This document shows positions 1 through 55,137 of a stretch of 55,137 nt of DNA, one piece after another (position 1 is the stretch's first letter; the number at the start of each line of letters is the position of its first letter). Made by a program: the position numbers and the translations under genes. The stretch comes from Planctomycetota bacterium (GTDB lineage: Bacteria; Planctomycetota; UBA11346). The stretch spans positions 1-55,137 of the forward strand of contig JBBQSO010000030.1 of NCBI GenBank assembly GCA_038213805.1. Direction: 5' to 3'. The notes beneath the pieces were generated by a model. It was given only the letters and a program-made list of their open reading frames with translations, searched no databases and was not told where the DNA came from.

Positions 1-43
1 CGGGCGGGACTGGGGTGATCGGGGTGTTCTGAACGTGGCTCAT
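1..43 (-). CDS. 5' end of a hypothetical protein running off the window (MSHVQNTPITPVPP...)
   Basis: ATG at 43-41 on the minus strand with GGGAG just upstream; open to the window edge. Only 14 codons are visible. Confidence 0.35.
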   Translation of the reverse strand, partial: MSHVQNTPITPVPP

Positions 44-166
44 GGCCACTCCCTCTGGCGGCTACGCCGCCGGTGGGAGCAGTGGAGTTCCTCTATCAGA
101 CTTCAGGAATGGGGCATGATGCAATCTGGTGAGGAGGACAATCAGGATCCAGACAGCCAACTCCCA

Positions 167-207
167 AAACAACAATCCCCGCGAGTTCATCGCGGGGATT
201 GTTGTTT
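167..207 (-). terminator. Intrinsic terminator after tRNA-Pro
   Basis: Perfect 18-bp inverted repeat AAACAACAATCCCCGCGA / TCGCGGGGATTGTTGTTT with a 5-nt loop and T-rich tails, directly after the tRNA CCA. Confidence 0.8.
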
Positions 208-208
208 C

Positions 209-287
209 TGGTCGGACCGACAAGATTCGAACTTGCGACCTCTACCACCCCAAGGTAGCGCTCTAATCCAGGCTGAGCTACGGTCCG
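209..287 (-). tRNA. tRNA-Pro(GGG)
   Basis: Minus strand CGGACCG...CGGTCCG-A-CCA acceptor stem; anticodon arm CTACC-TTGGGGT-GGTAG; GTTCGAATC T-loop; CCA is encoded. Confidence 0.96.
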
Positions 288-301
288 ATGCGAGGGTTGG
301 G

Positions 302-330
302 TTTTTATGAAGTTAGCGGGGGCTGGTCAA
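302..330 (-). promoter_or_regulatory. Putative sigma70 promoter of tRNA-Pro
   Basis: Minus strand TTGACC-N17-TAAAAA ending 14 nt upstream of the mature tRNA 5' end. Confidence 0.55.
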
Positions 331-333
331 TGG

Positions 334-3300
334 TTATTCCTTGGCGGCCCGCAGCGGGCTGGTCGCCTGAGCAGCGGAACCAATGTGGGGCGGCACCCTT
401 GAGGCGTCTGCGAGGTCCACGGTGGGTGCGCCCAGCGCCTCGCCGTCACGCCCACCGGTGGCCCCGGTCCCCCCACCAAAGATCCGGCGGCACCAGGCCG
501 ACAGATCGTCGAAGAGTGTGTACGCCACCGGCGTCACCAGCAGCGACAGCAGCAGGCTGAGCGCCTGGCCGCCGACGATCACGCGCGCCATGGCTGCACG
601 GCGGCCGGAGCCGGGGCCCTCGCCCAGAGCGATCGGTACCATGCTGGCGATCAGCATCAGGGTGGTCATCAGGATCGGGCGCAGGCGCACGCGGTTGGCC
701 TCTAGCACCGCCCACAGGCGACTGCACCAGGCAAGGTCGTGGCGGCCGACCCAGGCCCACCAGCGGCCGGCACCAGTCGGGGCGGCGTAGGCGGCGGGCA
801 GCAGCCCCGGCTCGTCGCGCAGCCGCACACGCAGGACGTTGGCGTAGTCGACCTGCAGGATGCCGTTCTTCTTGACGATGCCAAAGAGCAGGAAGATGCC
901 GAGGATCGAGTAGATGGTCAGCGGCTGGCCAAGCAGGATCAGCGAGATCAGCGCAAAGGGGATGGTGACCGGCACCGCGAGCAGGATCGCGATCGGCATC
1001 ACGAAGCTCTCGAACTGCGCGGCCAGCACCATGTACATGAACACCAGTGACAGGCCGAAGGCGAGCAGGAAGCCCTGGTTGGCCTCGACCTGGACCTTGG
1101 CGCGGCCGCCGGCGACCAGCCGATAGTCGGCGGGCATGCCGACCGCCGCGCCGGCGGCGACGAAGGCCGCGGCCGCCTCGCTGGTCGGGATGCCGTTGAG
1201 GTTGGCGACGATGGAGATCTTGCGCACGCGGTTGTAGCGGTCGATCTGCGCCGGGCCGCGCGCCTCGCTGAGGGTGGCGATGCTGGCCAGGCGCACCGGT
1301 GGCCCCCTGGTCGAGGGCACGCTGAGCGCCTCGAGCGCTGGCACGCCGTCGCGGTCTGCGCCCCGCGCACGCAGCCACACGTCGTAGAGCTCGCCCAGGC
1401 GGACGTCCTTGAAGTCCGAGACCACCTCGCCGCCGACCAGGGTGCCGAGCGTGCGCGCGGCGGCCTGCACCGACACCCCCTGGTCGCTGGCGCGCTCGCG
1501 GTCGATGACGACGCGGATCTCGGGTTTGCGCAGCGCCAGGGTGGTGTCGACGTCGCTGAGGTCGCCGCGCAGGCGCAGTTTCGCGACGATCGCGTCGGCG
1601 TAGGCGCCCAGGCGCTCCAGGTCGGGGCCGACCAGCGCGAACTCGACATCGGCGTTGACGCCACCGCTGCCGCCGGATGCGGGCTGGATGCTGGTGCGCA
1701 GGTCGGGCCAGTCAGCGACGATGGCGCGCGCGCGCGCCATCAGGTCGGCCTGGGTGAAGCGCCGCCCGTTCGCACCTGGTTGGCGCTGCCGCAGGTCGAT
1801 CAGGCGCACGTAGATGGTGGCCTTGGTGACCTCGCCGGCGGCCTTGGTGACGCGTCCCGAGGTGTCACCGATGGTGGTGAGCAGGTCGACGACCTCGGGC
1901 TGGGCGCGCAGCCGCGCCTCGAGCGCGCGGCAGGTGGCGTCGGTGCGCGCCAGCGTCCAGCCGGGTGGGGTGGTGATGGCGATCTCGAATTCGCTCTGGT
2001 CCTCGGTGGGCACGAAGTCGACGCCGGCGATCGCCGCCAGACCGGGGAAGTCGAGCCAGGCGAGGCGCTGCAGCGCGGCCGGATTGCCGAGGGCCAGCCA
2101 CCTGCCGAACGGCAGCGGGAACAGCAGCAACGCCACCGCCAGCGCCATGGTCATCACCAGCGCGCGCCGGCGCAGCGCCCAGCGCAGCGCGGCCAGGTAA
2201 GGCCGCTCGACCCAGCGCCCGTAGAGTCCGCCGCTGTGGTGATCGGCGCGCCCGCCCGGCGGGGCCGGCTTCAGCTTGAGGAAGCGCGACGCCAACATCG
2301 GCGTCAGCACGAAGCTGACCAGCATCGAGACCAGGATGGCGACCGCCATGGTGATGCCGAAGGAGTGGAAGAAGCGCCCGACGCGCCCGCTCATGAACGC
2401 CACCGGCAGGAAGATCACCACCAGCGACAAGGTGGTCGCGACCACCGCCAGGGCGATCTCCCTGGTCGCGCCGAGCGCCGCGTCCCAGGCGCTGACGCCC
2501 TTCTCCTCCATCCAGCGGAAGATGTTCTCATTCACCACCACCGCATCGTCGATGACCACGCCCACCGCCATGACCAGGGCGAGCATGGTGATGTTGTTGA
2601 GCGTGAAGCCCAGCCAGCCCATGACCATGAAGCTGGCGATCAGCGAGATCGGGATGGACAGCGAAGCGATGATCATCGTCCGCCAGTCGCGCAGGAAGAG
2701 CAGGATCGAGCCCGCGACCAGCAGCGCGCCCAGAAAGAGGTGCTTCTCGATCTCGTGCAGCGAGCCGCTGATGAACACCGACTGGTCGCGGATCAGGGTG
2801 AAGTGCAGGTCGGTGCGCCCGTCCTTACGGAAGCCCTCGGCGATCCCGGCGAGCTTGGCCTTCACCCGCGCGATGACGTCGATGGTGTTCGTGCCGCTCT
2901 GCTTCTGGACGACCAGCAGCACCGCGTTTTGACCGTCCAGCCGGCCCACCGAGCGGGGTTCCTCGACGCCGTCGGCGACCGTGCCGATATCGGCGATGCG
3001 CACCGGCTGACCGGCCTTCTGCGCGACGATGACGTCGGCGAAGCCCGTGGGATCGGCAATGCGCCCCATGGTGCGCAGGATCGGTTCGCGTCCCGCCTGG
3101 TCGACGCGCCCGCCGGGCGACTCGACATTCTGGCTCTGCAGCCCCTGGCGGACCTGGTCGATGGTCAGGCCGTAGGCCTCGAGCCGCGCCGCGTCGGCGG
3201 TGATGGTCACCGCGCGGCGCTGGCCGCCGACCAGCGACACCGCACCGACGCCGTCGACGCTGCTGAGCACGTCCTGGACCTGGCGGCGCGCGATCTCGGT

Positions 3301-3756
3301 GACCTCGCGCAGGCTGCGCTGGCCGTCAACGGCGACGGTCAGCACCGGCGCGGCGTCGAAGTCGAACTTGTCGATGATCGGCGCCTGGGTGCCGGTGGGC
3401 AGCGCCGCCAGCACGGTGTTGATCTTGCCCTGGACCTCCTGTTGGGCGATGTCCCGATTCTTCTCGAGCAGGAAGACGATCGTGACCGACGAGATGCCCT
3501 CCTTGCTGGTGCTGCGCAGTTCGTCGATGCCGCTGATGGTGTTGACCGCGTCCTCGATGACCTTGGTGACGCCGGTCTCCATCTCCTCGACCGAGGTGCA
3601 CGGGCGGGTGGTCGTGACGATCACCACCGGCAGGTCGACGTTGGGCATCAGGTCGACGCCGATGCGCGCGAACGCGATCAGGCCGGCGACCACCGGGAAC
3701 AGCAGCAGCATGCAGGCGAACACCGGCCGGCGGATGCACAGCTCCGGCAGGTTCAC
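334..3756 (-). CDS. RND efflux transporter permease (AcrB/MdtBC-like)
   Basis: GTG start overlapping the MFP stop (GTGA); N-terminal 'LCIRRPVFA'; proton-relay motifs 'VVIDDAVVVNENI', 'GIVKKNGIL', 'RLRPILMTT'; about 1140 aa. Confidence 0.93.
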   Translation of the reverse strand: MNLPELCIRRPVFACMLLLFPVVAGLIAFARIGVDLMPNVDLPVVIVTTTRPCTSVEEMETGVTKVIEDAVNTISGIDELRSTSKEGISSVTIVFLLEKNRDIAQQEVQGKINTVLAALPTGTQAPIIDKFDFDAAPVLTVAVDGQRSLREVTEIARRQVQDVLSSVDGVGAVSLVGGQRRAVTITADAARLEAYGLTIDQVRQGLQSQNVESPGGRVDQAGREPILRTMGRIADPTGFADVIVAQKAGQPVRIADIGTVADGVEEPRSVGRLDGQNAVLLVVQKQSGTNTIDVIARVKAKLAGIAEGFRKDGRTDLHFTLIRDQSVFISGSLHEIEKHLFLGALLVAGSILLFLRDWRTMIIASLSIPISLIASFMVMGWLGFTLNNITMLALVMAVGVVIDDAVVVNENIFRWMEEKGVSAWDAALGATREIALAVVATTLSLVVIFLPVAFMSGRVGRFFHSFGITMAVAILVSMLVSFVLTPMLASRFLKLKPAPPGGRADHHSGGLYGRWVERPYLAALRWALRRRALVMTMALAVALLLFPLPFGRWLALGNPAALQRLAWLDFPGLAAIAGVDFVPTEDQSEFEIAITTPPGWTLARTDATCRALEARLRAQPEVVDLLTTIGDTSGRVTKAAGEVTKATIYVRLIDLRQRQPGANGRRFTQADLMARARAIVADWPDLRTSIQPASGGSGGVNADVEFALVGPDLERLGAYADAIVAKLRLRGDLSDVDTTLALRKPEIRVVIDRERASDQGVSVQAAARTLGTLVGGEVVSDFKDVRLGELYDVWLRARGADRDGVPALEALSVPSTRGPPVRLASIATLSEARGPAQIDRYNRVRKISIVANLNGIPTSEAAAAFVAAGAAVGMPADYRLVAGGRAKVQVEANQGFLLAFGLSLVFMYMVLAAQFESFVMPIAILLAVPVTIPFALISLILLGQPLTIYSILGIFLLFGIVKKNGILQVDYANVLRVRLRDEPGLLPAAYAAPTGAGRWWAWVGRHDLAWCSRLWAVLEANRVRLRPILMTTLMLIASMVPIALGEGPGSGRRAAMARVIVGGQALSLLLSLLVTPVAYTLFDDLSAWCRRIFGGGTGATGGRDGEALGAPTVDLADASRVPPHIGSAAQATSPLRAAKE

Positions 3757-5081
3757 GACTTGGGGTTCCCCGCGCCGGCGGCGGCGACCGGGGCGCTTGG
3801 CGCAGCCGCTGGGGTGGGTGGCGCCGGCGCCGCGACCTTGACCGTCACCGCCACGCCACTGGCCAGCCTGCTGGTGCCGGTCACCACCAGCTGCTCGCCG
3901 CCGGCGAGGCCGCTGCGCACCTCGACCTCGTCGCCGACGCGCACGCCGATCTCGACCGGCAGCTCGCGCGCGAGGCCGTTTGCGACCGTGAAGACCTTCG
4001 TCACGCCGGCGAAGGCGATGATGGCGTCTGCAGGCGCCAGCAGCACGCTCTCGACGCGCGTGCGGATGGTGCCGTGCGCGAAGGCGCCCGCGCGCAGCGC
4101 ACCGGCGGCGTTCGGCACCAGCACCTCGACCGGCACGGTGCGTGCGACCGGGTCGATGCGCGGGCTGATGCGTTCGACCCTGCCGATCACCGGCGCGGCG
4201 ACGCCGGCCAGGTCGATGGCGACCAGCTGCCCACGCGCCAGCTCGCCCGCAAAGCGTTCGGGCACATCGGCCTTGAGCTTGAGGGCGCGGTCGGCGACCA
4301 CGCGGTAGAGGTTGGTGCCCTCCTTCACCCACTCGCCGGGCGCGACCAGGCGCGCGGCTACGCTGTAGGGCGGCAGGTCGGGCTGCGCCGCGTCAAGGAC
4401 CGCGGCCACGCCCAGGTCGGGCACGCGCACGCTGGTGTCGGCGAGGCGCTTGGCGGCGAGGTCGAGTTCTGCCTTGGCGGTGCGGGCCTGGGCGAGCAGC
4501 GCCTGGCTGGCGATGCGCTCGGCCTGCAGGTCGCGCTTGGCGATCTCGACACGGTTGCCGAGGTCCTCCAGGTCCTGGGCGCTGATCAAGTCGTTGCCGC
4601 CATTGGCAGCGGGCTGGAAGCGCTGGAAGCGGTGGCCTGCGCTGTCGACCAGGAGACGCGCGCGCGCCACGCCCGGCAGCGCCTCGACGTCAAGGTCGCC
4701 CTCCGGCAGGCGCACCAGACCGAGCTTGGCCAGGGATTCCTGCAGGGCGGCGGCGGCACGCGATTCGGCCAGGCGGTAGTCGCTGGGGTCGAGGCGCGCC
4801 AGCTCGTCCCCGGGACCGACGCGGTCGCCGAGGTCGCGCAGCACCTGTGCCACCGGGCCGGCAACACGGGCGGAGATCACCGCCTCTTCCTGGCCGGTCA
4901 GGGTGCCGGTCACCGCCACGCTACGCTGGACCTCGGCGCGATGGACTCCGCGCAGCTCAACCGGCACGGGCGCGGCGACCGCTGCGGCCTGGTCGGGAAC
5001 CTTGCCACAGCCGCACAACACCATGCACACGCCTGTCAGGGCGGTACCTACGACACGAACACGGAACGTCTGCAGGGACAT
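3753..5081 (-). CDS. RND efflux periplasmic adaptor (membrane fusion protein), probable lipoprotein
   Basis: Lipobox-like 'LCGC'; lipoyl motif 'GDRVGPGDELARLD', coiled hairpin, 'GRVERISPRID', 'LRAGAFA'; translationally coupled to the RND permease. Confidence 0.9.
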   Translation of the reverse strand: MSLQTFRVRVVGTALTGVCMVLCGCGKVPDQAAAVAAPVPVELRGVHRAEVQRSVAVTGTLTGQEEAVISARVAGPVAQVLRDLGDRVGPGDELARLDPSDYRLAESRAAAALQESLAKLGLVRLPEGDLDVEALPGVARARLLVDSAGHRFQRFQPAANGGNDLISAQDLEDLGNRVEIAKRDLQAERIASQALLAQARTAKAELDLAAKRLADTSVRVPDLGVAAVLDAAQPDLPPYSVAARLVAPGEWVKEGTNLYRVVADRALKLKADVPERFAGELARGQLVAIDLAGVAAPVIGRVERISPRIDPVARTVPVEVLVPNAAGALRAGAFAHGTIRTRVESVLLAPADAIIAFAGVTKVFTVANGLARELPVEIGVRVGDEVEVRSGLAGGEQLVVTGTSRLASGVAVTVKVAAPAPPTPAAAPSAPVAAAGAGNPKS

Positions 5082-5348
5082 GGACGACCTGATGAGGGAC
5101 GGGAACGCATGGGCGTCGAAGGAAGACGCCCGGAGAGGGTGGGACGTTGACTCTCGGCGCGGCCGGGCGGGGACAAGGGCGAGGCCGTTCCACGGTGGGC
5201 ACCGCCGCAGGTGCGCTGACCTTGGCCCCCGCTTTGACCACCGCGGGCGCCACAGAGCCAAGTGCCTGTTTTCAAGCGACTTTCGGACCTGCCCTGCGCC
5301 CGCTCCCCACGTGACAATCGCCATGCACCGCTAGGGTCCCAGGAGCCC

Positions 5349-8300
5349 ATGGATGACGGCCTCGATGCCTCCGTGACCACGCCCACCGCCGACCCCTCGG
5401 AAGGGGCCTCCGCGGGCACCGTCGACCTGGGCGTGCGCGTCACCACCGAGGGCTTCAGCGGGCCACTCGACCTGCTGCTCTACTTGGTGCGACGCACCGA
5501 ACTGGACATCGTCGACATCCCGCTGGTCCTGATCATCGACCAGTTCGTGGCGACGATCGGCCAATGGGCCGACCTCGATCTGGAGGTCGCTGGCGACTTC
5601 ATCGCCATGGCCGCGACCCTGCTCGAGATCAAGGCGCGCCTGATCGCCCCGCCGCCCGAAGAACCGGACGCCGCCGGCGACGACGAGGGCGACGCATTCG
5701 ACCCGCGCGCCGACCTGATCAACTCGCTGCTCGCCTACCGCCGCTTCAAGGAGGCGACCCAGGAACTGGCCGCGCGCGAGGACGCGCGCCGCGAACGCCG
5801 CGAACGCCAGCTGCGCGAGACCATCCCCGAGGACCCCGAGGACGAGCCCACCCTTGAGCTGGGCGCCGTCGATTCCCACCTGCTGCTGCGCACCTGCGAG
5901 CTGCTGATGGCGCGCATCAACGGCCTGGGCCCGCGCACGGTGACGGTCGACGATGTGCCGCTCGGCGTGCACATCGACCGCATCGTCGACGCGGTGCGTA
6001 CCCAGGGCACCAGCACGCTCGGCGCGCTGATCACCGCCGCGCCGACCCTGCTGGTGCGCGTCTCGACGGTGATGGCGGTGCTCGAAGGCACGCGCCAGCG
6101 CTTTCTGGAATCACGCCAGGTCGAGCAATACGGTGACGTCGGCCTGCGCTACCGCGACGAGGAGGAGCGCGCCCGCGTCAGCGAGCTGCCCCCAGAGTTG
6201 CCACCCGAGACGCGCCGCCGTCGCCGCCCGCCGCTGGTCACCTGGACGCCACCTGCGAGCGCCGCGCCAGCCGGCGAGGAGACACCCGCCGACGCCGCGA
6301 CCGACGAACCGGTCGAGAGCGACGACGAGCGCTTCCTGCGCGAGCTCGACGAATCGTGCCGGCTGAACGCGGTGCTGGCGGCGAGCGCCGATCTTGAACG
6401 CGCCTACACCGCCTTCCTGACCGAGCGGCATCCCGAACTCCTGCCGCCGGCGCCGGTGGCGGTGGCCGTCGCGAGCGCGGCGCCGGCGGTCGCGGCGCCG
6501 GCGGCGGAAATGGCTGCGCCGGCGGCCGTCGCACACGCGGCGCATGTCGTTCCGACCGCGACCGCTGCTGCGGTGGTCGCACCGCCAGCCGCAGCCGAAA
6601 CGGACCTCACGGCAGGCGTCACGCCGACTGCGACCGCCAGTGTCACGCCGCTGGACGCCGAGCTGTCGCCGGTCCCCGCCAGCGCGGACGCAACTGTGCA
6701 TCCCGCCACACCTGCTGCAGAAACCGTGGCCGCGGCTCCGCTCGCAACGCCGGTGGTGGATGCGGCGGCTGCGCATGCCGCAGATGCGATCGCAATCGAG
6801 CCCGTCGCGATAGCCGAGCAATCGCCCAGCCACGCGGTCGAGCCTGCCGCGCCGGACGGCGCAGACCGGCCCGCGGAACGCACCGTCAGCGTCGCCACCG
6901 TACCAGCGGAAGCGGAAGCGGCACCGAACCGCGAGGCGCCTGCCGTCGACGTGGTCCACTCCGCGTGCGCTCCGGTCGACGCCGTGGACCCGCGCGACGA
7001 GGCCGGTACCACGCCGGAGATCCCGGCGTGCGCCGCTTCCGATGCCGCTGCGGCGAGCACGGCGGATATCGCGGCGCCACCCACCACCGCCACCGATCTG
7101 CCCGCACCTGTGGACGGGCCTGCGGATGCGCTTGCTGCCAGCGCGCTGCCGCTGCGCGAGGACGCAGGCACCACCGGAGTCGTCGACGCGATGCCCGCCC
7201 AGACGCACGCGATGTCGCCAGCCGACACCCTGCTCGCGCTGGCGGCACCGGCACTCGCCCAGGAAGTTGCGGGCGGGCAGACCGACACGACTGGAGACGG
7301 CTTCGCCTCACCTGCGGGGGAGACCATCTCCGCCCTGGATCCGATCGTGAAATCCCCAGTGCCCATGGCCGACCTGACGCAGGACGGCAGCGCAGCGACC
7401 GTCGCACCCATCCCCGCCAGCGCCGAAGTCGACCGCTGGTCCTCGCGCGATGACGAACCGCGCGCCTGGCCGGTCGAAGCGGCGGCGGCCGCACTGGAAG
7501 CGCGCCTGCTGGACCACGCATCCGACGAGGACGAGGCGGAGCCCACGCCCGCGCCGGAAAGCGACGACGAGCTGACCGCCTCCGACGATCCCGCCAGCGC
7601 CAATGCCATGCTGCTGCGCGAACTCGCCGCCGCTGCCGAGACGCGCCGCGCCGCGCTCGAGCGCGAGCTCCAGCGTCAGCGGGAACGGGAGGCTGCCGCA
7701 GCAGCAGCTGCCGCAACGGAAGTGGAAATCGCAGCGACAGCGGCAGCGCAGACACCTGCTGCATCCGCGCCGCTGCAAGCCGAAGCCCCGGTCGCTGCGG
7801 TGGCGGATGTGACTGCGACGACCATGGAGGCCAGCGCCGCACTGGCCGCGTCAGCGCCCGCACTCAGCGTTGATGAACCCGCAGACCTCACCGCCATCGA
7901 GGCGGCAGCTCCCGCCTTCCTGGAACCGGTCAAACCGGCGCACTGGGAAGATGACGTCGACGTTGAGGCGGAGCCGGAGATCCCGCCCGCCGAGGAAACG
8001 TCGCAAGGCGACGACATTGCGAGCGGATCACGGAGCGATGCGCACGCGGCAGCGCCGATCCCCATTGCGGACAGCGACGCACCCGCTGCAGATGTTGCGC
8101 ACGACGCCTCCGCCATCGCGCCCACTGCGCCAGCGGAGGCCGTGCACGCGACGACGGCGGCGGAAGATGCCCAGCCTGGGATCGCTGAGGTGCACGCGGC
8201 TGTGACACTCCCGGCCGAGTACAACGTGGCGATCCCAGCAGCGGACGCCCACGCGCAGGACGCCTCCGCCATCCCACCTACCGCGCCAGCGGAGACCGAG

Positions 8301-10262
8301 CTCGCGACGACGGCGGCGGAAGATACCCAGTCTGGGATCGCCGAGATGCTCGCGGCGGAGCGACTCCTGGCCGAGGACAACCCGGCGATCCCAGCTGCGG
8401 CCATCACTGCGCTCGCCAGCGCTCCCGCAGCGGAGTTCGCAGCATCCGACGCCGACGCCGACGCCAGCGCGCGCCCACGCCCGCCTTCGCGCCCGTCGAC
8501 CCCGGTCAGCCGCGCCGCCACCGAGACGCGCCTGCATCCGATCCTGCCCGAGGACAACGACGCGCCGCCACCACCACCACCGGATCCGGGCCCGCCACCG
8601 GGCCGCCGCCCGCGGCGACCAGCGACCTTCCCGCTCGGCTCCTCCCCGACCACGCTCCTCCTTCCGAACACCCCGCAGAAAACCCAGCGCCACCCCATGC
8701 CCGCCCCTCCCCTCCACCGCCGTCCATGGTTCGCCGCGACCGCCGGGTTCGCCTTGGCCGGTCTCGCCGGCTGGGCGGCGTACGAGTGGCTGCTGTGGCT
8801 GCCCAAGGACATCCTCGAGGTGACCAGCGGACCGCTGCCCGACCAGGAGATCAGCGGCCGCGCCACGCTGCGCTGGAGCTTCAATCTCGACGTGGTCACT
8901 CCTGAGCAGGTCGGCAAGGCCGAGGTCAAGCCGCCGACGTTGACCCCGTCCACCGCGGGTACGTGGACGTGGACCGACCGCCGCTCGCTGTCGTTCACCC
9001 CCGACCAGCCGCTGGTCGATGGCACGCCCTACACCATCGCCTTGGCCAAGGACCAGCTGCGCACCAGCGCAGGCTTCCGCCTCGCCCAGGATCTGCGCGC
9101 CAGCGTGCACACCCCGGCGCTGGCGGTGCGCGAGGCGCGCCTGGTCACCTACGCCGATAACGGCGCGGCAATGGTCGAGATGCTCTTCAACCAGCCGGTG
9201 GACCCCGCCGCCATCGCCAAGCGCCTGGTCGTCGAGGCCCCAGGCGGTGAAGGCGCCACCAAACCGACGGTCATCGCCCAGGGCACCGCGCACGCGGCGG
9301 TCGTGCGCTTCGCGATCGCCGGTCTGCCCCAGCCGGCCATCACGAAGGACAGCGCACCGCCCACCGACCTCGCCGCCGCCCTTTCCGGTGGCGCGCTACT
9401 CAGTGCGCCGGCCGGTGGCCACGTGATCAGCCATCCCGGCGTCACCGCGCTCCTGCACCTGCCCAGCGGCACCACCGGCGCCGGCGGTCCGCTCGGCCTG
9501 GCCAGCGAGTGGAGCAGCGCGCTGCCCCTGGGCGCGACCCTGGCGATGACCGACGCGTGGGCGCAGATCCCGGCCGCCGGCGATGCCACCGTGCACCTCG
9601 GCCTGAGCGGTGGCGGCATCCCCGACGACCTGCTCGCCAGACTCATCCACGTCACGCCCGCCGTGCGCGTGAAGATCGAGGCCGTGCCCGGAGGCCTGAT
9701 CCTGCATGGCGGCTTCACGCCCGGCGAGAGCTACACCGTGGCGCTCGACGCGGTATGGCCTGACCATGGCGACGATCCGACCCTGGCGCTCGCCACCCTG
9801 CCGGCCGCCTGCACCGCGACCCTGGCCATCCCGCAACGCCCGCGCGCGCTATGGCTGGAGCGCGTCGACGGCGGCGGCCAGGTGAGCGTGCGCGGCAGTC
9901 GTGTGGAGTCCGCCGCGCTCGCAGTCTATCCTGCCGACGCGGCCGCCGACACCGCACCGCTGCGCCAGGAGCGCGTCACGCTCGCCACCACCTCCGAGGG
10001 GGAGCCCGCACGGCTGCGCCTGGACGCGCAGCGCCTGCTGCGCGATCTGCCCACCGGAGCGTATGACGTGCGCCTGGCCGGCGAGGTTGGCGACGCCGAT
10101 GCCGAGAGCGCGCCGGCGCTGACCATCAGGCTGCACCTCGACGCAGTCGCGGTCGCGCCCGGGGCGGTCGCTGCCGGTCTCGGCCGCTGGACGCTCGCGC
10201 GCCTGCGCGGTGAAGAAGATGAGGGCGTCGCCCTGGCGATCGGGCGGGCCGAGCCTAGATGA
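5349..10262 (+). CDS. scpA: Segregation/condensation protein A (SMC kleisin) fused to a long disordered linker, a TM helix and Ig-like/alpha-2-macroglobulin-like domains
   Basis: AGGAG RBS before ATG 5349. ScpA motifs 'FSGPLDLLLYLVRR', 'AGDFIAMAATLLEIKAR', 'DPRADLINSLLAYRRFKEA', 'MAVLE..RQ...Q..YGD'. No stop until 10262. TM 'WFAATAGFALAGLAGWAAYEWLLWL' at about 8727-8804. Confidence 0.85.
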   Translation: MDDGLDASVTTPTADPSEGASAGTVDLGVRVTTEGFSGPLDLLLYLVRRTELDIVDIPLVLIIDQFVATIGQWADLDLEVAGDFIAMAATLLEIKARLIAPPPEEPDAAGDDEGDAFDPRADLINSLLAYRRFKEATQELAAREDARRERRERQLRETIPEDPEDEPTLELGAVDSHLLLRTCELLMARINGLGPRTVTVDDVPLGVHIDRIVDAVRTQGTSTLGALITAAPTLLVRVSTVMAVLEGTRQRFLESRQVEQYGDVGLRYRDEEERARVSELPPELPPETRRRRRPPLVTWTPPASAAPAGEETPADAATDEPVESDDERFLRELDESCRLNAVLAASADLERAYTAFLTERHPELLPPAPVAVAVASAAPAVAAPAAEMAAPAAVAHAAHVVPTATAAAVVAPPAAAETDLTAGVTPTATASVTPLDAELSPVPASADATVHPATPAAETVAAAPLATPVVDAAAAHAADAIAIEPVAIAEQSPSHAVEPAAPDGADRPAERTVSVATVPAEAEAAPNREAPAVDVVHSACAPVDAVDPRDEAGTTPEIPACAASDAAAASTADIAAPPTTATDLPAPVDGPADALAASALPLREDAGTTGVVDAMPAQTHAMSPADTLLALAAPALAQEVAGGQTDTTGDGFASPAGETISALDPIVKSPVPMADLTQDGSAATVAPIPASAEVDRWSSRDDEPRAWPVEAAAAALEARLLDHASDEDEAEPTPAPESDDELTASDDPASANAMLLRELAAAAETRRAALERELQRQREREAAAAAAAATEVEIAATAAAQTPAASAPLQAEAPVAAVADVTATTMEASAALAASAPALSVDEPADLTAIEAAAPAFLEPVKPAHWEDDVDVEAEPEIPPAEETSQGDDIASGSRSDAHAAAPIPIADSDAPAADVAHDASAIAPTAPAEAVHATTAAEDAQPGIAEVHAAVTLPAEYNVAIPAADAHAQDASAIPPTAPAETELATTAAEDTQSGIAEMLAAERLLAEDNPAIPAAAITALASAPAAEFAASDADADASARPRPPSRPSTPVSRAATETRLHPILPEDNDAPPPPPPDPGPPPGRRPRRPATFPLGSSPTTLLLPNTPQKTQRHPMPAPPLHRRPWFAATAGFALAGLAGWAAYEWLLWLPKDILEVTSGPLPDQEISGRATLRWSFNLDVVTPEQVGKAEVKPPTLTPSTAGTWTWTDRRSLSFTPDQPLVDGTPYTIALAKDQLRTSAGFRLAQDLRASVHTPALAVREARLVTYADNGAAMVEMLFNQPVDPAAIAKRLVVEAPGGEGATKPTVIAQGTAHAAVVRFAIAGLPQPAITKDSAPPTDLAAALSGGALLSAPAGGHVISHPGVTALLHLPSGTTGAGGPLGLASEWSSALPLGATLAMTDAWAQIPAAGDATVHLGLSGGGIPDDLLARLIHVTPAVRVKIEAVPGGLILHGGFTPGESYTVALDAVWPDHGDDPTLALATLPAACTATLAIPQRPRALWLERVDGGGQVSVRGSRVESAALAVYPADAAADTAPLRQERVTLATTSEGEPARLRLDAQRLLRDLPTGAYDVRLAGEVGDADAESAPALTIRLHLDAVAVAPGAVAAGLGRWTLARLRGEEDEGVALAIGRAEPR
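8103..8400 (+). repeat. Intragenic 156-bp (52-aa) tandem duplication in the ScpA linker
   Basis: GACGCCTCCGCCATC at 8103 and 8259; GATCCCAGC(A/T)GCGG at 8231 and 8387; peptide 'DASAI.PTAPAE...ATTAAED.Q.GIAE' occurs twice. Confidence 0.9.
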
Positions 10263-10305
10263 CCGCCGGACGCGCGGGAACCGACTTCCATCAGGCGGGG
10301 ATCCC

Positions 10306-10995
10306 ATGCCATACGCCGACCTGAAACCGGTCGCGGCCGGCAGGCCGCAGTTGCTGTTTTTCTGCGGTGGCTTCGTACTCACGATACTCGCCGGCGCGGT
10401 CAACGTCGCGATGCTCTCCTTCTATGCCGTGCCGGTCAGCCACATGAGCGGCGCGGTGTCGCGCGTGGGCATGGACCTGGGCGCACGCCATTACGAGGAC
10501 CTACCGGTCATCGGCATGATCATCGGCGCCTTCGCCCTCGGCTGCGCCCTGACCGGGGCCCTGGTCGGGGCCAGCACGCTCGCCGATCGCGACCGCTACA
10601 CCTGGGTCATGGCCTGCGAGGTCGCCGCCCTGGGCGCGGCAGCCGCGCTGCTAGGCGGGGCGGTGAACGCCTCGGTGGTGCTGTGTGCCTGCGCCTGCGG
10701 CATCCAGAACGCGATGGCAAGCAGCTACTACGGCCTGGTGGTTCGCACCACCCACGTCACCGGCATCATCACCGACCTCGGCTTCATGGTTGGCGCCAGC
10801 CTCACCGGCCGGCGCTTCGCGCCCTGGAAATACCTGCTGCTTACCCTGCTGGTTTCCGGCTACCTCACCGGGGGCTGCGCCGCCGCGGTGATCATGCCCG
10901 CCTGGCCAGGCGCGATGCTGTGGGGCTGCTGCGGGCTGGCCGCGGCGATCGCCTTCGGCTGCCACGTGCTCCAGCGTCGCGCGCGCCCCGGCTGA
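10306..10995 (+). CDS. YoaK/DUF1275 family membrane protein
   Basis: 'AGAVN', 'SHMSG', 'GIQNA', 'RTTHVTGIITDLG' motifs; several TM segments. Confidence 0.85.
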   Translation: MPYADLKPVAAGRPQLLFFCGGFVLTILAGAVNVAMLSFYAVPVSHMSGAVSRVGMDLGARHYEDLPVIGMIIGAFALGCALTGALVGASTLADRDRYTWVMACEVAALGAAAALLGGAVNASVVLCACACGIQNAMASSYYGLVVRTTHVTGIITDLGFMVGASLTGRRFAPWKYLLLTLLVSGYLTGGCAAAVIMPAWPGAMLWGCCGLAAAIAFGCHVLQRRARPG

Positions 10996-11149
10996 ACCGG
11001 CCCCACAAATGGCAGTGCGGTTGCTCGCCCATTGCCGCCCGCGCGGTGGCACCTAGCATCCGCGCGCATCTGCATCCAGGGCCGATCCACCAACATTGCG
11101 TCCGTGGCGATGCCATCCCCGCACACAGCGCTTGCCTCACCGGACCACC

Positions 11150-11596
11150 ATGCCGCCACCTCCGTCCCGACGTTTCGCGCAGCGCCCACGTACGGGGCGC
11201 ACCACCGCCACGCTGCCGCGTCCCGGGACCGGGCGCCAGCAGGCCCGTGGCCGCAGCAGCACCGCGCTGCGGGGCACCAGTCGCAAGACCAAGGTGCGGG
11301 GTGAAAACCCTACGCTCGGGATCATTTCAACGGTGTGCTTCGCGTTATTCTGGGTGTTCATTTTGCTGGCGATCAACGGCGTGCTCACCTCGGCCGCCAG
11401 CCACGATACCGGCCGATTGATGGCTTCGGCTGGGCTCGGACTATTCAGCTACATCTTCCCCTTCGTTGGGCTCGCGACGGGCATCGCGGGCCTGGTCCAT
11501 CGCCGTTCGCAGCGCGTCATGGCGTGGATCGGCGTGGTGCTCAACGGCGGTCTGCTGGTGTTCTTCTTGGTCTCCATCCTCGCCAACCACCACTAA
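11150..11596 (+). CDS. Hypothetical 3-TM membrane protein with an Arg-rich N-terminus
   Basis: Three hydrophobic helices in the C-terminal half ('LGIISTVCFALFWVFILLAI', 'GLGLFSYIFPFVGLATGIAGL', 'MAWIGVVLNGGLLVFFL'); start uncertain. Confidence 0.6.
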   Translation: MPPPPSRRFAQRPRTGRTTATLPRPGTGRQQARGRSSTALRGTSRKTKVRGENPTLGIISTVCFALFWVFILLAINGVLTSAASHDTGRLMASAGLGLFSYIFPFVGLATGIAGLVHRRSQRVMAWIGVVLNGGLLVFFLVSILANHH

Positions 11597-11731
11597 AAAG
11601 CAGACGCGGACCGCGCCTGCGGGCGTCGGCGGTTGACAGTCACGGTCACGCGGCACAGCATGCCGCCGGCGGTCGCTGCAAGCGGGTGCGGGCGCTGCGG
11701 ACTGTCGCTCCATCCCGCCGAGGACGACCCC

Positions 11732-12196
11732 GTGCACGCCGACGCTTTCTGGCGCCTCATCGCCTTGATCGACCAGCCCCAGCTCGCCGCCAGCGACGAG
11801 AGCGGCGCGCTTGCCCCCCTCCAGGCCGCGCTCGAGGAAGTCGAGACCGACGAGCTGTTCGCCTTCGACGAGCTGCTGGCGCGCGCGTTGTACGAGCTCG
11901 ACACGCCGCGCCACCTCGACGAGGCCGGCGCCTCGAGCACCTCGGCCGACGCCTTCCTGTATGCGCGCTGCTGGGTGGTCGCACGCGGCCTAGAGCACTA
12001 CGTTGCGGTGCGCAAGGATCCCGCGCTCATGCCGCAGACACTTGAAGAATGGTGCGAACCGCTGCTGCTGGTTGCGCAAGAGGCGTGGGCCGCAAAGACC
12101 GGCGCGGACCCGGCCGACTATCCGCACATCTCGACGGTCAGCTACGAGACCGGCGCGAACCAAGCGGCATGGCGCGGCCGGCGGCCGGATCTCTAG
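11732..12196 (+). CDS. DUF4240 domain protein
   Basis: GAGGA RBS and GTG start; 'FWRLI', 'F...L...LY.LD', 'SADAFLYARCWVVARG..Y..V..DP', 'SYETGAN..W'. Confidence 0.8.
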   Translation: MHADAFWRLIALIDQPQLAASDESGALAPLQAALEEVETDELFAFDELLARALYELDTPRHLDEAGASSTSADAFLYARCWVVARGLEHYVAVRKDPALMPQTLEEWCEPLLLVAQEAWAAKTGADPADYPHISTVSYETGANQAAWRGRRPDL

Positions 12197-12203
12197 GGAC
12201 GGC

Positions 12204-12923
12204 TCAGAAGCGGTAGCCGAACGAAACGAACGGGGCCAGCCCGCGGCTGCGGATGGTGACGGTTTCGCTGAGGTCGCCGCCATTCACCAAGTCGAACTGC
12301 AGCTTGCCGTGGGTGCGCGTGACCTGATAGCCGACGCCGAGCCCGATCTGCAGGTGGTTGCGGCTGCCCGTGTAGTAGACGGCGGTGCGCACGCCGTACT
12401 CGATCGAGCTGCCGCTGCCGCTCTCAGCGCGGGTGACCGCCTGGTTGCCGCCGACGATGCCGCGATCGGTCAGCTTCGCGAAGGCTGCCCCGGCAAAAGG
12501 CACCACCTCGAGATGGTAGGAGCCGGCGAGGTGCGCGGCGAGGCCCAGGCCGAGATCCATGCCTTGGGTGCCGATCTTGATCGGACCGACGATCGGGGTG
12601 ATGCGGTTGTCGTCCTCGGCGGTCGCCTGTTGGGCGTCGAACACCGCGATGGCCAAGATCAGCGAGCAGCCACTGCTGATCCGGGCAAGGTGCAGGGTGG
12701 GGCCCAGATCGACACGCACCCCGGGATGCGCGCCCGCGATTTCTTCGCTGGCGCTGCCTCCCGGGTCTACGTAATCGATATGCACTGGCTTGCTGGAAGG
12801 CAGGCGGGTGATGGTCAGGCGCAGGTCGTCGAAGGAGAAGCCGTCGGCGGCCATCAGCGCGGGGCAGGCGCCCAAGCCCATGGCCAGACCGAGGATCGCT
12901 CCAGGAAACCGCTGTCTGGACAT
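12204..12923 (-). CDS. Putative outer-membrane beta-barrel protein
   Basis: Signal peptide, amphipathic beta-strands, C-terminal 'FVSFGYRF' beta-signal. Confidence 0.7.
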   Translation of the reverse strand: MSRQRFPGAILGLAMGLGACPALMAADGFSFDDLRLTITRLPSSKPVHIDYVDPGGSASEEIAGAHPGVRVDLGPTLHLARISSGCSLILAIAVFDAQQATAEDDNRITPIVGPIKIGTQGMDLGLGLAAHLAGSYHLEVVPFAGAAFAKLTDRGIVGGNQAVTRAESGSGSSIEYGVRTAVYYTGSRNHLQIGLGVGYQVTRTHGKLQFDLVNGGDLSETVTIRSRGLAPFVSFGYRF

Positions 12924-13000
12924 GGAACCTCGCTCGCTGGGCCGTGGGATGACCTGCAAGGATGGCTCACGCGCGCGCGGCTGTCAAATCGGGAACGGCC

Positions 13001-13816
13001 TCAGCCGGGGGCGACCGGCTGAACGGTGACGACGACGGTGGCCAGGTTGTTGGCCTTGGAGCCCTCGACGACCAGGTTCTGCGGGTCCAGGACCACGTTG
13101 TAGACATGGGTTCCGACGCTGGTGGCGGGCACGGTCAGCAGCAGCGAGGCGCTGAGGGTCGCGGCGATGTCCGGCATGGTCCCGCTCGCGACCACCACGG
13201 CCGGGGTCACTGAGGTGTCGAGCACCTGCACCGCGACGCCGCTGGCGGTCAGGCCTTTGAGCGAGGTGTCGATATTGGTCACCGTCACGGTCAACTCGAT
13301 AGCGGTGGCCGTGGTCACCACCGCCGGCGCCACCGCCGGCGCTGCCAGCACCAGGTCGAAATCTGCGAAGGCGACCACCGCGCTCGCGGTGTTGTTGGTC
13401 TCGTTCATCTCAGGGATGAGATTGTCGGGATCGATGACCATGAAGTAGGTGTGCAGGCCCAAGGCGCCGCTGTCGGTGGTCGGGTCGATGGTCAGGGTCA
13501 CCGGCACATGGGACTGGCCGGCCACGCTGGCGACGGTGCCCGAGGCGATCGGGGCGGTGGCGGGATCGTCACGGAAGACCCGAAAGGAGATGTTGGTCAG
13601 CGCTTCATGCGCGGTGTTGAACAGCGAGAAGGTGATGATCGCGGGACTGGTCGTCGAAGGCGTGGGCAACGCCACCGGCGGCGTGGTGGTCGAAGTCACA
13701 GTCGGCACGCCGGAGAAGGTCAGGTCGACGAAGTCGAAGGTCTTGCCCGGGCTGGTGCAGCCGGCCAGCAGCGCGGCGAGCAGGATGGCTGGGACGAAGA
13801 CCAGGGTGGTGCGCAT
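13001..13816 (-). CDS. CARDB-domain lipoprotein
   Basis: Lipobox 'LAGC'; two CARDB-like repeats 'VIDPDNLIPEMNETNN' and 'VLDPQNLVVEGSKANN'. Confidence 0.8.
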   Translation of the reverse strand: MRTTLVFVPAILLAALLAGCTSPGKTFDFVDLTFSGVPTVTSTTTPPVALPTPSTTSPAIITFSLFNTAHEALTNISFRVFRDDPATAPIASGTVASVAGQSHVPVTLTIDPTTDSGALGLHTYFMVIDPDNLIPEMNETNNTASAVVAFADFDLVLAAPAVAPAVVTTATAIELTVTVTNIDTSLKGLTASGVAVQVLDTSVTPAVVVASGTMPDIAATLSASLLLTVPATSVGTHVYNVVLDPQNLVVEGSKANNLATVVVTVQPVAPG

Positions 13817-13877
13817 CGGTGACCTTGCACGGGCCTGAGGCCCCGGGGGAGGGGCGAACGGTAGAACCGGCGCGGGG

Positions 13878-14516
13878 TCAGGCAAGCGGGACCGTCGGCG
13901 TCCGCTTCGTCAGCCGTCCGATCAGGATGCCAAAGCCCAGGCTGGCCAAGGCCGCGAAGGCGACCATCACCACGGCGACGCGCTTGAGCGCGGCGGCCTG
14001 CAAATCGAGCACCGGGTTGGCGAGCACGTCAACGCCGATCTGCAGCGAGGCCAGCCGCCACCCGCCGGCGCTGCGCACCGCGACCGCGCTCCAGCATTCG
14101 GGGACGATCAGCACGCGGTCACCGGCCAGGCGGTATTCGTCGGCGCCTGTGCCGCGCGCCATGGCGGTGTCGGCGTCCAGAAACACCGCCGGATCCTCGC
14201 GCTGGGGGTGCGCGCCCACGCTCGCCACGGCATTCTGCGGGCGCTGGTGCAGCATCTTCAGCCACACCGCCAGTTCGGGCAGGCTGGTGACCACGGAAGC
14301 GTCGGGCAGGGTGATCTGGAAGCGCGGAGCGACCAGCGGGGCCAGTTCGCCAACCTTTTCTGCGCTGATGGCGGCCGCGACCTGGACCATGAGCTGGTCG
14401 AGAGCGGCGCGGTCGCCGGCGCGCGGCTCATCTTCGGCGGCGGTCAAGGACCCCATGGCCACCTGTAGGACGAGGAACGCAGCGGCGGAACCTGCGGAGG
14501 TCAGGGCGTGGCGCAT
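13878..14516 (-). CDS. Exported NTF2/SnoaL-like (DUF4440-like) protein with a C-terminal membrane anchor
   Basis: Signal peptide; 'WSAVAVRSAGGWRLASLQ' NTF2-type final strands; C-terminal TM followed by 'RLTKR'. Confidence 0.6.
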   Translation of the reverse strand: MRHALTSAGSAAAFLVLQVAMGSLTAAEDEPRAGDRAALDQLMVQVAAAISAEKVGELAPLVAPRFQITLPDASVVTSLPELAVWLKMLHQRPQNAVASVGAHPQREDPAVFLDADTAMARGTGADEYRLAGDRVLIVPECWSAVAVRSAGGWRLASLQIGVDVLANPVLDLQAAALKRVAVVMVAFAALASLGFGILIGRLTKRTPTVPLA

Positions 14517-14659
14517 GCGGGTGTCCTGGTGGCCTGGCGCGGGCTGTTCCCGCGGCGGTGGCCGGCAGGCTACGCCGCTGGGGGGCACGGCCATAGCCAA
14601 TCCCCGGCCTTCCATCGTTATATCTTGATAGAGCGATGGAACGAGCCAGGATGCGAATC

Positions 14660-15541
14660 ATGCGCCTCGACCAGATCCTCGCCGCCAAGCCGGCCACGCT
14701 GTCCTTCGAGTTCTTCCCGCCCAAGAGCGAGCGCGCGTGGTTCACCCTCGAAGACACCGTCGAGCAGCTCGCGCCGCTCGGCCCGGACTTCGTCTCGGTG
14801 ACCTATGGCGCGGGCGGCAGCACGCGCGGCAAGACCCGCGAGGTGATCGAGCACATCCAGGGCCGCAGCGGCCTGACCGCGATGGCGCACCTGACCTGCG
14901 TCAACGCGACCCGCGCCGAGCTCGCGACACTGCTCGACGAGTACCACGCTGCCGGCATCACCAACCTGCTCGCGCTGCGCGGCGACCCGCCCAAGGGCCA
15001 GGAGCGCTTCGTGCCGACCGACGGCGGCTGCGCGCATGCCATCGACCTCATCCACTTGATCCGCGCCGACGGCCGCTTCACCGCGCTGTGCGCGGCCTTC
15101 CCCGAGAAGCATCCGGATGCGCCGAGCCGCGCCAGCGACTGGGAGCACCTCGCCGACAAGCTCGCCGCCGGCGCCGCCGCGGCCATCACCCAAGGCTTCT
15201 TCGCAGTCGAACCATATCTGGAGATGCGCGCGCATGTCGCCGCCCGGCTGGGTCGCGCGCCACGCATCATCCCCGGCATCTGGCCGGTGACCGGCTGGAA
15301 AAGCGTGCAGAGCTTCTGCCGCTTCTGCGCCGCGGCCGAGCCCGAGGAGCTGCGCGCGCTGCTCCAACCGCTTGAGGCCGATCCGGTGGCGGCGCGCCAG
15401 GCCGGCATCGCCTTCACCGTCGCCTTCTGCCGCCGCCTGCTCGCCGCGGGCGCACCCGGGCTGCACTTCTACTGCATGAACCGCTCCACCGCCGCCGCCG
15501 AGATCGTCACGGCGCTGCGCCTGGGCGGCGCGGCGATCTGA
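14660..15541 (+). CDS. metF: 5,10-methylenetetrahydrofolate reductase
   Basis: 'SFEFFPPK', 'FVSVTYGAGGST', 'AHLTC', 'LALRGD', 'ITQ.FF', 'GLHFY'. Alternative start at 14651. Confidence 0.93.
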   Translation: MRLDQILAAKPATLSFEFFPPKSERAWFTLEDTVEQLAPLGPDFVSVTYGAGGSTRGKTREVIEHIQGRSGLTAMAHLTCVNATRAELATLLDEYHAAGITNLLALRGDPPKGQERFVPTDGGCAHAIDLIHLIRADGRFTALCAAFPEKHPDAPSRASDWEHLADKLAAGAAAAITQGFFAVEPYLEMRAHVAARLGRAPRIIPGIWPVTGWKSVQSFCRFCAAAEPEELRALLQPLEADPVAARQAGIAFTVAFCRRLLAAGAPGLHFYCMNRSTAAAEIVTALRLGGAAI

Positions 15542-15591
15542 GCGGGAAGCACGAATTCCAGCAGCCGGACAGCGCCGCGGCCCGATGGTTA

Positions 15592-15797
15592 GACAGCCGG
15601 ATAAAACAAGAGGCGCGGAGACGCGGAGAATGGAGGAGGACAGCGGCGGAAGGGCCGGCTTGGCCGCATCTGCGTACAACGCCGATGCGGTAGCGGTCCC
15701 GCATCACAAGCCGGGGCGTACTGCCTGCGGGCCGCGGGCAGCATGACGATCTCCTCCTCTACCCTCCGCGTCTCCGCGACTGTTTTATCCGGCTGTC
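15592..15797. mobile_element. MITE-like element with ~50-bp imperfect terminal inverted repeats
   Basis: GACAGCCGGATAAAACA (15592-15608) is the exact reverse complement of 15781-15797; CGCGGAGACGCGGAG...GAGGAGGA is mirrored further inside; nested internal hairpins. No TSD seen. Confidence 0.5.
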
Positions 15798-15880
15798 AGC
15801 AGCGTGCATGCGGCGTGGACTGCGTATTCTCGGCGAACGTGACCTTGTACCAGCCAGCGGGCACCGGTAGGACTTCGCGG

Positions 15881-17815
15881 ATGACCACTCTGCGCTGTGC
15901 CGGCCTGGTCTTTCTAGCACTTTTGTTCGGCGCCCTGCCCGGCGCTGCGGTCGCGGCCGACGCTGACACCGCCACCCTGCCCGAGACCATCCCCGCGAGC
16001 CTGCCCGCCGACGCCCTGGTGCTGACGGTGGATGCGCGCGAACTGCCCGACGGCTTATTGCACGCGCACGAGAGCCTGGCAGCGACCGGGGGCGATCAGG
16101 TGCTGGTCTTTCCCAAGTGGATCCCGGGCACGCATGCGCCGGCTGGGCGCATCGTCAACCTGGTCGGCCTGCGCTTCAGCGCCGGCGGCGCGACCCTGGC
16201 CTGGGACCGCGATGAGGCCGATCCGTACCGCCTGGTGGTGCACGTGCCGGCCGGCAGCGCACGCCTGGAGGCCGACTTCACCTATATCGCCAATCACGGC
16301 GACGTCAGCAGCGCCGGCGTCGATGTGGAAGGCACCCGCGGTCTGGGCGTGATCAACTGGAACTGCTGCGTGCTTTGTCCGGAAGGCCGGCCGGTGGGCG
16401 CCATCCCGGTCGTCGCCAGCCTGCTGTTGCCGACCGGCTGGAAGCCGGGCACCGCGCTGGCCATCCAGCGTGCGCAGGCCCCCGGCTGGCGTTTCGCGCC
16501 CACCACCGTGGGCGCACTGATCGACCGGCCGCTGATCGCCGGACCGGGACTCACCGAGACCGCGCTGGAGACCGGCGACCTGCCGGCGTCGCTGGTGATC
16601 GCCGCTGCCGATGGCGCGCCCGTGGTTCCCGACCACGAATGGTGCACGCGGCTGACCGCCGCCGTGACCCAGGCGCAGCGCCTGTGCGGCCCGGCGCATT
16701 GCCCGTCCTACCGCTGGCTGTGCATGGTCGGCGATACCTTCGACGATATCGGCCTCGAGCACGGCGACTGCAGCCTGTGCGGGCTCGTCGGCCGGCCGTT
16801 CAGCGATTTCGACAGCACCTCATACCCCGAGCGCGACCTGATGGTGCACGAGCTGATGCACTCGTGGTGCGGCAAGCACGTGCGCCCGGCGGCGATGGCG
16901 ACCACCGACCTGCAGACGCCGCAGCGCACCGGCCTGCTGTGGGTGTACGAAGGCCTGACCATGTACCTGGGCGAGGTCGTCGGCACGCGCGCCGGGATGC
17001 ACACGCCCGCTGAATTCCGCGAGCAGCTCGCCGCCGACATCCACGATCTCTCGTACCAGCGCGGCCGCGCTTGGCGCAGCGTCGAAGACACCGCGCGCGC
17101 CGCCTGGATGCTGCGTGAACCGAGCAACCGCTACGGCGATCTGCGCCGCGGCGAGGAGTTCTACACCGAAGGCAAGCTCTTCTGGCTCGAGGCCGATCTG
17201 ATCATCCGCAGCGCGAGCGGCGGCGCGCGCAGCCTCGACGATTTCTGCCGCACCTTCCTCGGCACGCCGCTCGCGCCCGGGACCGCGCTGCGCACCTACA
17301 CCGTCGACGACGTCATCGCCGCGCTTGCGGCGGTGCAGCCCCACGACTGGCGCGCGCTGGTGCGCACGCGCATCAGTGCGGTGCGCCCGCGCCTTGACGG
17401 CAGCGGCTACGAGGGCGGCGGCTGGCGGCTGGTCTACTCCGACCCCGCCGATCCCGCCCAGTCACCCGCCGATGAGAACACGCTGCTCGACACGCGCGCC
17501 AGCCTGGGCTGCGAACTGCGCGATGGGCGGGTGAGCGGACTGCAGCCCGGCTCACCCGCGATGCGCGCCGGACTGCACGAAGGCGACCAGGTTTCGGGAG
17601 CGGACGGCAGACGGCTCGACGGCCTGGCGGTTGAGAGCGCGCTGCAGCGCGCCGTCAGCGATGGGATCGGCCTGGTCCACCTGGTCGTCACCGAAAACCG
17701 GGTACCCAGACCTGTAAACGTGCCCTGGGACCAGGGCCCGCGGCATCCGCGCCTGGAGCGCCTCCCGGATGCGCCCGACCTGCTCGGTGCAATCCTGACG
17801 CCGCGGGATCGCTGA
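15881..17815 (+). CDS. M61 glycyl aminopeptidase-family metallopeptidase with a C-terminal PDZ domain
   Basis: Signal peptide; 'PKWIPG', 'GLEH', 'HELMHSW', 'LLWVYEG.T.Y', 'YTEG'; PDZ-like 'PGSPAMRAGL..GD'. Confidence 0.9.
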   Translation: MTTLRCAGLVFLALLFGALPGAAVAADADTATLPETIPASLPADALVLTVDARELPDGLLHAHESLAATGGDQVLVFPKWIPGTHAPAGRIVNLVGLRFSAGGATLAWDRDEADPYRLVVHVPAGSARLEADFTYIANHGDVSSAGVDVEGTRGLGVINWNCCVLCPEGRPVGAIPVVASLLLPTGWKPGTALAIQRAQAPGWRFAPTTVGALIDRPLIAGPGLTETALETGDLPASLVIAAADGAPVVPDHEWCTRLTAAVTQAQRLCGPAHCPSYRWLCMVGDTFDDIGLEHGDCSLCGLVGRPFSDFDSTSYPERDLMVHELMHSWCGKHVRPAAMATTDLQTPQRTGLLWVYEGLTMYLGEVVGTRAGMHTPAEFREQLAADIHDLSYQRGRAWRSVEDTARAAWMLREPSNRYGDLRRGEEFYTEGKLFWLEADLIIRSASGGARSLDDFCRTFLGTPLAPGTALRTYTVDDVIAALAAVQPHDWRALVRTRISAVRPRLDGSGYEGGGWRLVYSDPADPAQSPADENTLLDTRASLGCELRDGRVSGLQPGSPAMRAGLHEGDQVSGADGRRLDGLAVESALQRAVSDGIGLVHLVVTENRVPRPVNVPWDQGPRHPRLERLPDAPDLLGAILTPRDR

Positions 17816-17974
17816 ACGCATCAACGGATGGCGAACCCCCTCCTGCCGGTGGCGTGAGCGGCCGTTCTGCGCTACGCTCTCAGGGTTGCGGTTCCCGGTC
17901 GCATCCGTCGTACCGGCGCATGCGTATGGCTGGGATCCTGCCGCCCGCGATCACCCCGCCCGGAAGCAGCGCCC

Positions 17975-19045
17975 ATGGCGACGCATCTCCTCCGCATCCC
18001 GACCCTGCTGCTGGCCGCCGCCGCGCTGCCGGCCCTCGAACTCGCCGAGGGTCTGAGCTTCGGCGGCTATGGCGAGGCCATCGCCCGCGCCGAGCACCGC
18101 GACCGCAACAGCCCGTTCAACACCAGCACCACCACCCCGCCCGGCGATCAGACCTATGTGGACTTCAGCAGCGACGCGGCCTTCAAGCTGCGCTACCGGG
18201 TCGACGACTTCACCCTGCGCACGGATCTCATCGCGAGCAGCGAGGCGCAGTTCGGCAACGACCACCTGCTGCTCGAGCAGGCCTTCATCGACTGGGCTGC
18301 CACCCCCAACCTGACGGTGCGCGCCGGGCGCTTCCAGAACACTTGGTTTGGCTGGGAGGGCTTCCACACCCCCGAGCAGTTCCGCGTCAACCATAGCGCC
18401 GCGTGGGACTGGAATGTCACCAACCACGGTGGCGCCCCGGCGCGACCGTTCGTCTCGGACGGTGCGGGCCTGATATTCGCAAACGTCGCACGCACCCTCA
18501 CCGCTGAATTCTACGTGGTCAACGACGTGCTCGGCGATGCGCCCGGCCAGCAGGCCAGCGATAAGGCTGGCGGTGCGAGTTTCGCGTGGCGCGCGCAGGG
18601 CTTCGGGCGCGTTGAGCTGGGCGTGGCCTACGACCGCAACGCGGTGATCACCCAGGGTGGCGAGGGCAGCGACGCCCTCGGCGCCGATTTCAACGTCGAC
18701 GTCACCGCGCTGCGCGATTCCGGCTGGTTCTTCGCCACCGAGGTGCAGCTGCACCGCCACCCACACCTGTTCTTCGATGGTGAACTCTACGGCAACGACC
18801 TCGTCGCCCTGGCCATGGCCAACTGGGACTTCAGCCCGGGCGTGGCCTCGGCGACGCTCATGGTCGACTACGTTGAACGCGGCTTCCACGCCCACGGCAA
18901 CGAGCTGATGGAGTACTGCGTCGCGATCCTGACCAAGCCGCACAAGCAGGTACGCCTGAACGGCGAACTGTTCTACCGCGCCGAGACCGCGCACAACGCG
19001 GACAGCTATGGCGGGGCGGCGGTGATCCTGGTGGAGCTGCCGTAG
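17975..19045 (+). CDS. Putative outer-membrane porin
   Basis: Signal peptide; 'LSFGGYGE', 'LEQAFIDW', 'LTVRAGRF...FGWE'; amphipathic strands. Confidence 0.7.
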   Translation: MATHLLRIPTLLLAAAALPALELAEGLSFGGYGEAIARAEHRDRNSPFNTSTTTPPGDQTYVDFSSDAAFKLRYRVDDFTLRTDLIASSEAQFGNDHLLLEQAFIDWAATPNLTVRAGRFQNTWFGWEGFHTPEQFRVNHSAAWDWNVTNHGGAPARPFVSDGAGLIFANVARTLTAEFYVVNDVLGDAPGQQASDKAGGASFAWRAQGFGRVELGVAYDRNAVITQGGEGSDALGADFNVDVTALRDSGWFFATEVQLHRHPHLFFDGELYGNDLVALAMANWDFSPGVASATLMVDYVERGFHAHGNELMEYCVAILTKPHKQVRLNGELFYRAETAHNADSYGGAAVILVELP

Positions 19046-19073
19046 GACGGTCGATCCGGTCGTCGGCGCCCAC

Positions 19074-22000
19074 TCAGGCGCCAGCGACCGCGCGCAGCTC
19101 TCCGCTCTCCAAATCGACGATCGCCATCCCCGCGATCGGCCCACTGAGGTGCGGTGCGAGCAGGGCCGCATACCTGCGCACCTGCTGAGCGGCCGCAGCC
19201 TCGTCCGCCGCACCGCCGCTTTTGTAGTCGTAGATCCACCACGCCCCGTCCTCGTCCTGGACGAGCACATCGCAGACGCCGACCACCAGCGCACCATCCG
19301 CGTCAGGCAGCGTGCCGATCACAGGCTGTTCGCGCAGCACGCTGCGCGCGCGGCGATAGCCGGGAATCAGTTCCGGGTCGGTCAAGCTGCGCAGCAGACG
19401 CTGCGCGCGCGCCGCGTCGAGCCCGGCGCGGAATGGCGCCAGCGCCACCTCGGCCTGCGCGCGCGCCATGCCGGGCTCGTAGCGCGCGAGAGCGTCGTGC
19501 AGGGCGGTGCCCAGTTCCTGGGCGCGTGCGCGCGCGCCAGAGCCCCCACGCGACGCCGCTGGCCCCTCTTCGGCGAGCAGATCGGTCACGCTGCGTACGA
19601 GCATTTCGTCTGCGGGCTGCGCAGTCGCCAGCGCGGGCAGCTCGCCCTGTTCCGGCTGTGCCCGCGGTGCCGCCTGCGGCGGCGCATCAAGATCGACGAC
19701 GGCCTCGCGCCACGGCGTACCGGCCCCGGCGAACCAGTCAGCGTAGCAGCGCACGCTCAGGTCGCCGAGCGGACCCGTGGCCTGCGGCCCGGCGCACAGC
19801 GCGTGCAGCTCCTCGCGCGCGCGTGTGCAGGCGACGTAGAACAGGCGCGCCTCCTCGGCGAGCAGGCGCAGGCGTCGCTCGTCGGCAAGTACGCCGGCGG
19901 CCAGGCTAATCGGCGCAGGGTCTTCCGCCTCTCCGTCGTCCACACCCGGATGGCAGGCGAGGTGCAGCCCCTCTTCGGCCGGCAGCGCCAGGACCCGGGC
20001 GGTGAGATCGCGACGATCGAAGGGCCGCTGGCAGTCGGGCAGGAACACCACCGGCCATTCCAGGCCCTTGGCCTGGTGGATGGTGAGCAGGCGCACGCCG
20101 CGACTGCCGAGATCCTCGCCGCCCGCTTCTTCCGCGTCGACGCCCAGACGGCGGCGCTCGGCGAGGCGCGCGACGAAGGCGGGCGCGTCGAGGGCGATCC
20201 CGGCCCGCACCTCTTCCTCGGCGAGACGCGCGAGGTTGGCGAGTCGGCGCCGCGCCAGCGGCAGGAGCGCATAGCGCGCAGCGACGCGCGGATCGGCGCC
20301 CAGCGCACGCAGCGCCGCAGCAACGCCTTCATCGGCGAGTACGACCCGTACCTCGGCGACCAGCGCGCCGAGCGGCGTACGCGCCGCGGCCCACGCCCAC
20401 CCCGCCGCCGGCTCCTGCTCAAGGGCCGCGACCAGCAGTCGGCGATCCTGCGGATCCGCGGCGCCCCACGGCCCGCCCAGGGCGATGGCCAGGGCGCGGC
20501 GGTCGTGCGGATTGATGCACAGGCGCAGCACCGCCTCGAGATCGTGGCATTCCTGGCTCTCGTAGAGCCCGCCAGGGAAATCCGTGTCGTAGGGGATGCC
20601 GGCGGCCTCGAGCGCGCGCGCATACAGGCGCATGCGACCGCGCGTGCGCAGCAGAATCGCGTGCGCCTCGGCCGGCCGGCCGGCCTGCAGCGACGCGGCG
20701 ATCACGGCGGTGATGTGCAGGGCCTGAGCCTGGCTGGCGTCGATGGCGGTGGCCTTGACCTCCACCTCCGCGCCATCGCGCTGCGCGACTACGCGCCACG
20801 CGTGCAGGATGCCAGGACCAGGGAAATCCGCAGCCTCGCGGCCGGCCAGGATCGCCTGCGGGCGGAAGGCCGAGACCAGCGCGTCCTGGGCGAACACGCC
20901 GCGCACCGCGGCGAGCAGGGCCGGATGACTGCGGAAATTATGTTTGAGATCGGCCTCGATGCCGCCGCGCCCGCCGATCGCCGCGCCCCAGCGCGCGAAG
21001 ATCGCCGGCTCCGCGTGGCGGAACCCAAAGATGCTCTGGCGGTGGTCGCCGACCACGAACACCCGCGCCGAACCGGATGGCGCGCCCCCCTCCTGGATGC
21101 GCTCGATGATCCGCCCTTGCAGGCGGTTGAGGTCCTGCGCCTCGTCGAGCAGCAGGTGGCGGTAGCGCGCCCCGAGACGCGTACGCGCCGCCGGCCGTTC
21201 GAGCAGCGCCAGGGCCTGGGCCTCGACGCTGGCGAAGCCGGCCTGGCCGAGGCGCAGCGCGGCGCGGTCGCGGTGCGCGAGCCAGTCGGCGGCCAGTCGG
21301 GCGAAGGCCGCCGCACGCCCGGCGAACAGCGCCTCGTCCGCGGGCCGCCAGCGGCCCAGCGCGGCGATGCTGGCGAAGGCCACGCGTGCCTCCTTGCCCG
21401 GGCGGGAATCGCCGCTGCGTTGACTGGGGAAGTCGACGGCGTCCTGGATGGCGCGCACCGTCTCCTTGACCGCATCGTCACGAACTCCGGCCAGCGACAG
21501 CGCGTCGAGCGCCGCACACCACGTCCCGAGCGCCGCCGGATCTGTGGGCGCGCTGCGCGCCAGGGCACGCAGCGTGTCCAGGACCTTGCCCTTGGCCGCC
21601 AACCCGTGCGCATCGTCCAGAGCATCGGCGAGCGCAGCGAACAGCGCCGCACGCCGCGCGCGCACCAGCGCGACCGCATCGCCGGGCAGCGCGGCCAGCA
21701 CCGGCTCCGGCAGTGCCGCCGCCTGTTCCGCGAGGCGCATCACCAGACCGCGCACCGGTTCCCTGCCATAGGCATCGATGAGCATGGCGAGATCGCCACC
21801 ATCGCGCTGCTGAGCGGTCAGCGCCGCCCAGGCCTGCTCGCGCGCCTGGGCCCAGGCGAGGTCCTCCTGCGGGCGTAGGTCGGGATCGCGGCCGAGTTCC
21901 GCCGCGTGCTCCGCCACCCAGGTCAGGCACAGCGCATCAAAGGTGGCGATGGCGGCGCCGGGCAGGGCACCCAGGCAGCGGCGCAGATGATCGATGCTGG

Positions 22001-22319
22001 TCGGCGGCAGGTCGCGCTCAACGTGGCCCTCGCCATCGCTCAGGCGTGGGAAGCGGCCCAGCGCCAAAACCTCCCGCAGGGTGCGCTCGATGCGCGCGCG
22101 CAGGTTGGCCGCCGCCTCGCGCGTGAAGGCCACGGCGAGGATGCGCTCCGGGCCGAGCGGCTCGCCGTCGACCTCGGACAGCAGGCAGGCGACGTAGCGC
22201 ACCGCCATCACCGCGGTCTTGCCGGCACCCGCGCCAGCCGCGGCCAGCACCGGGCGATCGACCAGGAAGGCCGCACGCCGCTGTTCGTCGGTGAACGTGG
22301 TCCACGAGCGCTCAGCCAT
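19074..22319 (-). CDS. addA: AddA-type UvrD helicase/RecB-like nuclease
   Basis: SF1 motifs 'AGAGAGKT', 'AFTREAAANLR.RI', 'DEAQD', 'VGDHRQSIFGFR', 'NFRS', 'TIHQAKGLEW', 'EEARLFYVACTRA'; nuclease 'G..LH', 'GVCD', 'DYKSG', 'Q..RY'. Confidence 0.9.
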   Translation of the reverse strand: MAERSWTTFTDEQRRAAFLVDRPVLAAAGAGAGKTAVMAVRYVACLLSEVDGEPLGPERILAVAFTREAAANLRARIERTLREVLALGRFPRLSDGEGHVERDLPPTSIDHLRRCLGALPGAAIATFDALCLTWVAEHAAELGRDPDLRPQEDLAWAQAREQAWAALTAQQRDGGDLAMLIDAYGREPVRGLVMRLAEQAAALPEPVLAALPGDAVALVRARRAALFAALADALDDAHGLAAKGKVLDTLRALARSAPTDPAALGTWCAALDALSLAGVRDDAVKETVRAIQDAVDFPSQRSGDSRPGKEARVAFASIAALGRWRPADEALFAGRAAAFARLAADWLAHRDRAALRLGQAGFASVEAQALALLERPAARTRLGARYRHLLLDEAQDLNRLQGRIIERIQEGGAPSGSARVFVVGDHRQSIFGFRHAEPAIFARWGAAIGGRGGIEADLKHNFRSHPALLAAVRGVFAQDALVSAFRPQAILAGREAADFPGPGILHAWRVVAQRDGAEVEVKATAIDASQAQALHITAVIAASLQAGRPAEAHAILLRTRGRMRLYARALEAAGIPYDTDFPGGLYESQECHDLEAVLRLCINPHDRRALAIALGGPWGAADPQDRRLLVAALEQEPAAGWAWAAARTPLGALVAEVRVVLADEGVAAALRALGADPRVAARYALLPLARRRLANLARLAEEEVRAGIALDAPAFVARLAERRRLGVDAEEAGGEDLGSRGVRLLTIHQAKGLEWPVVFLPDCQRPFDRRDLTARVLALPAEEGLHLACHPGVDDGEAEDPAPISLAAGVLADERRLRLLAEEARLFYVACTRAREELHALCAGPQATGPLGDLSVRCYADWFAGAGTPWREAVVDLDAPPQAAPRAQPEQGELPALATAQPADEMLVRSVTDLLAEEGPAASRGGSGARARAQELGTALHDALARYEPGMARAQAEVALAPFRAGLDAARAQRLLRSLTDPELIPGYRRARSVLREQPVIGTLPDADGALVVGVCDVLVQDEDGAWWIYDYKSGGAADEAAAAQQVRRYAALLAPHLSGPIAGMAIVDLESGELRAVAGA

Positions 22320-25149
22320 CGCCGCCGCCCTCCGCTGCGTCCAGGTCGCCGCCGCCCTGGTCCAGGCGCTGCTCGTCGAGGCGCGCCAATGGCGCATACT
22401 CGCTGGCGCTGCGACCGTCGGGATCGGCGTGCGCAGTGCCTGCAGCCAGCGCCGCGATGGCGGAACCGAGCCCACCGGCCAGGCGTTCAAGTTCCGCGAG
22501 GGGCACCCCGTCCGTGAGCACGGGCAGTCCCTTCTTGAGCGTGGGAACGCCGCCCCAGCCGGCGCGCCGGCCATCCCCCAGACCAAGGTAATACGCGCTC
22601 GCAGGTGCCAGCCCCTTGGCCTCTGCGCCGAGCAGGTAGGCGAGCAGCTGACCGTCGCGCTCCTCGTCCAATGCGCTGCGCAATGCGGTGAGCGAGCCGC
22701 GCTTGTAGTCGACCAGGCGCACCGTGCCGTCCGGCTGCGTATCCAGGCGGTCGATGCTGCCGCGCAGCGCGAGCGGTTCGTGTCCGGGCACCGGGATGCG
22801 GATGTCGACGCGCACCTCCGCCTCGTGACTGAGCGCATCCGCGGCCGACGCCGACTCGCCCGCCATGGTCGCGGTGACGCGCCGCGCCAAGCGCGCACGT
22901 TCACCTGCGACCAGTGCGTCGGGGGCATCGGCGACCCAGACGCGCAGGAGTTCGCCCAGCACATGCGGCCAGGATGCGGCGGGATGCGGCGCCAACCTGG
23001 CCAGCAACTGGTGCAGGGCGTTGCCTTCGTCGCGGCGCTCGAGATCCGACAGCGGCTCGCCCAGCGCCAGCCGATCGCAGACCAGGGCAAAGCCATCGCG
23101 GTACACGCTGCCGAGCGCCGAAGCCTTCAGGCCCAGCAGCTGCGGAGCGCACGGCGGCACGCGGAAGGTGAAGCTCGGACTGCCCGGCGCCGACCCCCAC
23201 AGCGCACGCTCGTGCGCGCCCTGACTGTCGCCGGGTCCCAGCGGCGCACCCGGCACCGCCTCGTCACCGGCGGCGGCGCGCAAATCCTCGAGCTGCCAGC
23301 CGAGCTGGTCGGCGAGCGTGCCCAGCCACGCGCACGGCTCGCGCTCGCCGCACGGGATGCCGAGCACCACGCGCGCGGTCGCGCGCCCCATGGCTGCGAG
23401 CAGCGCGCCGACCTCGCCCGCGGCGCGCCCCGCATCATCGTAGACATCGCGACCGAGCGCCGCCGCCAATGCGCGGCGCTCGTCGGCGGGCAGCAGCGCA
23501 CCGCCGGCGGCCTGCGCCGGCCAGCGCCCGTGCTCCAGGCCGTGCAGCAGCACCACCGCGCGCGGCCAGATGCGCCCGCGCACCGCGTCGGAAACCACCA
23601 GCGCACCGGGTCCGCCATCGCGCACCACCGGCACGCGGGCGGCGGCGAGCAGCTCGTCGAGGTCCTCGGCACCGACAGGCTGTAACGCTGACCATTCGGC
23701 GAGCGTCGCGAGTGCGCCGCTGCCGCCGTCATCCAGGTCGAGAGCGCGCGCCTGTGCGGCGAAGCCGTCCCACCAGGCGGAACCGGCGCCCGCGCGCACA
23801 TCCGCGCCTGGCTCTGCAGCGTGACCGCCTTTACCGAGCTTCTTCCGCCACGCGCGCAGCCACGCCAGGGTCGCGGTGAGCCACGGCCGGGCGCGGTCGG
23901 GTTCCTGCCAACCCCACCCCGCGGCGACACCCTGGTCGGCGAGCGCCGCAATCTGGGCGAGCGCCGCATCCACCGGCAGCCGCGCCCACGGCCCGCGCAG
24001 GTCCGGCAGGCGCAGTGGCGGCGCTTCGGCATCCAGCCGCTCGACGAGATCCAGGAACGCCGCCCAGTCACCGCTGCGGCAGAACGTCGCCAGCGCCGCG
24101 AGCCGTCCGCCGGCAGCGGTGCCGAGCAACGGGACCTGGAAGGTACCGCTGATCGGCACTTCGGCCGCACGCAGCGCATCGGCCAGTGCCAGGGCCTCGG
24201 CATCGGCGGCGCGCACCACCAGCGTCGCCTGCGCCGGCGCGACGCCCGCGCGGCGCAGCCAGGCGGCGATGGCGCGGCCGGCGTGGGCCGCGTCGCGGTA
24301 GCGGTAGCAACCGGCCGCCTGCGCGTCCACGCGGTGGCCTTCGGCGAGCGCGCCGGCAAGCAGCGTGCGCGCGCCCGGCGCGTGCGGGGCGCGCGGGTGC
24401 ACGCCGCCAAGGCGCTCCTCGCTGGCGCCCGGCAGGGCGGCGCGCAGGCGTGCCGCCGGGCTGGCGTCGGCGCCCAGGCGCGCGTCGTCAACCGCCGCGA
24501 TCACCAACGTGCGGCGCTCACCAAGCGCGCGCAGCAGCGCCAGCTCGCCCGGCGAGAACGCCTGGAAGTCGTCGATGTAGATGCCGGCGACCGCTGGCGC
24601 GCCGCCGCCCGCAGCGAGCGCGCGCAGGCGAGCACCCGGCAGCATCAGCGTGCGGCGCGCGAGCAGTCCGTCGACGTGGCCGCGCGCCGCTGCGATGTCC
24701 TGGGCGACCGCCGCGAGCCGCGGCTCACGCGACGCCATCGCGCGAGCCGCAGTAGCCAGCTCCGCAGCACCGACGTCATGGTCATCGAGGCGGCGGCAGA
24801 GCTCGGCGAGCTCGCGCCCGGTGGCGCGGAACTCGGCCAGTGATGCCCATGGCCCGCGCAGCCCGCGCCGCGCCCAGCCGCGCAACAGGTGCGTCAGCAG
24901 CCCATCGGACGCCGTCCCCATCAGCTCGCCGGCGCCGGCGGCGCAGCGCTCAACCAACTCGGCTAGCGACCACACCGGTGGGATGAGCCCCGGCCCGGTC
25001 CACGCGTGCACCTGGCGGACCAGTTCCGCCGGCAGGCCCGCGACCGGCCGCACCAGCACCGCCGCGCCCGGCGGTTCCGCGCGCAGACGCTCCCACAAAC
25101 GGCGCGACTTGCCGCTCTGGTGCGGGCCGGTGATCAGGGTGATGGGCAT
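22312..25149 (-). CDS. addB: AddB-like subunit (inactive helicase + PD-(D/E)XK nuclease), Fe-S cysteines absent
   Basis: N-terminal Walker A 'LITGPHQSGKS'; nuclease 'GNALH', 'LRGSIDRLD', 'VDYKRG', 'QLLAY'; overlaps the addA start. Confidence 0.85.
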   Translation of the reverse strand: MPITLITGPHQSGKSRRLWERLRAEPPGAAVLVRPVAGLPAELVRQVHAWTGPGLIPPVWSLAELVERCAAGAGELMGTASDGLLTHLLRGWARRGLRGPWASLAEFRATGRELAELCRRLDDHDVGAAELATAARAMASREPRLAAVAQDIAAARGHVDGLLARRTLMLPGARLRALAAGGGAPAVAGIYIDDFQAFSPGELALLRALGERRTLVIAAVDDARLGADASPAARLRAALPGASEERLGGVHPRAPHAPGARTLLAGALAEGHRVDAQAAGCYRYRDAAHAGRAIAAWLRRAGVAPAQATLVVRAADAEALALADALRAAEVPISGTFQVPLLGTAAGGRLAALATFCRSGDWAAFLDLVERLDAEAPPLRLPDLRGPWARLPVDAALAQIAALADQGVAAGWGWQEPDRARPWLTATLAWLRAWRKKLGKGGHAAEPGADVRAGAGSAWWDGFAAQARALDLDDGGSGALATLAEWSALQPVGAEDLDELLAAARVPVVRDGGPGALVVSDAVRGRIWPRAVVLLHGLEHGRWPAQAAGGALLPADERRALAAALGRDVYDDAGRAAGEVGALLAAMGRATARVVLGIPCGEREPCAWLGTLADQLGWQLEDLRAAAGDEAVPGAPLGPGDSQGAHERALWGSAPGSPSFTFRVPPCAPQLLGLKASALGSVYRDGFALVCDRLALGEPLSDLERRDEGNALHQLLARLAPHPAASWPHVLGELLRVWVADAPDALVAGERARLARRVTATMAGESASAADALSHEAEVRVDIRIPVPGHEPLALRGSIDRLDTQPDGTVRLVDYKRGSLTALRSALDEERDGQLLAYLLGAEAKGLAPASAYYLGLGDGRRAGWGGVPTLKKGLPVLTDGVPLAELERLAGGLGSAIAALAAGTAHADPDGRSASEYAPLARLDEQRLDQGGGDLDAAEGGGDG

Positions 25150-25162
25150 GGGCTGGGAAAGA

Positions 25163-25229
25163 GGAAGGGCGGAAGGGCGGAAGGGGAGGACGGGGAGGAG
25201 GCGAGGCACGAGTCGCGAGTGGCGAGACC
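25163..25229. repeat. Short tandem repeats upstream of addB
   Basis: GGAAGGGC x2 + GGAAGGGG, then degenerate 7-mers CGAGGCA CGAGTCG CGAGTGG CGAGACC. Confidence 0.5.
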
Positions 25230-25296
25230 TGGTCCGGGGGCACGTTGGGGCTGGACGCGGCGCAGGGAAGCGAACTCCGGGACCGCAGCCCCGGCG

Positions 25297-25872
25297 TCAT
25301 TCCTCGCCGATGCGCCGCAAGCACGCGCGCCATGCGTCGAGCGTTCCGACGTCAGCTGCCCAGCGTTCGACCACGGCATGGTCGATGCGCTCGGGCACGC
25401 TGGCCAGAAGGCCGCGGATATCACGCAGATGCTTGTCCTGTCCGCTCATCGCGAACCAACGCAGCTTGCGGGCGACGCTGTACGTGGGCGAGGCGACCAG
25501 CACCCGCACCCCTCCGGCATCGCGTTCCAGCGCGTGCGCAAACCCATACTCGTTCAGGGGGTCGTCGCCTGCCGGGTAGATGTCGGCCTTGAGCCCGTTG
25601 CGCTCATCGATCACGTTGAACCCGCCCGCCGCGCCGCGCTGCAGCTCACGCCGCACGGTGTCGAGCGGGGGCCGGTAGAAGCGCTCTTCTGGAAAGGCGG
25701 ACAGCAGCCGCTCCGCATCCCTCTCCCCTGCAGCGACGACCAGGTCGATGTCCAGTGTGAGCCGCGGTTCGCCGAAGAAGGTCGTCGCGACCGACCCTCC
25801 GATGAAACACGGCAGATCGACCGACGCGATGCGCTGGAAAAACTCGAGCAGGGCCGGCTCGGGGCTGGGCAT
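25297..25872 (-). CDS. Nucleotidyltransferase toxin-like protein (MenT1/AbiEii/DUF6036-like)
   Basis: 'FIGGSVA...GEPRLTLDIDLVV' (GG..R.T.D.D motif), 'KADIY', 'VARKL', 'DKHLRD'. Confidence 0.8.
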   Translation of the reverse strand: MPSPEPALLEFFQRIASVDLPCFIGGSVATTFFGEPRLTLDIDLVVAAGERDAERLLSAFPEERFYRPPLDTVRRELQRGAAGGFNVIDERNGLKADIYPAGDDPLNEYGFAHALERDAGGVRVLVASPTYSVARKLRWFAMSGQDKHLRDIRGLLASVPERIDHAVVERWAADVGTLDAWRACLRRIGEE

Positions 25873-25874
25873 CC

Positions 25875-26123
25875 TCAGCCCCGAGCCGCACGCCCGGCGC
25901 GCTCCTCGGCGCACGTCCGCAACGCCTCTTCGCGGCGCAGGCGGCGCAGCTGGGATTCATCCGCGCGCGGATGCTGCTCGCGCAGGCGCTGCTCCCGCGC
26001 AGCCAGGGCGAAGACGATGGCGTTCTCGACCAGACGCCAGCGCTCCGCGGGCTCCATGCGGTTCCAGATGGCGAATTGGCGAGCCCGACCCGGGTCCATA
26101 GGCTGCAGCATAGCAGGTGGCAT
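25875..26123 (-). CDS. Small putative antitoxin (MenA1-like)
   Basis: About 80-aa helical protein 'AERWRL...RLREQHPRADESQL'; stop 2 nt before the NTase ATG. Start may be 26123, 26111 or 26099. Confidence 0.65.
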   Translation of the reverse strand: MPPAMLQPMDPGRARQFAIWNRMEPAERWRLVENAIVFALAAREQRLREQHPRADESQLRRLRREEALRTCAEERAGRAARG

Positions 26124-26142
26124 TGACCACGCCAGCCGCCCC

Positions 26143-27492
<1,350 letters not shown>

Positions 27493-27501
27493 GGGCTCTG
27501 G

Positions 27502-27538
27502 GTCCGGAAGTCCGGAAGTCCGGAAGTCCGGAAGTCCG
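27502..27538. repeat. Octamer tandem repeat (GTCCGGAA)x4.6 immediately upstream of accC
   Basis: Read directly; each unit contains the palindrome TCCGGA. Confidence 0.9.
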
Positions 27539-27615
27539 TGCGGGTTGGGCGCGGGGGTCGTGGGCTGGGGGAGCGGCCTCCGGGAGAGCCCTGAGGGATA
27601 CGCCCCGCCTGTTGG

Positions 27616-28053
27616 CTAGCCGACCAGAAACAGAATGGTGCCATACTCGACGGCCTGGCCATCGCTCACGCACACCTTCTTGATGGTGCCCTTGATGCCG
27701 GCGTCGGGCTTGATCTCGTTGAACACCTTCATCGCCTCGATCAGGCACACCACCTTGGTCTCGTCGACCGGGGTGCCGACACCGACGAACGTGGCGGCGT
27801 CGGGATTCGGCTTCAGGTACATGGTGCCTGGGATTGGCGAGATGACCTGCTTGCAGCCGGCGAACTCGTCGACCGGGGCGGCGACGGGCGCAGCGGCCAC
27901 CGGGGCGGCGGCGCTGGGGGCGGCGACGAACTGGGCGATCGGAGCGCTGGCCTTCTTGAGCTTGACCTTGAGGTCTGCGGATTCGACCTCGATCTCGACG
28001 AGGTCGTTCTCACGCATCAACCGGGTGAGTTCCTTGAGCGTCTTGATGTCCAT
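27616..28053 (-). CDS. accB: Biotin carboxyl carrier protein
   Basis: 'MDIKTLKEL', Ala/Pro linker, 'SPIPGT.Y', biotinylation motif 'EAMKVFNEI'. Confidence 0.95.
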   Translation of the reverse strand: MDIKTLKELTRLMRENDLVEIEVESADLKVKLKKASAPIAQFVAAPSAAAPVAAAPVAAPVDEFAGCKQVISPIPGTMYLKPNPDAATFVGVGTPVDETKVVCLIEAMKVFNEIKPDAGIKGTIKKVCVSDGQAVEYGTILFLVG

Positions 28054-28164
28054 GGTTGGGATGGTCTCCGGACCGGTTGTGATTCGGGGCGGGGCGTGGC
28101 CTGACCACCATCCCCGCACGCGCGCCCCCCGCTCTCCAAGGGCTTGGGATGGCGGCGGGCGGCC

Positions 28165-28192
28165 ACACTAGGTCGCCGACCACCCGAGTCAA
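28165..28192 (-). promoter_or_regulatory. Putative sigma70 promoter for accBC
   Basis: Minus strand TTGACT-N16-TAGTGT, about 110 nt upstream of accB. Confidence 0.45.
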
Positions 28193-28272
28193 TCGCACCG
28201 ACCGGTGCAATGGATGCAAGATTCTTATGTGACACGCCTTGAGCCAACTCGACAGAACCCAGACCGAGCCAC

Positions 28273-29247
28273 TTACCCCGCCTTGAAGCGGCGCGCCTGC
28301 GCCAGGGTGAAGGTACTGCACTCGTCCTGTACCGGCAGGGGATCGACCCCCACGGTGGGATCCGCATGGGGATGGTCGAGGTGGATCATCACCGACCCGC
28401 GCGCTCCGAGACGGGCAAGAATGTGCCGTTCCAGGGCCTCGGCCGAGTCATGGGCGTTGGCGACGCTCCACTGGCTGGGCACCACTAGGTGGAATTCCAC
28501 GAACGTCGCGTCGCCGCTGCTGCGCAGACGCAGGTTGTGCACGTCCCGCCAGGCCGGATCGCGGATCTCGTTGATCGCCTCGACCACCCGCGCCATGGCC
28601 TGGGGATCGACCTCGTCCAGCAGCCCACCCACCGCCTGGCGCATCAGCCGCGCGCCCACCGTCATGATGTACAGGGCCAGCAGGATGGCGACCACGCCGT
28701 CGGTCCACACCCGCGCCGGGCCGGGCGGCAACAGCCACAGCAGCACCACCCCGACCACCACCCCGAGGCTGGTCCAGACGTCGCTCAGCACATGCTGGCC
28801 GTCCGCGACCAGGATCGCCGATTTGGTCCGCCGGCCGACACTGACCAGCCACGCGCCCAGCGCCAGGTTGATGAGCGCGGCGACCACGATGAGCAGGAAA
28901 CCCAGGTCGACCGCGCCAGGCTGGCGGCCGTGCACCAGGCCCAGCACCGCCTCCCAGATGATCGCCAGGCCGGCCAGGGCGATGGCGCCGCCCTCGAAGC
29001 CGATCGACAGGAACTCGGCCTTGCCGTGACCATAGGGATGCTCGTGGTCGGGCGGCGCGGCCGCGAAGCGCAGGCACCAGAACATGAAGCCCACCGCCGC
29101 CACGTGGACCACCGACTCCAGGGCGTCCGAAAGGATGGTCGCGGAGCCGGTGATGAGATAAGCCCCCATCTTCAGTCCCAGCATCAGGATCCCGATGAGC
29201 AGGCTGAGCAGGCCGGCGCGCAGGCGTTGGGAGAGGACCGCTTCCAT
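28273..29247 (-). CDS. Cation diffusion facilitator family transporter (FieF-like)
   Basis: 'SDALES', 'PPDHEHPYGHGKAE', 'ADGQHVLSD', C-terminal dimerisation domain 'HNLRLR...EFH'. Confidence 0.92.
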   Translation of the reverse strand: MEAVLSQRLRAGLLSLLIGILMLGLKMGAYLITGSATILSDALESVVHVAAVGFMFWCLRFAAAPPDHEHPYGHGKAEFLSIGFEGGAIALAGLAIIWEAVLGLVHGRQPGAVDLGFLLIVVAALINLALGAWLVSVGRRTKSAILVADGQHVLSDVWTSLGVVVGVVLLWLLPPGPARVWTDGVVAILLALYIMTVGARLMRQAVGGLLDEVDPQAMARVVEAINEIRDPAWRDVHNLRLRSSGDATFVEFHLVVPSQWSVANAHDSAEALERHILARLGARGSVMIHLDHPHADPTVGVDPLPVQDECSTFTLAQARRFKAG

Positions 29248-29334
29248 GGCGGGCAGGGTACCGGGCAGCCCTCCGCCCGCCATGGTGCTCCCCCACTGTC
29301 CCCCTCCCGCAGGCAAGGGTTGCCCCGCTCACGA

Positions 29335-29363
29335 TTGACTGACTCTCCTGCCATCGCTAAACC
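29335..29363 (+). promoter_or_regulatory. Putative sigma70 promoter upstream of rny
   Basis: TTGACT-N17-TAAACC. Confidence 0.5.
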
Positions 29364-29369
29364 CAACAC

Positions 29370-29601
29370 TGATCCGCTGCGCGTATTGGCAGCATCCCCC
29401 TGAACACACTAATCGAGGTTGGTCGCGACTGGTCGCCAGTCTTCCTGCTGTCCCTATTTCCTTGTCCGATAACGCTTTCGCTCGCCACTTCCGCCATCAC
29501 CCGCCTACCCACCGTGGAGCACCGTCCCGTCCAGCGCCGAGCCCGAGCCTGCAAAGAAATAGGTCCAGCCCAGACCACCCTCGTCCACACCCGAGGTCTC
29601 C
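29370..29601 (+). ncRNA. Structured leader RNA upstream of rny (possible 6S-like RNA or autoregulatory 5'UTR)
   Basis: Hairpins GCTGC/GCAGC and GACTGG/CCAGTC; long-range helix 29447-29464 with 29552-29569; position matches the recurrent ssrS-rny synteny. Confidence 0.3.
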
Positions 29602-31305
29602 ATGGGCCTTCTTCCCGCGTCCCTGCTGGCGCTGGCGGCCTTCGCCGTCGGCGCCGCTCTCGCCGCATTCCTGGTCTCATTCGTCACGCGCACCCGCCAC
29701 GCCACCGCCCTCGCCACCGCGCAGTCCCGTCTCGCCGCTGAACAATCCAGACTGGCGGGCGAACACGCCCGACAGGCCGCTGCGCTTGAGACCAGCACCC
29801 AAGAGCAGCTCGCGCGTGGCCGCGCCACCCTCGAGGAGGGTCTCGCCCAGGACCGTGCGCGCCTGGCCCAGGAACGTGCCCGCGCCGACCAGGAGCGCAG
29901 CGCCGACGAGGCCGCCGCCCAGGCGCGCCGCGCCGATCTGGCCGAGCGTAGCCAGCGCACCGACCACCGCGATGCCAAGCTCGCCGAGCGCGAGGTCCAC
30001 CTCCAGCGCATGCTTGAGGGCGTGGACACGCGCGACGCCAAGCTGCGCGAGCTGGACGCCGGTCTGGCCGGGCGCGAGCAGGAGCTGATCGCACGCGAAG
30101 CGCGCCGCACCCAGGAGCTGGCCGAGCGCCTCGCCGCGGTCGAAGCCCGTCGCGGCGAGATCGAGCAGCGCCTGACCGCAATCGCCGGCATGACCGCCGA
30201 AGAGGCCAAGGCCGAACTGCTGCGCCGCCTCGACAGCGAGCTGGTGAGCGAGCAGAACGAACGCATCGCCCGCGCTGAGAAGGACTACACCGCGCGCGCC
30301 AAGGAGCTCGGCATCGAGATCGTCGGTCGCGCCATCCAGCGCTACGCCGCCGAGCACACCGCCGAGACCACCGTCACCAAGATCAAGCTCGCTGACGAGG
30401 AGATGAAAGGTCGCATCATCGGCAAGGAAGGACGCAACATCAAGGCGTTCGAACAGGCCACCGGCGTCGACCTGATCATCGACGAGACCCCGGGCACCAT
30501 CACCATCAGCTGCTTTTCTGGCCTGCGCCGCGAAATGGCACGGCGCAGCCTCGAACTGCTGCTGGAGGACGGCCGCGTCCACCCCGGCCGCATCGAAGAG
30601 GTCATGGTCAAGGTCCAGCAGGACATGGACCGCGAGGTCATCAAGCTCGGCGAGGACGCCGCCTTCGCCTGCGACGTCTCGGGCCTGCACCCGCAGCTCA
30701 TCCGCCTGCTCGGCAAGCTGCAGTGGCGCACCAGCTATGGTCAGAACGTGCTCAAGCACACCCAGGAAGTTGCCTTCCTGTGCGGCACCATGGCAGCCGA
30801 TCTCGGCCTCGATCCCAAGCTTGGGCGGCGCTGCGGGCTGATGCACGACATCGGCAAGGCCATCGACCATGAACAGGAAGGCAGCCACCCCGAACTCGGC
30901 TACGAGGCGCTCAAGCGCTATGGAGAGTCGGAGATCGTCGCCAACGCCGCGCTCGCGCACCACGAGGGGCACGCGGTGCTCTCGGCCTACACCGTGCTCG
31001 CCGCCGCCGCCGACGCGATCAGCGCCGCGCGTCCGGGCGCGCGCAGCAAGAACATCGAGGGCTACATCAAGCGCCTTGAGCAGATCGAGGATATCGCCTG
31101 CAGCTACCACGGGGTGCAGAAGGCCTACGCCATCCAGGCCGGGCGCGAGCTGCGCGTGATCGTCAGCGGCAAGGATGTCCCCGATCTTGAGCTGCCCAAA
31201 CTCGCGCGCGACATCGCGCGACGCATCGAGGACGAGGTCGCGTATCCGGGCGAAGTGAAAGTGACGATCATCCGCGAGATGCGCCACTACGCGGTGGCGC
31301 GGTGA
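29602..31305 (+). CDS. rny: Ribonuclease Y
   Basis: N-terminal TM, coiled coil, KH 'MKGRIIGKEGRNI', 'RTSYGQNVL.H', HD 'LMHDIGKA', 'ADAISAARPGAR', 'AIQAGRELRV'. Confidence 0.96.
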   Translation: MGLLPASLLALAAFAVGAALAAFLVSFVTRTRHATALATAQSRLAAEQSRLAGEHARQAAALETSTQEQLARGRATLEEGLAQDRARLAQERARADQERSADEAAAQARRADLAERSQRTDHRDAKLAEREVHLQRMLEGVDTRDAKLRELDAGLAGREQELIAREARRTQELAERLAAVEARRGEIEQRLTAIAGMTAEEAKAELLRRLDSELVSEQNERIARAEKDYTARAKELGIEIVGRAIQRYAAEHTAETTVTKIKLADEEMKGRIIGKEGRNIKAFEQATGVDLIIDETPGTITISCFSGLRREMARRSLELLLEDGRVHPGRIEEVMVKVQQDMDREVIKLGEDAAFACDVSGLHPQLIRLLGKLQWRTSYGQNVLKHTQEVAFLCGTMAADLGLDPKLGRRCGLMHDIGKAIDHEQEGSHPELGYEALKRYGESEIVANAALAHHEGHAVLSAYTVLAAAADAISAARPGARSKNIEGYIKRLEQIEDIACSYHGVQKAYAIQAGRELRVIVSGKDVPDLELPKLARDIARRIEDEVAYPGEVKVTIIREMRHYAVAR

Positions 31306-31350
31306 ACGCCCCCCTCGCGCTCCGCCCCCTGCCCACATGATCACCAGCGC

Positions 31351-32715
31351 ATGACCCTGCCTGCCGCCATCTCCGCGTGCACCGCCGCGCTCGCTCTCGC
31401 CGGCCTGCAGCGTGATGGCCAGGCCTGGGCGGTGGTCGCGTGGCCGTGCGCGCTGCCGGAAGACCCCACCGCCGCCTTCGCCGCGAGCCGCGCCCGACGC
31501 ACCCTGCTGTGGCACGCCGGGGAGTGGCTGCTCGGCGAGGGTGAGGCGGCGCTGGTCACGTGCGACGGGCCGGGCCGCGGCAGTCACCTCGCGGTCGCGG
31601 CCGCGCGCCTGGAGTGCCGGACGGCGATCGCGGTGGCGGACGGCGCGGGCGCGCCGCCGCCAGCGCTCCCGGCCTTCCTCACCGCCTTCAGCTTTGAAGA
31701 CCGCCCGCCCGGACCCGGGCCGTGGGGACGTCACCTGCCCGGCGCGAGCCTGTGGCTGCCGCGGCGGCTGCGCTGGCGGCGCGCGGACGGCCAGGGCTGG
31801 ACCATCGCCGCGCTGCGCGTCGGCGCCGCGGACGGCTCGGCCGCAGCCCTGGCCGACCGCCTGCTCGCAGAGCCGGAGCCGTTCGCACCGGGGCCAGCGG
31901 CGCCCTGGCCCGAGCCCAGTCGCGACTACCCCGAACAGGTCGAGGATGCGGTCTCGCTGATCCGCGACGGGGCGATGCGCAAGGTGGTGCTGGCGCGCGC
32001 CGTCGACGAGGCCGTGCCCGCCGGCACCACGCCCGCGACGGTGCTGGCCACGCTGCGTCGCCAGGACGCCGGCGACAGCACCATCTACGCACACGACAAC
32101 GACGACGGCGGGGTGTTCCTCGGTGCCACTCCCGAACTGCTGTTCAGTGCGAGCGGCCGCCGCGCCACCACCATGGCGCTCGCCGGCACCGTCGCGCGTG
32201 GCGCCAGCGACGATAACGATGCGGTCGCTGCGCTGATCGCCGGCACCAAGGAGCGCAAGGAGCACGGCGTCGTCGTCGAGCACCTGGTCGCGGTGCTGCG
32301 CGCGCGCTGCGCGCCCTTCCCGGTGCCGTCGGCGCCGCGGCCACGCGTGCTCGCGCGCATCATCCACCTCGAGACCCTGCTCAGCGCCGATCTCCACCAT
32401 CCGGACTATCTCGAACTGCTCGCCGCCCTGCAGCCCACGCCCGCGGTGTGCGGATTGCCCAGCGCCACCGCCGCGCATTACATCGCCCGCCACGAGCGCC
32501 TGCAGCGCGGCCTGTACGCCGGCGCGCTCGGCTGGCTGACGCCCGACGCCGCGCGCGTGGTGGTGCCGCTGCGCGGGGGCATCCTCGCTCAGGGACGCGC
32601 CCGCCTGTTCGCCGGATGCGGCATCATCGAGACCTCGGAACCGCAGGAGGAGCTTGCGGAGAGCGAGTGGAAGCTGGCGGTGATGCGGCGGGCGCTGGGT
32701 ATCAGCGCGGCGTGA
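31351..32715 (+). CDS. menF: Isochorismate synthase
   Basis: 'KVVLAR', 'FLGATPELL', 'ALAGT', 'KE..EH', 'PTPAVCG', 'RGLYAG', 'FAGCGI'; upstream of menD. Confidence 0.88.
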   Translation: MTLPAAISACTAALALAGLQRDGQAWAVVAWPCALPEDPTAAFAASRARRTLLWHAGEWLLGEGEAALVTCDGPGRGSHLAVAAARLECRTAIAVADGAGAPPPALPAFLTAFSFEDRPPGPGPWGRHLPGASLWLPRRLRWRRADGQGWTIAALRVGAADGSAAALADRLLAEPEPFAPGPAAPWPEPSRDYPEQVEDAVSLIRDGAMRKVVLARAVDEAVPAGTTPATVLATLRRQDAGDSTIYAHDNDDGGVFLGATPELLFSASGRRATTMALAGTVARGASDDNDAVAALIAGTKERKEHGVVVEHLVAVLRARCAPFPVPSAPRPRVLARIIHLETLLSADLHHPDYLELLAALQPTPAVCGLPSATAAHYIARHERLQRGLYAGALGWLTPDAARVVVPLRGGILAQGRARLFAGCGIIETSEPQEELAESEWKLAVMRRALGISAA

Positions 32716-32890
32716 GGGCGCTGGCGGAGAGTCTGCGTGGCTGCGGGTAGCGCGCCGCCAGACACCAACGCCCACGCCTGCGCTCGTTCCTGCTGTGCCG
32801 CCCGTGGCCCGGATCGGTCCCATGCGCATCGGACACCCGACCCGGTCTTCCCCTGGCCACCCGGCCAAGTCCTGGAATCATGGCTGCACC

Positions 32891-34639
32891 GTGACCGCCG
32901 ACCCCAACCTCAACGCGCGCTGGTGCCGCTGCTTGGCCGAAGAGCTGGCGCGGGGCGGGACCGCGCGCGTGGTGCTCAGTCCGGGCAGCCGCAACAGCCC
33001 TCTGCTCGCGGCGCTGAACGCGGAATTCCCCGGACGCTGCGTGGTGCATGTCGACGAGCGCAGCGCCGGCTTCATCGCGCTCGGTCTGGCCAAGGCGCTG
33101 GACGCGCCGGTGGCGCTGTGCGTGACCTCGGGCAGCGCGGTCGCCAACCTGCTGCCGGCGATCGCCGAGGCGCACGCCGCGGGCGTGCCGCTGCTCGTGG
33201 TCAGTGCCGATCGCCCGTGGGACGCGCAGGGTTGCGCCGCGCCGCAGACCATGGCGCAAACGGGCCTGTTCGCGCGCTTCGTCACCGCCGAGGTCGCGCT
33301 TGGCGAGCCCGCCGATGACGACGTCGCCCTGCGCGCCCTGCGCGCGCGCGTCGCCTGGCTGGTGCAGGGCGCGCGCCTGGGGCGCCGGCCGGCGCACCTC
33401 AACGTGCCGCTGCGCGAACCGCTGGCACCGCTGCCCGACCCGGCCTGGCAGCCACGCGCAGTGGGCGGCGAGGCGCTGCACGGGCGCGCGGATGGTCGGC
33501 CCTATGTGCAGCTCGCCGCTGAGGCGGTGCGCGGAGGCGCTGACGCGGTCGCGGCGTGGCGCGCGCTGCTCGGCAGCCTGCCGCTGGCGCCGCGCGGCCT
33601 GATCGTCGCGGGACCTGACTGCCCGCTGTCCGCGGCAGCGGTGCAGACGCTGGCCGCGGCGACGCGTTTCCCGGTGCTCGCCGATGCGCCGGGCACGCTG
33701 CGCGATGGTGTCAGCGATGGCCTGGTCACCACCCTCGACGCGCTTGCCGGCGGACCACTCGGCGCCACCCAGGCCGACCTGATCATCCAGCTTGGCCCGG
33801 CGCCCCTTGCGCGCGCCGCCTTCGAGTGGCTCGACCGCCAACGCTGCGCGTGGCTGGTGCTGACCGCCGACGCGCGCGATCAGGATTTCCTGCACCGCGC
33901 GCACGCCGCGGCGGTGGTGCCGCCGGACGACGGTTTGTCCGCCCTGGCCACGGCCTGCGGCCACGGCGACGAGGGTTGGCGCCAACGCTGGTTGGACGCC
34001 GACGCCGCGGCGCGGCGCGCGCTCAGCACCGCCCTCGTCAGCGAGCCGTGGGGCGAGCCGCTCGCCGCCGCGCTCGCGGTGAATCACCCCGGTTTCGCGC
34101 TGCTTCACCTCGCTTCGAGCATGGCGGTCCGCCACGGCAACGTGCACTGCCAGCCGACCCGACCCGGCCGGCGCATCCACGCCAACCGCGGGCTGAACGG
34201 CATCGATGGCACGCTCGGCACCTTCCTTGGCGAACTCGCCGCCCACCCGGACGGCAACGGGCTCCTGCTGTGTGGCGACCTCGCCTTCCTCCACGACCTA
34301 CCGGCGTTGGCTGCGGCCGGCAGCTTGCGCGGCCGTGGTGCGATCGTGGTGCTGAACAACGATGGCGGCGGCATCTTCGACTTCCTGGCGGTCGCACGCA
34401 TGCCAGCCTACCACGAACTGGTGCGCACCCCGCACGGCCGCGACCTGACCGCCGCCGCCGCGCAATTCGGTCTTACCTACCGCCAGGTAGCGACGCGCCA
34501 GGCGCTTGCCGAGGCCCTCGCCGCGGCCGCCACGGGCCCCGGCCTGACCCTGATCGAGTGCACGGTGACGCCAGGGGCGGCCGTGGAGCGCCACCGGGCC
34601 CTGCTGCTGGGCATGGCCACGGCCGCCAACGGCGCCTGA
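32891..34639 (+). CDS. menD: SEPHCHC synthase (ThDP-dependent)
   Basis: 'SPGSRNSPL', 'DERSAGFIALG', 'TSGSAVANL', 'ADRP', 'HLNVPLREPL', 'NRGLNGIDG', 'GDLAFLHD', 'NNDGGGIF'. Confidence 0.94.
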   Translation: MTADPNLNARWCRCLAEELARGGTARVVLSPGSRNSPLLAALNAEFPGRCVVHVDERSAGFIALGLAKALDAPVALCVTSGSAVANLLPAIAEAHAAGVPLLVVSADRPWDAQGCAAPQTMAQTGLFARFVTAEVALGEPADDDVALRALRARVAWLVQGARLGRRPAHLNVPLREPLAPLPDPAWQPRAVGGEALHGRADGRPYVQLAAEAVRGGADAVAAWRALLGSLPLAPRGLIVAGPDCPLSAAAVQTLAAATRFPVLADAPGTLRDGVSDGLVTTLDALAGGPLGATQADLIIQLGPAPLARAAFEWLDRQRCAWLVLTADARDQDFLHRAHAAAVVPPDDGLSALATACGHGDEGWRQRWLDADAAARRALSTALVSEPWGEPLAAALAVNHPGFALLHLASSMAVRHGNVHCQPTRPGRRIHANRGLNGIDGTLGTFLGELAAHPDGNGLLLCGDLAFLHDLPALAAAGSLRGRGAIVVLNNDGGGIFDFLAVARMPAYHELVRTPHGRDLTAAAAQFGLTYRQVATRQALAEALAAAATGPGLTLIECTVTPGAAVERHRALLLGMATAANGA

Positions 34640-34716
34640 GTCCTGTGGTACAATCCCTGTGGCCGCGGGCGGAAACGCCGCCAAGCTGACCAGCACTCCC
34701 GCCGCCCGGACGCCCC

Positions 34717-35337
34717 ATGCGCCACGCTCCCACCACCGCCGGTCTGACCCTTACCGAGATGCTGGTCGCGACCATCGTCTTCCTGGTCGGATTCGTCGCG
34801 GTGTTCGGGCTGTTCCTGGGCGGCATGCGCTTCCGCAAGCTTTCCGAGGACACCACGCGCTCCGCCCTGGCCGCGTCGTGCATCATCGAGGAGATCAAGC
34901 TCGATTCGGGTGGCAGCGCCGTGCCGAATCCGCCCGATGCCTACGTCGGCTGCGGCTTCACCGGCGCGCAGACATCCACCAGCAATGACGGGCCGATCAC
35001 CACCAATCTCGCCCGCCTGTTCGCCTACCCCGCGAGCCCTGGCATCTGGTACCGCGTGATGAGTGCCAAATCGCTCGATCCCACCAATCCCACCAACATC
35101 ACCAACGACAAGTCCACCGTGCTTGAGATGCGCATCCTGGTGATGCCCTACGCGCTCGCCAACGGTGATGATTCCGTCCAGATCAGTGAGGTCGCGAAGC
35201 GCTTGGGCGTCACCACGGCACTCACCGTTCCCGTTGCCAGCGCGAACCTCGAGCAGATCGCCCAGGAACTGGTCAACCGCGGCCTGGCCATCACCACCGA
35301 CGCGGTGATCACGCGTCGCCCGAGCTGGCTGCCGTAG
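34717..35337 (+). CDS. Prepilin-type N-methylation domain protein (minor pilin/pseudopilin-like)
   Basis: 'AG|LTLTEMLVATIVFLVGFVAVFGLF': class III signal peptide with Glu at +5. Confidence 0.8.
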   Translation: MRHAPTTAGLTLTEMLVATIVFLVGFVAVFGLFLGGMRFRKLSEDTTRSALAASCIIEEIKLDSGGSAVPNPPDAYVGCGFTGAQTSTSNDGPITTNLARLFAYPASPGIWYRVMSAKSLDPTNPTNITNDKSTVLEMRILVMPYALANGDDSVQISEVAKRLGVTTALTVPVASANLEQIAQELVNRGLAITTDAVITRRPSWLP

Positions 35338-35341
35338 CCCA

Positions 35342-35462
35342 CCGGGAGAGGCGAGCCCCAGCTCGCCTTGCCTCATTCCCAGCGCCACTCCCCGAACGTG
35401 AATCCCGTACAAGTCCCACGCTAACGGCGGGTCTGAGGCGAGCTGAAGCTCGCCTCTCCCGG
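35342..35462. repeat. REPIN-like inverted pair of GGAG-footed palindromes between convergent genes
   Basis: CCGGGAGAGGCGAGC-cc-AGCTCGCCT (35342-35367) mirrored at 35436-35462; each arm is itself a hairpin. Confidence 0.7.
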
Positions 35463-35465
35463 CCC

Positions 35466-36929
35466 TCACCCGACGAACATGATCTCCCGGTACATCTCGA
35501 CGTACTCCGCCGCCACCTGCTCCCACCCGTGATCGGCGCTCATGGCGCGCTTCATCGCCTGCTTCCATTCCACCGGATAGTGCTCGTAGAGGCCAAGCGC
35601 GCGGTCAAGCACGCTGGAGAAGTGGCCAAGATCCATCGGGCCGAAGGTGAAGCCGTTGCCTGAACCGCTCGCCACGTCGGTGACGGTGTCGGCGAGGCCG
35701 CCGGTATAGCGCACCAGCGGCAGGGTGCCGTAGCGCAGGCTGTAGAGCTGCGTCAGTCCGCACGGCTCGGTGCGGCTCGGCATCAGGAAAAGATCGGCGC
35801 CGGCGATGATGCGGTGCGCGAGCTCTTCATTGTAGCCGAACCATGCGTGCACCCAGCCGGGATGGCGGGTCTGGAGCTGGCGCAGGCGGTGCTCGAGATG
35901 GGTGTCGCCCGAACCGAGCACGACCAGCTGCATGCGGCCGGCGAGGATGTACGGCTCGACCGCGGCGACCACCAGGTCGATGCCTTTCTGCTCGACCAGG
36001 CGGCTGACTACGGCGACCAGCGCCGGCTGTCCGGCCGGAACCAGGCCGAGTTCGGTGCGCAGCTCCTCCTTGCAGGCGCGCTTGCCGCCGGGCCGGCGCA
36101 GGTCGAAGCGCGTGGGCAGCGACTCGTCGGTCCACGGGTTCCACTCCGCCGTGTCGATGCCGTTGGTGATGCCGCGCAGCTTGAAGGCGTTGGCGCGCAT
36201 CACGCCGTCCAGGCCAGAGCCGAACTCGGGCAGCTGGATCTCTTCGGCGTAGCGCCGGCTGACGGTGGTCACGCGGTCGGCGAAGACCACCCCGGCCTTC
36301 AGGCAGTTGAGGCGGCCGTAGTGTTCGAGGTGAAGCGGGTTGAATAGCGACCAGTCGAGGCCGGTCAGCTTCATGTCGAAGTGCCAGAACGCGCCCTGGT
36401 AGGCGATGTTGTGGATGGTGAAGACGGTGCGCGTCGCAGGCAGGGTGCGCTGGAAGCCGCGCTCGCGCAGGGCCGGGATGAGACCGGTCTGCCAGTCGTG
36501 GGCGTGGATGAAATGCGGCACCCAGCCGAGCATGCCGGGCAGGGCCAACGCCGCCTTCGAGAACACCGCGTAGCGGCGCGCGTTGTCGTCGTAGTCCATG
36601 CCCGCGCTCGGCCCATAGATGCCGTCGCGGTCGAAGAGCTCGTCGCAGGCGAGCAGATAGACGGTGGTGCCGTCGAGCTCGACCGTGCCGACGCCAACGC
36701 GGTGGTCGACGCCGCCCGCCTCGATGACCAGGGGATGCTCGCTCCAAGTCAGGCCGAGCGCCTCTGCCTTGCGCCGCACGCTGCGGTAAAGCGGGATGGC
36801 GACGCGCGCATCGTGGCCGAGTCCATTCAGCGCCTTGGGCAGGGCCCCCACCACGTCCGCCAGACCGCCCGTCTTGATGAACGGCACCATCTCGCTGGCC
36901 ACGTGGAGGATGCGCAGGGACGTCGGCAT
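35466..36929 (-). CDS. glgA: Glycogen synthase
   Basis: 'KTGGLADV', 'HAHDWQ', 'FTIHNIAYQG', 'SRLVEQKG', 'MPSRTEPCGLTQ', 'TGGLADTV'. Confidence 0.96.
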   Translation of the reverse strand: MPTSLRILHVASEMVPFIKTGGLADVVGALPKALNGLGHDARVAIPLYRSVRRKAEALGLTWSEHPLVIEAGGVDHRVGVGTVELDGTTVYLLACDELFDRDGIYGPSAGMDYDDNARRYAVFSKAALALPGMLGWVPHFIHAHDWQTGLIPALRERGFQRTLPATRTVFTIHNIAYQGAFWHFDMKLTGLDWSLFNPLHLEHYGRLNCLKAGVVFADRVTTVSRRYAEEIQLPEFGSGLDGVMRANAFKLRGITNGIDTAEWNPWTDESLPTRFDLRRPGGKRACKEELRTELGLVPAGQPALVAVVSRLVEQKGIDLVVAAVEPYILAGRMQLVVLGSGDTHLEHRLRQLQTRHPGWVHAWFGYNEELAHRIIAGADLFLMPSRTEPCGLTQLYSLRYGTLPLVRYTGGLADTVTDVASGSGNGFTFGPMDLGHFSSVLDRALGLYEHYPVEWKQAMKRAMSADHGWEQVAAEYVEMYREIMFVG

Positions 36930-37030
36930 GGTCGGGTTTCCGGACAACGCGGGCCGCGCACTATTCCCGCGGCGGCTGGCGTGGCAAGGCTGCAAGCCTG
37001 GACCTTGGAGTGGGATGGAGCGTGCGGGAT

Positions 37031-37065
37031 GCTGATGGCTGATGGCTGATGGCTGATGGCTGATG
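37031..37065. repeat. Heptamer tandem repeat (GCTGATG)x5
   Basis: Read directly; the same unit occurs at 49286 and, inverted, at 52766. Confidence 0.92.
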
Positions 37066-37343
37066 GCCCATTGTTCAGAGAGTGGACCGGTTGGAGGACT
37101 GTCGCCCACACATTCCACCACTGCCCAGCTTTCCATATCTGTTCCAGGGTGCGTGGAAGGCGGCCATTGAGCCGGACGGTGCGCCCTGCACCATGCCCCC
37201 ATGGCGATGGGCCCGTGGTCACCAACTCTTGCCCAGCCGTCTTCTGGGACGCTCTGCGGAATGGTGCGTTTCTGCGCTTGCCGGTGGAGCGCGGCGGACG
37301 GTGCCGGGCGCGCGGCATCCGCCACCGCGGGCAATGGGCACCC

Positions 37344-39131
37344 GTGATCCTCGGCGCCCCGCTCGGACTGCTCGCCCTCGCTGCCCTGCCCACGATCGTC
37401 GCGGTGCACGTCTTCCGCCGCCGCTTCCGGCCGCGTCCGGTCAGCGCGCTGTTCCTTTATGGCGCCCAGGTGCGCACCGTCGCCGCCGGGCGCACCCGGC
37501 AGCGCGTACTGAACCGCGCCAGCATGTGGCTGGAGCTGCTCGCCGCCGCCGCGCTGGCGTGGTGGCTGTGCGACCCGCACCTCGCTGACCGCGAGGCCGC
37601 GACCCAGATCGCGGTGATCCTCGACAGCCGGCTGCGGGTGTCCGCACGCACGCCGGGCGCGGGCAGCACGGCGGAACGCATCCGCGCCGCGCTCGACGTA
37701 CGCTTCGCCGCGCTGACGCGCGACGATCGCATCACGCTGATCGCCTCGGGGACGCCGCCGCGGCTGCTCGCGGGGCCGGGCGCGCTGCCCGAGGACGCCC
37801 GCCGCGCGCTCGCCATCTGGAAACCGGGCGCAGCCTGGCACGAGCTCGACGACAGCTTGGTGCTGGCGCGCTCGCTGGCCGGCGACGGCGAGGTGCTGCT
37901 CGCCAGCGACCGCATCCCCGCCGGCCTGCCGCCACGCATCGCCGTGCTCGCCAGCGGCCGCCCACTCGCCGCCAGCGGCCTGGTCGACGCACGCTGGCTG
38001 CGCGACCGCGAGGGCGAACGCCTGGTGGCGCGGGTGCTGGCGCAGGGCGGCGCCAGCCACCGCACGCTCGAACTGCGCACCGTCGACGGCGCGGTGCTGG
38101 CCCGCCAGGAACTCACGCTCGCCGACCACGTGCCGGCAAGCGCGAGCTTCGCGCTTGCCGCCGCGTCCGCGCCGGGCGCCGCGGTGCCGGACGCGCTGGT
38201 CCTCGCCTTGACCGGCGACGACCCGCTGCCCGGCGACGATGCAGCCACCCTGCTGCGCCCGCCTCATCCGCCGCTGCGCGTGCAGCTGGCACTGGCCGGG
38301 CCGGCGCGCGCCATGGTCGAGCGCGCGCTCGCCGCGGTCGGCGACGTGGTCCTCGGCGGCAGCTCGCCGCAGCTGGTCATCGGCGGCGATGGCGCGCCGC
38401 CGGAGGGCGCCTGGCAGCTGCGCTTCGCGCCGAGCGGTGCCGCGCCGGCGCTGGGACCGTTCCTGGCGCGGCGCGGCCACGCGCTGCTGCGCGAGATCGA
38501 CTTCACCGGTGTGTTGTGGGCGGGTGGCTTGGCCGACGACGCGCTGCCGGCGCAGACCACCGCCCTGCTCGAAGCCGGGCGCGCAGTGCTGATCAGCGAG
38601 CGGCGCCGCGGGCGCGACCGCCTCATCACCCTGCACCTCGACGCTGCCCACGCAACGTTTGGCGAGCACCCGGCGTGGCCGAGCATGGTCGCCAACCTGC
38701 TCGCCGCGCGCCGCGACGCGCTGCCCGGCCCACGCCAGCCGAACGTGCTCGCCGGCCACCCGACCACGGTGGTGCTGCCCGAAGGTGTTCCCGGCGTGAC
38801 CTTGATTGCGGACGATGGGACACGCGCGCGCTTTGCTGCCGACGGTGAGGGCGAGGTGCTGATCCCCGGACTGGAGCGGGGCGGCCGCCAGCGCCTGGTG
38901 CTGGACGGCTCCGACCAGGCATGGGCCGAGCTCGCGGTGCTGCCGCTCGACGCGCGCCAGGGCGACCTCGCTGAGGCAGCGAGCGGCGAGCGCGCGGGTG
39001 CGGAGCCGAGCAGCGGTGCCGCCGAGCGCCGGCGCGCACCGTTCGCCCACCTGCTGCCCATCGTCCTGGCTGCGGGCGCGGCACTCGCAGCGTGGGCCTG
39101 CTTCCGTCGCGAAGAGGGCCACGCGCCATGA
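37344..39131 (+). CDS. BatA N-terminal domain + degenerate VWA membrane protein
   Basis: BatA-type N-terminus 'PLGLLALAALP.IVAVH..RRR....VSAL'; 'VILDS' with a degenerate MIDAS; C-terminal TM. Confidence 0.8.
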   Translation: MILGAPLGLLALAALPTIVAVHVFRRRFRPRPVSALFLYGAQVRTVAAGRTRQRVLNRASMWLELLAAAALAWWLCDPHLADREAATQIAVILDSRLRVSARTPGAGSTAERIRAALDVRFAALTRDDRITLIASGTPPRLLAGPGALPEDARRALAIWKPGAAWHELDDSLVLARSLAGDGEVLLASDRIPAGLPPRIAVLASGRPLAASGLVDARWLRDREGERLVARVLAQGGASHRTLELRTVDGAVLARQELTLADHVPASASFALAAASAPGAAVPDALVLALTGDDPLPGDDAATLLRPPHPPLRVQLALAGPARAMVERALAAVGDVVLGGSSPQLVIGGDGAPPEGAWQLRFAPSGAAPALGPFLARRGHALLREIDFTGVLWAGGLADDALPAQTTALLEAGRAVLISERRRGRDRLITLHLDAAHATFGEHPAWPSMVANLLAARRDALPGPRQPNVLAGHPTTVVLPEGVPGVTLIADDGTRARFAADGEGEVLIPGLERGGRQRLVLDGSDQAWAELAVLPLDARQGDLAEAASGERAGAEPSSGAAERRRAPFAHLLPIVLAAGAALAAWACFRREEGHAP

Positions 39132-41944
39132 TGGGCACCACGCTCGGCTTCGTGTTGCCCGCGGCCCTGGCGCTCGCCGCACCCGCGCTGTTCGCCTGGT
39201 GGCGCTGGGGCCGGCCTGCGGGTGGGCGCTGGTTCGGGCTGAGCGCGCTGGTGCTGCTGGTGCTCGCCGCCGCCCAGCCCGAACTCGCCTGGGGCCGCGG
39301 CGGCAGCGACGTGGTGCTGGTACTCGACCGTTCGGCCTCGATGGCGGCAGCGTGCGGCCGCCAGGAGGAGCTGCTGCATTTGATCGGCGACCAGCGCCGC
39401 GCCGGCGACCGCATGGCGGTCGTGATGGTCGGCGAGGGCGCCTGCGTCGCGCAGGGCCCGCAGCACACCGACCTGCCAAGCCTCGCCGACCATCCCCTGG
39501 TCGACGGCGCCAGCGACCTGGCCGCCGCGCTCGAGCAGGCCGGCGCGCTGTTCGCGCCCGGCCGCACCGGGCGGGTGATCCTGCACAGCGACGGCGAGGC
39601 CACCGGCGCCGATCCGCGCCGCGCCGCCGCGCGCCTGGCGCTGGCCGGCATCCCGCTCGACGCGCTCACCGAACGCCGCGCGCCGCTGCCCGACGCCGCC
39701 ATCCTCGACCTTGAACTGCCGCAGGAGCTGCGCCTGGGCGAGAGTTTCCTGGCCGCGGTGCGTTTCCTCGGCGATCGTGACGAGCACCGCGCGTACCGCA
39801 TCCTGCGCGCCGCTCAGCCCGGCGCGGCCGAGCGCGTGCTGGCCAGTGGCGAGGTCACGCTCACCGCCGGGCATCCGGTATCGGTGACCTTCGCCGACCG
39901 CCCGGTGCGCGCCGGCCTGGCCACCTATCGCGTCGAACTCGACGAGCGCGAAGACCGCCAGCCGCTCAACAACCGCGCCACCGGCAGCCTGCGCATCGAC
40001 GGTGGCGAGCGTGTGCTGGTGATGGGTGGCGATGGCGCGCCCGGCAACGTGGCGCGGGCACTGGAATCCGCCGGCATGGTGGTGACCTGCCGCGCCGAGG
40101 GGCCGCTGCGCCTCGACGACTTGCTCGGGATCAGCGTGCTGGTCCTGGAGCAGGTGCCCGCCGACCGCCTCGGCGCGCCCGGCCTGGAAGCCATAGCGCG
40201 CTGGGTCGAGCACCTCGGCGGCGGCCTGGTGCTGACCGGCGGGCGGCGCGGCTTCGGCTGCGGCGGCTACCACAAGAGCCCGGTCGAGCGCGTGCTGCCG
40301 GTGACCATGGAGCTGCGCGACGAGCACCGCAAGCTCGCCGTGGCCATGGCCATCAGCCTCGACCGCTCCGGCTCGATGGGCGTGCCGGTGGCGGGCGGAC
40401 GCACCAAGATGGACCTCGCCGACGAGGGCGCGGTCGCGGCCATCGAGCTGCTCGGCCCGCACGACCTGGTGGCGGTGCACGCGGTCGACAGCGAACCGCA
40501 CGTGATCGTGCCGCTGCAAAGCGTGAACGACGCCAAGGGGCTGGTCGGGCGCGTGCTCGGCGTGCACAGCGAAGGGGGCGGCATCTACGTCTACCAGGCG
40601 CTGCTCGGCGCCGGCAAGGAACTGCTCGCCGCCAAGACCGGCACCCGCCACCTGGTGCTGTTCGCAGACGCCAACGACGCGGAGGAGCCCGGCGATTACA
40701 AGCGCCTGGTCGCCGACTACGTGGCCGCCGGCATCACCGTGTCAGTGGTGGCGATGGGCTCACCGAAGGATTCCGACGCGGCCTTCCTTGAAGATGTGGC
40801 GCGGCGCGGCAACGGCCGCATCGCCTTTGCCGAGACCCCCGAGGACATCCCGCGCATGTTCGCGCAGGAGACCGTGCTGGTCGCGCGCAGTTCCTGGATC
40901 GGCGATCCGGTCGCGCTCAAACCGCAACCGGGCCTGGCGCTGGCGCTCGGCGGCGACGCGCTGCCCGCCGAGGGCTGGCCAACCGTGCCCGGCTACAACC
41001 TGACCTACGCGCGCGACCGCGCGCAGGTGCTGGCGCTCGCGCCCGGCGACCCGGTGGCCCCGGCGGTGGCGGTGTGGCGCATTGGCAGCGGGCGCAGCGC
41101 GGCGCTGTGCCTCAACGCCGACGATCCGCAGGACCCGCGCCTGCTCGCCTGGGGCGGCTACGGCAAGCTGCTCGCCGGTCTGGTGCGCTGGACGGGCGGG
41201 CGCGATTCCGCCACTCCTGGCACGTTGTCTGCCGAGCGCAGCGGCCGCCAGGTCACCGTGCACCTCGAACTCGATCCCGCGCAGCGCGCACGCTGGCCCG
41301 AGAAGACCCCGGAGCTGGTGCTAGCGCAGAGCGGCGAGGTCGGCGAGCCGCGCCGCCTGGCCCTGGACGCGGTCGACGTCGGACGTTACGAGGCCACCTT
41401 CGCGCTCGCGAGTGACCAGGCGCTGCTGCCGGCGGTGACCATCGACGGCAGCGCCATCGTCGGCCCGGCGCTGAGCCTGCCCTACTCGCCCGAGGCCGAG
41501 CCGCGCTGGGGCCGCGCCACCGGCGCCGAGGTCATGGCCGGTCTCGCCCGCGACACCGGCGGCAAGGTGCGCAGCGACACCCTCGACGCATTCGCCAACC
41601 CGCCCAGCCCCGGCGAGCGCACCGGCGCGGCCACGGCGCTGGTCATCGCGGCGCTGGTGCTCGCGCTCATGGAAATCGCGGTGCGGCGATTACAGGTGGG
41701 TGTGCCGCGGGTGCGGCTGCCGAGGTGGAAGGTGAAGTTGCCGCGCTTCGCGCGCAGGAAGGCGGCCACATCCATGGCCGACAGCGCATCCGGTGCATCG
41801 CCAACGGCCCAGGGAGCGACGATTCCGGCGTCTACGGCGGCACTCACCTCTCCTTCCACGCCGCCCCCGACGCCGGCGCTCCCACCGTCTGGCGATGGTC
41901 TTCACGAAGCCCTGCGTCAGATGCGCGATAAGCGCAAATATTGA
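39128..41944 (+). CDS. Double-VWA domain / glutamine amidotransferase-like membrane protein
   Basis: MIDAS motifs 'LDRSASM' and 'LDRSGSM'; GATase-like 'GGGLVLTGG...FG.GGY..SPVE..LPV'; 'YSPE'; ATGA overlap with the upstream gene. Confidence 0.85.
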   Translation: MMGTTLGFVLPAALALAAPALFAWWRWGRPAGGRWFGLSALVLLVLAAAQPELAWGRGGSDVVLVLDRSASMAAACGRQEELLHLIGDQRRAGDRMAVVMVGEGACVAQGPQHTDLPSLADHPLVDGASDLAAALEQAGALFAPGRTGRVILHSDGEATGADPRRAAARLALAGIPLDALTERRAPLPDAAILDLELPQELRLGESFLAAVRFLGDRDEHRAYRILRAAQPGAAERVLASGEVTLTAGHPVSVTFADRPVRAGLATYRVELDEREDRQPLNNRATGSLRIDGGERVLVMGGDGAPGNVARALESAGMVVTCRAEGPLRLDDLLGISVLVLEQVPADRLGAPGLEAIARWVEHLGGGLVLTGGRRGFGCGGYHKSPVERVLPVTMELRDEHRKLAVAMAISLDRSGSMGVPVAGGRTKMDLADEGAVAAIELLGPHDLVAVHAVDSEPHVIVPLQSVNDAKGLVGRVLGVHSEGGGIYVYQALLGAGKELLAAKTGTRHLVLFADANDAEEPGDYKRLVADYVAAGITVSVVAMGSPKDSDAAFLEDVARRGNGRIAFAETPEDIPRMFAQETVLVARSSWIGDPVALKPQPGLALALGGDALPAEGWPTVPGYNLTYARDRAQVLALAPGDPVAPAVAVWRIGSGRSAALCLNADDPQDPRLLAWGGYGKLLAGLVRWTGGRDSATPGTLSAERSGRQVTVHLELDPAQRARWPEKTPELVLAQSGEVGEPRRLALDAVDVGRYEATFALASDQALLPAVTIDGSAIVGPALSLPYSPEAEPRWGRATGAEVMAGLARDTGGKVRSDTLDAFANPPSPGERTGAATALVIAALVLALMEIAVRRLQVGVPRVRLPRWKVKLPRFARRKAATSMADSASGASPTAQGATIPASTAALTSPSTPPPTPALPPSGDGLHEALRQMRDKRKY

Positions 41945-42142
41945 GAGTGCCGCTCACGCGCGAACCTGCGCGTCTCCAGACTCGGCCCTCTCTATGATCG
42001 CTGCCCACGACTCCGGAACTGCGCAGGGGAAGGAATGGTCAGTAGGCTGTCTGCCCAGAGCGCCAACGGCACGTATGACATGCGATTCTGCAGGACCGCC
42101 GCCCCATGGATGATGGATGATTCTCCGATCCCGGAACCAAGA

Positions 42143-42172
42143 CCTAGCGCCTAGCGCCTAGCGCCTCGCGCC
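42143..42172. repeat. Heptamer tandem repeat (CCTAGCG)x3 + CCTCGCG
   Basis: Read directly, just after the DUF1501 stop. Confidence 0.85.
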
Positions 42173-42175
42173 CTC

Positions 42176-43585
42176 CTAGCCCTTGTCCTTGAACACCGCC
42201 TTCACGATCGTCCCCGCCACGTCGGTGAGCCGGAAGTCGCGACCGCCGTAGCGGTAGGTGAGTTTCTCGTGGTCGAGGCCGAACAGCGCCAGGATGGTGG
42301 CGTGCAGGTCGTGGTAGTGGACCTTGTCCTCGGTGGCGTAGTAGCCCCAGTCGTCGGTGGCGCCGAAGCTGAAGCCGGGCTTCACGCCGCCGCCCGCCAT
42401 CCACACGGTGAAGCCGTAGGGGTTGTGGTCGCGGCCATCCTTGCCCTCGGCGGTGGGCGTACGGCCGAACTCGGCGGCCCACATCACCAGGGTGTCCTCG
42501 AGCAGGCCGCGCGCCTTGAGATCGGTGAGCAGGCCGGCGATCGGCTTGTCGACCTGCGCGGCGTTGCTTTCGTGCCCGCCCTTGAGGTTGCTGTGCTGGT
42601 CCCACTTGTAGCTGTGGCTGCACTGCGTGAAGCGCACCCCCGACTCGGCGAAGCGCCGCGCCATCAGGCACTGGCGGCCGAAGTTCTCGGTGGTCTTGTC
42701 GTTGATGCCGTAGAGCTCGAGAGTCTCCTTCGACTCCTTCGAGAGGTCCATCAGCGCCGGCGCGTCCTTCTCCATGCGGTAGGCGAGGTCGTAGGACTCG
42801 CTGCGCGACGCCATCGCGTCGTCGACCGTGCGCGCGGCCAGATGCGAACCGTTCATCTCCTTGAGGAAGTCGAGCTCAGCGCGCTGCATCTCGCCACTCC
42901 ACGAGCGGTTCGCGAGGTGGTTTATGGTCGCCTCCGCGCACGGGATGCTGGCGTTGCCGATCGGGGTGCCCTGGAAGACGCCGGGCAGGAAGGCCGAGGC
43001 CCAGTTGTTGACCCCGCCATGACCGAGGGTCGGGCAGATGGTGATGAAGCCGGGCAGGTTGCGGTTTTCGCTGCCGAGCGCGTAGTACAGCCAGCTGCCC
43101 ATGCTCGGGCGCACGAAGGTGTCCGAGCCGGTGTGCATGCCGAGCAGCGCGCCACCGTGCGCGACGTTGGTGCCGTACATCGACTTGATGAAGCACAGAT
43201 CGTCGACGTGCTTGGCGACCTCGGGGAACAGCGAGCTGACCCACGCGCCGCTCTGGCCGTGCTGCTTGAACTCCCACGGCGATTTGAGCAGGTTGCCGGT
43301 CTGGGCGAACTGCACGCGCGGTTTCTCTCCCGGGAAGGGCTTGCCGTCATCGCGCGCCAGGGCCGGCTTGTAGTCGAAGGTGTCGATCGACGACGGGCCG
43401 CCATGCGGGAACAACCAGATGATGCGCTTGGCGCGCTGGCGGAAGTCGAGCTTGCGCGGACCGGCCGGCGCGGCCGGCGCGCCGTCGCCGAACAGCCGCC
43501 CGGGCAGAGCGCCGGCGAGGGTGGTGAGGGCCAGGCCAGAGGCCGAGGCCTTGATGAGCTGACGGCGGGAGATTTCAGGGAACAT
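42176..43585 (-). CDS. DUF1501 family protein (Tat-exported)
   Basis: Tat motif 'SRRQLIK'; 'GGPSSIDTFDYKP', 'RPSMGSW', 'QCLMARR..E.GVRF', 'WDQH', 'EFGRTP', 'GRDHNP'. Confidence 0.93.
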   Translation of the reverse strand: MFPEISRRQLIKASASGLALTTLAGALPGRLFGDGAPAAPAGPRKLDFRQRAKRIIWLFPHGGPSSIDTFDYKPALARDDGKPFPGEKPRVQFAQTGNLLKSPWEFKQHGQSGAWVSSLFPEVAKHVDDLCFIKSMYGTNVAHGGALLGMHTGSDTFVRPSMGSWLYYALGSENRNLPGFITICPTLGHGGVNNWASAFLPGVFQGTPIGNASIPCAEATINHLANRSWSGEMQRAELDFLKEMNGSHLAARTVDDAMASRSESYDLAYRMEKDAPALMDLSKESKETLELYGINDKTTENFGRQCLMARRFAESGVRFTQCSHSYKWDQHSNLKGGHESNAAQVDKPIAGLLTDLKARGLLEDTLVMWAAEFGRTPTAEGKDGRDHNPYGFTVWMAGGGVKPGFSFGATDDWGYYATEDKVHYHDLHATILALFGLDHEKLTYRYGGRDFRLTDVAGTIVKAVFKDKG

Positions 43586-43599
43586 GGCGGTGTCCTCGT

Positions 43600-46500
43600 T
43601 CAATCGATGTAGAGGAATTCGTTCGAGGCGATCAGGATCTGACAGAGGCTCTGCAGCGGGCGCAGCGTCGAGGCCACGGTCGGCTTGAGTTCCATCTTCC
43701 CACCCACCGCCGGCGGCGCCGTTGCGAGGGCGCGCACGCTGGCCAGATACTTCAGCGCGCGGTCGAGCTCGGCCGGCGCGGCCGGGCGGCCGTAGGCGAT
43801 GCGATAGGCCTCGCCGACCTGGGCGCGCTCGTCATCGGGGTGCAGCTTGGCCACGCGCTCGGCGAAGGCCCCGCTCTGCTCGATGGCAAAGGGGCTGTTG
43901 ATCAGCCACAGCGCCTGGTGCGGAATGGTCGACGACGGGCGCTTCTCGATCGGCACGCTCGGATCGCTGTAGTCAAAGGCGGTGAACAGGTCGTACATGG
44001 CATTGCGGATGATCGGCATGTAGAGCGCCCGGCGCAGCTCGCTGTAACGGGCTTTGTTGTTGGACTGGTCGTTGGTGACGTAGTCGCCGTTCTTGGTGTC
44101 GAGCAGCGAGCCGCCGATGGTCAGGTCGAGGCGCCCGGCCGCGACCAGGATGCTGTCGCGGATCGGCTCGGCCTCCAGACGGCGGCGGTTCTGCCGCCAC
44201 AGCAGACGGTTCTCGGGGTCCTTGGTGGCGTAATCCTCGCGGTACGTGCTGGCCATGCGGTAGGCGCTCGAGCGCATGATCTCGCGGTGCAGGGCCTTGA
44301 TCGACCAGCCGTGCTCCTGGAAGTTCCGCGCCAGCCAGTCAAGCAGTTCGGGGTGGGTCGGCAGCTCGCCGCGCAGGCCGAAGTTCGACGGCGTGCGCAC
44401 CAGGCCCTCGGCGAAGTGCCCGAGCCAGACACGGTTGGCCATGACGCGCGCGGTCAGCGGGTGCTCTGCACTGGTCATCCACTGCGCCAGCTCAAGGCGG
44501 CCGCTGGATTTTCCCGGGATCGCCAGCGGCTTGACCAGGTTGTCGGTGACGTGCAGGAAACCGCGCGGCTCCTTGGTCGAGGCCAGGTTCTGGGTGCTGC
44601 CGCGGATGTGCACCGGCACGTCGACGATGTTCTGGTCGTTGACCGACATGGCGCGGTCGAAGGGTGCGGGCTTGGATTTTTCCATGTCGGCCAGCGCGGC
44701 GCGCTCGTCCGTGAGCTGCTTCTTCACGGCATCCGGGAAGCGCGCCTCGAGCCCAGCGCCATCCAGGAACAGCGGGCCACCGGCGGCGAACAGCGCGTGC
44801 TGCAGCGCGGACAGCTCCTTGGCTTCCTTCTCGTTGGCCCCCTCCTTGGCGTCCTTGTCCTTCTTGTCCTTCTTGCGCTTGGCTTTCTTGGTGTTGTTGG
44901 CGTCCTTGGCTTCGACCGCGAGGTCGACGCTGGTCAGCACCTCAACACCCGCGATCCACGCCTGATAGCGCTCGGCAAGCTCGGCCCGCGAGGCCGGCGG
45001 AGCAGGCTTGAGCAGCTCGAGGGCGAGCGGCGAGACCGCGCTCTCCGGCGACTTCTCGAGCTTGTCGGCGATCTCCGCGCTCTTGGACGCGAAGGCGTCG
45101 GCCGGGACCTTGGCGTAGGCGTTCCACACCGCCAGGAAGCGGTCGCTGTGTCCACGGCTGAGGAAGGTCGACCAGCTGCGCAGCACACCGGCGTCGAGGC
45201 CATCCGCGGTGGTGGGTGCGGCGCCGTTCGCCGACAGCGCATGCAGCACGAACTTGTCGAGGTGCGGAATGTCGCCATCGCGCTCGAAGCGCAGCACCGC
45301 CTTGCCGGCCGGCAGGGTGATCTCGCCAATGTCGCGCCAGGCCTGCTCCTTGGCGCTGAAGCCGCCGGTGGTGGCCTTGAAAGCATCGGTGATCACGACG
45401 GCCCCGCCAACCAGCACGCGCATGCCGCGCTCATCGCCGGCGGCGTAGCGCGTCTCGAGCAGGTAGCGGCCGGCGCTGGGCACGGTCAGGTCGTATTCGG
45501 CGAACTGCTGCCCGGCGGCGGCGGTGTGCACGATGGTGGTGTCGGCCGAACCGTAGGTGGACGAGTCGATGCGCAGGTTGCCGCGCGCGAAGGCCTCGGC
45601 CTCGACGGCGATGCCGTCGTGGGTGACCGCGCCGGCGGCGAGCAGATAGTCGGCGGTGCGCGCGCGCAGGGTGTCGACCACCTCGCGCTGAGCCGCGGAG
45701 CTGGTGGCGTCGAGCGCCTCCTGGCGTTTCTTCGCGTCGGATTTCCACGCCTCAGCAGCACGGATCTGCTCGACCGACGCGACGTCGTGCTCGTTCCATT
45801 TGGCCAGGCCACCCTGGTTGCCAAGAATCGCGGTGCTCTTCACGATGCCGGCCAGGGCGTAGTAGTCCTTGGTCGGGACCGGGTCGAACTTGTGGTCGTG
45901 GCAGCGCGCGCAGCCCAGGGTCAGACCGAGCATGGCCTTCCCCATGACGTCGATCTGCTCGTCCACCACGTCCATGACCAGCTTCTCGTTATCGTGCTCG
46001 GCGAGCATCTTGGGGCCAAGGACCTGGAAGCCGGTGGCGGCGATCTGGTCGACCAGCTGCTGATTGTCCTTGGCCGGAGGCAGCAGATCGCCGGCCAGCT
46101 GTTCGGTCAGGAAGCGGTCGTAGGGCTTGTCGGCATTGAAGGCGCGCACCACGTAGTCGCGGTACAGCCAGGCGTGGCCGTAGGCGAGGTTCTCGTCCAG
46201 TCCGTTGGAGTCGGAGTAGCGCACCAGGTCGAGCCAGTAACGCCCCCAGCGCTCACCGTACTGCGGCGCGGCGAGCAGGCGGTCGACGAGCGTGTCGTAG
46301 GCCTTGGGCGATGCGTCGGCGAGGAAGGCGTCGACCTCCTGCGGGGTCGGCGGCAGGCCGAGCAGATCGAACGTCGCGCGGCGGATGAAGCCGCGCTTGT
46401 CGATCTCGGGCGCGGGCTGCATGCCGGCGGCCTCCAACCGGGCGAGCACGAAGCGGTCGAGTGGGCTCTTCACCCAGGCTTGGGCTTTGACCGCGGGTGG

Positions 46501-47013
46501 GTTGGGATGGGCCATCGGCTTGAACGACCAGAACTCGCGACCCTTCTCGAGGGGCGGCGACACCAGCTTGGCCGGACCGCTGGCCACCACCGTGGCGCTA
46601 CGCGGATCGGGCGCGCCCATCTTCACCCACTGTTCGAGCAGCTTGATCTGCTCGTCCTTCAGCTTGCCGTCCGGAGGCATCTCCATGTCCTTGTCGACAT
46701 AGCGCACGGCGGTGATGAGCGGGCTCTTGTCCGGCTCCCCGGGTTTGATCACCACCCCGCTATCGCCGCCCTTGGCGAGCGCCGGCTTGGAATCCATCTC
46801 AAGGCCGCCCTTATGCTTGCCCTTGACCGCGCTGTGACAGCTGAAGCAGTTCTCGGCGAGGATCGGGCGGATGTTCTTCTCGAAGAACTCTGCGCCGGCA
46901 GCGTCCTCGGCGGCCATGGCGCAGGTTCTGCCTCCCACCAGCAGTAGCATGGTAGCCATCATGCCGAGGGTGCGGCGCAGGCCGGTCGTAGAGGCGGAGC
47001 GGTCGGTGGTCAT
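43600..47013 (-). CDS. Planctomycete cytochrome c / DUF1549 (PSCyt2) / DUF1553 (PSD1) protein with an inserted CBM-like module
   Basis: CxxCH motifs 'CFSCH' and 'CARCHDHK'; 'DLLGLPPT', 'YGERWGR.WLD', 'HPLTARV.ANRVW', 'PTHPELLDWLA', 'RRLEAE.IRD'. Confidence 0.93.
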   Translation of the reverse strand: MTTDRSASTTGLRRTLGMMATMLLLVGGRTCAMAAEDAAGAEFFEKNIRPILAENCFSCHSAVKGKHKGGLEMDSKPALAKGGDSGVVIKPGEPDKSPLITAVRYVDKDMEMPPDGKLKDEQIKLLEQWVKMGAPDPRSATVVASGPAKLVSPPLEKGREFWSFKPMAHPNPPAVKAQAWVKSPLDRFVLARLEAAGMQPAPEIDKRGFIRRATFDLLGLPPTPQEVDAFLADASPKAYDTLVDRLLAAPQYGERWGRYWLDLVRYSDSNGLDENLAYGHAWLYRDYVVRAFNADKPYDRFLTEQLAGDLLPPAKDNQQLVDQIAATGFQVLGPKMLAEHDNEKLVMDVVDEQIDVMGKAMLGLTLGCARCHDHKFDPVPTKDYYALAGIVKSTAILGNQGGLAKWNEHDVASVEQIRAAEAWKSDAKKRQEALDATSSAAQREVVDTLRARTADYLLAAGAVTHDGIAVEAEAFARGNLRIDSSTYGSADTTIVHTAAAGQQFAEYDLTVPSAGRYLLETRYAAGDERGMRVLVGGAVVITDAFKATTGGFSAKEQAWRDIGEITLPAGKAVLRFERDGDIPHLDKFVLHALSANGAAPTTADGLDAGVLRSWSTFLSRGHSDRFLAVWNAYAKVPADAFASKSAEIADKLEKSPESAVSPLALELLKPAPPASRAELAERYQAWIAGVEVLTSVDLAVEAKDANNTKKAKRKKDKKDKDAKEGANEKEAKELSALQHALFAAGGPLFLDGAGLEARFPDAVKKQLTDERAALADMEKSKPAPFDRAMSVNDQNIVDVPVHIRGSTQNLASTKEPRGFLHVTDNLVKPLAIPGKSSGRLELAQWMTSAEHPLTARVMANRVWLGHFAEGLVRTPSNFGLRGELPTHPELLDWLARNFQEHGWSIKALHREIMRSSAYRMASTYREDYATKDPENRLLWRQNRRRLEAEPIRDSILVAAGRLDLTIGGSLLDTKNGDYVTNDQSNNKARYSELRRALYMPIIRNAMYDLFTAFDYSDPSVPIEKRPSSTIPHQALWLINSPFAIEQSGAFAERVAKLHPDDERAQVGEAYRIAYGRPAAPAELDRALKYLASVRALATAPPAVGGKMELKPTVASTLRPLQSLCQILIASNEFLYID

Positions 47014-47139
47014 GGGCGGGTGCTCGGCATGCGGTCGGTACGAGAGGGTTGGTAAGTCTACCCTGTGGGCCGCACCCGCGACCGTCGATCCCGGGTGGGC
47101 GTCGACAGCGCGGCGGTCCTGGCACGAGTGTCTACTGGG

Positions 47140-47285
47140 AACCGTGTGATCTGTTTATATTAACTCTAAAGCCTCGCGCGATCGGATTTGGATACACACC
47201 AGTTGGCGCCCAAACGCTATCGGTATGGCTTAAAATGTACTTAAGTAACTGTGAAAACTAGTTTTATGATTCAAGTAAATGGCTC
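47140..47285. promoter_or_regulatory. AT-rich regulatory region with palindromic sites upstream of the DUF1549/DUF1501 operon
   Basis: Clear GC drop; perfect palindromes TACTTAAGTA (47238-47247) and AAAACTAGTTTT (47254-47265). Confidence 0.5.
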
Positions 47286-47330
47286 AGCGACACGCCGTGC
47301 TCGACATCCCACCCCATTCCGAGCGTCGCT

Positions 47331-49265
47331 TCAGGATTTCGCCTCGTAGGCCCGCCCCTGCCGCTTCTCGACGTAGTTGACGAAGGCGCGGTTGGCGACG
47401 CGGTAGCCGCCCGGCGTCGGGTAGTCGCCCGTGAAATACCAGTCCCCGGTGTGCCCAGGGATGGCCCAGCGCAGACCGGCCACCGTCTGGAAGACGATGC
47501 GTACTTCGCCGTCCCAGGTCAGGTCGGTCGGGCGCACGAGCTTGGCGATGCGCTCGGATAGTTCGTCGTCGCTGAACGGTTCGTAGATGCGTTTCACGTG
47601 ATTGATGGACTCGGGCCTGGCCTTCGCCTCCTCGGCGATGCAGGCGCGATACACATCGTCGATCAACTGCCCCTGACCGCGGTCGCGCAGCAGGGTGACG
47701 GCGGCCTCAAAGGCGACGAAGCGGCCGAGCTCGCTCATGTCGATGCCATAGCAGTCCGGGTAGCGGATCTGCGGCGCGCTCGACAGCACCACGATGCGCT
47801 TGGGCTCGAGGCGCGAGAGCATGCGCAAGATGCTCTGCCGCAGCGTGGTGCCGCGCACGATCGAATCGTCGATCACCACCAGGTTGTCCTCGCCCGGGCG
47901 CAGGATGCCGCGAGTGATGTCGTAGGCGTGGCTGACCAGTTCGCCGCGGTCATCGTCGCCGCTGATGAAGGTGCGCAGCTTGGCGTCCTTGAGCGCGGCT
48001 TTTTCCTGCCACGGGCGCACCGCCAGGATCTGGCGCAGCACGTCGGTGCCCAGGGTTCCTGCCTGCTGATGGCGCAGGATCTCCTGCTCCTTCCACTCCG
48101 CGAGGTGCGCCTCGAGGCCCTCAAGTAGGCCGTAGTACGCCGATTCCGCGGTGTTCGGGATGTAGCTGATGACCGCGCGCGCGAGGTCGAAGTCGATGGC
48201 CTTGAGCAGCGCTGGCACCAGCTCGCGGCCCAGCGCCTTGCGCTCGCGGTAGATGTCGGCGTCGTTACCGCGGCTGAAGTAGATGCGTTCGAAGGTGCAC
48301 GAGCGGCGTTCGGCCTGGGGCAGGATCTCGACCTCGCTCGCCCAGCGCCCCTCGACCGGCTGGTGGTTGATGACCAGCGCGGCACCGGGCGTGACCTCGC
48401 GCACCTGATCGTTGCGCACGTTGAAGCAGGTCACCAGCGCGGTGCGCTCGCTCGCGACCGCGACCACCTCATCATCCTCGTACCAGTAGCCGGGACGGAT
48501 GCCGTTGGGGTCGCGCAGCGCGAAGGCGGCGCCGTGGCCGACCGCCCCGATCATGAAATAGCCGCCGTCCCAGGCGCGCGCCGCCTTGCGCAGCACGCGC
48601 GCCAGGTCGAGCTCGTCGCCGATGCGCTTGGCCAACTCGTCGCCGTCGAGCTTGCCGGCGTACTTGCGCACCAGCGCCTCGTTGGCGACGTCCAGGAAGT
48701 GGCCGATTTTCTCCATCACCGTCGAGGTGTCGGCGGAGCCGATCGGGTGCTGGCCCATCTTGACCAGCATGCCGAAGATCTCTTCGGTGTTGGTCAGGTT
48801 GAAATTTCCGGCGACGCTCAGGTAGCGGCTGCGCCAGTTCGAGGCGCGCACGTAGGGGTGGCAGACCTCGGTGGAGTTGCCGCCGTGGGTGCCGTAGCGC
48901 AGGTGGCCCAGGTACAGCTCGCCCAGCCACGGGTAGTGGCGCATCAGGGCGGTCTCATCGGCGCTGCCGATCTTGAGGTCGCGCACCAGGCGCGCGAGAT
49001 CGTCGTGGACGTGGCGCCACAGCCGGTCGAGGCTGTTCGGCCCGCCTTCGCGCTGGCGGTGGAAGTACTGTGAGCCCGGCGCCGAGTGCTGCTTGAGCAC
49101 GCCCAGCCCCGCGCCGTCCTGGCCGCGGTTGCGCTGCTTTTCCATCAGCAGGTAGAGCTTCTTCAGGCCCCACAGCGGCGTGCCGTGGCGCTCGCGGTAG
49201 TAGGCGAGCGGCTGTTTGAGGCGCACGATGGCGACGCCGCATTCGTGTTTGATGTCGTCGCTCAT
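47331..49265 (-). CDS. purF: Amidophosphoribosyltransferase (long type)
   Basis: Propeptide 'MSDDIKHE|CG', 'NRGQDGAG', 'GHLRYGT', 'RDPNGIRP', 'CTFERIYFSR', PRPP motif 'VVIDDSIVRGTT', 'FTGDYP'. Confidence 0.94.
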   Translation of the reverse strand: MSDDIKHECGVAIVRLKQPLAYYRERHGTPLWGLKKLYLLMEKQRNRGQDGAGLGVLKQHSAPGSQYFHRQREGGPNSLDRLWRHVHDDLARLVRDLKIGSADETALMRHYPWLGELYLGHLRYGTHGGNSTEVCHPYVRASNWRSRYLSVAGNFNLTNTEEIFGMLVKMGQHPIGSADTSTVMEKIGHFLDVANEALVRKYAGKLDGDELAKRIGDELDLARVLRKAARAWDGGYFMIGAVGHGAAFALRDPNGIRPGYWYEDDEVVAVASERTALVTCFNVRNDQVREVTPGAALVINHQPVEGRWASEVEILPQAERRSCTFERIYFSRGNDADIYRERKALGRELVPALLKAIDFDLARAVISYIPNTAESAYYGLLEGLEAHLAEWKEQEILRHQQAGTLGTDVLRQILAVRPWQEKAALKDAKLRTFISGDDDRGELVSHAYDITRGILRPGEDNLVVIDDSIVRGTTLRQSILRMLSRLEPKRIVVLSSAPQIRYPDCYGIDMSELGRFVAFEAAVTLLRDRGQGQLIDDVYRACIAEEAKARPESINHVKRIYEPFSDDELSERIAKLVRPTDLTWDGEVRIVFQTVAGLRWAIPGHTGDWYFTGDYPTPGGYRVANRAFVNYVEKRQGRAYEAKS

Positions 49266-49285
49266 GGGCGGCGCTCCGCGCCGCT

Positions 49286-49313
49286 GCTGATGGCTGATGG
49301 CTGATGGCTGATG
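49286..49313. repeat. Heptamer tandem repeat (GCTGATG)x4 between serS and purF
   Basis: Read directly. Confidence 0.9.
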
Positions 49314-49368
49314 GTGCGTGGCGCCGCTGCCGCCACGGAACCAGGACGACCGAAGTCGCGCACGCGCG

Positions 49369-50643
49369 TCATCGTGTGATCCTCTCCAGCCCACCCAGGT
49401 ACGGCCGCAGCACCTCTGGGACGACGACCGAGCCGTCCGCCTGCTGATAGGTTTCAAGCAGCGCGATCAGGCAGCGCGGCAGGGCCAACCCCGAGCCATT
49501 GAGGGTGTGCAGGAACTGCGGCTTGTCGCCCTTCTCCTTGCGGAAGCGCAGGTTCGCGCGGCGCGCCTGGAAATCGCTGAAGGTCGAGCACGACGAGACC
49601 TCGAGCCAGCTGCTGGTGCCGGGGCTCCATACCTCAAGGTCATACGTGTGGCAGGAGCCGAAACCGGTGTCGCCGGTGCACAGCTCAAGCACGCGGTAAT
49701 GCAGGCCAAGCCGCTGGAGCAGGACCTCGGCATGGCCGCGCAGCGCGAGCAGGTCGGCGTCGCTGCGCTCTGGCGTGGTCAGGCACACGATCTCGACCTT
49801 GTCGAACTGGTGCACGCGCGTCATGCCGCGCGTGCCAAGGCCGGCCGCGCCGGCCTCGCGGCGGAAGCATGGGGTGTGGGCGGTGTAGCGCCGCGGCAGC
49901 ATGTCGGCGTCGAAGATCTCGCCGGTGTGGAGGTTGGTGACCGGGACCTCGGCGGTGGGGATGAGCAGCAGCGCGTCGTCGCGGCAGGCGTAGAGCTGAT
50001 CGGCGAACTTGGGCAGCTGGCCGGTGCCCTGCATGGCCTGTGGGCTGACCAGCAAGGGCACCGCGAGCTCGGTATACCCGTGTTCAAGGGTGTGCACGTC
50101 CAGGAAGAACGAGACCAGCGCGCGCGACAGCCGCGCACCGGCGCCCTTCAGCACCACGAAGCCAGATCCGGAAAGCTTGCTGCCGCGCTCGAAATCGATG
50201 ATGTCCAGGGCTGGGCCGATGTCCCAGTGCGCCTTGGGCGCGAAGGCGAAGGATGGCTTGGCGCCCCACTGCGCCGCGACCTTGTTCTCGCTGCTGTCGC
50301 GGCCGACCGGCACGCTCGCCTGGCAGGGATTGGGTAGCATCATCAACTCGTCTTGCAGCGCACCCTCGCGCGCGACGCGACTCTCATCGATGGCCTTGGC
50401 CTGATCGCCGAGCTTGCGCGCACGCTCCTTGGCGGCGTCGATGTCCTGGCCGGTGCGCGCCGCCTGGGCGATGGCCTTGCTTGCGGCGTTCAGTTCGGCC
50501 TTCACCTGCTCGGACTGGGTCTTGAGTTCGCGCACCGCGGCGTCGAGTGCGAGCAGGCCCTCGACGTCGATGCTCAGGCCGCGGTCGAGCCACGCCATGC
50601 GGAAGAAGTTCGGGTCCTTGCGCAGCTGGACGAGATCGATCAT
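49369..50643 (-). CDS. serS: Serine--tRNA ligase
   Basis: N-terminal coiled coil, 'GTGQLPKF', 'LIPTAEVP', 'CFRREAG', 'RVHQFDKVE', 'EVSSCS', 'HTLNGSGLA'. Confidence 0.97.
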   Translation of the reverse strand: MIDLVQLRKDPNFFRMAWLDRGLSIDVEGLLALDAAVRELKTQSEQVKAELNAASKAIAQAARTGQDIDAAKERARKLGDQAKAIDESRVAREGALQDELMMLPNPCQASVPVGRDSSENKVAAQWGAKPSFAFAPKAHWDIGPALDIIDFERGSKLSGSGFVVLKGAGARLSRALVSFFLDVHTLEHGYTELAVPLLVSPQAMQGTGQLPKFADQLYACRDDALLLIPTAEVPVTNLHTGEIFDADMLPRRYTAHTPCFRREAGAAGLGTRGMTRVHQFDKVEIVCLTTPERSDADLLALRGHAEVLLQRLGLHYRVLELCTGDTGFGSCHTYDLEVWSPGTSSWLEVSSCSTFSDFQARRANLRFRKEKGDKPQFLHTLNGSGLALPRCLIALLETYQQADGSVVVPEVLRPYLGGLERITR

Positions 50644-50808
50644 GGGGCTTTCGGAGCACGTTCGTGACGGCTGGCGGCGGGCGCGACTGAGGCGTGCCCC
50701 ACCCGGGCAGATCGGGAGTTTATGGCAGGATGCGTTCGGGCAAGGGGAGCACCGGGCGCACCTCTGCTGCTCCCTTCCCCACCCTGGGTTGGGCGCGATG
50801 CTGCGCCG

Positions 50809-51444
50809 ATGACCACTCCGGACCCCACAACCACCGCCCTCGCCGCCGCCCGCGCCGCCCTCGCCGCCGCCCACGCCCGCGACCCGGAGCGCGTCGGCGA
50901 GGCCATTCCCGAGGCGCGTTATGCCGACGCCGTCGAGGCCTGGGTCCGTCGCCTGGTGCCGGCGCCGGGCACCGCGCTCGCACTGGCCGCGCGCGCCCAG
51001 CACCTCGAACGCTGGGCCATCCCACGCGCCAGCTTCCCCCAGGACAAGCCTGGCTACTTCGCCTGGCGCCGCGCAGTGCACAAACGCCAGGGCGAGCGCG
51101 CCGGCGCCCTGCTGCTGGACGCCGGCTGCCCACCCGAACTGGCCGCGCGCGTCGACCAGCTGGTGGCCAAGGCCGCCCCCAAGGACGATGCCGAGGGTCA
51201 GGCCCTTGAGGACGCTGCCTGCCTGGTCTTCCTTGAGGCAGAGCTGGGCGGCTTCGCCACCGCCCACCCCGACTATACGCGCGAGAAGCTGATCGACATC
51301 ATCCGCAAGTCTTGGCGCAAGATGAGCCCGGCCGCCCATGAGCTGGCGCTGACCATACCACTCGCGCCGGCATTGAAGGAGCTGGTGGTGGCGGCAGTTT
51401 CAGGATCAGACGCGAAACCCGAGTCCCGAGACCCGAGACTTTAG
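50809..51444 (+). CDS. DUF4202 domain protein
   Basis: 'LAARAQHLERW.IPR..FP....GY..WR', 'Q.LED.ACLVFL', 'IIRKSWRKMS'. Confidence 0.88.
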   Translation: MTTPDPTTTALAAARAALAAAHARDPERVGEAIPEARYADAVEAWVRRLVPAPGTALALAARAQHLERWAIPRASFPQDKPGYFAWRRAVHKRQGERAGALLLDAGCPPELAARVDQLVAKAAPKDDAEGQALEDAACLVFLEAELGGFATAHPDYTREKLIDIIRKSWRKMSPAAHELALTIPLAPALKELVVAAVSGSDAKPESRDPRL

Positions 51445-51644
51445 ATCGTGGCGCGGTGGTGCGCGCACGCTCGATGTCGCGGATGGGTTCCGAACCTCCG
51501 CATCACGCCACCCGTCTCATGCATAACATCTCGTCTCCGGTGTTCAGGGCCTGGGCTCTGGGGTCTCCAGCCGCGAAACCGCCGAACCCGCTGCTAACAT
51601 CTGCGGTCACGGCTGCGTTTCCCATGCACCCCCAAGGAGACCCC

Positions 51645-52742
51645 ATGCCCAAGCTCCGCTCCCTCCTGCCCGCCCTGGCCCTTGCCGCCCTGGCAGGCGC
51701 CGCCCAGGCCCGCGAACAGTGGACCACGGAAGTCGCAGACGCGTGGTACGCCAAGCAGCCGTTCATGGCGGGGGCCAACTACGTGCCGCGCACCGCGATC
51801 AGCGAACTGGAGATGTGGCAGGCCGAGACCTGGGATCCCGGGACCATCGACCAGGAGCTGGGTTGGGCCGAGGGCCTCGGCTTCAACGTCATGCGCGTGT
51901 TCCTGCACAACATCCCGTGGGACACCGACCACAGCGCCTACCTGCAGCGCATCGAGGACTACCTCGTGATCGCCGACCGTCACCACATCCGCACCTTGTT
52001 CGTGCTCTTCGACTCCTGCTGGGACGCCAATCCCAAGCCGGGCAAGCAGCCCGAACCCAAGCACAACGTACACAATTCCGGCTGGGTGCAGGCGCCCGGC
52101 CGCGCCATCCTCTCCGATTCCGCGCAACACGACTCCCTCAAGGGATACGTCGAAAGTATCATCGGCCACTTCCGCGCTGACCCGCGCATCCTGCTCTGGG
52201 ACCTGTTCAACGAATACGACAACGGCGACGTCAAGGCTGAGGGCTACGACAAGCCGGCACGCGCGCTCGAGCTCGCCACCAAGACGCGCACCTGGGCCCT
52301 GGCCCTCGACCCGGTCCAGCCGCTCAGCATCTGCATCTGGGCCAACCAGGAGGCCCCGGTCGAGAAGCTGAGTCCGACGCAGCGCTTCGCGGTCACCATG
52401 TCGGACGTGAACACCTTCCACACCTACACCGACCTGGGCAAGACTCAGCGCATCGTCGCTGCACTGCGCGCCTACCACCGGCCACTGATCTGCACCGAGT
52501 ACATGGCGCGCCCGACCGGCAGTACCTTCACCGCCATCCTGCCGTACTTCAAAGCCGAGGGCATCACCGCGATCAACTGGGGATTTGTCGACGGCAAATC
52601 GCAGACCAAGTTCCCGTGGGATTCCTGGCACAAGCCCTACCCCGACGAACCGGTCCCGTGGTTCCACGACGTGCTGCGCGCAGACGGCACCCCCTATGAT
52701 GCGCAGGAGGCCGTCGTCATCCGCAGGGCGATGGGGAAGTAG
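51645..52742 (+). CDS. Secreted clan GH-A (GH5-like) glycoside hydrolase
   Basis: AAGGAG RBS; signal peptide; 'GANY.P', 'GFN.MRVFLH', acid/base 'WDLFNE', nucleophile 'ICTEYMAR'. Confidence 0.88.
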   Translation: MPKLRSLLPALALAALAGAAQAREQWTTEVADAWYAKQPFMAGANYVPRTAISELEMWQAETWDPGTIDQELGWAEGLGFNVMRVFLHNIPWDTDHSAYLQRIEDYLVIADRHHIRTLFVLFDSCWDANPKPGKQPEPKHNVHNSGWVQAPGRAILSDSAQHDSLKGYVESIIGHFRADPRILLWDLFNEYDNGDVKAEGYDKPARALELATKTRTWALALDPVQPLSICIWANQEAPVEKLSPTQRFAVTMSDVNTFHTYTDLGKTQRIVAALRAYHRPLICTEYMARPTGSTFTAILPYFKAEGITAINWGFVDGKSQTKFPWDSWHKPYPDEPVPWFHDVLRADGTPYDAQEAVVIRRAMGK

Positions 52743-52748
52743 GGAGTG

Positions 52749-52806
52749 GCTGACAGCTGACAGCCCATCAGCCATCAGCCATCAGCCATCAGCCATCAGC
52801 CATCAG
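52749..52806. repeat. (GCTGACA)x2 + (CATCAGC)x~6 between convergent genes
   Basis: Read directly; CATCAGC is the reverse complement of GCTGATG, so the two blocks can form an imperfect hairpin. Confidence 0.9.
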
Positions 52807-52817
52807 GGCTGCCTCCA

Positions 52818-53282
52818 TCAAGCGCCGGTCTTGCTGTTGTTGCGCACGATCACCGTGGTCGCCTGCCTCTTGCCCGAGGGCAGGAAGCGCGCGAGCGAGC
52901 GCACGAACGCCACCAGTTCGCTGTGCGCGTGCGGCTTGACCACGTAGTCGCTGATGTCCCACGGCTCGCAGGACTCCTGGTCCGCGGCGCTGTCCGAGCC
53001 GGTGAGGATGACCACCGGGACTTCGCGCGGGCCGTAGGCGTTGCGCACGACCTGCAGCAGCGTGGCGCCCTGCAGGCCGGGCAGGGACAAGTCGAGAACG
53101 ATGATCGATGGCAGGTCGGTGCCGGCGTAGTGGCCAAGCCGGTTGAGGCGCATGACCGCCTCTGGGGCGCTGGACACATGGGTGACGCGCACCTCCATCC
53201 CGCTTGCCGCGACCGCACGGTCGAAGAGCGCCCGATCGTCGGCTGAGTCCTCGATGAGGAGGATTTCGGGCAATGATGGCAT
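52818..53282 (-). CDS. Single-domain response regulator (receiver)
   Basis: 'ILLIEDS', phosphoacceptor 'VLDLSLP', 'ILTGS', 'YVVKP'. Confidence 0.9.
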   Translation of the reverse strand: MPSLPEILLIEDSADDRALFDRAVAASGMEVRVTHVSSAPEAVMRLNRLGHYAGTDLPSIIVLDLSLPGLQGATLLQVVRNAYGPREVPVVILTGSDSAADQESCEPWDISDYVVKPHAHSELVAFVRSLARFLPSGKRQATTVIVRNNSKTGA

Positions 53283-53434
53283 GAATCGGCTCCTGCGGGT
53301 CGCCTCTGGTATAGGCGATCAGCCTAGGGCGGATCAAGTGCGTTCACCCCGGAATGAGAGCCGCGTACAAGGTCGCGGCGCCTCGCAACCCCCTCACAGC
53401 GCTGTGACGACGATTTCCAGTCAGGACGGGGTGA

Positions 53435-53475
53435 CGACATGGCGCAGCCGTCATTTCAGACGCCACGCCATGTCG
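53435..53475 (-). terminator. Hairpin downstream of tRNA-Leu
   Basis: CGACATGGCG / CGCCATGTCG 10-bp stem with an inner CGTC/GACG helix; no clear U-tract. Confidence 0.4.
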
Positions 53476-53483
53476 CGCAGGTG

Positions 53484-53569
53484 TGGTGCCCAAGGGGGGA
53501 CTCGAACCCCCATACCATTGCTGGTGACGGATTTTGAATCCGCTGCGTCTGCCATTCCGCCACTCGGGC
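53484..53569 (-). tRNA. tRNA-Leu(CAA)
   Basis: Minus strand GCCCGAG...CTTGGGC-A-CCA; anticodon arm GCGGA-TTCAAAA-TCCGT; long variable arm; GGTTCGAGTCC. Confidence 0.96.
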
Positions 53570-53659
53570 CGCGGCGGAGGTTCTAGGTTGCGCGCGATGT
53601 TTGCAAGTGCGGGGGCCGAGGGCCGCGGACCCCTCATTCGGGTCGCGGCCCTGCTTCCA

Positions 53660-54988
53660 TCACTTCGCGACGATGGTCAGCACGTGCTGGACCGGCACCA
53701 CCGCTGCGGCGACGGCGGCCGCGAGCGGGGCGCGCTCGGCCTCGGTGCGCGCGACGGCGGCGGCGAGGTCCTTCTTGCCCTCCTCGCCGTGGAAGACCTC
53801 CTTAACCTGCTTGGTCTCGTACTCCTGCTTGGTACGCACCGCCTCGTCGACCTTGGCGAAGGCCGCGCTGAACGGATTGACGATGAAGTCGTCCGCCAGG
53901 TTGACGCCGGCGGCCAGCTGCTCGGCGCTGTACTCATGGGACTCTGCGCCCCAGGTGACCGTGTAGGCCTTGGCGCTGCCGCCCTTGGCGACCAGCATCA
54001 AGCGGTTGAGGTCGTGGTTGAATGGCACCAACGTCATACCCGAGCGGATCGAGCCGTCCTGGTCGAGAGCACCGGTCGCGCAGAAGGGATAGCGCGTGCT
54101 GGTCAGGTGCAGCTCGCCCCCACTGGCGCTGGCGACAGTGTGACCGGCGCTGGCGGTGGCCTTGCCGGCGGCCAGGTCCCAGGTGATGGTGCCGATGTCC
54201 CCTGAAAGGCCCATCGCGTGCAGGTAGGCGTAGGCCATGACCACGTGGCCGGCCCAGCCCGGATGCACGCCGTCGCCGCCGGCGACGTTATAGTTCGCGC
54301 CGTACTTGTCGTGCGCAGCGTACGCGCTGGTCAGCATCGGCCAGAACACGTCGGCGAAGCGCGTGCCCTCCTTGGCGGCGAGGGCGACGTCGGCGTTGCG
54401 CAAGCCCAGCAGGCTGACGTTGAGGTCGTCGACGGTGCCATTGGCGGTCTTGACCCAGCCCGGGACCTTGCCGACGCACCCAGGTGAACCGAGGATCACG
54501 CGCACGCCGGCCTTGGTGAAGGCGCGCACCACGTCGCCGTAGTGCTGCACGTAGGCGGCCAAGATCTGGTCGTCGTGCGGGACGTACCGGAAATCGTTCA
54601 TGCCATAGCAGAGCGTGGCGATGGTCGGCTTGAAGCGCAGGCAGTCGCTCTCCTGACGGTGACTGAAGCCCTCCGCAGTTTCACCGCTCCAGCCATATTG
54701 GCGCGCAGAGATGTCCAGCTCTGGGGTGCACGCGGTCAGGTAGGTCTCGATGATGCGCGAGTACATCTTCTGCTCGGTGATCGAGTCGCCGACGATCGCC
54801 AGGCGATCGCCCTTCTGCAGCGCGAGCGCACCGACCTTGGGCGCCTTGACCGCATCGAACTTGACCAACGCATCGCCTGCCGGCTTGGGCTCAAACTCCG
54901 CCGCCGGCATAGCTGCCGTGATCAACAAGGCCGCGGCAAGGCCGCGCAGGATGGGGGTGAGCAGGCGAGGCAGGAGAGTGGCGGGCAT
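53660..54988 (-). CDS. Secreted SGNH/GDSL hydrolase family protein
   Basis: Signal peptide; 'GDSIT', 'GWSG', 'YGMND', 'DGVHP'. Confidence 0.9.
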   Translation of the reverse strand: MPATLLPRLLTPILRGLAAALLITAAMPAAEFEPKPAGDALVKFDAVKAPKVGALALQKGDRLAIVGDSITEQKMYSRIIETYLTACTPELDISARQYGWSGETAEGFSHRQESDCLRFKPTIATLCYGMNDFRYVPHDDQILAAYVQHYGDVVRAFTKAGVRVILGSPGCVGKVPGWVKTANGTVDDLNVSLLGLRNADVALAAKEGTRFADVFWPMLTSAYAAHDKYGANYNVAGGDGVHPGWAGHVVMAYAYLHAMGLSGDIGTITWDLAAGKATASAGHTVASASGGELHLTSTRYPFCATGALDQDGSIRSGMTLVPFNHDLNRLMLVAKGGSAKAYTVTWGAESHEYSAEQLAAGVNLADDFIVNPFSAAFAKVDEAVRTKQEYETKQVKEVFHGEEGKKDLAAAVARTEAERAPLAAAVAAAVVPVQHVLTIVAK

Positions 54989-55037
54989 GGGGGGGGACCT
55001 TGGGAGGGAAAGAGGAAGGGGAAGCAGGGGGCGGGAG

Positions 55038-55118
55038 GGTGCGAGGTGTGAGGTGCGAGGTGCGAGGTGCGAGGTGCGAGGTGCGAGGTGCGAGGTGCGA
55101 GGTGCGAGGTGCGAGGTG
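55038..55118. repeat. Heptamer tandem repeat (GGTGCGA)x~11.5
   Basis: Read directly; one variant unit GGTGTGA; upstream of the SGNH gene and near the window end. Confidence 0.93.
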
Positions 55119-55137
55119 GTTACGTGCAGAACGCACA

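Follow-up and report, generated by a model that had tools for sequence, protein, structure and literature searches.

The rings of SMC complexes are closed by kleisins, which are regarded as soluble subunits. Leash-type membrane tethers and links between the chromosome and the membrane are known in bacteria in the form of ZipA, Noc, RacA-DivIVA and PopZ-ParB. Proteins of the bacterial alpha-2-macroglobulin (A2M) family, on the other side of the membrane, are built from Big_5/MG1, bMG2, bMG3, MG2, bMG5, bMG6, bait region, A2M, thioester (TED) and bMG10 domains. A single gene that joins a ScpA kleisin to part of an A2M-like protein lies in a 55,137-nucleotide stretch of DNA (the window) from a Planctomycetota bacterium (contig JBBQSO010000030.1). 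An earlier note, made from the letters of this DNA, described a ScpA kleisin fused to a transmembrane (TM) helix and periplasmic Ig-like domains, and knew of no precedent; a literature search likewise found no description of a membrane-anchored ScpA kleisin. We put at a little better than even (roughly 0.55) the probability that the product is a membrane-anchored ScpA paralogue, a bitopic inner-membrane protein that would tether SMC to the cytoplasmic membrane.

An ORF scan of the window showed an open frame that extends from 5262 as far as the TGA at 10260-10262. The ATG at 5349 is the start codon in six homologues (P0002, P0040, P0044, P0052, P0056 and P0057), and translation from this position predicts a product of 1637 aa, in agreement with the single uninterrupted frame reported earlier. 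The order of segments given in the earlier note (ScpA, helical segment, acidic linker, HRR patch, TM helix and beta-sandwich domains) was recovered by Pfam, composition and AF2 modelling (Table 1). A promoter scan found none, and the terminator-like hairpins downstream are weak candidates because they fall inside the next ORF (DUF1275, 10210-10995).

Table 1. Positions of the gene and of its predicted features in the window.
Feature	Position	Strand	Basis or remark
Shine-Dalgarno-like AGGAG	5341..5345	+	about 3-4 nt 5' of ATG 5349; sequence inspection
Whole gene, 1637 codons and TGA stop	5349..10262	+	continuous ORF; homologues begin at same Met
Complete ScpA kleisin region, residues 1-275	5349..6173	+	Pfam PF02616, PDB chains, AF2, Foldseek
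Basic patch RRRRRPPLVT, residues 289-298	6213..6242	+	alignment of 59 long forms
Acidic helical hairpin, residues 322-361, ESDDERFLRELDES...	6312..6431	+	BLASTP, alignment, AF2
Acidic Ala/Pro-rich linker, residues 373-1110	6465..8678	+	composition; stop-free frame
Short linear motif DDPAxxNAxL, residues 746-755	7584..7613	+	inside linker
156-bp in-frame tandem duplication	8097..8400	+	within linker (Tandem Repeats Finder); 1.9 copies with 85% matches, free of indels
Internal Met1117, 10 residues 5' of TM	8697..8699	+	invariant in fused A2M-type relatives
Juxtamembrane basic patch HRR, residues 1123-1125	8715..8723	+	cytoplasmic side (predicted)
Single TM helix, residues 1127-1151	8727..8801	+	composition; AF2
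Periplasmic module (predicted), 486 aa, residues 1152-1637	8802..10259	+	AF2, phmmer, Pfam
Terminator-like hairpins	10333..10356	+	consensus scan only; 3' of stop codon; weak

Long open frames are common at 72% GC, and several shadow ORFs of 300-450 aa lie over the linker. Eight ORFs on the opposite strand or in other frames over this region were set aside as high-GC shadows because no Pfam family matched any of them. GC3 in the linker is 0.66-0.85, below the value of ~0.9 in the folded domains, and composition alone is therefore ambiguous; the case for a coding linker rests on an open frame that is kept in relatives. These properties could suit an artefact or pseudogene in which an assembly error, a frameshift or a lost stop had linked scpA, across non-coding DNA, to a gene downstream. 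Against this, the domains on both sides of the linker have a GC3 of ~0.9, and the 738 linker codons contain no stop in the frame of the ORF, whereas each of the five remaining frames has 1-10. In first-order Markov simulations of the linker the mean was 8.8 stops, and none of 1000 runs was stop-free. Between positions 8521 and 8700 stop trinucleotides are absent from every forward frame and 50 of the 61 codons end in G or C, which bears out what the earlier note had said of this junction. Finally, 58 independent clusters of database proteins have the same architecture, as do three continuous ORFs from metagenome-assembled genomes (MAGs) with differing linker lengths, which makes an artefact hardly credible.

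The search for related proteins joining ScpA to a TM helix, suggested by the earlier note, showed the architecture to be conserved. Of 60 long database matches (916-1808 aa), 58 combine the hairpin with a ScpA region of 46-95% identity, and the design of ScpA, hairpin, linker and TM helix is common to these 58 proteins. At the DNA level the fused ORF is continuous in MAG contigs L001, L002 and L006 and is broken in L004 only by a run of N, so that the fusion is not split by a stop in these relatives. The long-form loci have no neighbour genes in common. Two TPA bins labelled Brocadiaceae/Kuenenia show 61-69% GC. Standalone TM-Ig proteins (P0182, P0184, P0185, P0190, P0191, P0193 and P0228) at first suggested split genes, but the two traced to DNA are explained otherwise: P0191 is a call made after the run of N in L004 and P0193 a call from an internal Met within the continuous L006 ORF. 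P0186-P0189, whose sequences start within the hairpin or linker, are fragments truncated at the 5' end.

The head of the protein comprises an N-terminal helical domain (residues ~33-157), central helices and a C-terminal winged helix (205-275). Pfam SMC_ScpA (PF02616) is matched at 1.8e-19 over model positions 1-227 of 232, and ScpA chains of known structure are matched by sequence (3w6j_A, 2.5e-29; 3zgx_C, 2.4e-16; 4i98_A). Towards the central segment, which would bind the ScpB dimer, the alignment to ScpAB-core chains goes as far as residue 147 (3w6j_A) or 182 (4i98_A). Foldseek searches with the AF2 model of the head matched both kleisin ends, 3w6j_A being among the structures found. The winged helix, modelled with pLDDT >90, superposes on the SMC-head-bound ScpA domain 5h66_C with a TM-score (target) of 0.85 and an rmsd of 1.8 A; 4i99_C (0.74) and 5xg3_C were also matched, and the sequence profile matches to 5xg3_C and 5h66_C are weak (~2e-3). 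The claim that both SMC-binding ends are recognisable therefore holds by sequence and fold: the N-terminal domain of the SMC-neck-binding type is present by both, the C-terminal winged helix of the SMC-head-binding type by fold, and binding by either is predicted. The scanned ORFs of the window included neither smc nor scpB.

In an alternative reading the head has been repurposed: it would no longer partner SMC, and would serve an envelope machine as the adaptor for a different partner in the cytoplasm. The protein scores below the cut-off of the NCBIfam ScpA equivalogs NF000992-NF000995 (best 129.5 bits against 315), the ScpA core is somewhat more divergent in long forms than in the related short forms described below (mean pairwise identity 0.535 versus 0.638), and the housekeeping role could fall to a soluble paralogue. 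However, the residues conserved in the short-form core are kept in the long forms with one fixed difference only, the winged helix retains its close fit to 5h66_C, and PADLOC defence models, which include the Wadjet/Mks kleisins JetA and MksF, returned no family for the window protein at E <= 0.01. On these grounds repurposing seems improbable, and the ScpA core of the long form, as judged from its residues and its GC3 of ~0.9, is not degenerate.

Soluble ScpAs of ~400 aa (approximately 69 proteins) form a sister clade to the long form. The short-form clade contains 69 of 76 short rows by FastTree, and 31 of 31 by IQ-TREE (SH-aLRT 87) in a set from which the seven short rows grouping within long clades had been excluded. 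These seven are read as truncated long forms, two being named 'partial' and all lying on contigs of 1-8 kb. The long forms as a single clade were not rejected (AU p = 0.655). The order ispH-scpA-tRNA-Met is seen in three of three short loci. A long form (P0013) and a short form (P0105) share the same longest-contig figure, 709,370 bp, and long and short forms are therefore probably paralogues, the same-genome evidence being this one case of equal figures. It follows that the genome of the window may also hold a soluble ScpA and that the long copy may not be its sole scpA. Among the matches listed in a genome scan were seven close MAG loci, none of them from an assembly with both forms. The earlier note had considered a separate intact scpA with the present copy as a degenerate one; the first part of this has some foundation, in that a soluble clade exists and one relative probably has both forms on one contig, but the second does not, the long copy having kept its core.

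Following the kleisin domain, a basic patch and a helical hairpin form a conserved region spanning residues 289-361. L296 and T298 of the patch are invariant in 59 long forms, and the patch, which is disordered in the AF2 model, is kept in the short forms too. The hairpin, identified in the 58 long matches by BLASTP, is likewise common to long and short forms of the clade; E323, R328 and F329 are invariant in the 59 long forms and its helices (325-337 and 339-360) are modelled with pLDDT 87-95. A complex prediction for two copies of the hairpin (residues 315-372) scored 0.00, which is no evidence either way. The linker that follows consists of 30% Ala and 13% Pro with a net charge of -86 over 738 aa and is probably disordered. 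Its sequence is conserved only in P0002 (BLASTP), and among relatives its length and sequence vary and its frame stays open. Of 63 long forms and fragments, 14 carry the motif DDPAxxNAxL, with one to three copies each; the 76 short forms lack it.

A single TM-like segment is present in 59 of 59 long forms (51 by strict and 8 by relaxed criteria) and in 0 of 76 short forms. In an AF2 model of the 526-aa C-terminal piece of the window protein a helix occupies residues 15-39, matching the predicted place of the TM helix. Lysine and arginine are commoner upstream than downstream of the TM segment in 42 of 51 long forms, and this bias, together with the homology of the module beyond it to periplasmic A2Ms with the same N-terminal anchor, supports an N-in/C-out topology. 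The positive-inside orientation put forward earlier is supported on both counts as the predicted arrangement.

Immediately upstream of the TM helix, the position of Met1117 is Met in 21 of 21 fused alignment rows with upstream sequence and also in L004, giving 22 of 22 A2M-type relatives, within a stretch that is Pro-rich and otherwise poorly conserved. A Met no more than 18 residues upstream of the TM segment is found in 28 of 51 long forms, approximately the size of the A2M-type group. Met1117 is either a fossil or a still-used start codon of a captured alpha-2-macroglobulin-like gene. If it is still used, one ORF would give two products, the start at Met1117 also yielding a 521-aa TM-Ig protein (the ancestral product), and the fusion might be the minor species. 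This would account for the invariance of the Met and for the standalone proteins that gene callers begin at exactly this position (P0182, P0184, P0185, P0191, P0193 and P0228). No Shine-Dalgarno-like motif precedes the internal ATG in the four loci examined, however, and both of the standalone calls traced to DNA have the other explanations given above, and we consider a dual product of this kind unlikely. P0182 is 90% identical to the window protein and comes from a 3105-bp contig. The possibility raised in the earlier note, that a separate protein begins at Met 8697, has some foundation in that an invariant internal Met exists, but such a protein could not replace the fusion: since there is no stop upstream, translation of ScpA must run through the TM helix and internal initiation could only supplement it.

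The C-terminal 486 aa were modelled by AF2 with a mean pLDDT of 85.7 as four Ig-like beta-sandwich domains (~1156-1256, 1259-1336, 1351-1456 and 1461-1601) and a terminal helix (1604-1619). A phmmer search with this module gave 345 matches, among them proteins of ~1800-2100 aa that align at their first ~190-400 residues and belong to the A2M family by Pfam (P0195, 1.4e-33; P0208, 4.2e-23 over query residues 12-408). These matches fit an N-terminal anchor with a Big_5/MG1-type Ig-like domain behind it; the Big_5 model itself, with a cut-off of 23.6 bits, scored slightly lower than this in the window protein (22.1) and 27.8 bits in P0182. Foldseek searches did not assign the model to a specific family, since all that they gave were generic tandem Ig/FN3 arrays (TM-scores 0.1-0.2), and the A2M link therefore rests on sequence. 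At E <= 1 Pfam detected no bMG3, MG2, bait region, TED or bMG10 domain in the window protein, so that the earlier guess of a bMG/A2M C-terminus is correct for the N-terminal module of the family and does not extend to these domains. Homology identifies the 5' portion of an alpha-2-macroglobulin-like gene, start codon included, as the source from which the anchor and periplasmic module were captured, and the present gene documents a clear fusion event of this kind. The periplasmic part varies by subclade, being A2M-like in 28 of 59 long forms and of a second type in 16, with the remaining 15 falling in 11 small groups; a role that depended on the Ig-like module would therefore be confined to some of the subclades.

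The origin of the module in a protease-interacting family also bears on the possibility that the kleisin is sequestered and releasable, with the anchor holding ScpA inactive or localised until cleavage in the linker or the membrane frees it, the cue being a signal from the envelope or the cell cycle that the periplasmic domains perceive. Single-pass anti-sigma factors have the same layout, in which one TM helix separates an effector in the cytoplasm from a periplasmic domain, and the long, exposed linker evolves fast. However, neither a protease site nor a partner was identified, the bait region and thioester domain are among the domains that Pfam did not detect in the protein, and free ScpA is probably already provided by the short paralogue, which leaves regulated release a rather unlikely explanation.

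We favour the reading of the long form as the anchored member of a ScpA paralogue pair in an uncultured high-GC Planctomycetota lineage. The N-terminal ~275 residues would form a complete cytoplasmic kleisin that in principle could bind ScpB and close the ring of an SMC complex, followed by the clade-specific basic patch and hairpin and by an acidic leash of ~740 residues that would reach the membrane, where a signal-anchor-type TM helix would lead to four Ig-like domains in the periplasm. A subset of SMC complexes, with the DNA entrapped in them, would then probably be kept within leash distance of the cytoplasmic membrane. A more elaborate version is tentative and less likely than not: after duplication of the kleisin and fusion of one copy to the captured anchor, part of the loop-extruding SMC machinery may be fixed to the membrane and coupled through the Ig-like domains to the periplasm or cell wall as a trans-membrane chromosome tether, with the same ORF perhaps giving a second product from the internal start. 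If the protein does act in this way, it would connect loop-extruding SMC complexes to the cell envelope by a link that is direct and genetically encoded, and would offer a natural experiment on an immobilised SMC motor, in which the point past which DNA is reeled stays fixed. How chromosomes are positioned in bacteria that lack the usual landmarks of division and segregation is a further question on which it would throw light; the absence of FtsZ and the condensed nucleoids of planctomycetes, for which the earlier note thought that such a link could matter, belong to this background. The soluble and anchored paralogues could be compared directly.

Among the closest known proteins is the short ScpA of the same lineage, which is 47-54% identical to the long form and shares the ScpA core, basic patch and hairpin, but which ends after a short acidic tail and has neither TM helix nor linker motif while showing conserved synteny. 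The ScpA of Smc-ScpAB complexes has the same N-terminal helical domain and C-terminal winged helix and a putatively equivalent central segment, and the identity to Geobacillus ScpA is 34-41% over the aligned part. In contrast to a typical soluble ScpA of ~250 aa, the window protein is approximately six times as long at 1637 aa, the long form having added the clade-specific hairpin, the 738-aa acidic leash, one TM helix and the periplasmic domains; its gene, among the window ORFs scanned, has no adjoining scpB and its product falls short of the NCBIfam equivalogs. Bacterial A2Ms share the TM anchor and the first Ig-like domains, which are homologous to their first ~190-400 residues, whereas the window protein stops ~486 residues past the TM helix, only the membrane-proximal N-terminal module having been captured. 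To our knowledge none of ZipA, Noc, RacA-DivIVA and PopZ-ParB contains a kleisin or a periplasmic Ig-like module or is related to the window protein in sequence. The likeness to these systems is one of concept only, in that a flexible linker runs from a membrane anchor to a domain with a grip on the chromosome or on some machine of the cytoplasm.

The frame of the gene under study, 5349..10262 (+), is open from 5262 to the TGA at 10260-10262 and encodes a product of 1637 residues. An AGGAG can be read upstream of the ATG at 5349, a position at which BLASTP also places the start of several homologues. Because the window has a G+C content of ~72%, long chance ORFs are common in it, and five shadow ORFs of 325-449 aa overlap the linker. 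The linker itself (nt 6465-8678, 738 codons) contains no stop in the gene frame and between one and ten in each of the other five, and first-order Markov simulations of it gave a mean of 8.8 stops, with 0/1000 stop-free. GC3 is ~0.9 in both folded ends versus 0.66-0.85 in the linker. An earlier note had described the stretch 8521-8700 as free of stop trinucleotides with codons ending mostly in G or C; a check of the sequence bore out the former, and 50 of its 61 codons end in this way. An artefactual origin of the fused gene is nearly excluded.

The ScpA head matches solved ScpA chains by sequence (3w6j_A, 2.5e-29; 4i98_A; 3zgx_C). An AlphaFold2 model of the head built on alignment A3 had a mean pLDDT of 71.2, rising above 90 in the winged helix (205-275), and was superposed by Foldseek on 3w6j ScpA and on the SMC-head-bound ScpA C-domain 5h66_C (target TM-score 0.85, rmsd 1.8 A). 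These matches, together with the Pfam span, indicate that both SMC-binding ends are present, as had been recognised earlier from the sequence. The NCBIfam ScpA equivalog models also match the head, but below their own cut-offs.

Features of the gene, its window and related loci
Feature	Location	Strand	Remarks
ScpA head	residues 1-275		Pfam SMC_ScpA model positions 1-227 of 232, 1.8e-19
Basic patch RRRRRPPLVT	residues 289-298		after winged helix; conserved across relatives
Helical hairpin	residues 325-360 (with basic patch, 289-361)		AlphaFold2 pLDDT 87-95; conserved across relatives
Linker	residues 373-1110		30% Ala, 13% Pro, net charge -86
In-frame tandem duplication in linker	window 8097-8400		156 bp x 1.9
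TM segment	residues 1127-1151, nt 8727-8801	+	25 hydrophobic residues; preceded by Met1117 and HRR patch
RND efflux pair: AcrB-like pump, HlyD-type membrane-fusion protein	window 334-5324	-	divergent orientation
UvrD-type helicase + PD-(D/E)XK nuclease; second PD-(D/E)XK protein	window 19074-25296	-	two large overlapping ORFs
BatA/VWA aerotolerance-type pair	window 37050-41944		
PSCyt1/PSCyt2/PSD1 protein	window 42176-47154		beside DUF1501
ispH(LytB)-scpA-tRNA-Met(CAT)	L003 5225-7496; L005 1123-3586; L007 1857-4383		order in 3/3 short loci
'P[IV]PI.E[IL]P' tails	L010, L015, L019, L021, L022, L024, L027, L031, L034, L038, L044, L047, L050, L059, L061, L063, L066		C-terminal tails of ScpA ORFs

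A homologue search limited to lengths of 916-2916 aa found relatives that also join ScpA to a TM helix, an architecture that the earlier note had proposed to look for. Segment-by-segment BLASTP of the 60 returned found the head (46-95% identity) and hairpin in 58, the TM and C-terminal module in 27 and the middle of the linker in one (P0002). A single hydrophobic stretch free of charged residues and of Pro was detected by scanning in 51/59 long forms, and relaxed criteria applied to the remaining eight recovered it in all 59; the same scan found none in 76 short forms. Fused ORFs are continuous on three MAG contigs, L001 (980 aa from the match start), L002 (1073 aa) and L006 (1564 aa), and the frame of a fourth, L004, changes only across a run of N. 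That the frame is kept while relatives' linkers vary widely in length and sequence argues for selection on a single polypeptide. Linkers evolve by in-frame tandem duplication, seen in the window and in L006 (~11500-13200), where units of ~70 aa recur several times. A short motif, DDPAxxNAxL (window 7584-7613), recurs in 14/63 long relatives and fragments; the linkers of the longest subfamily carry one to three copies of DDPAxVNAALL/Q, which looks like a candidate docking site for some partner. The two TPA bins among these loci, L002 and L004, are labelled Brocadiaceae and Kuenenia, labels that look unreliable since the loci are 61% and 69% G+C.

The last 486 residues, modelled by AlphaFold2 with the C-terminal alignment A2 (mean pLDDT 85.7, pTM 0.68), form the TM helix, four beta-sandwich domains and a terminal helix, for which Foldseek returned only generic tandem Ig/FN3 arrays. 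An exhaustive phmmer search (query, the last 526 residues; E <= 1e-3) yielded 345 hits, fused relatives among them, and in many proteins of ~1800-2100 aa it is the initial ~190-400 residues that match the anchor module. Of 20 phmmer hits examined with Pfam, 12 had macroglobulin MG domains, nine of which are full-length A2M family members (Big_5, bMG3, MG2, bait region, A2M and bMG10, with TED in 7/9). By homology, these matches trace the anchor module to the N-terminal, membrane-proximal end of an A2M-like protein. The earlier bMG/A2M guess for the C-terminus thus holds for the A2M N-terminus but not for the later domains, past Big_5, which Pfam does not find in the window protein. A2M-family proteins of this kind are periplasmic and N-terminally anchored. 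This fits the charge bias of the long forms, in which K/R are commoner before the TM than after it in 42/51, equal in three and rarer in six. Homology and bias together would put ScpA and leash on the cytoplasmic side of the membrane and the Ig-like domains on the periplasmic side, in agreement with the topology first proposed. Clustering of the last 300 residues sorted 28/59 as A2M-like and 16/59 as a second type, the other 15 falling into 11 small groups. Across the family the constant feature is the TM anchor itself, and the periplasmic parts differ by subclade.

Met1117 is present in 21/21 fused rows of A2 with upstream sequence and in L004, within the consensus PM[PS]xPP..R.W-TM-VPRxVLEV, and standalone gene calls begin exactly at its equivalent. 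Both of the calls that were followed back to the DNA are artefacts: P0193 matches a stretch of the continuous L006 ORF exactly, and P0191 lies after the run of N in L004. The simplest reading of Met1117 is as the start codon that came with a captured gene; being invariant, it may still be in use. A gene yielding both the fusion and a second product is nonetheless unlikely; no SD-like motif precedes this ATG in the four loci examined.

A search at 222-707 aa found ~76 soluble proteins (262-549 aa, 40-58% identity) with the same hairpin and without a TM. In the MAG loci L003, L005 and L007 genuine stops follow a short acidic tail of scpA, and no scpB adjoins it; neither ispH nor tRNA-Met was found near the window gene. 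A FastTree of 146 rows placed 69/76 short forms in one clade. The other seven lie inside long clades, on short contigs, with two labelled partial, and were treated as fragments. In an IQ-TREE of 83 rows (the window, 40/58 long proteins, three long loci, 28/76 short proteins, three short loci and eight outgroups) all 31 short rows formed one clade (SH-aLRT 87). A single clade of long forms was not rejected by the AU test (p = 0.655), the constrained tree being 6.55 log-likelihood units higher. A long form, P0013 (1412 aa), and a short form, P0105 (412 aa), are each recorded with a single 709,370-bp contig drawn from identical sources; they very probably share it, in which case the two forms would be paralogues. 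Scan patterns matching both forms found them together in 0/7 assemblies of the close MAG loci among the matches listed, several of these MAGs having low coverage, and this counts against general co-occurrence. Degeneracy of the long copy, raised earlier as a possibility, did not hold up: judged from its sequence the copy is not degenerate, because the core residues of the short clade are conserved with one fixed difference. Repurposing of the ScpA head is improbable.

The best-supported reading of these sequences is that the gene product would be a membrane-anchored kleisin paralogue. A disordered leash of 738 residues would have a contour length near 280 nm and, by our own polymer-scaling estimate, an end-to-end distance of typically a few tens of nanometres. 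Being strongly negative, it should stay extended and off DNA and anionic lipids. Any SMC ring that such a kleisin closes would be restricted to a shell beneath the membrane, and SMC, if it translocates, would pull DNA past a stationary point. There is also a small chance that the anchored kleisin is released by regulated proteolysis.

Beside the gene, the 1332-aa pump ORF overlaps the HlyD-type ORF by ~580 nt and its Pfam match begins at residue 197; what precedes the match is probably a high-GC extension of the ORF, not coding sequence. The ORFs at 19074-25296 are an AddAB-like pair. The BatA/VWA pair and the PSCyt1/PSCyt2/PSD1 and DUF1501 genes, planctomycete hallmarks, support the phylum assignment.

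Other ScpAs are extended differently. The 'P[IV]PI.E[IL]P' tails, with one or two copies of the motif in Phycisphaerae- and Pirellulales-labelled proteins, many of 300-375 aa, are a different clade-specific extension. A further conserved tail, in which 'TDWRDPETGE..YDWP' precedes a basic 'RAERRA' stretch, occurs in L017, L036, L049, L073 and L076 (three labelled Phycisphaeraceae, L073 Phycisphaerales and L036 'uncultured bacterium'). On a 37% GC Planctomycetota chromosome (L080, 10001-12403) the ScpA frame extends ~800 aa into an unrelated Ser/Asn-rich tail, a second, independent long ScpA. The single-member cluster P0060 (1069 aa) has amino-acid permease domains (PF13520, PF00324) before an ScpA domain (match at residues 765-878), which reflects either a further membrane-linked fusion of ScpA or a lost stop codon.

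Full-text literature searches found no published description of a membrane-anchored or A2M-fused ScpA; in the matching passages of PMC12419801, ScpA and ScpB are named only as neighbours of another gene. The source databases call these long proteins 'segregation and condensation protein A'. By its head the window protein belongs to the ScpA family, although it is not a typical ScpA, nor is it an alpha-2-macroglobulin; its domain architecture is new within a known family.
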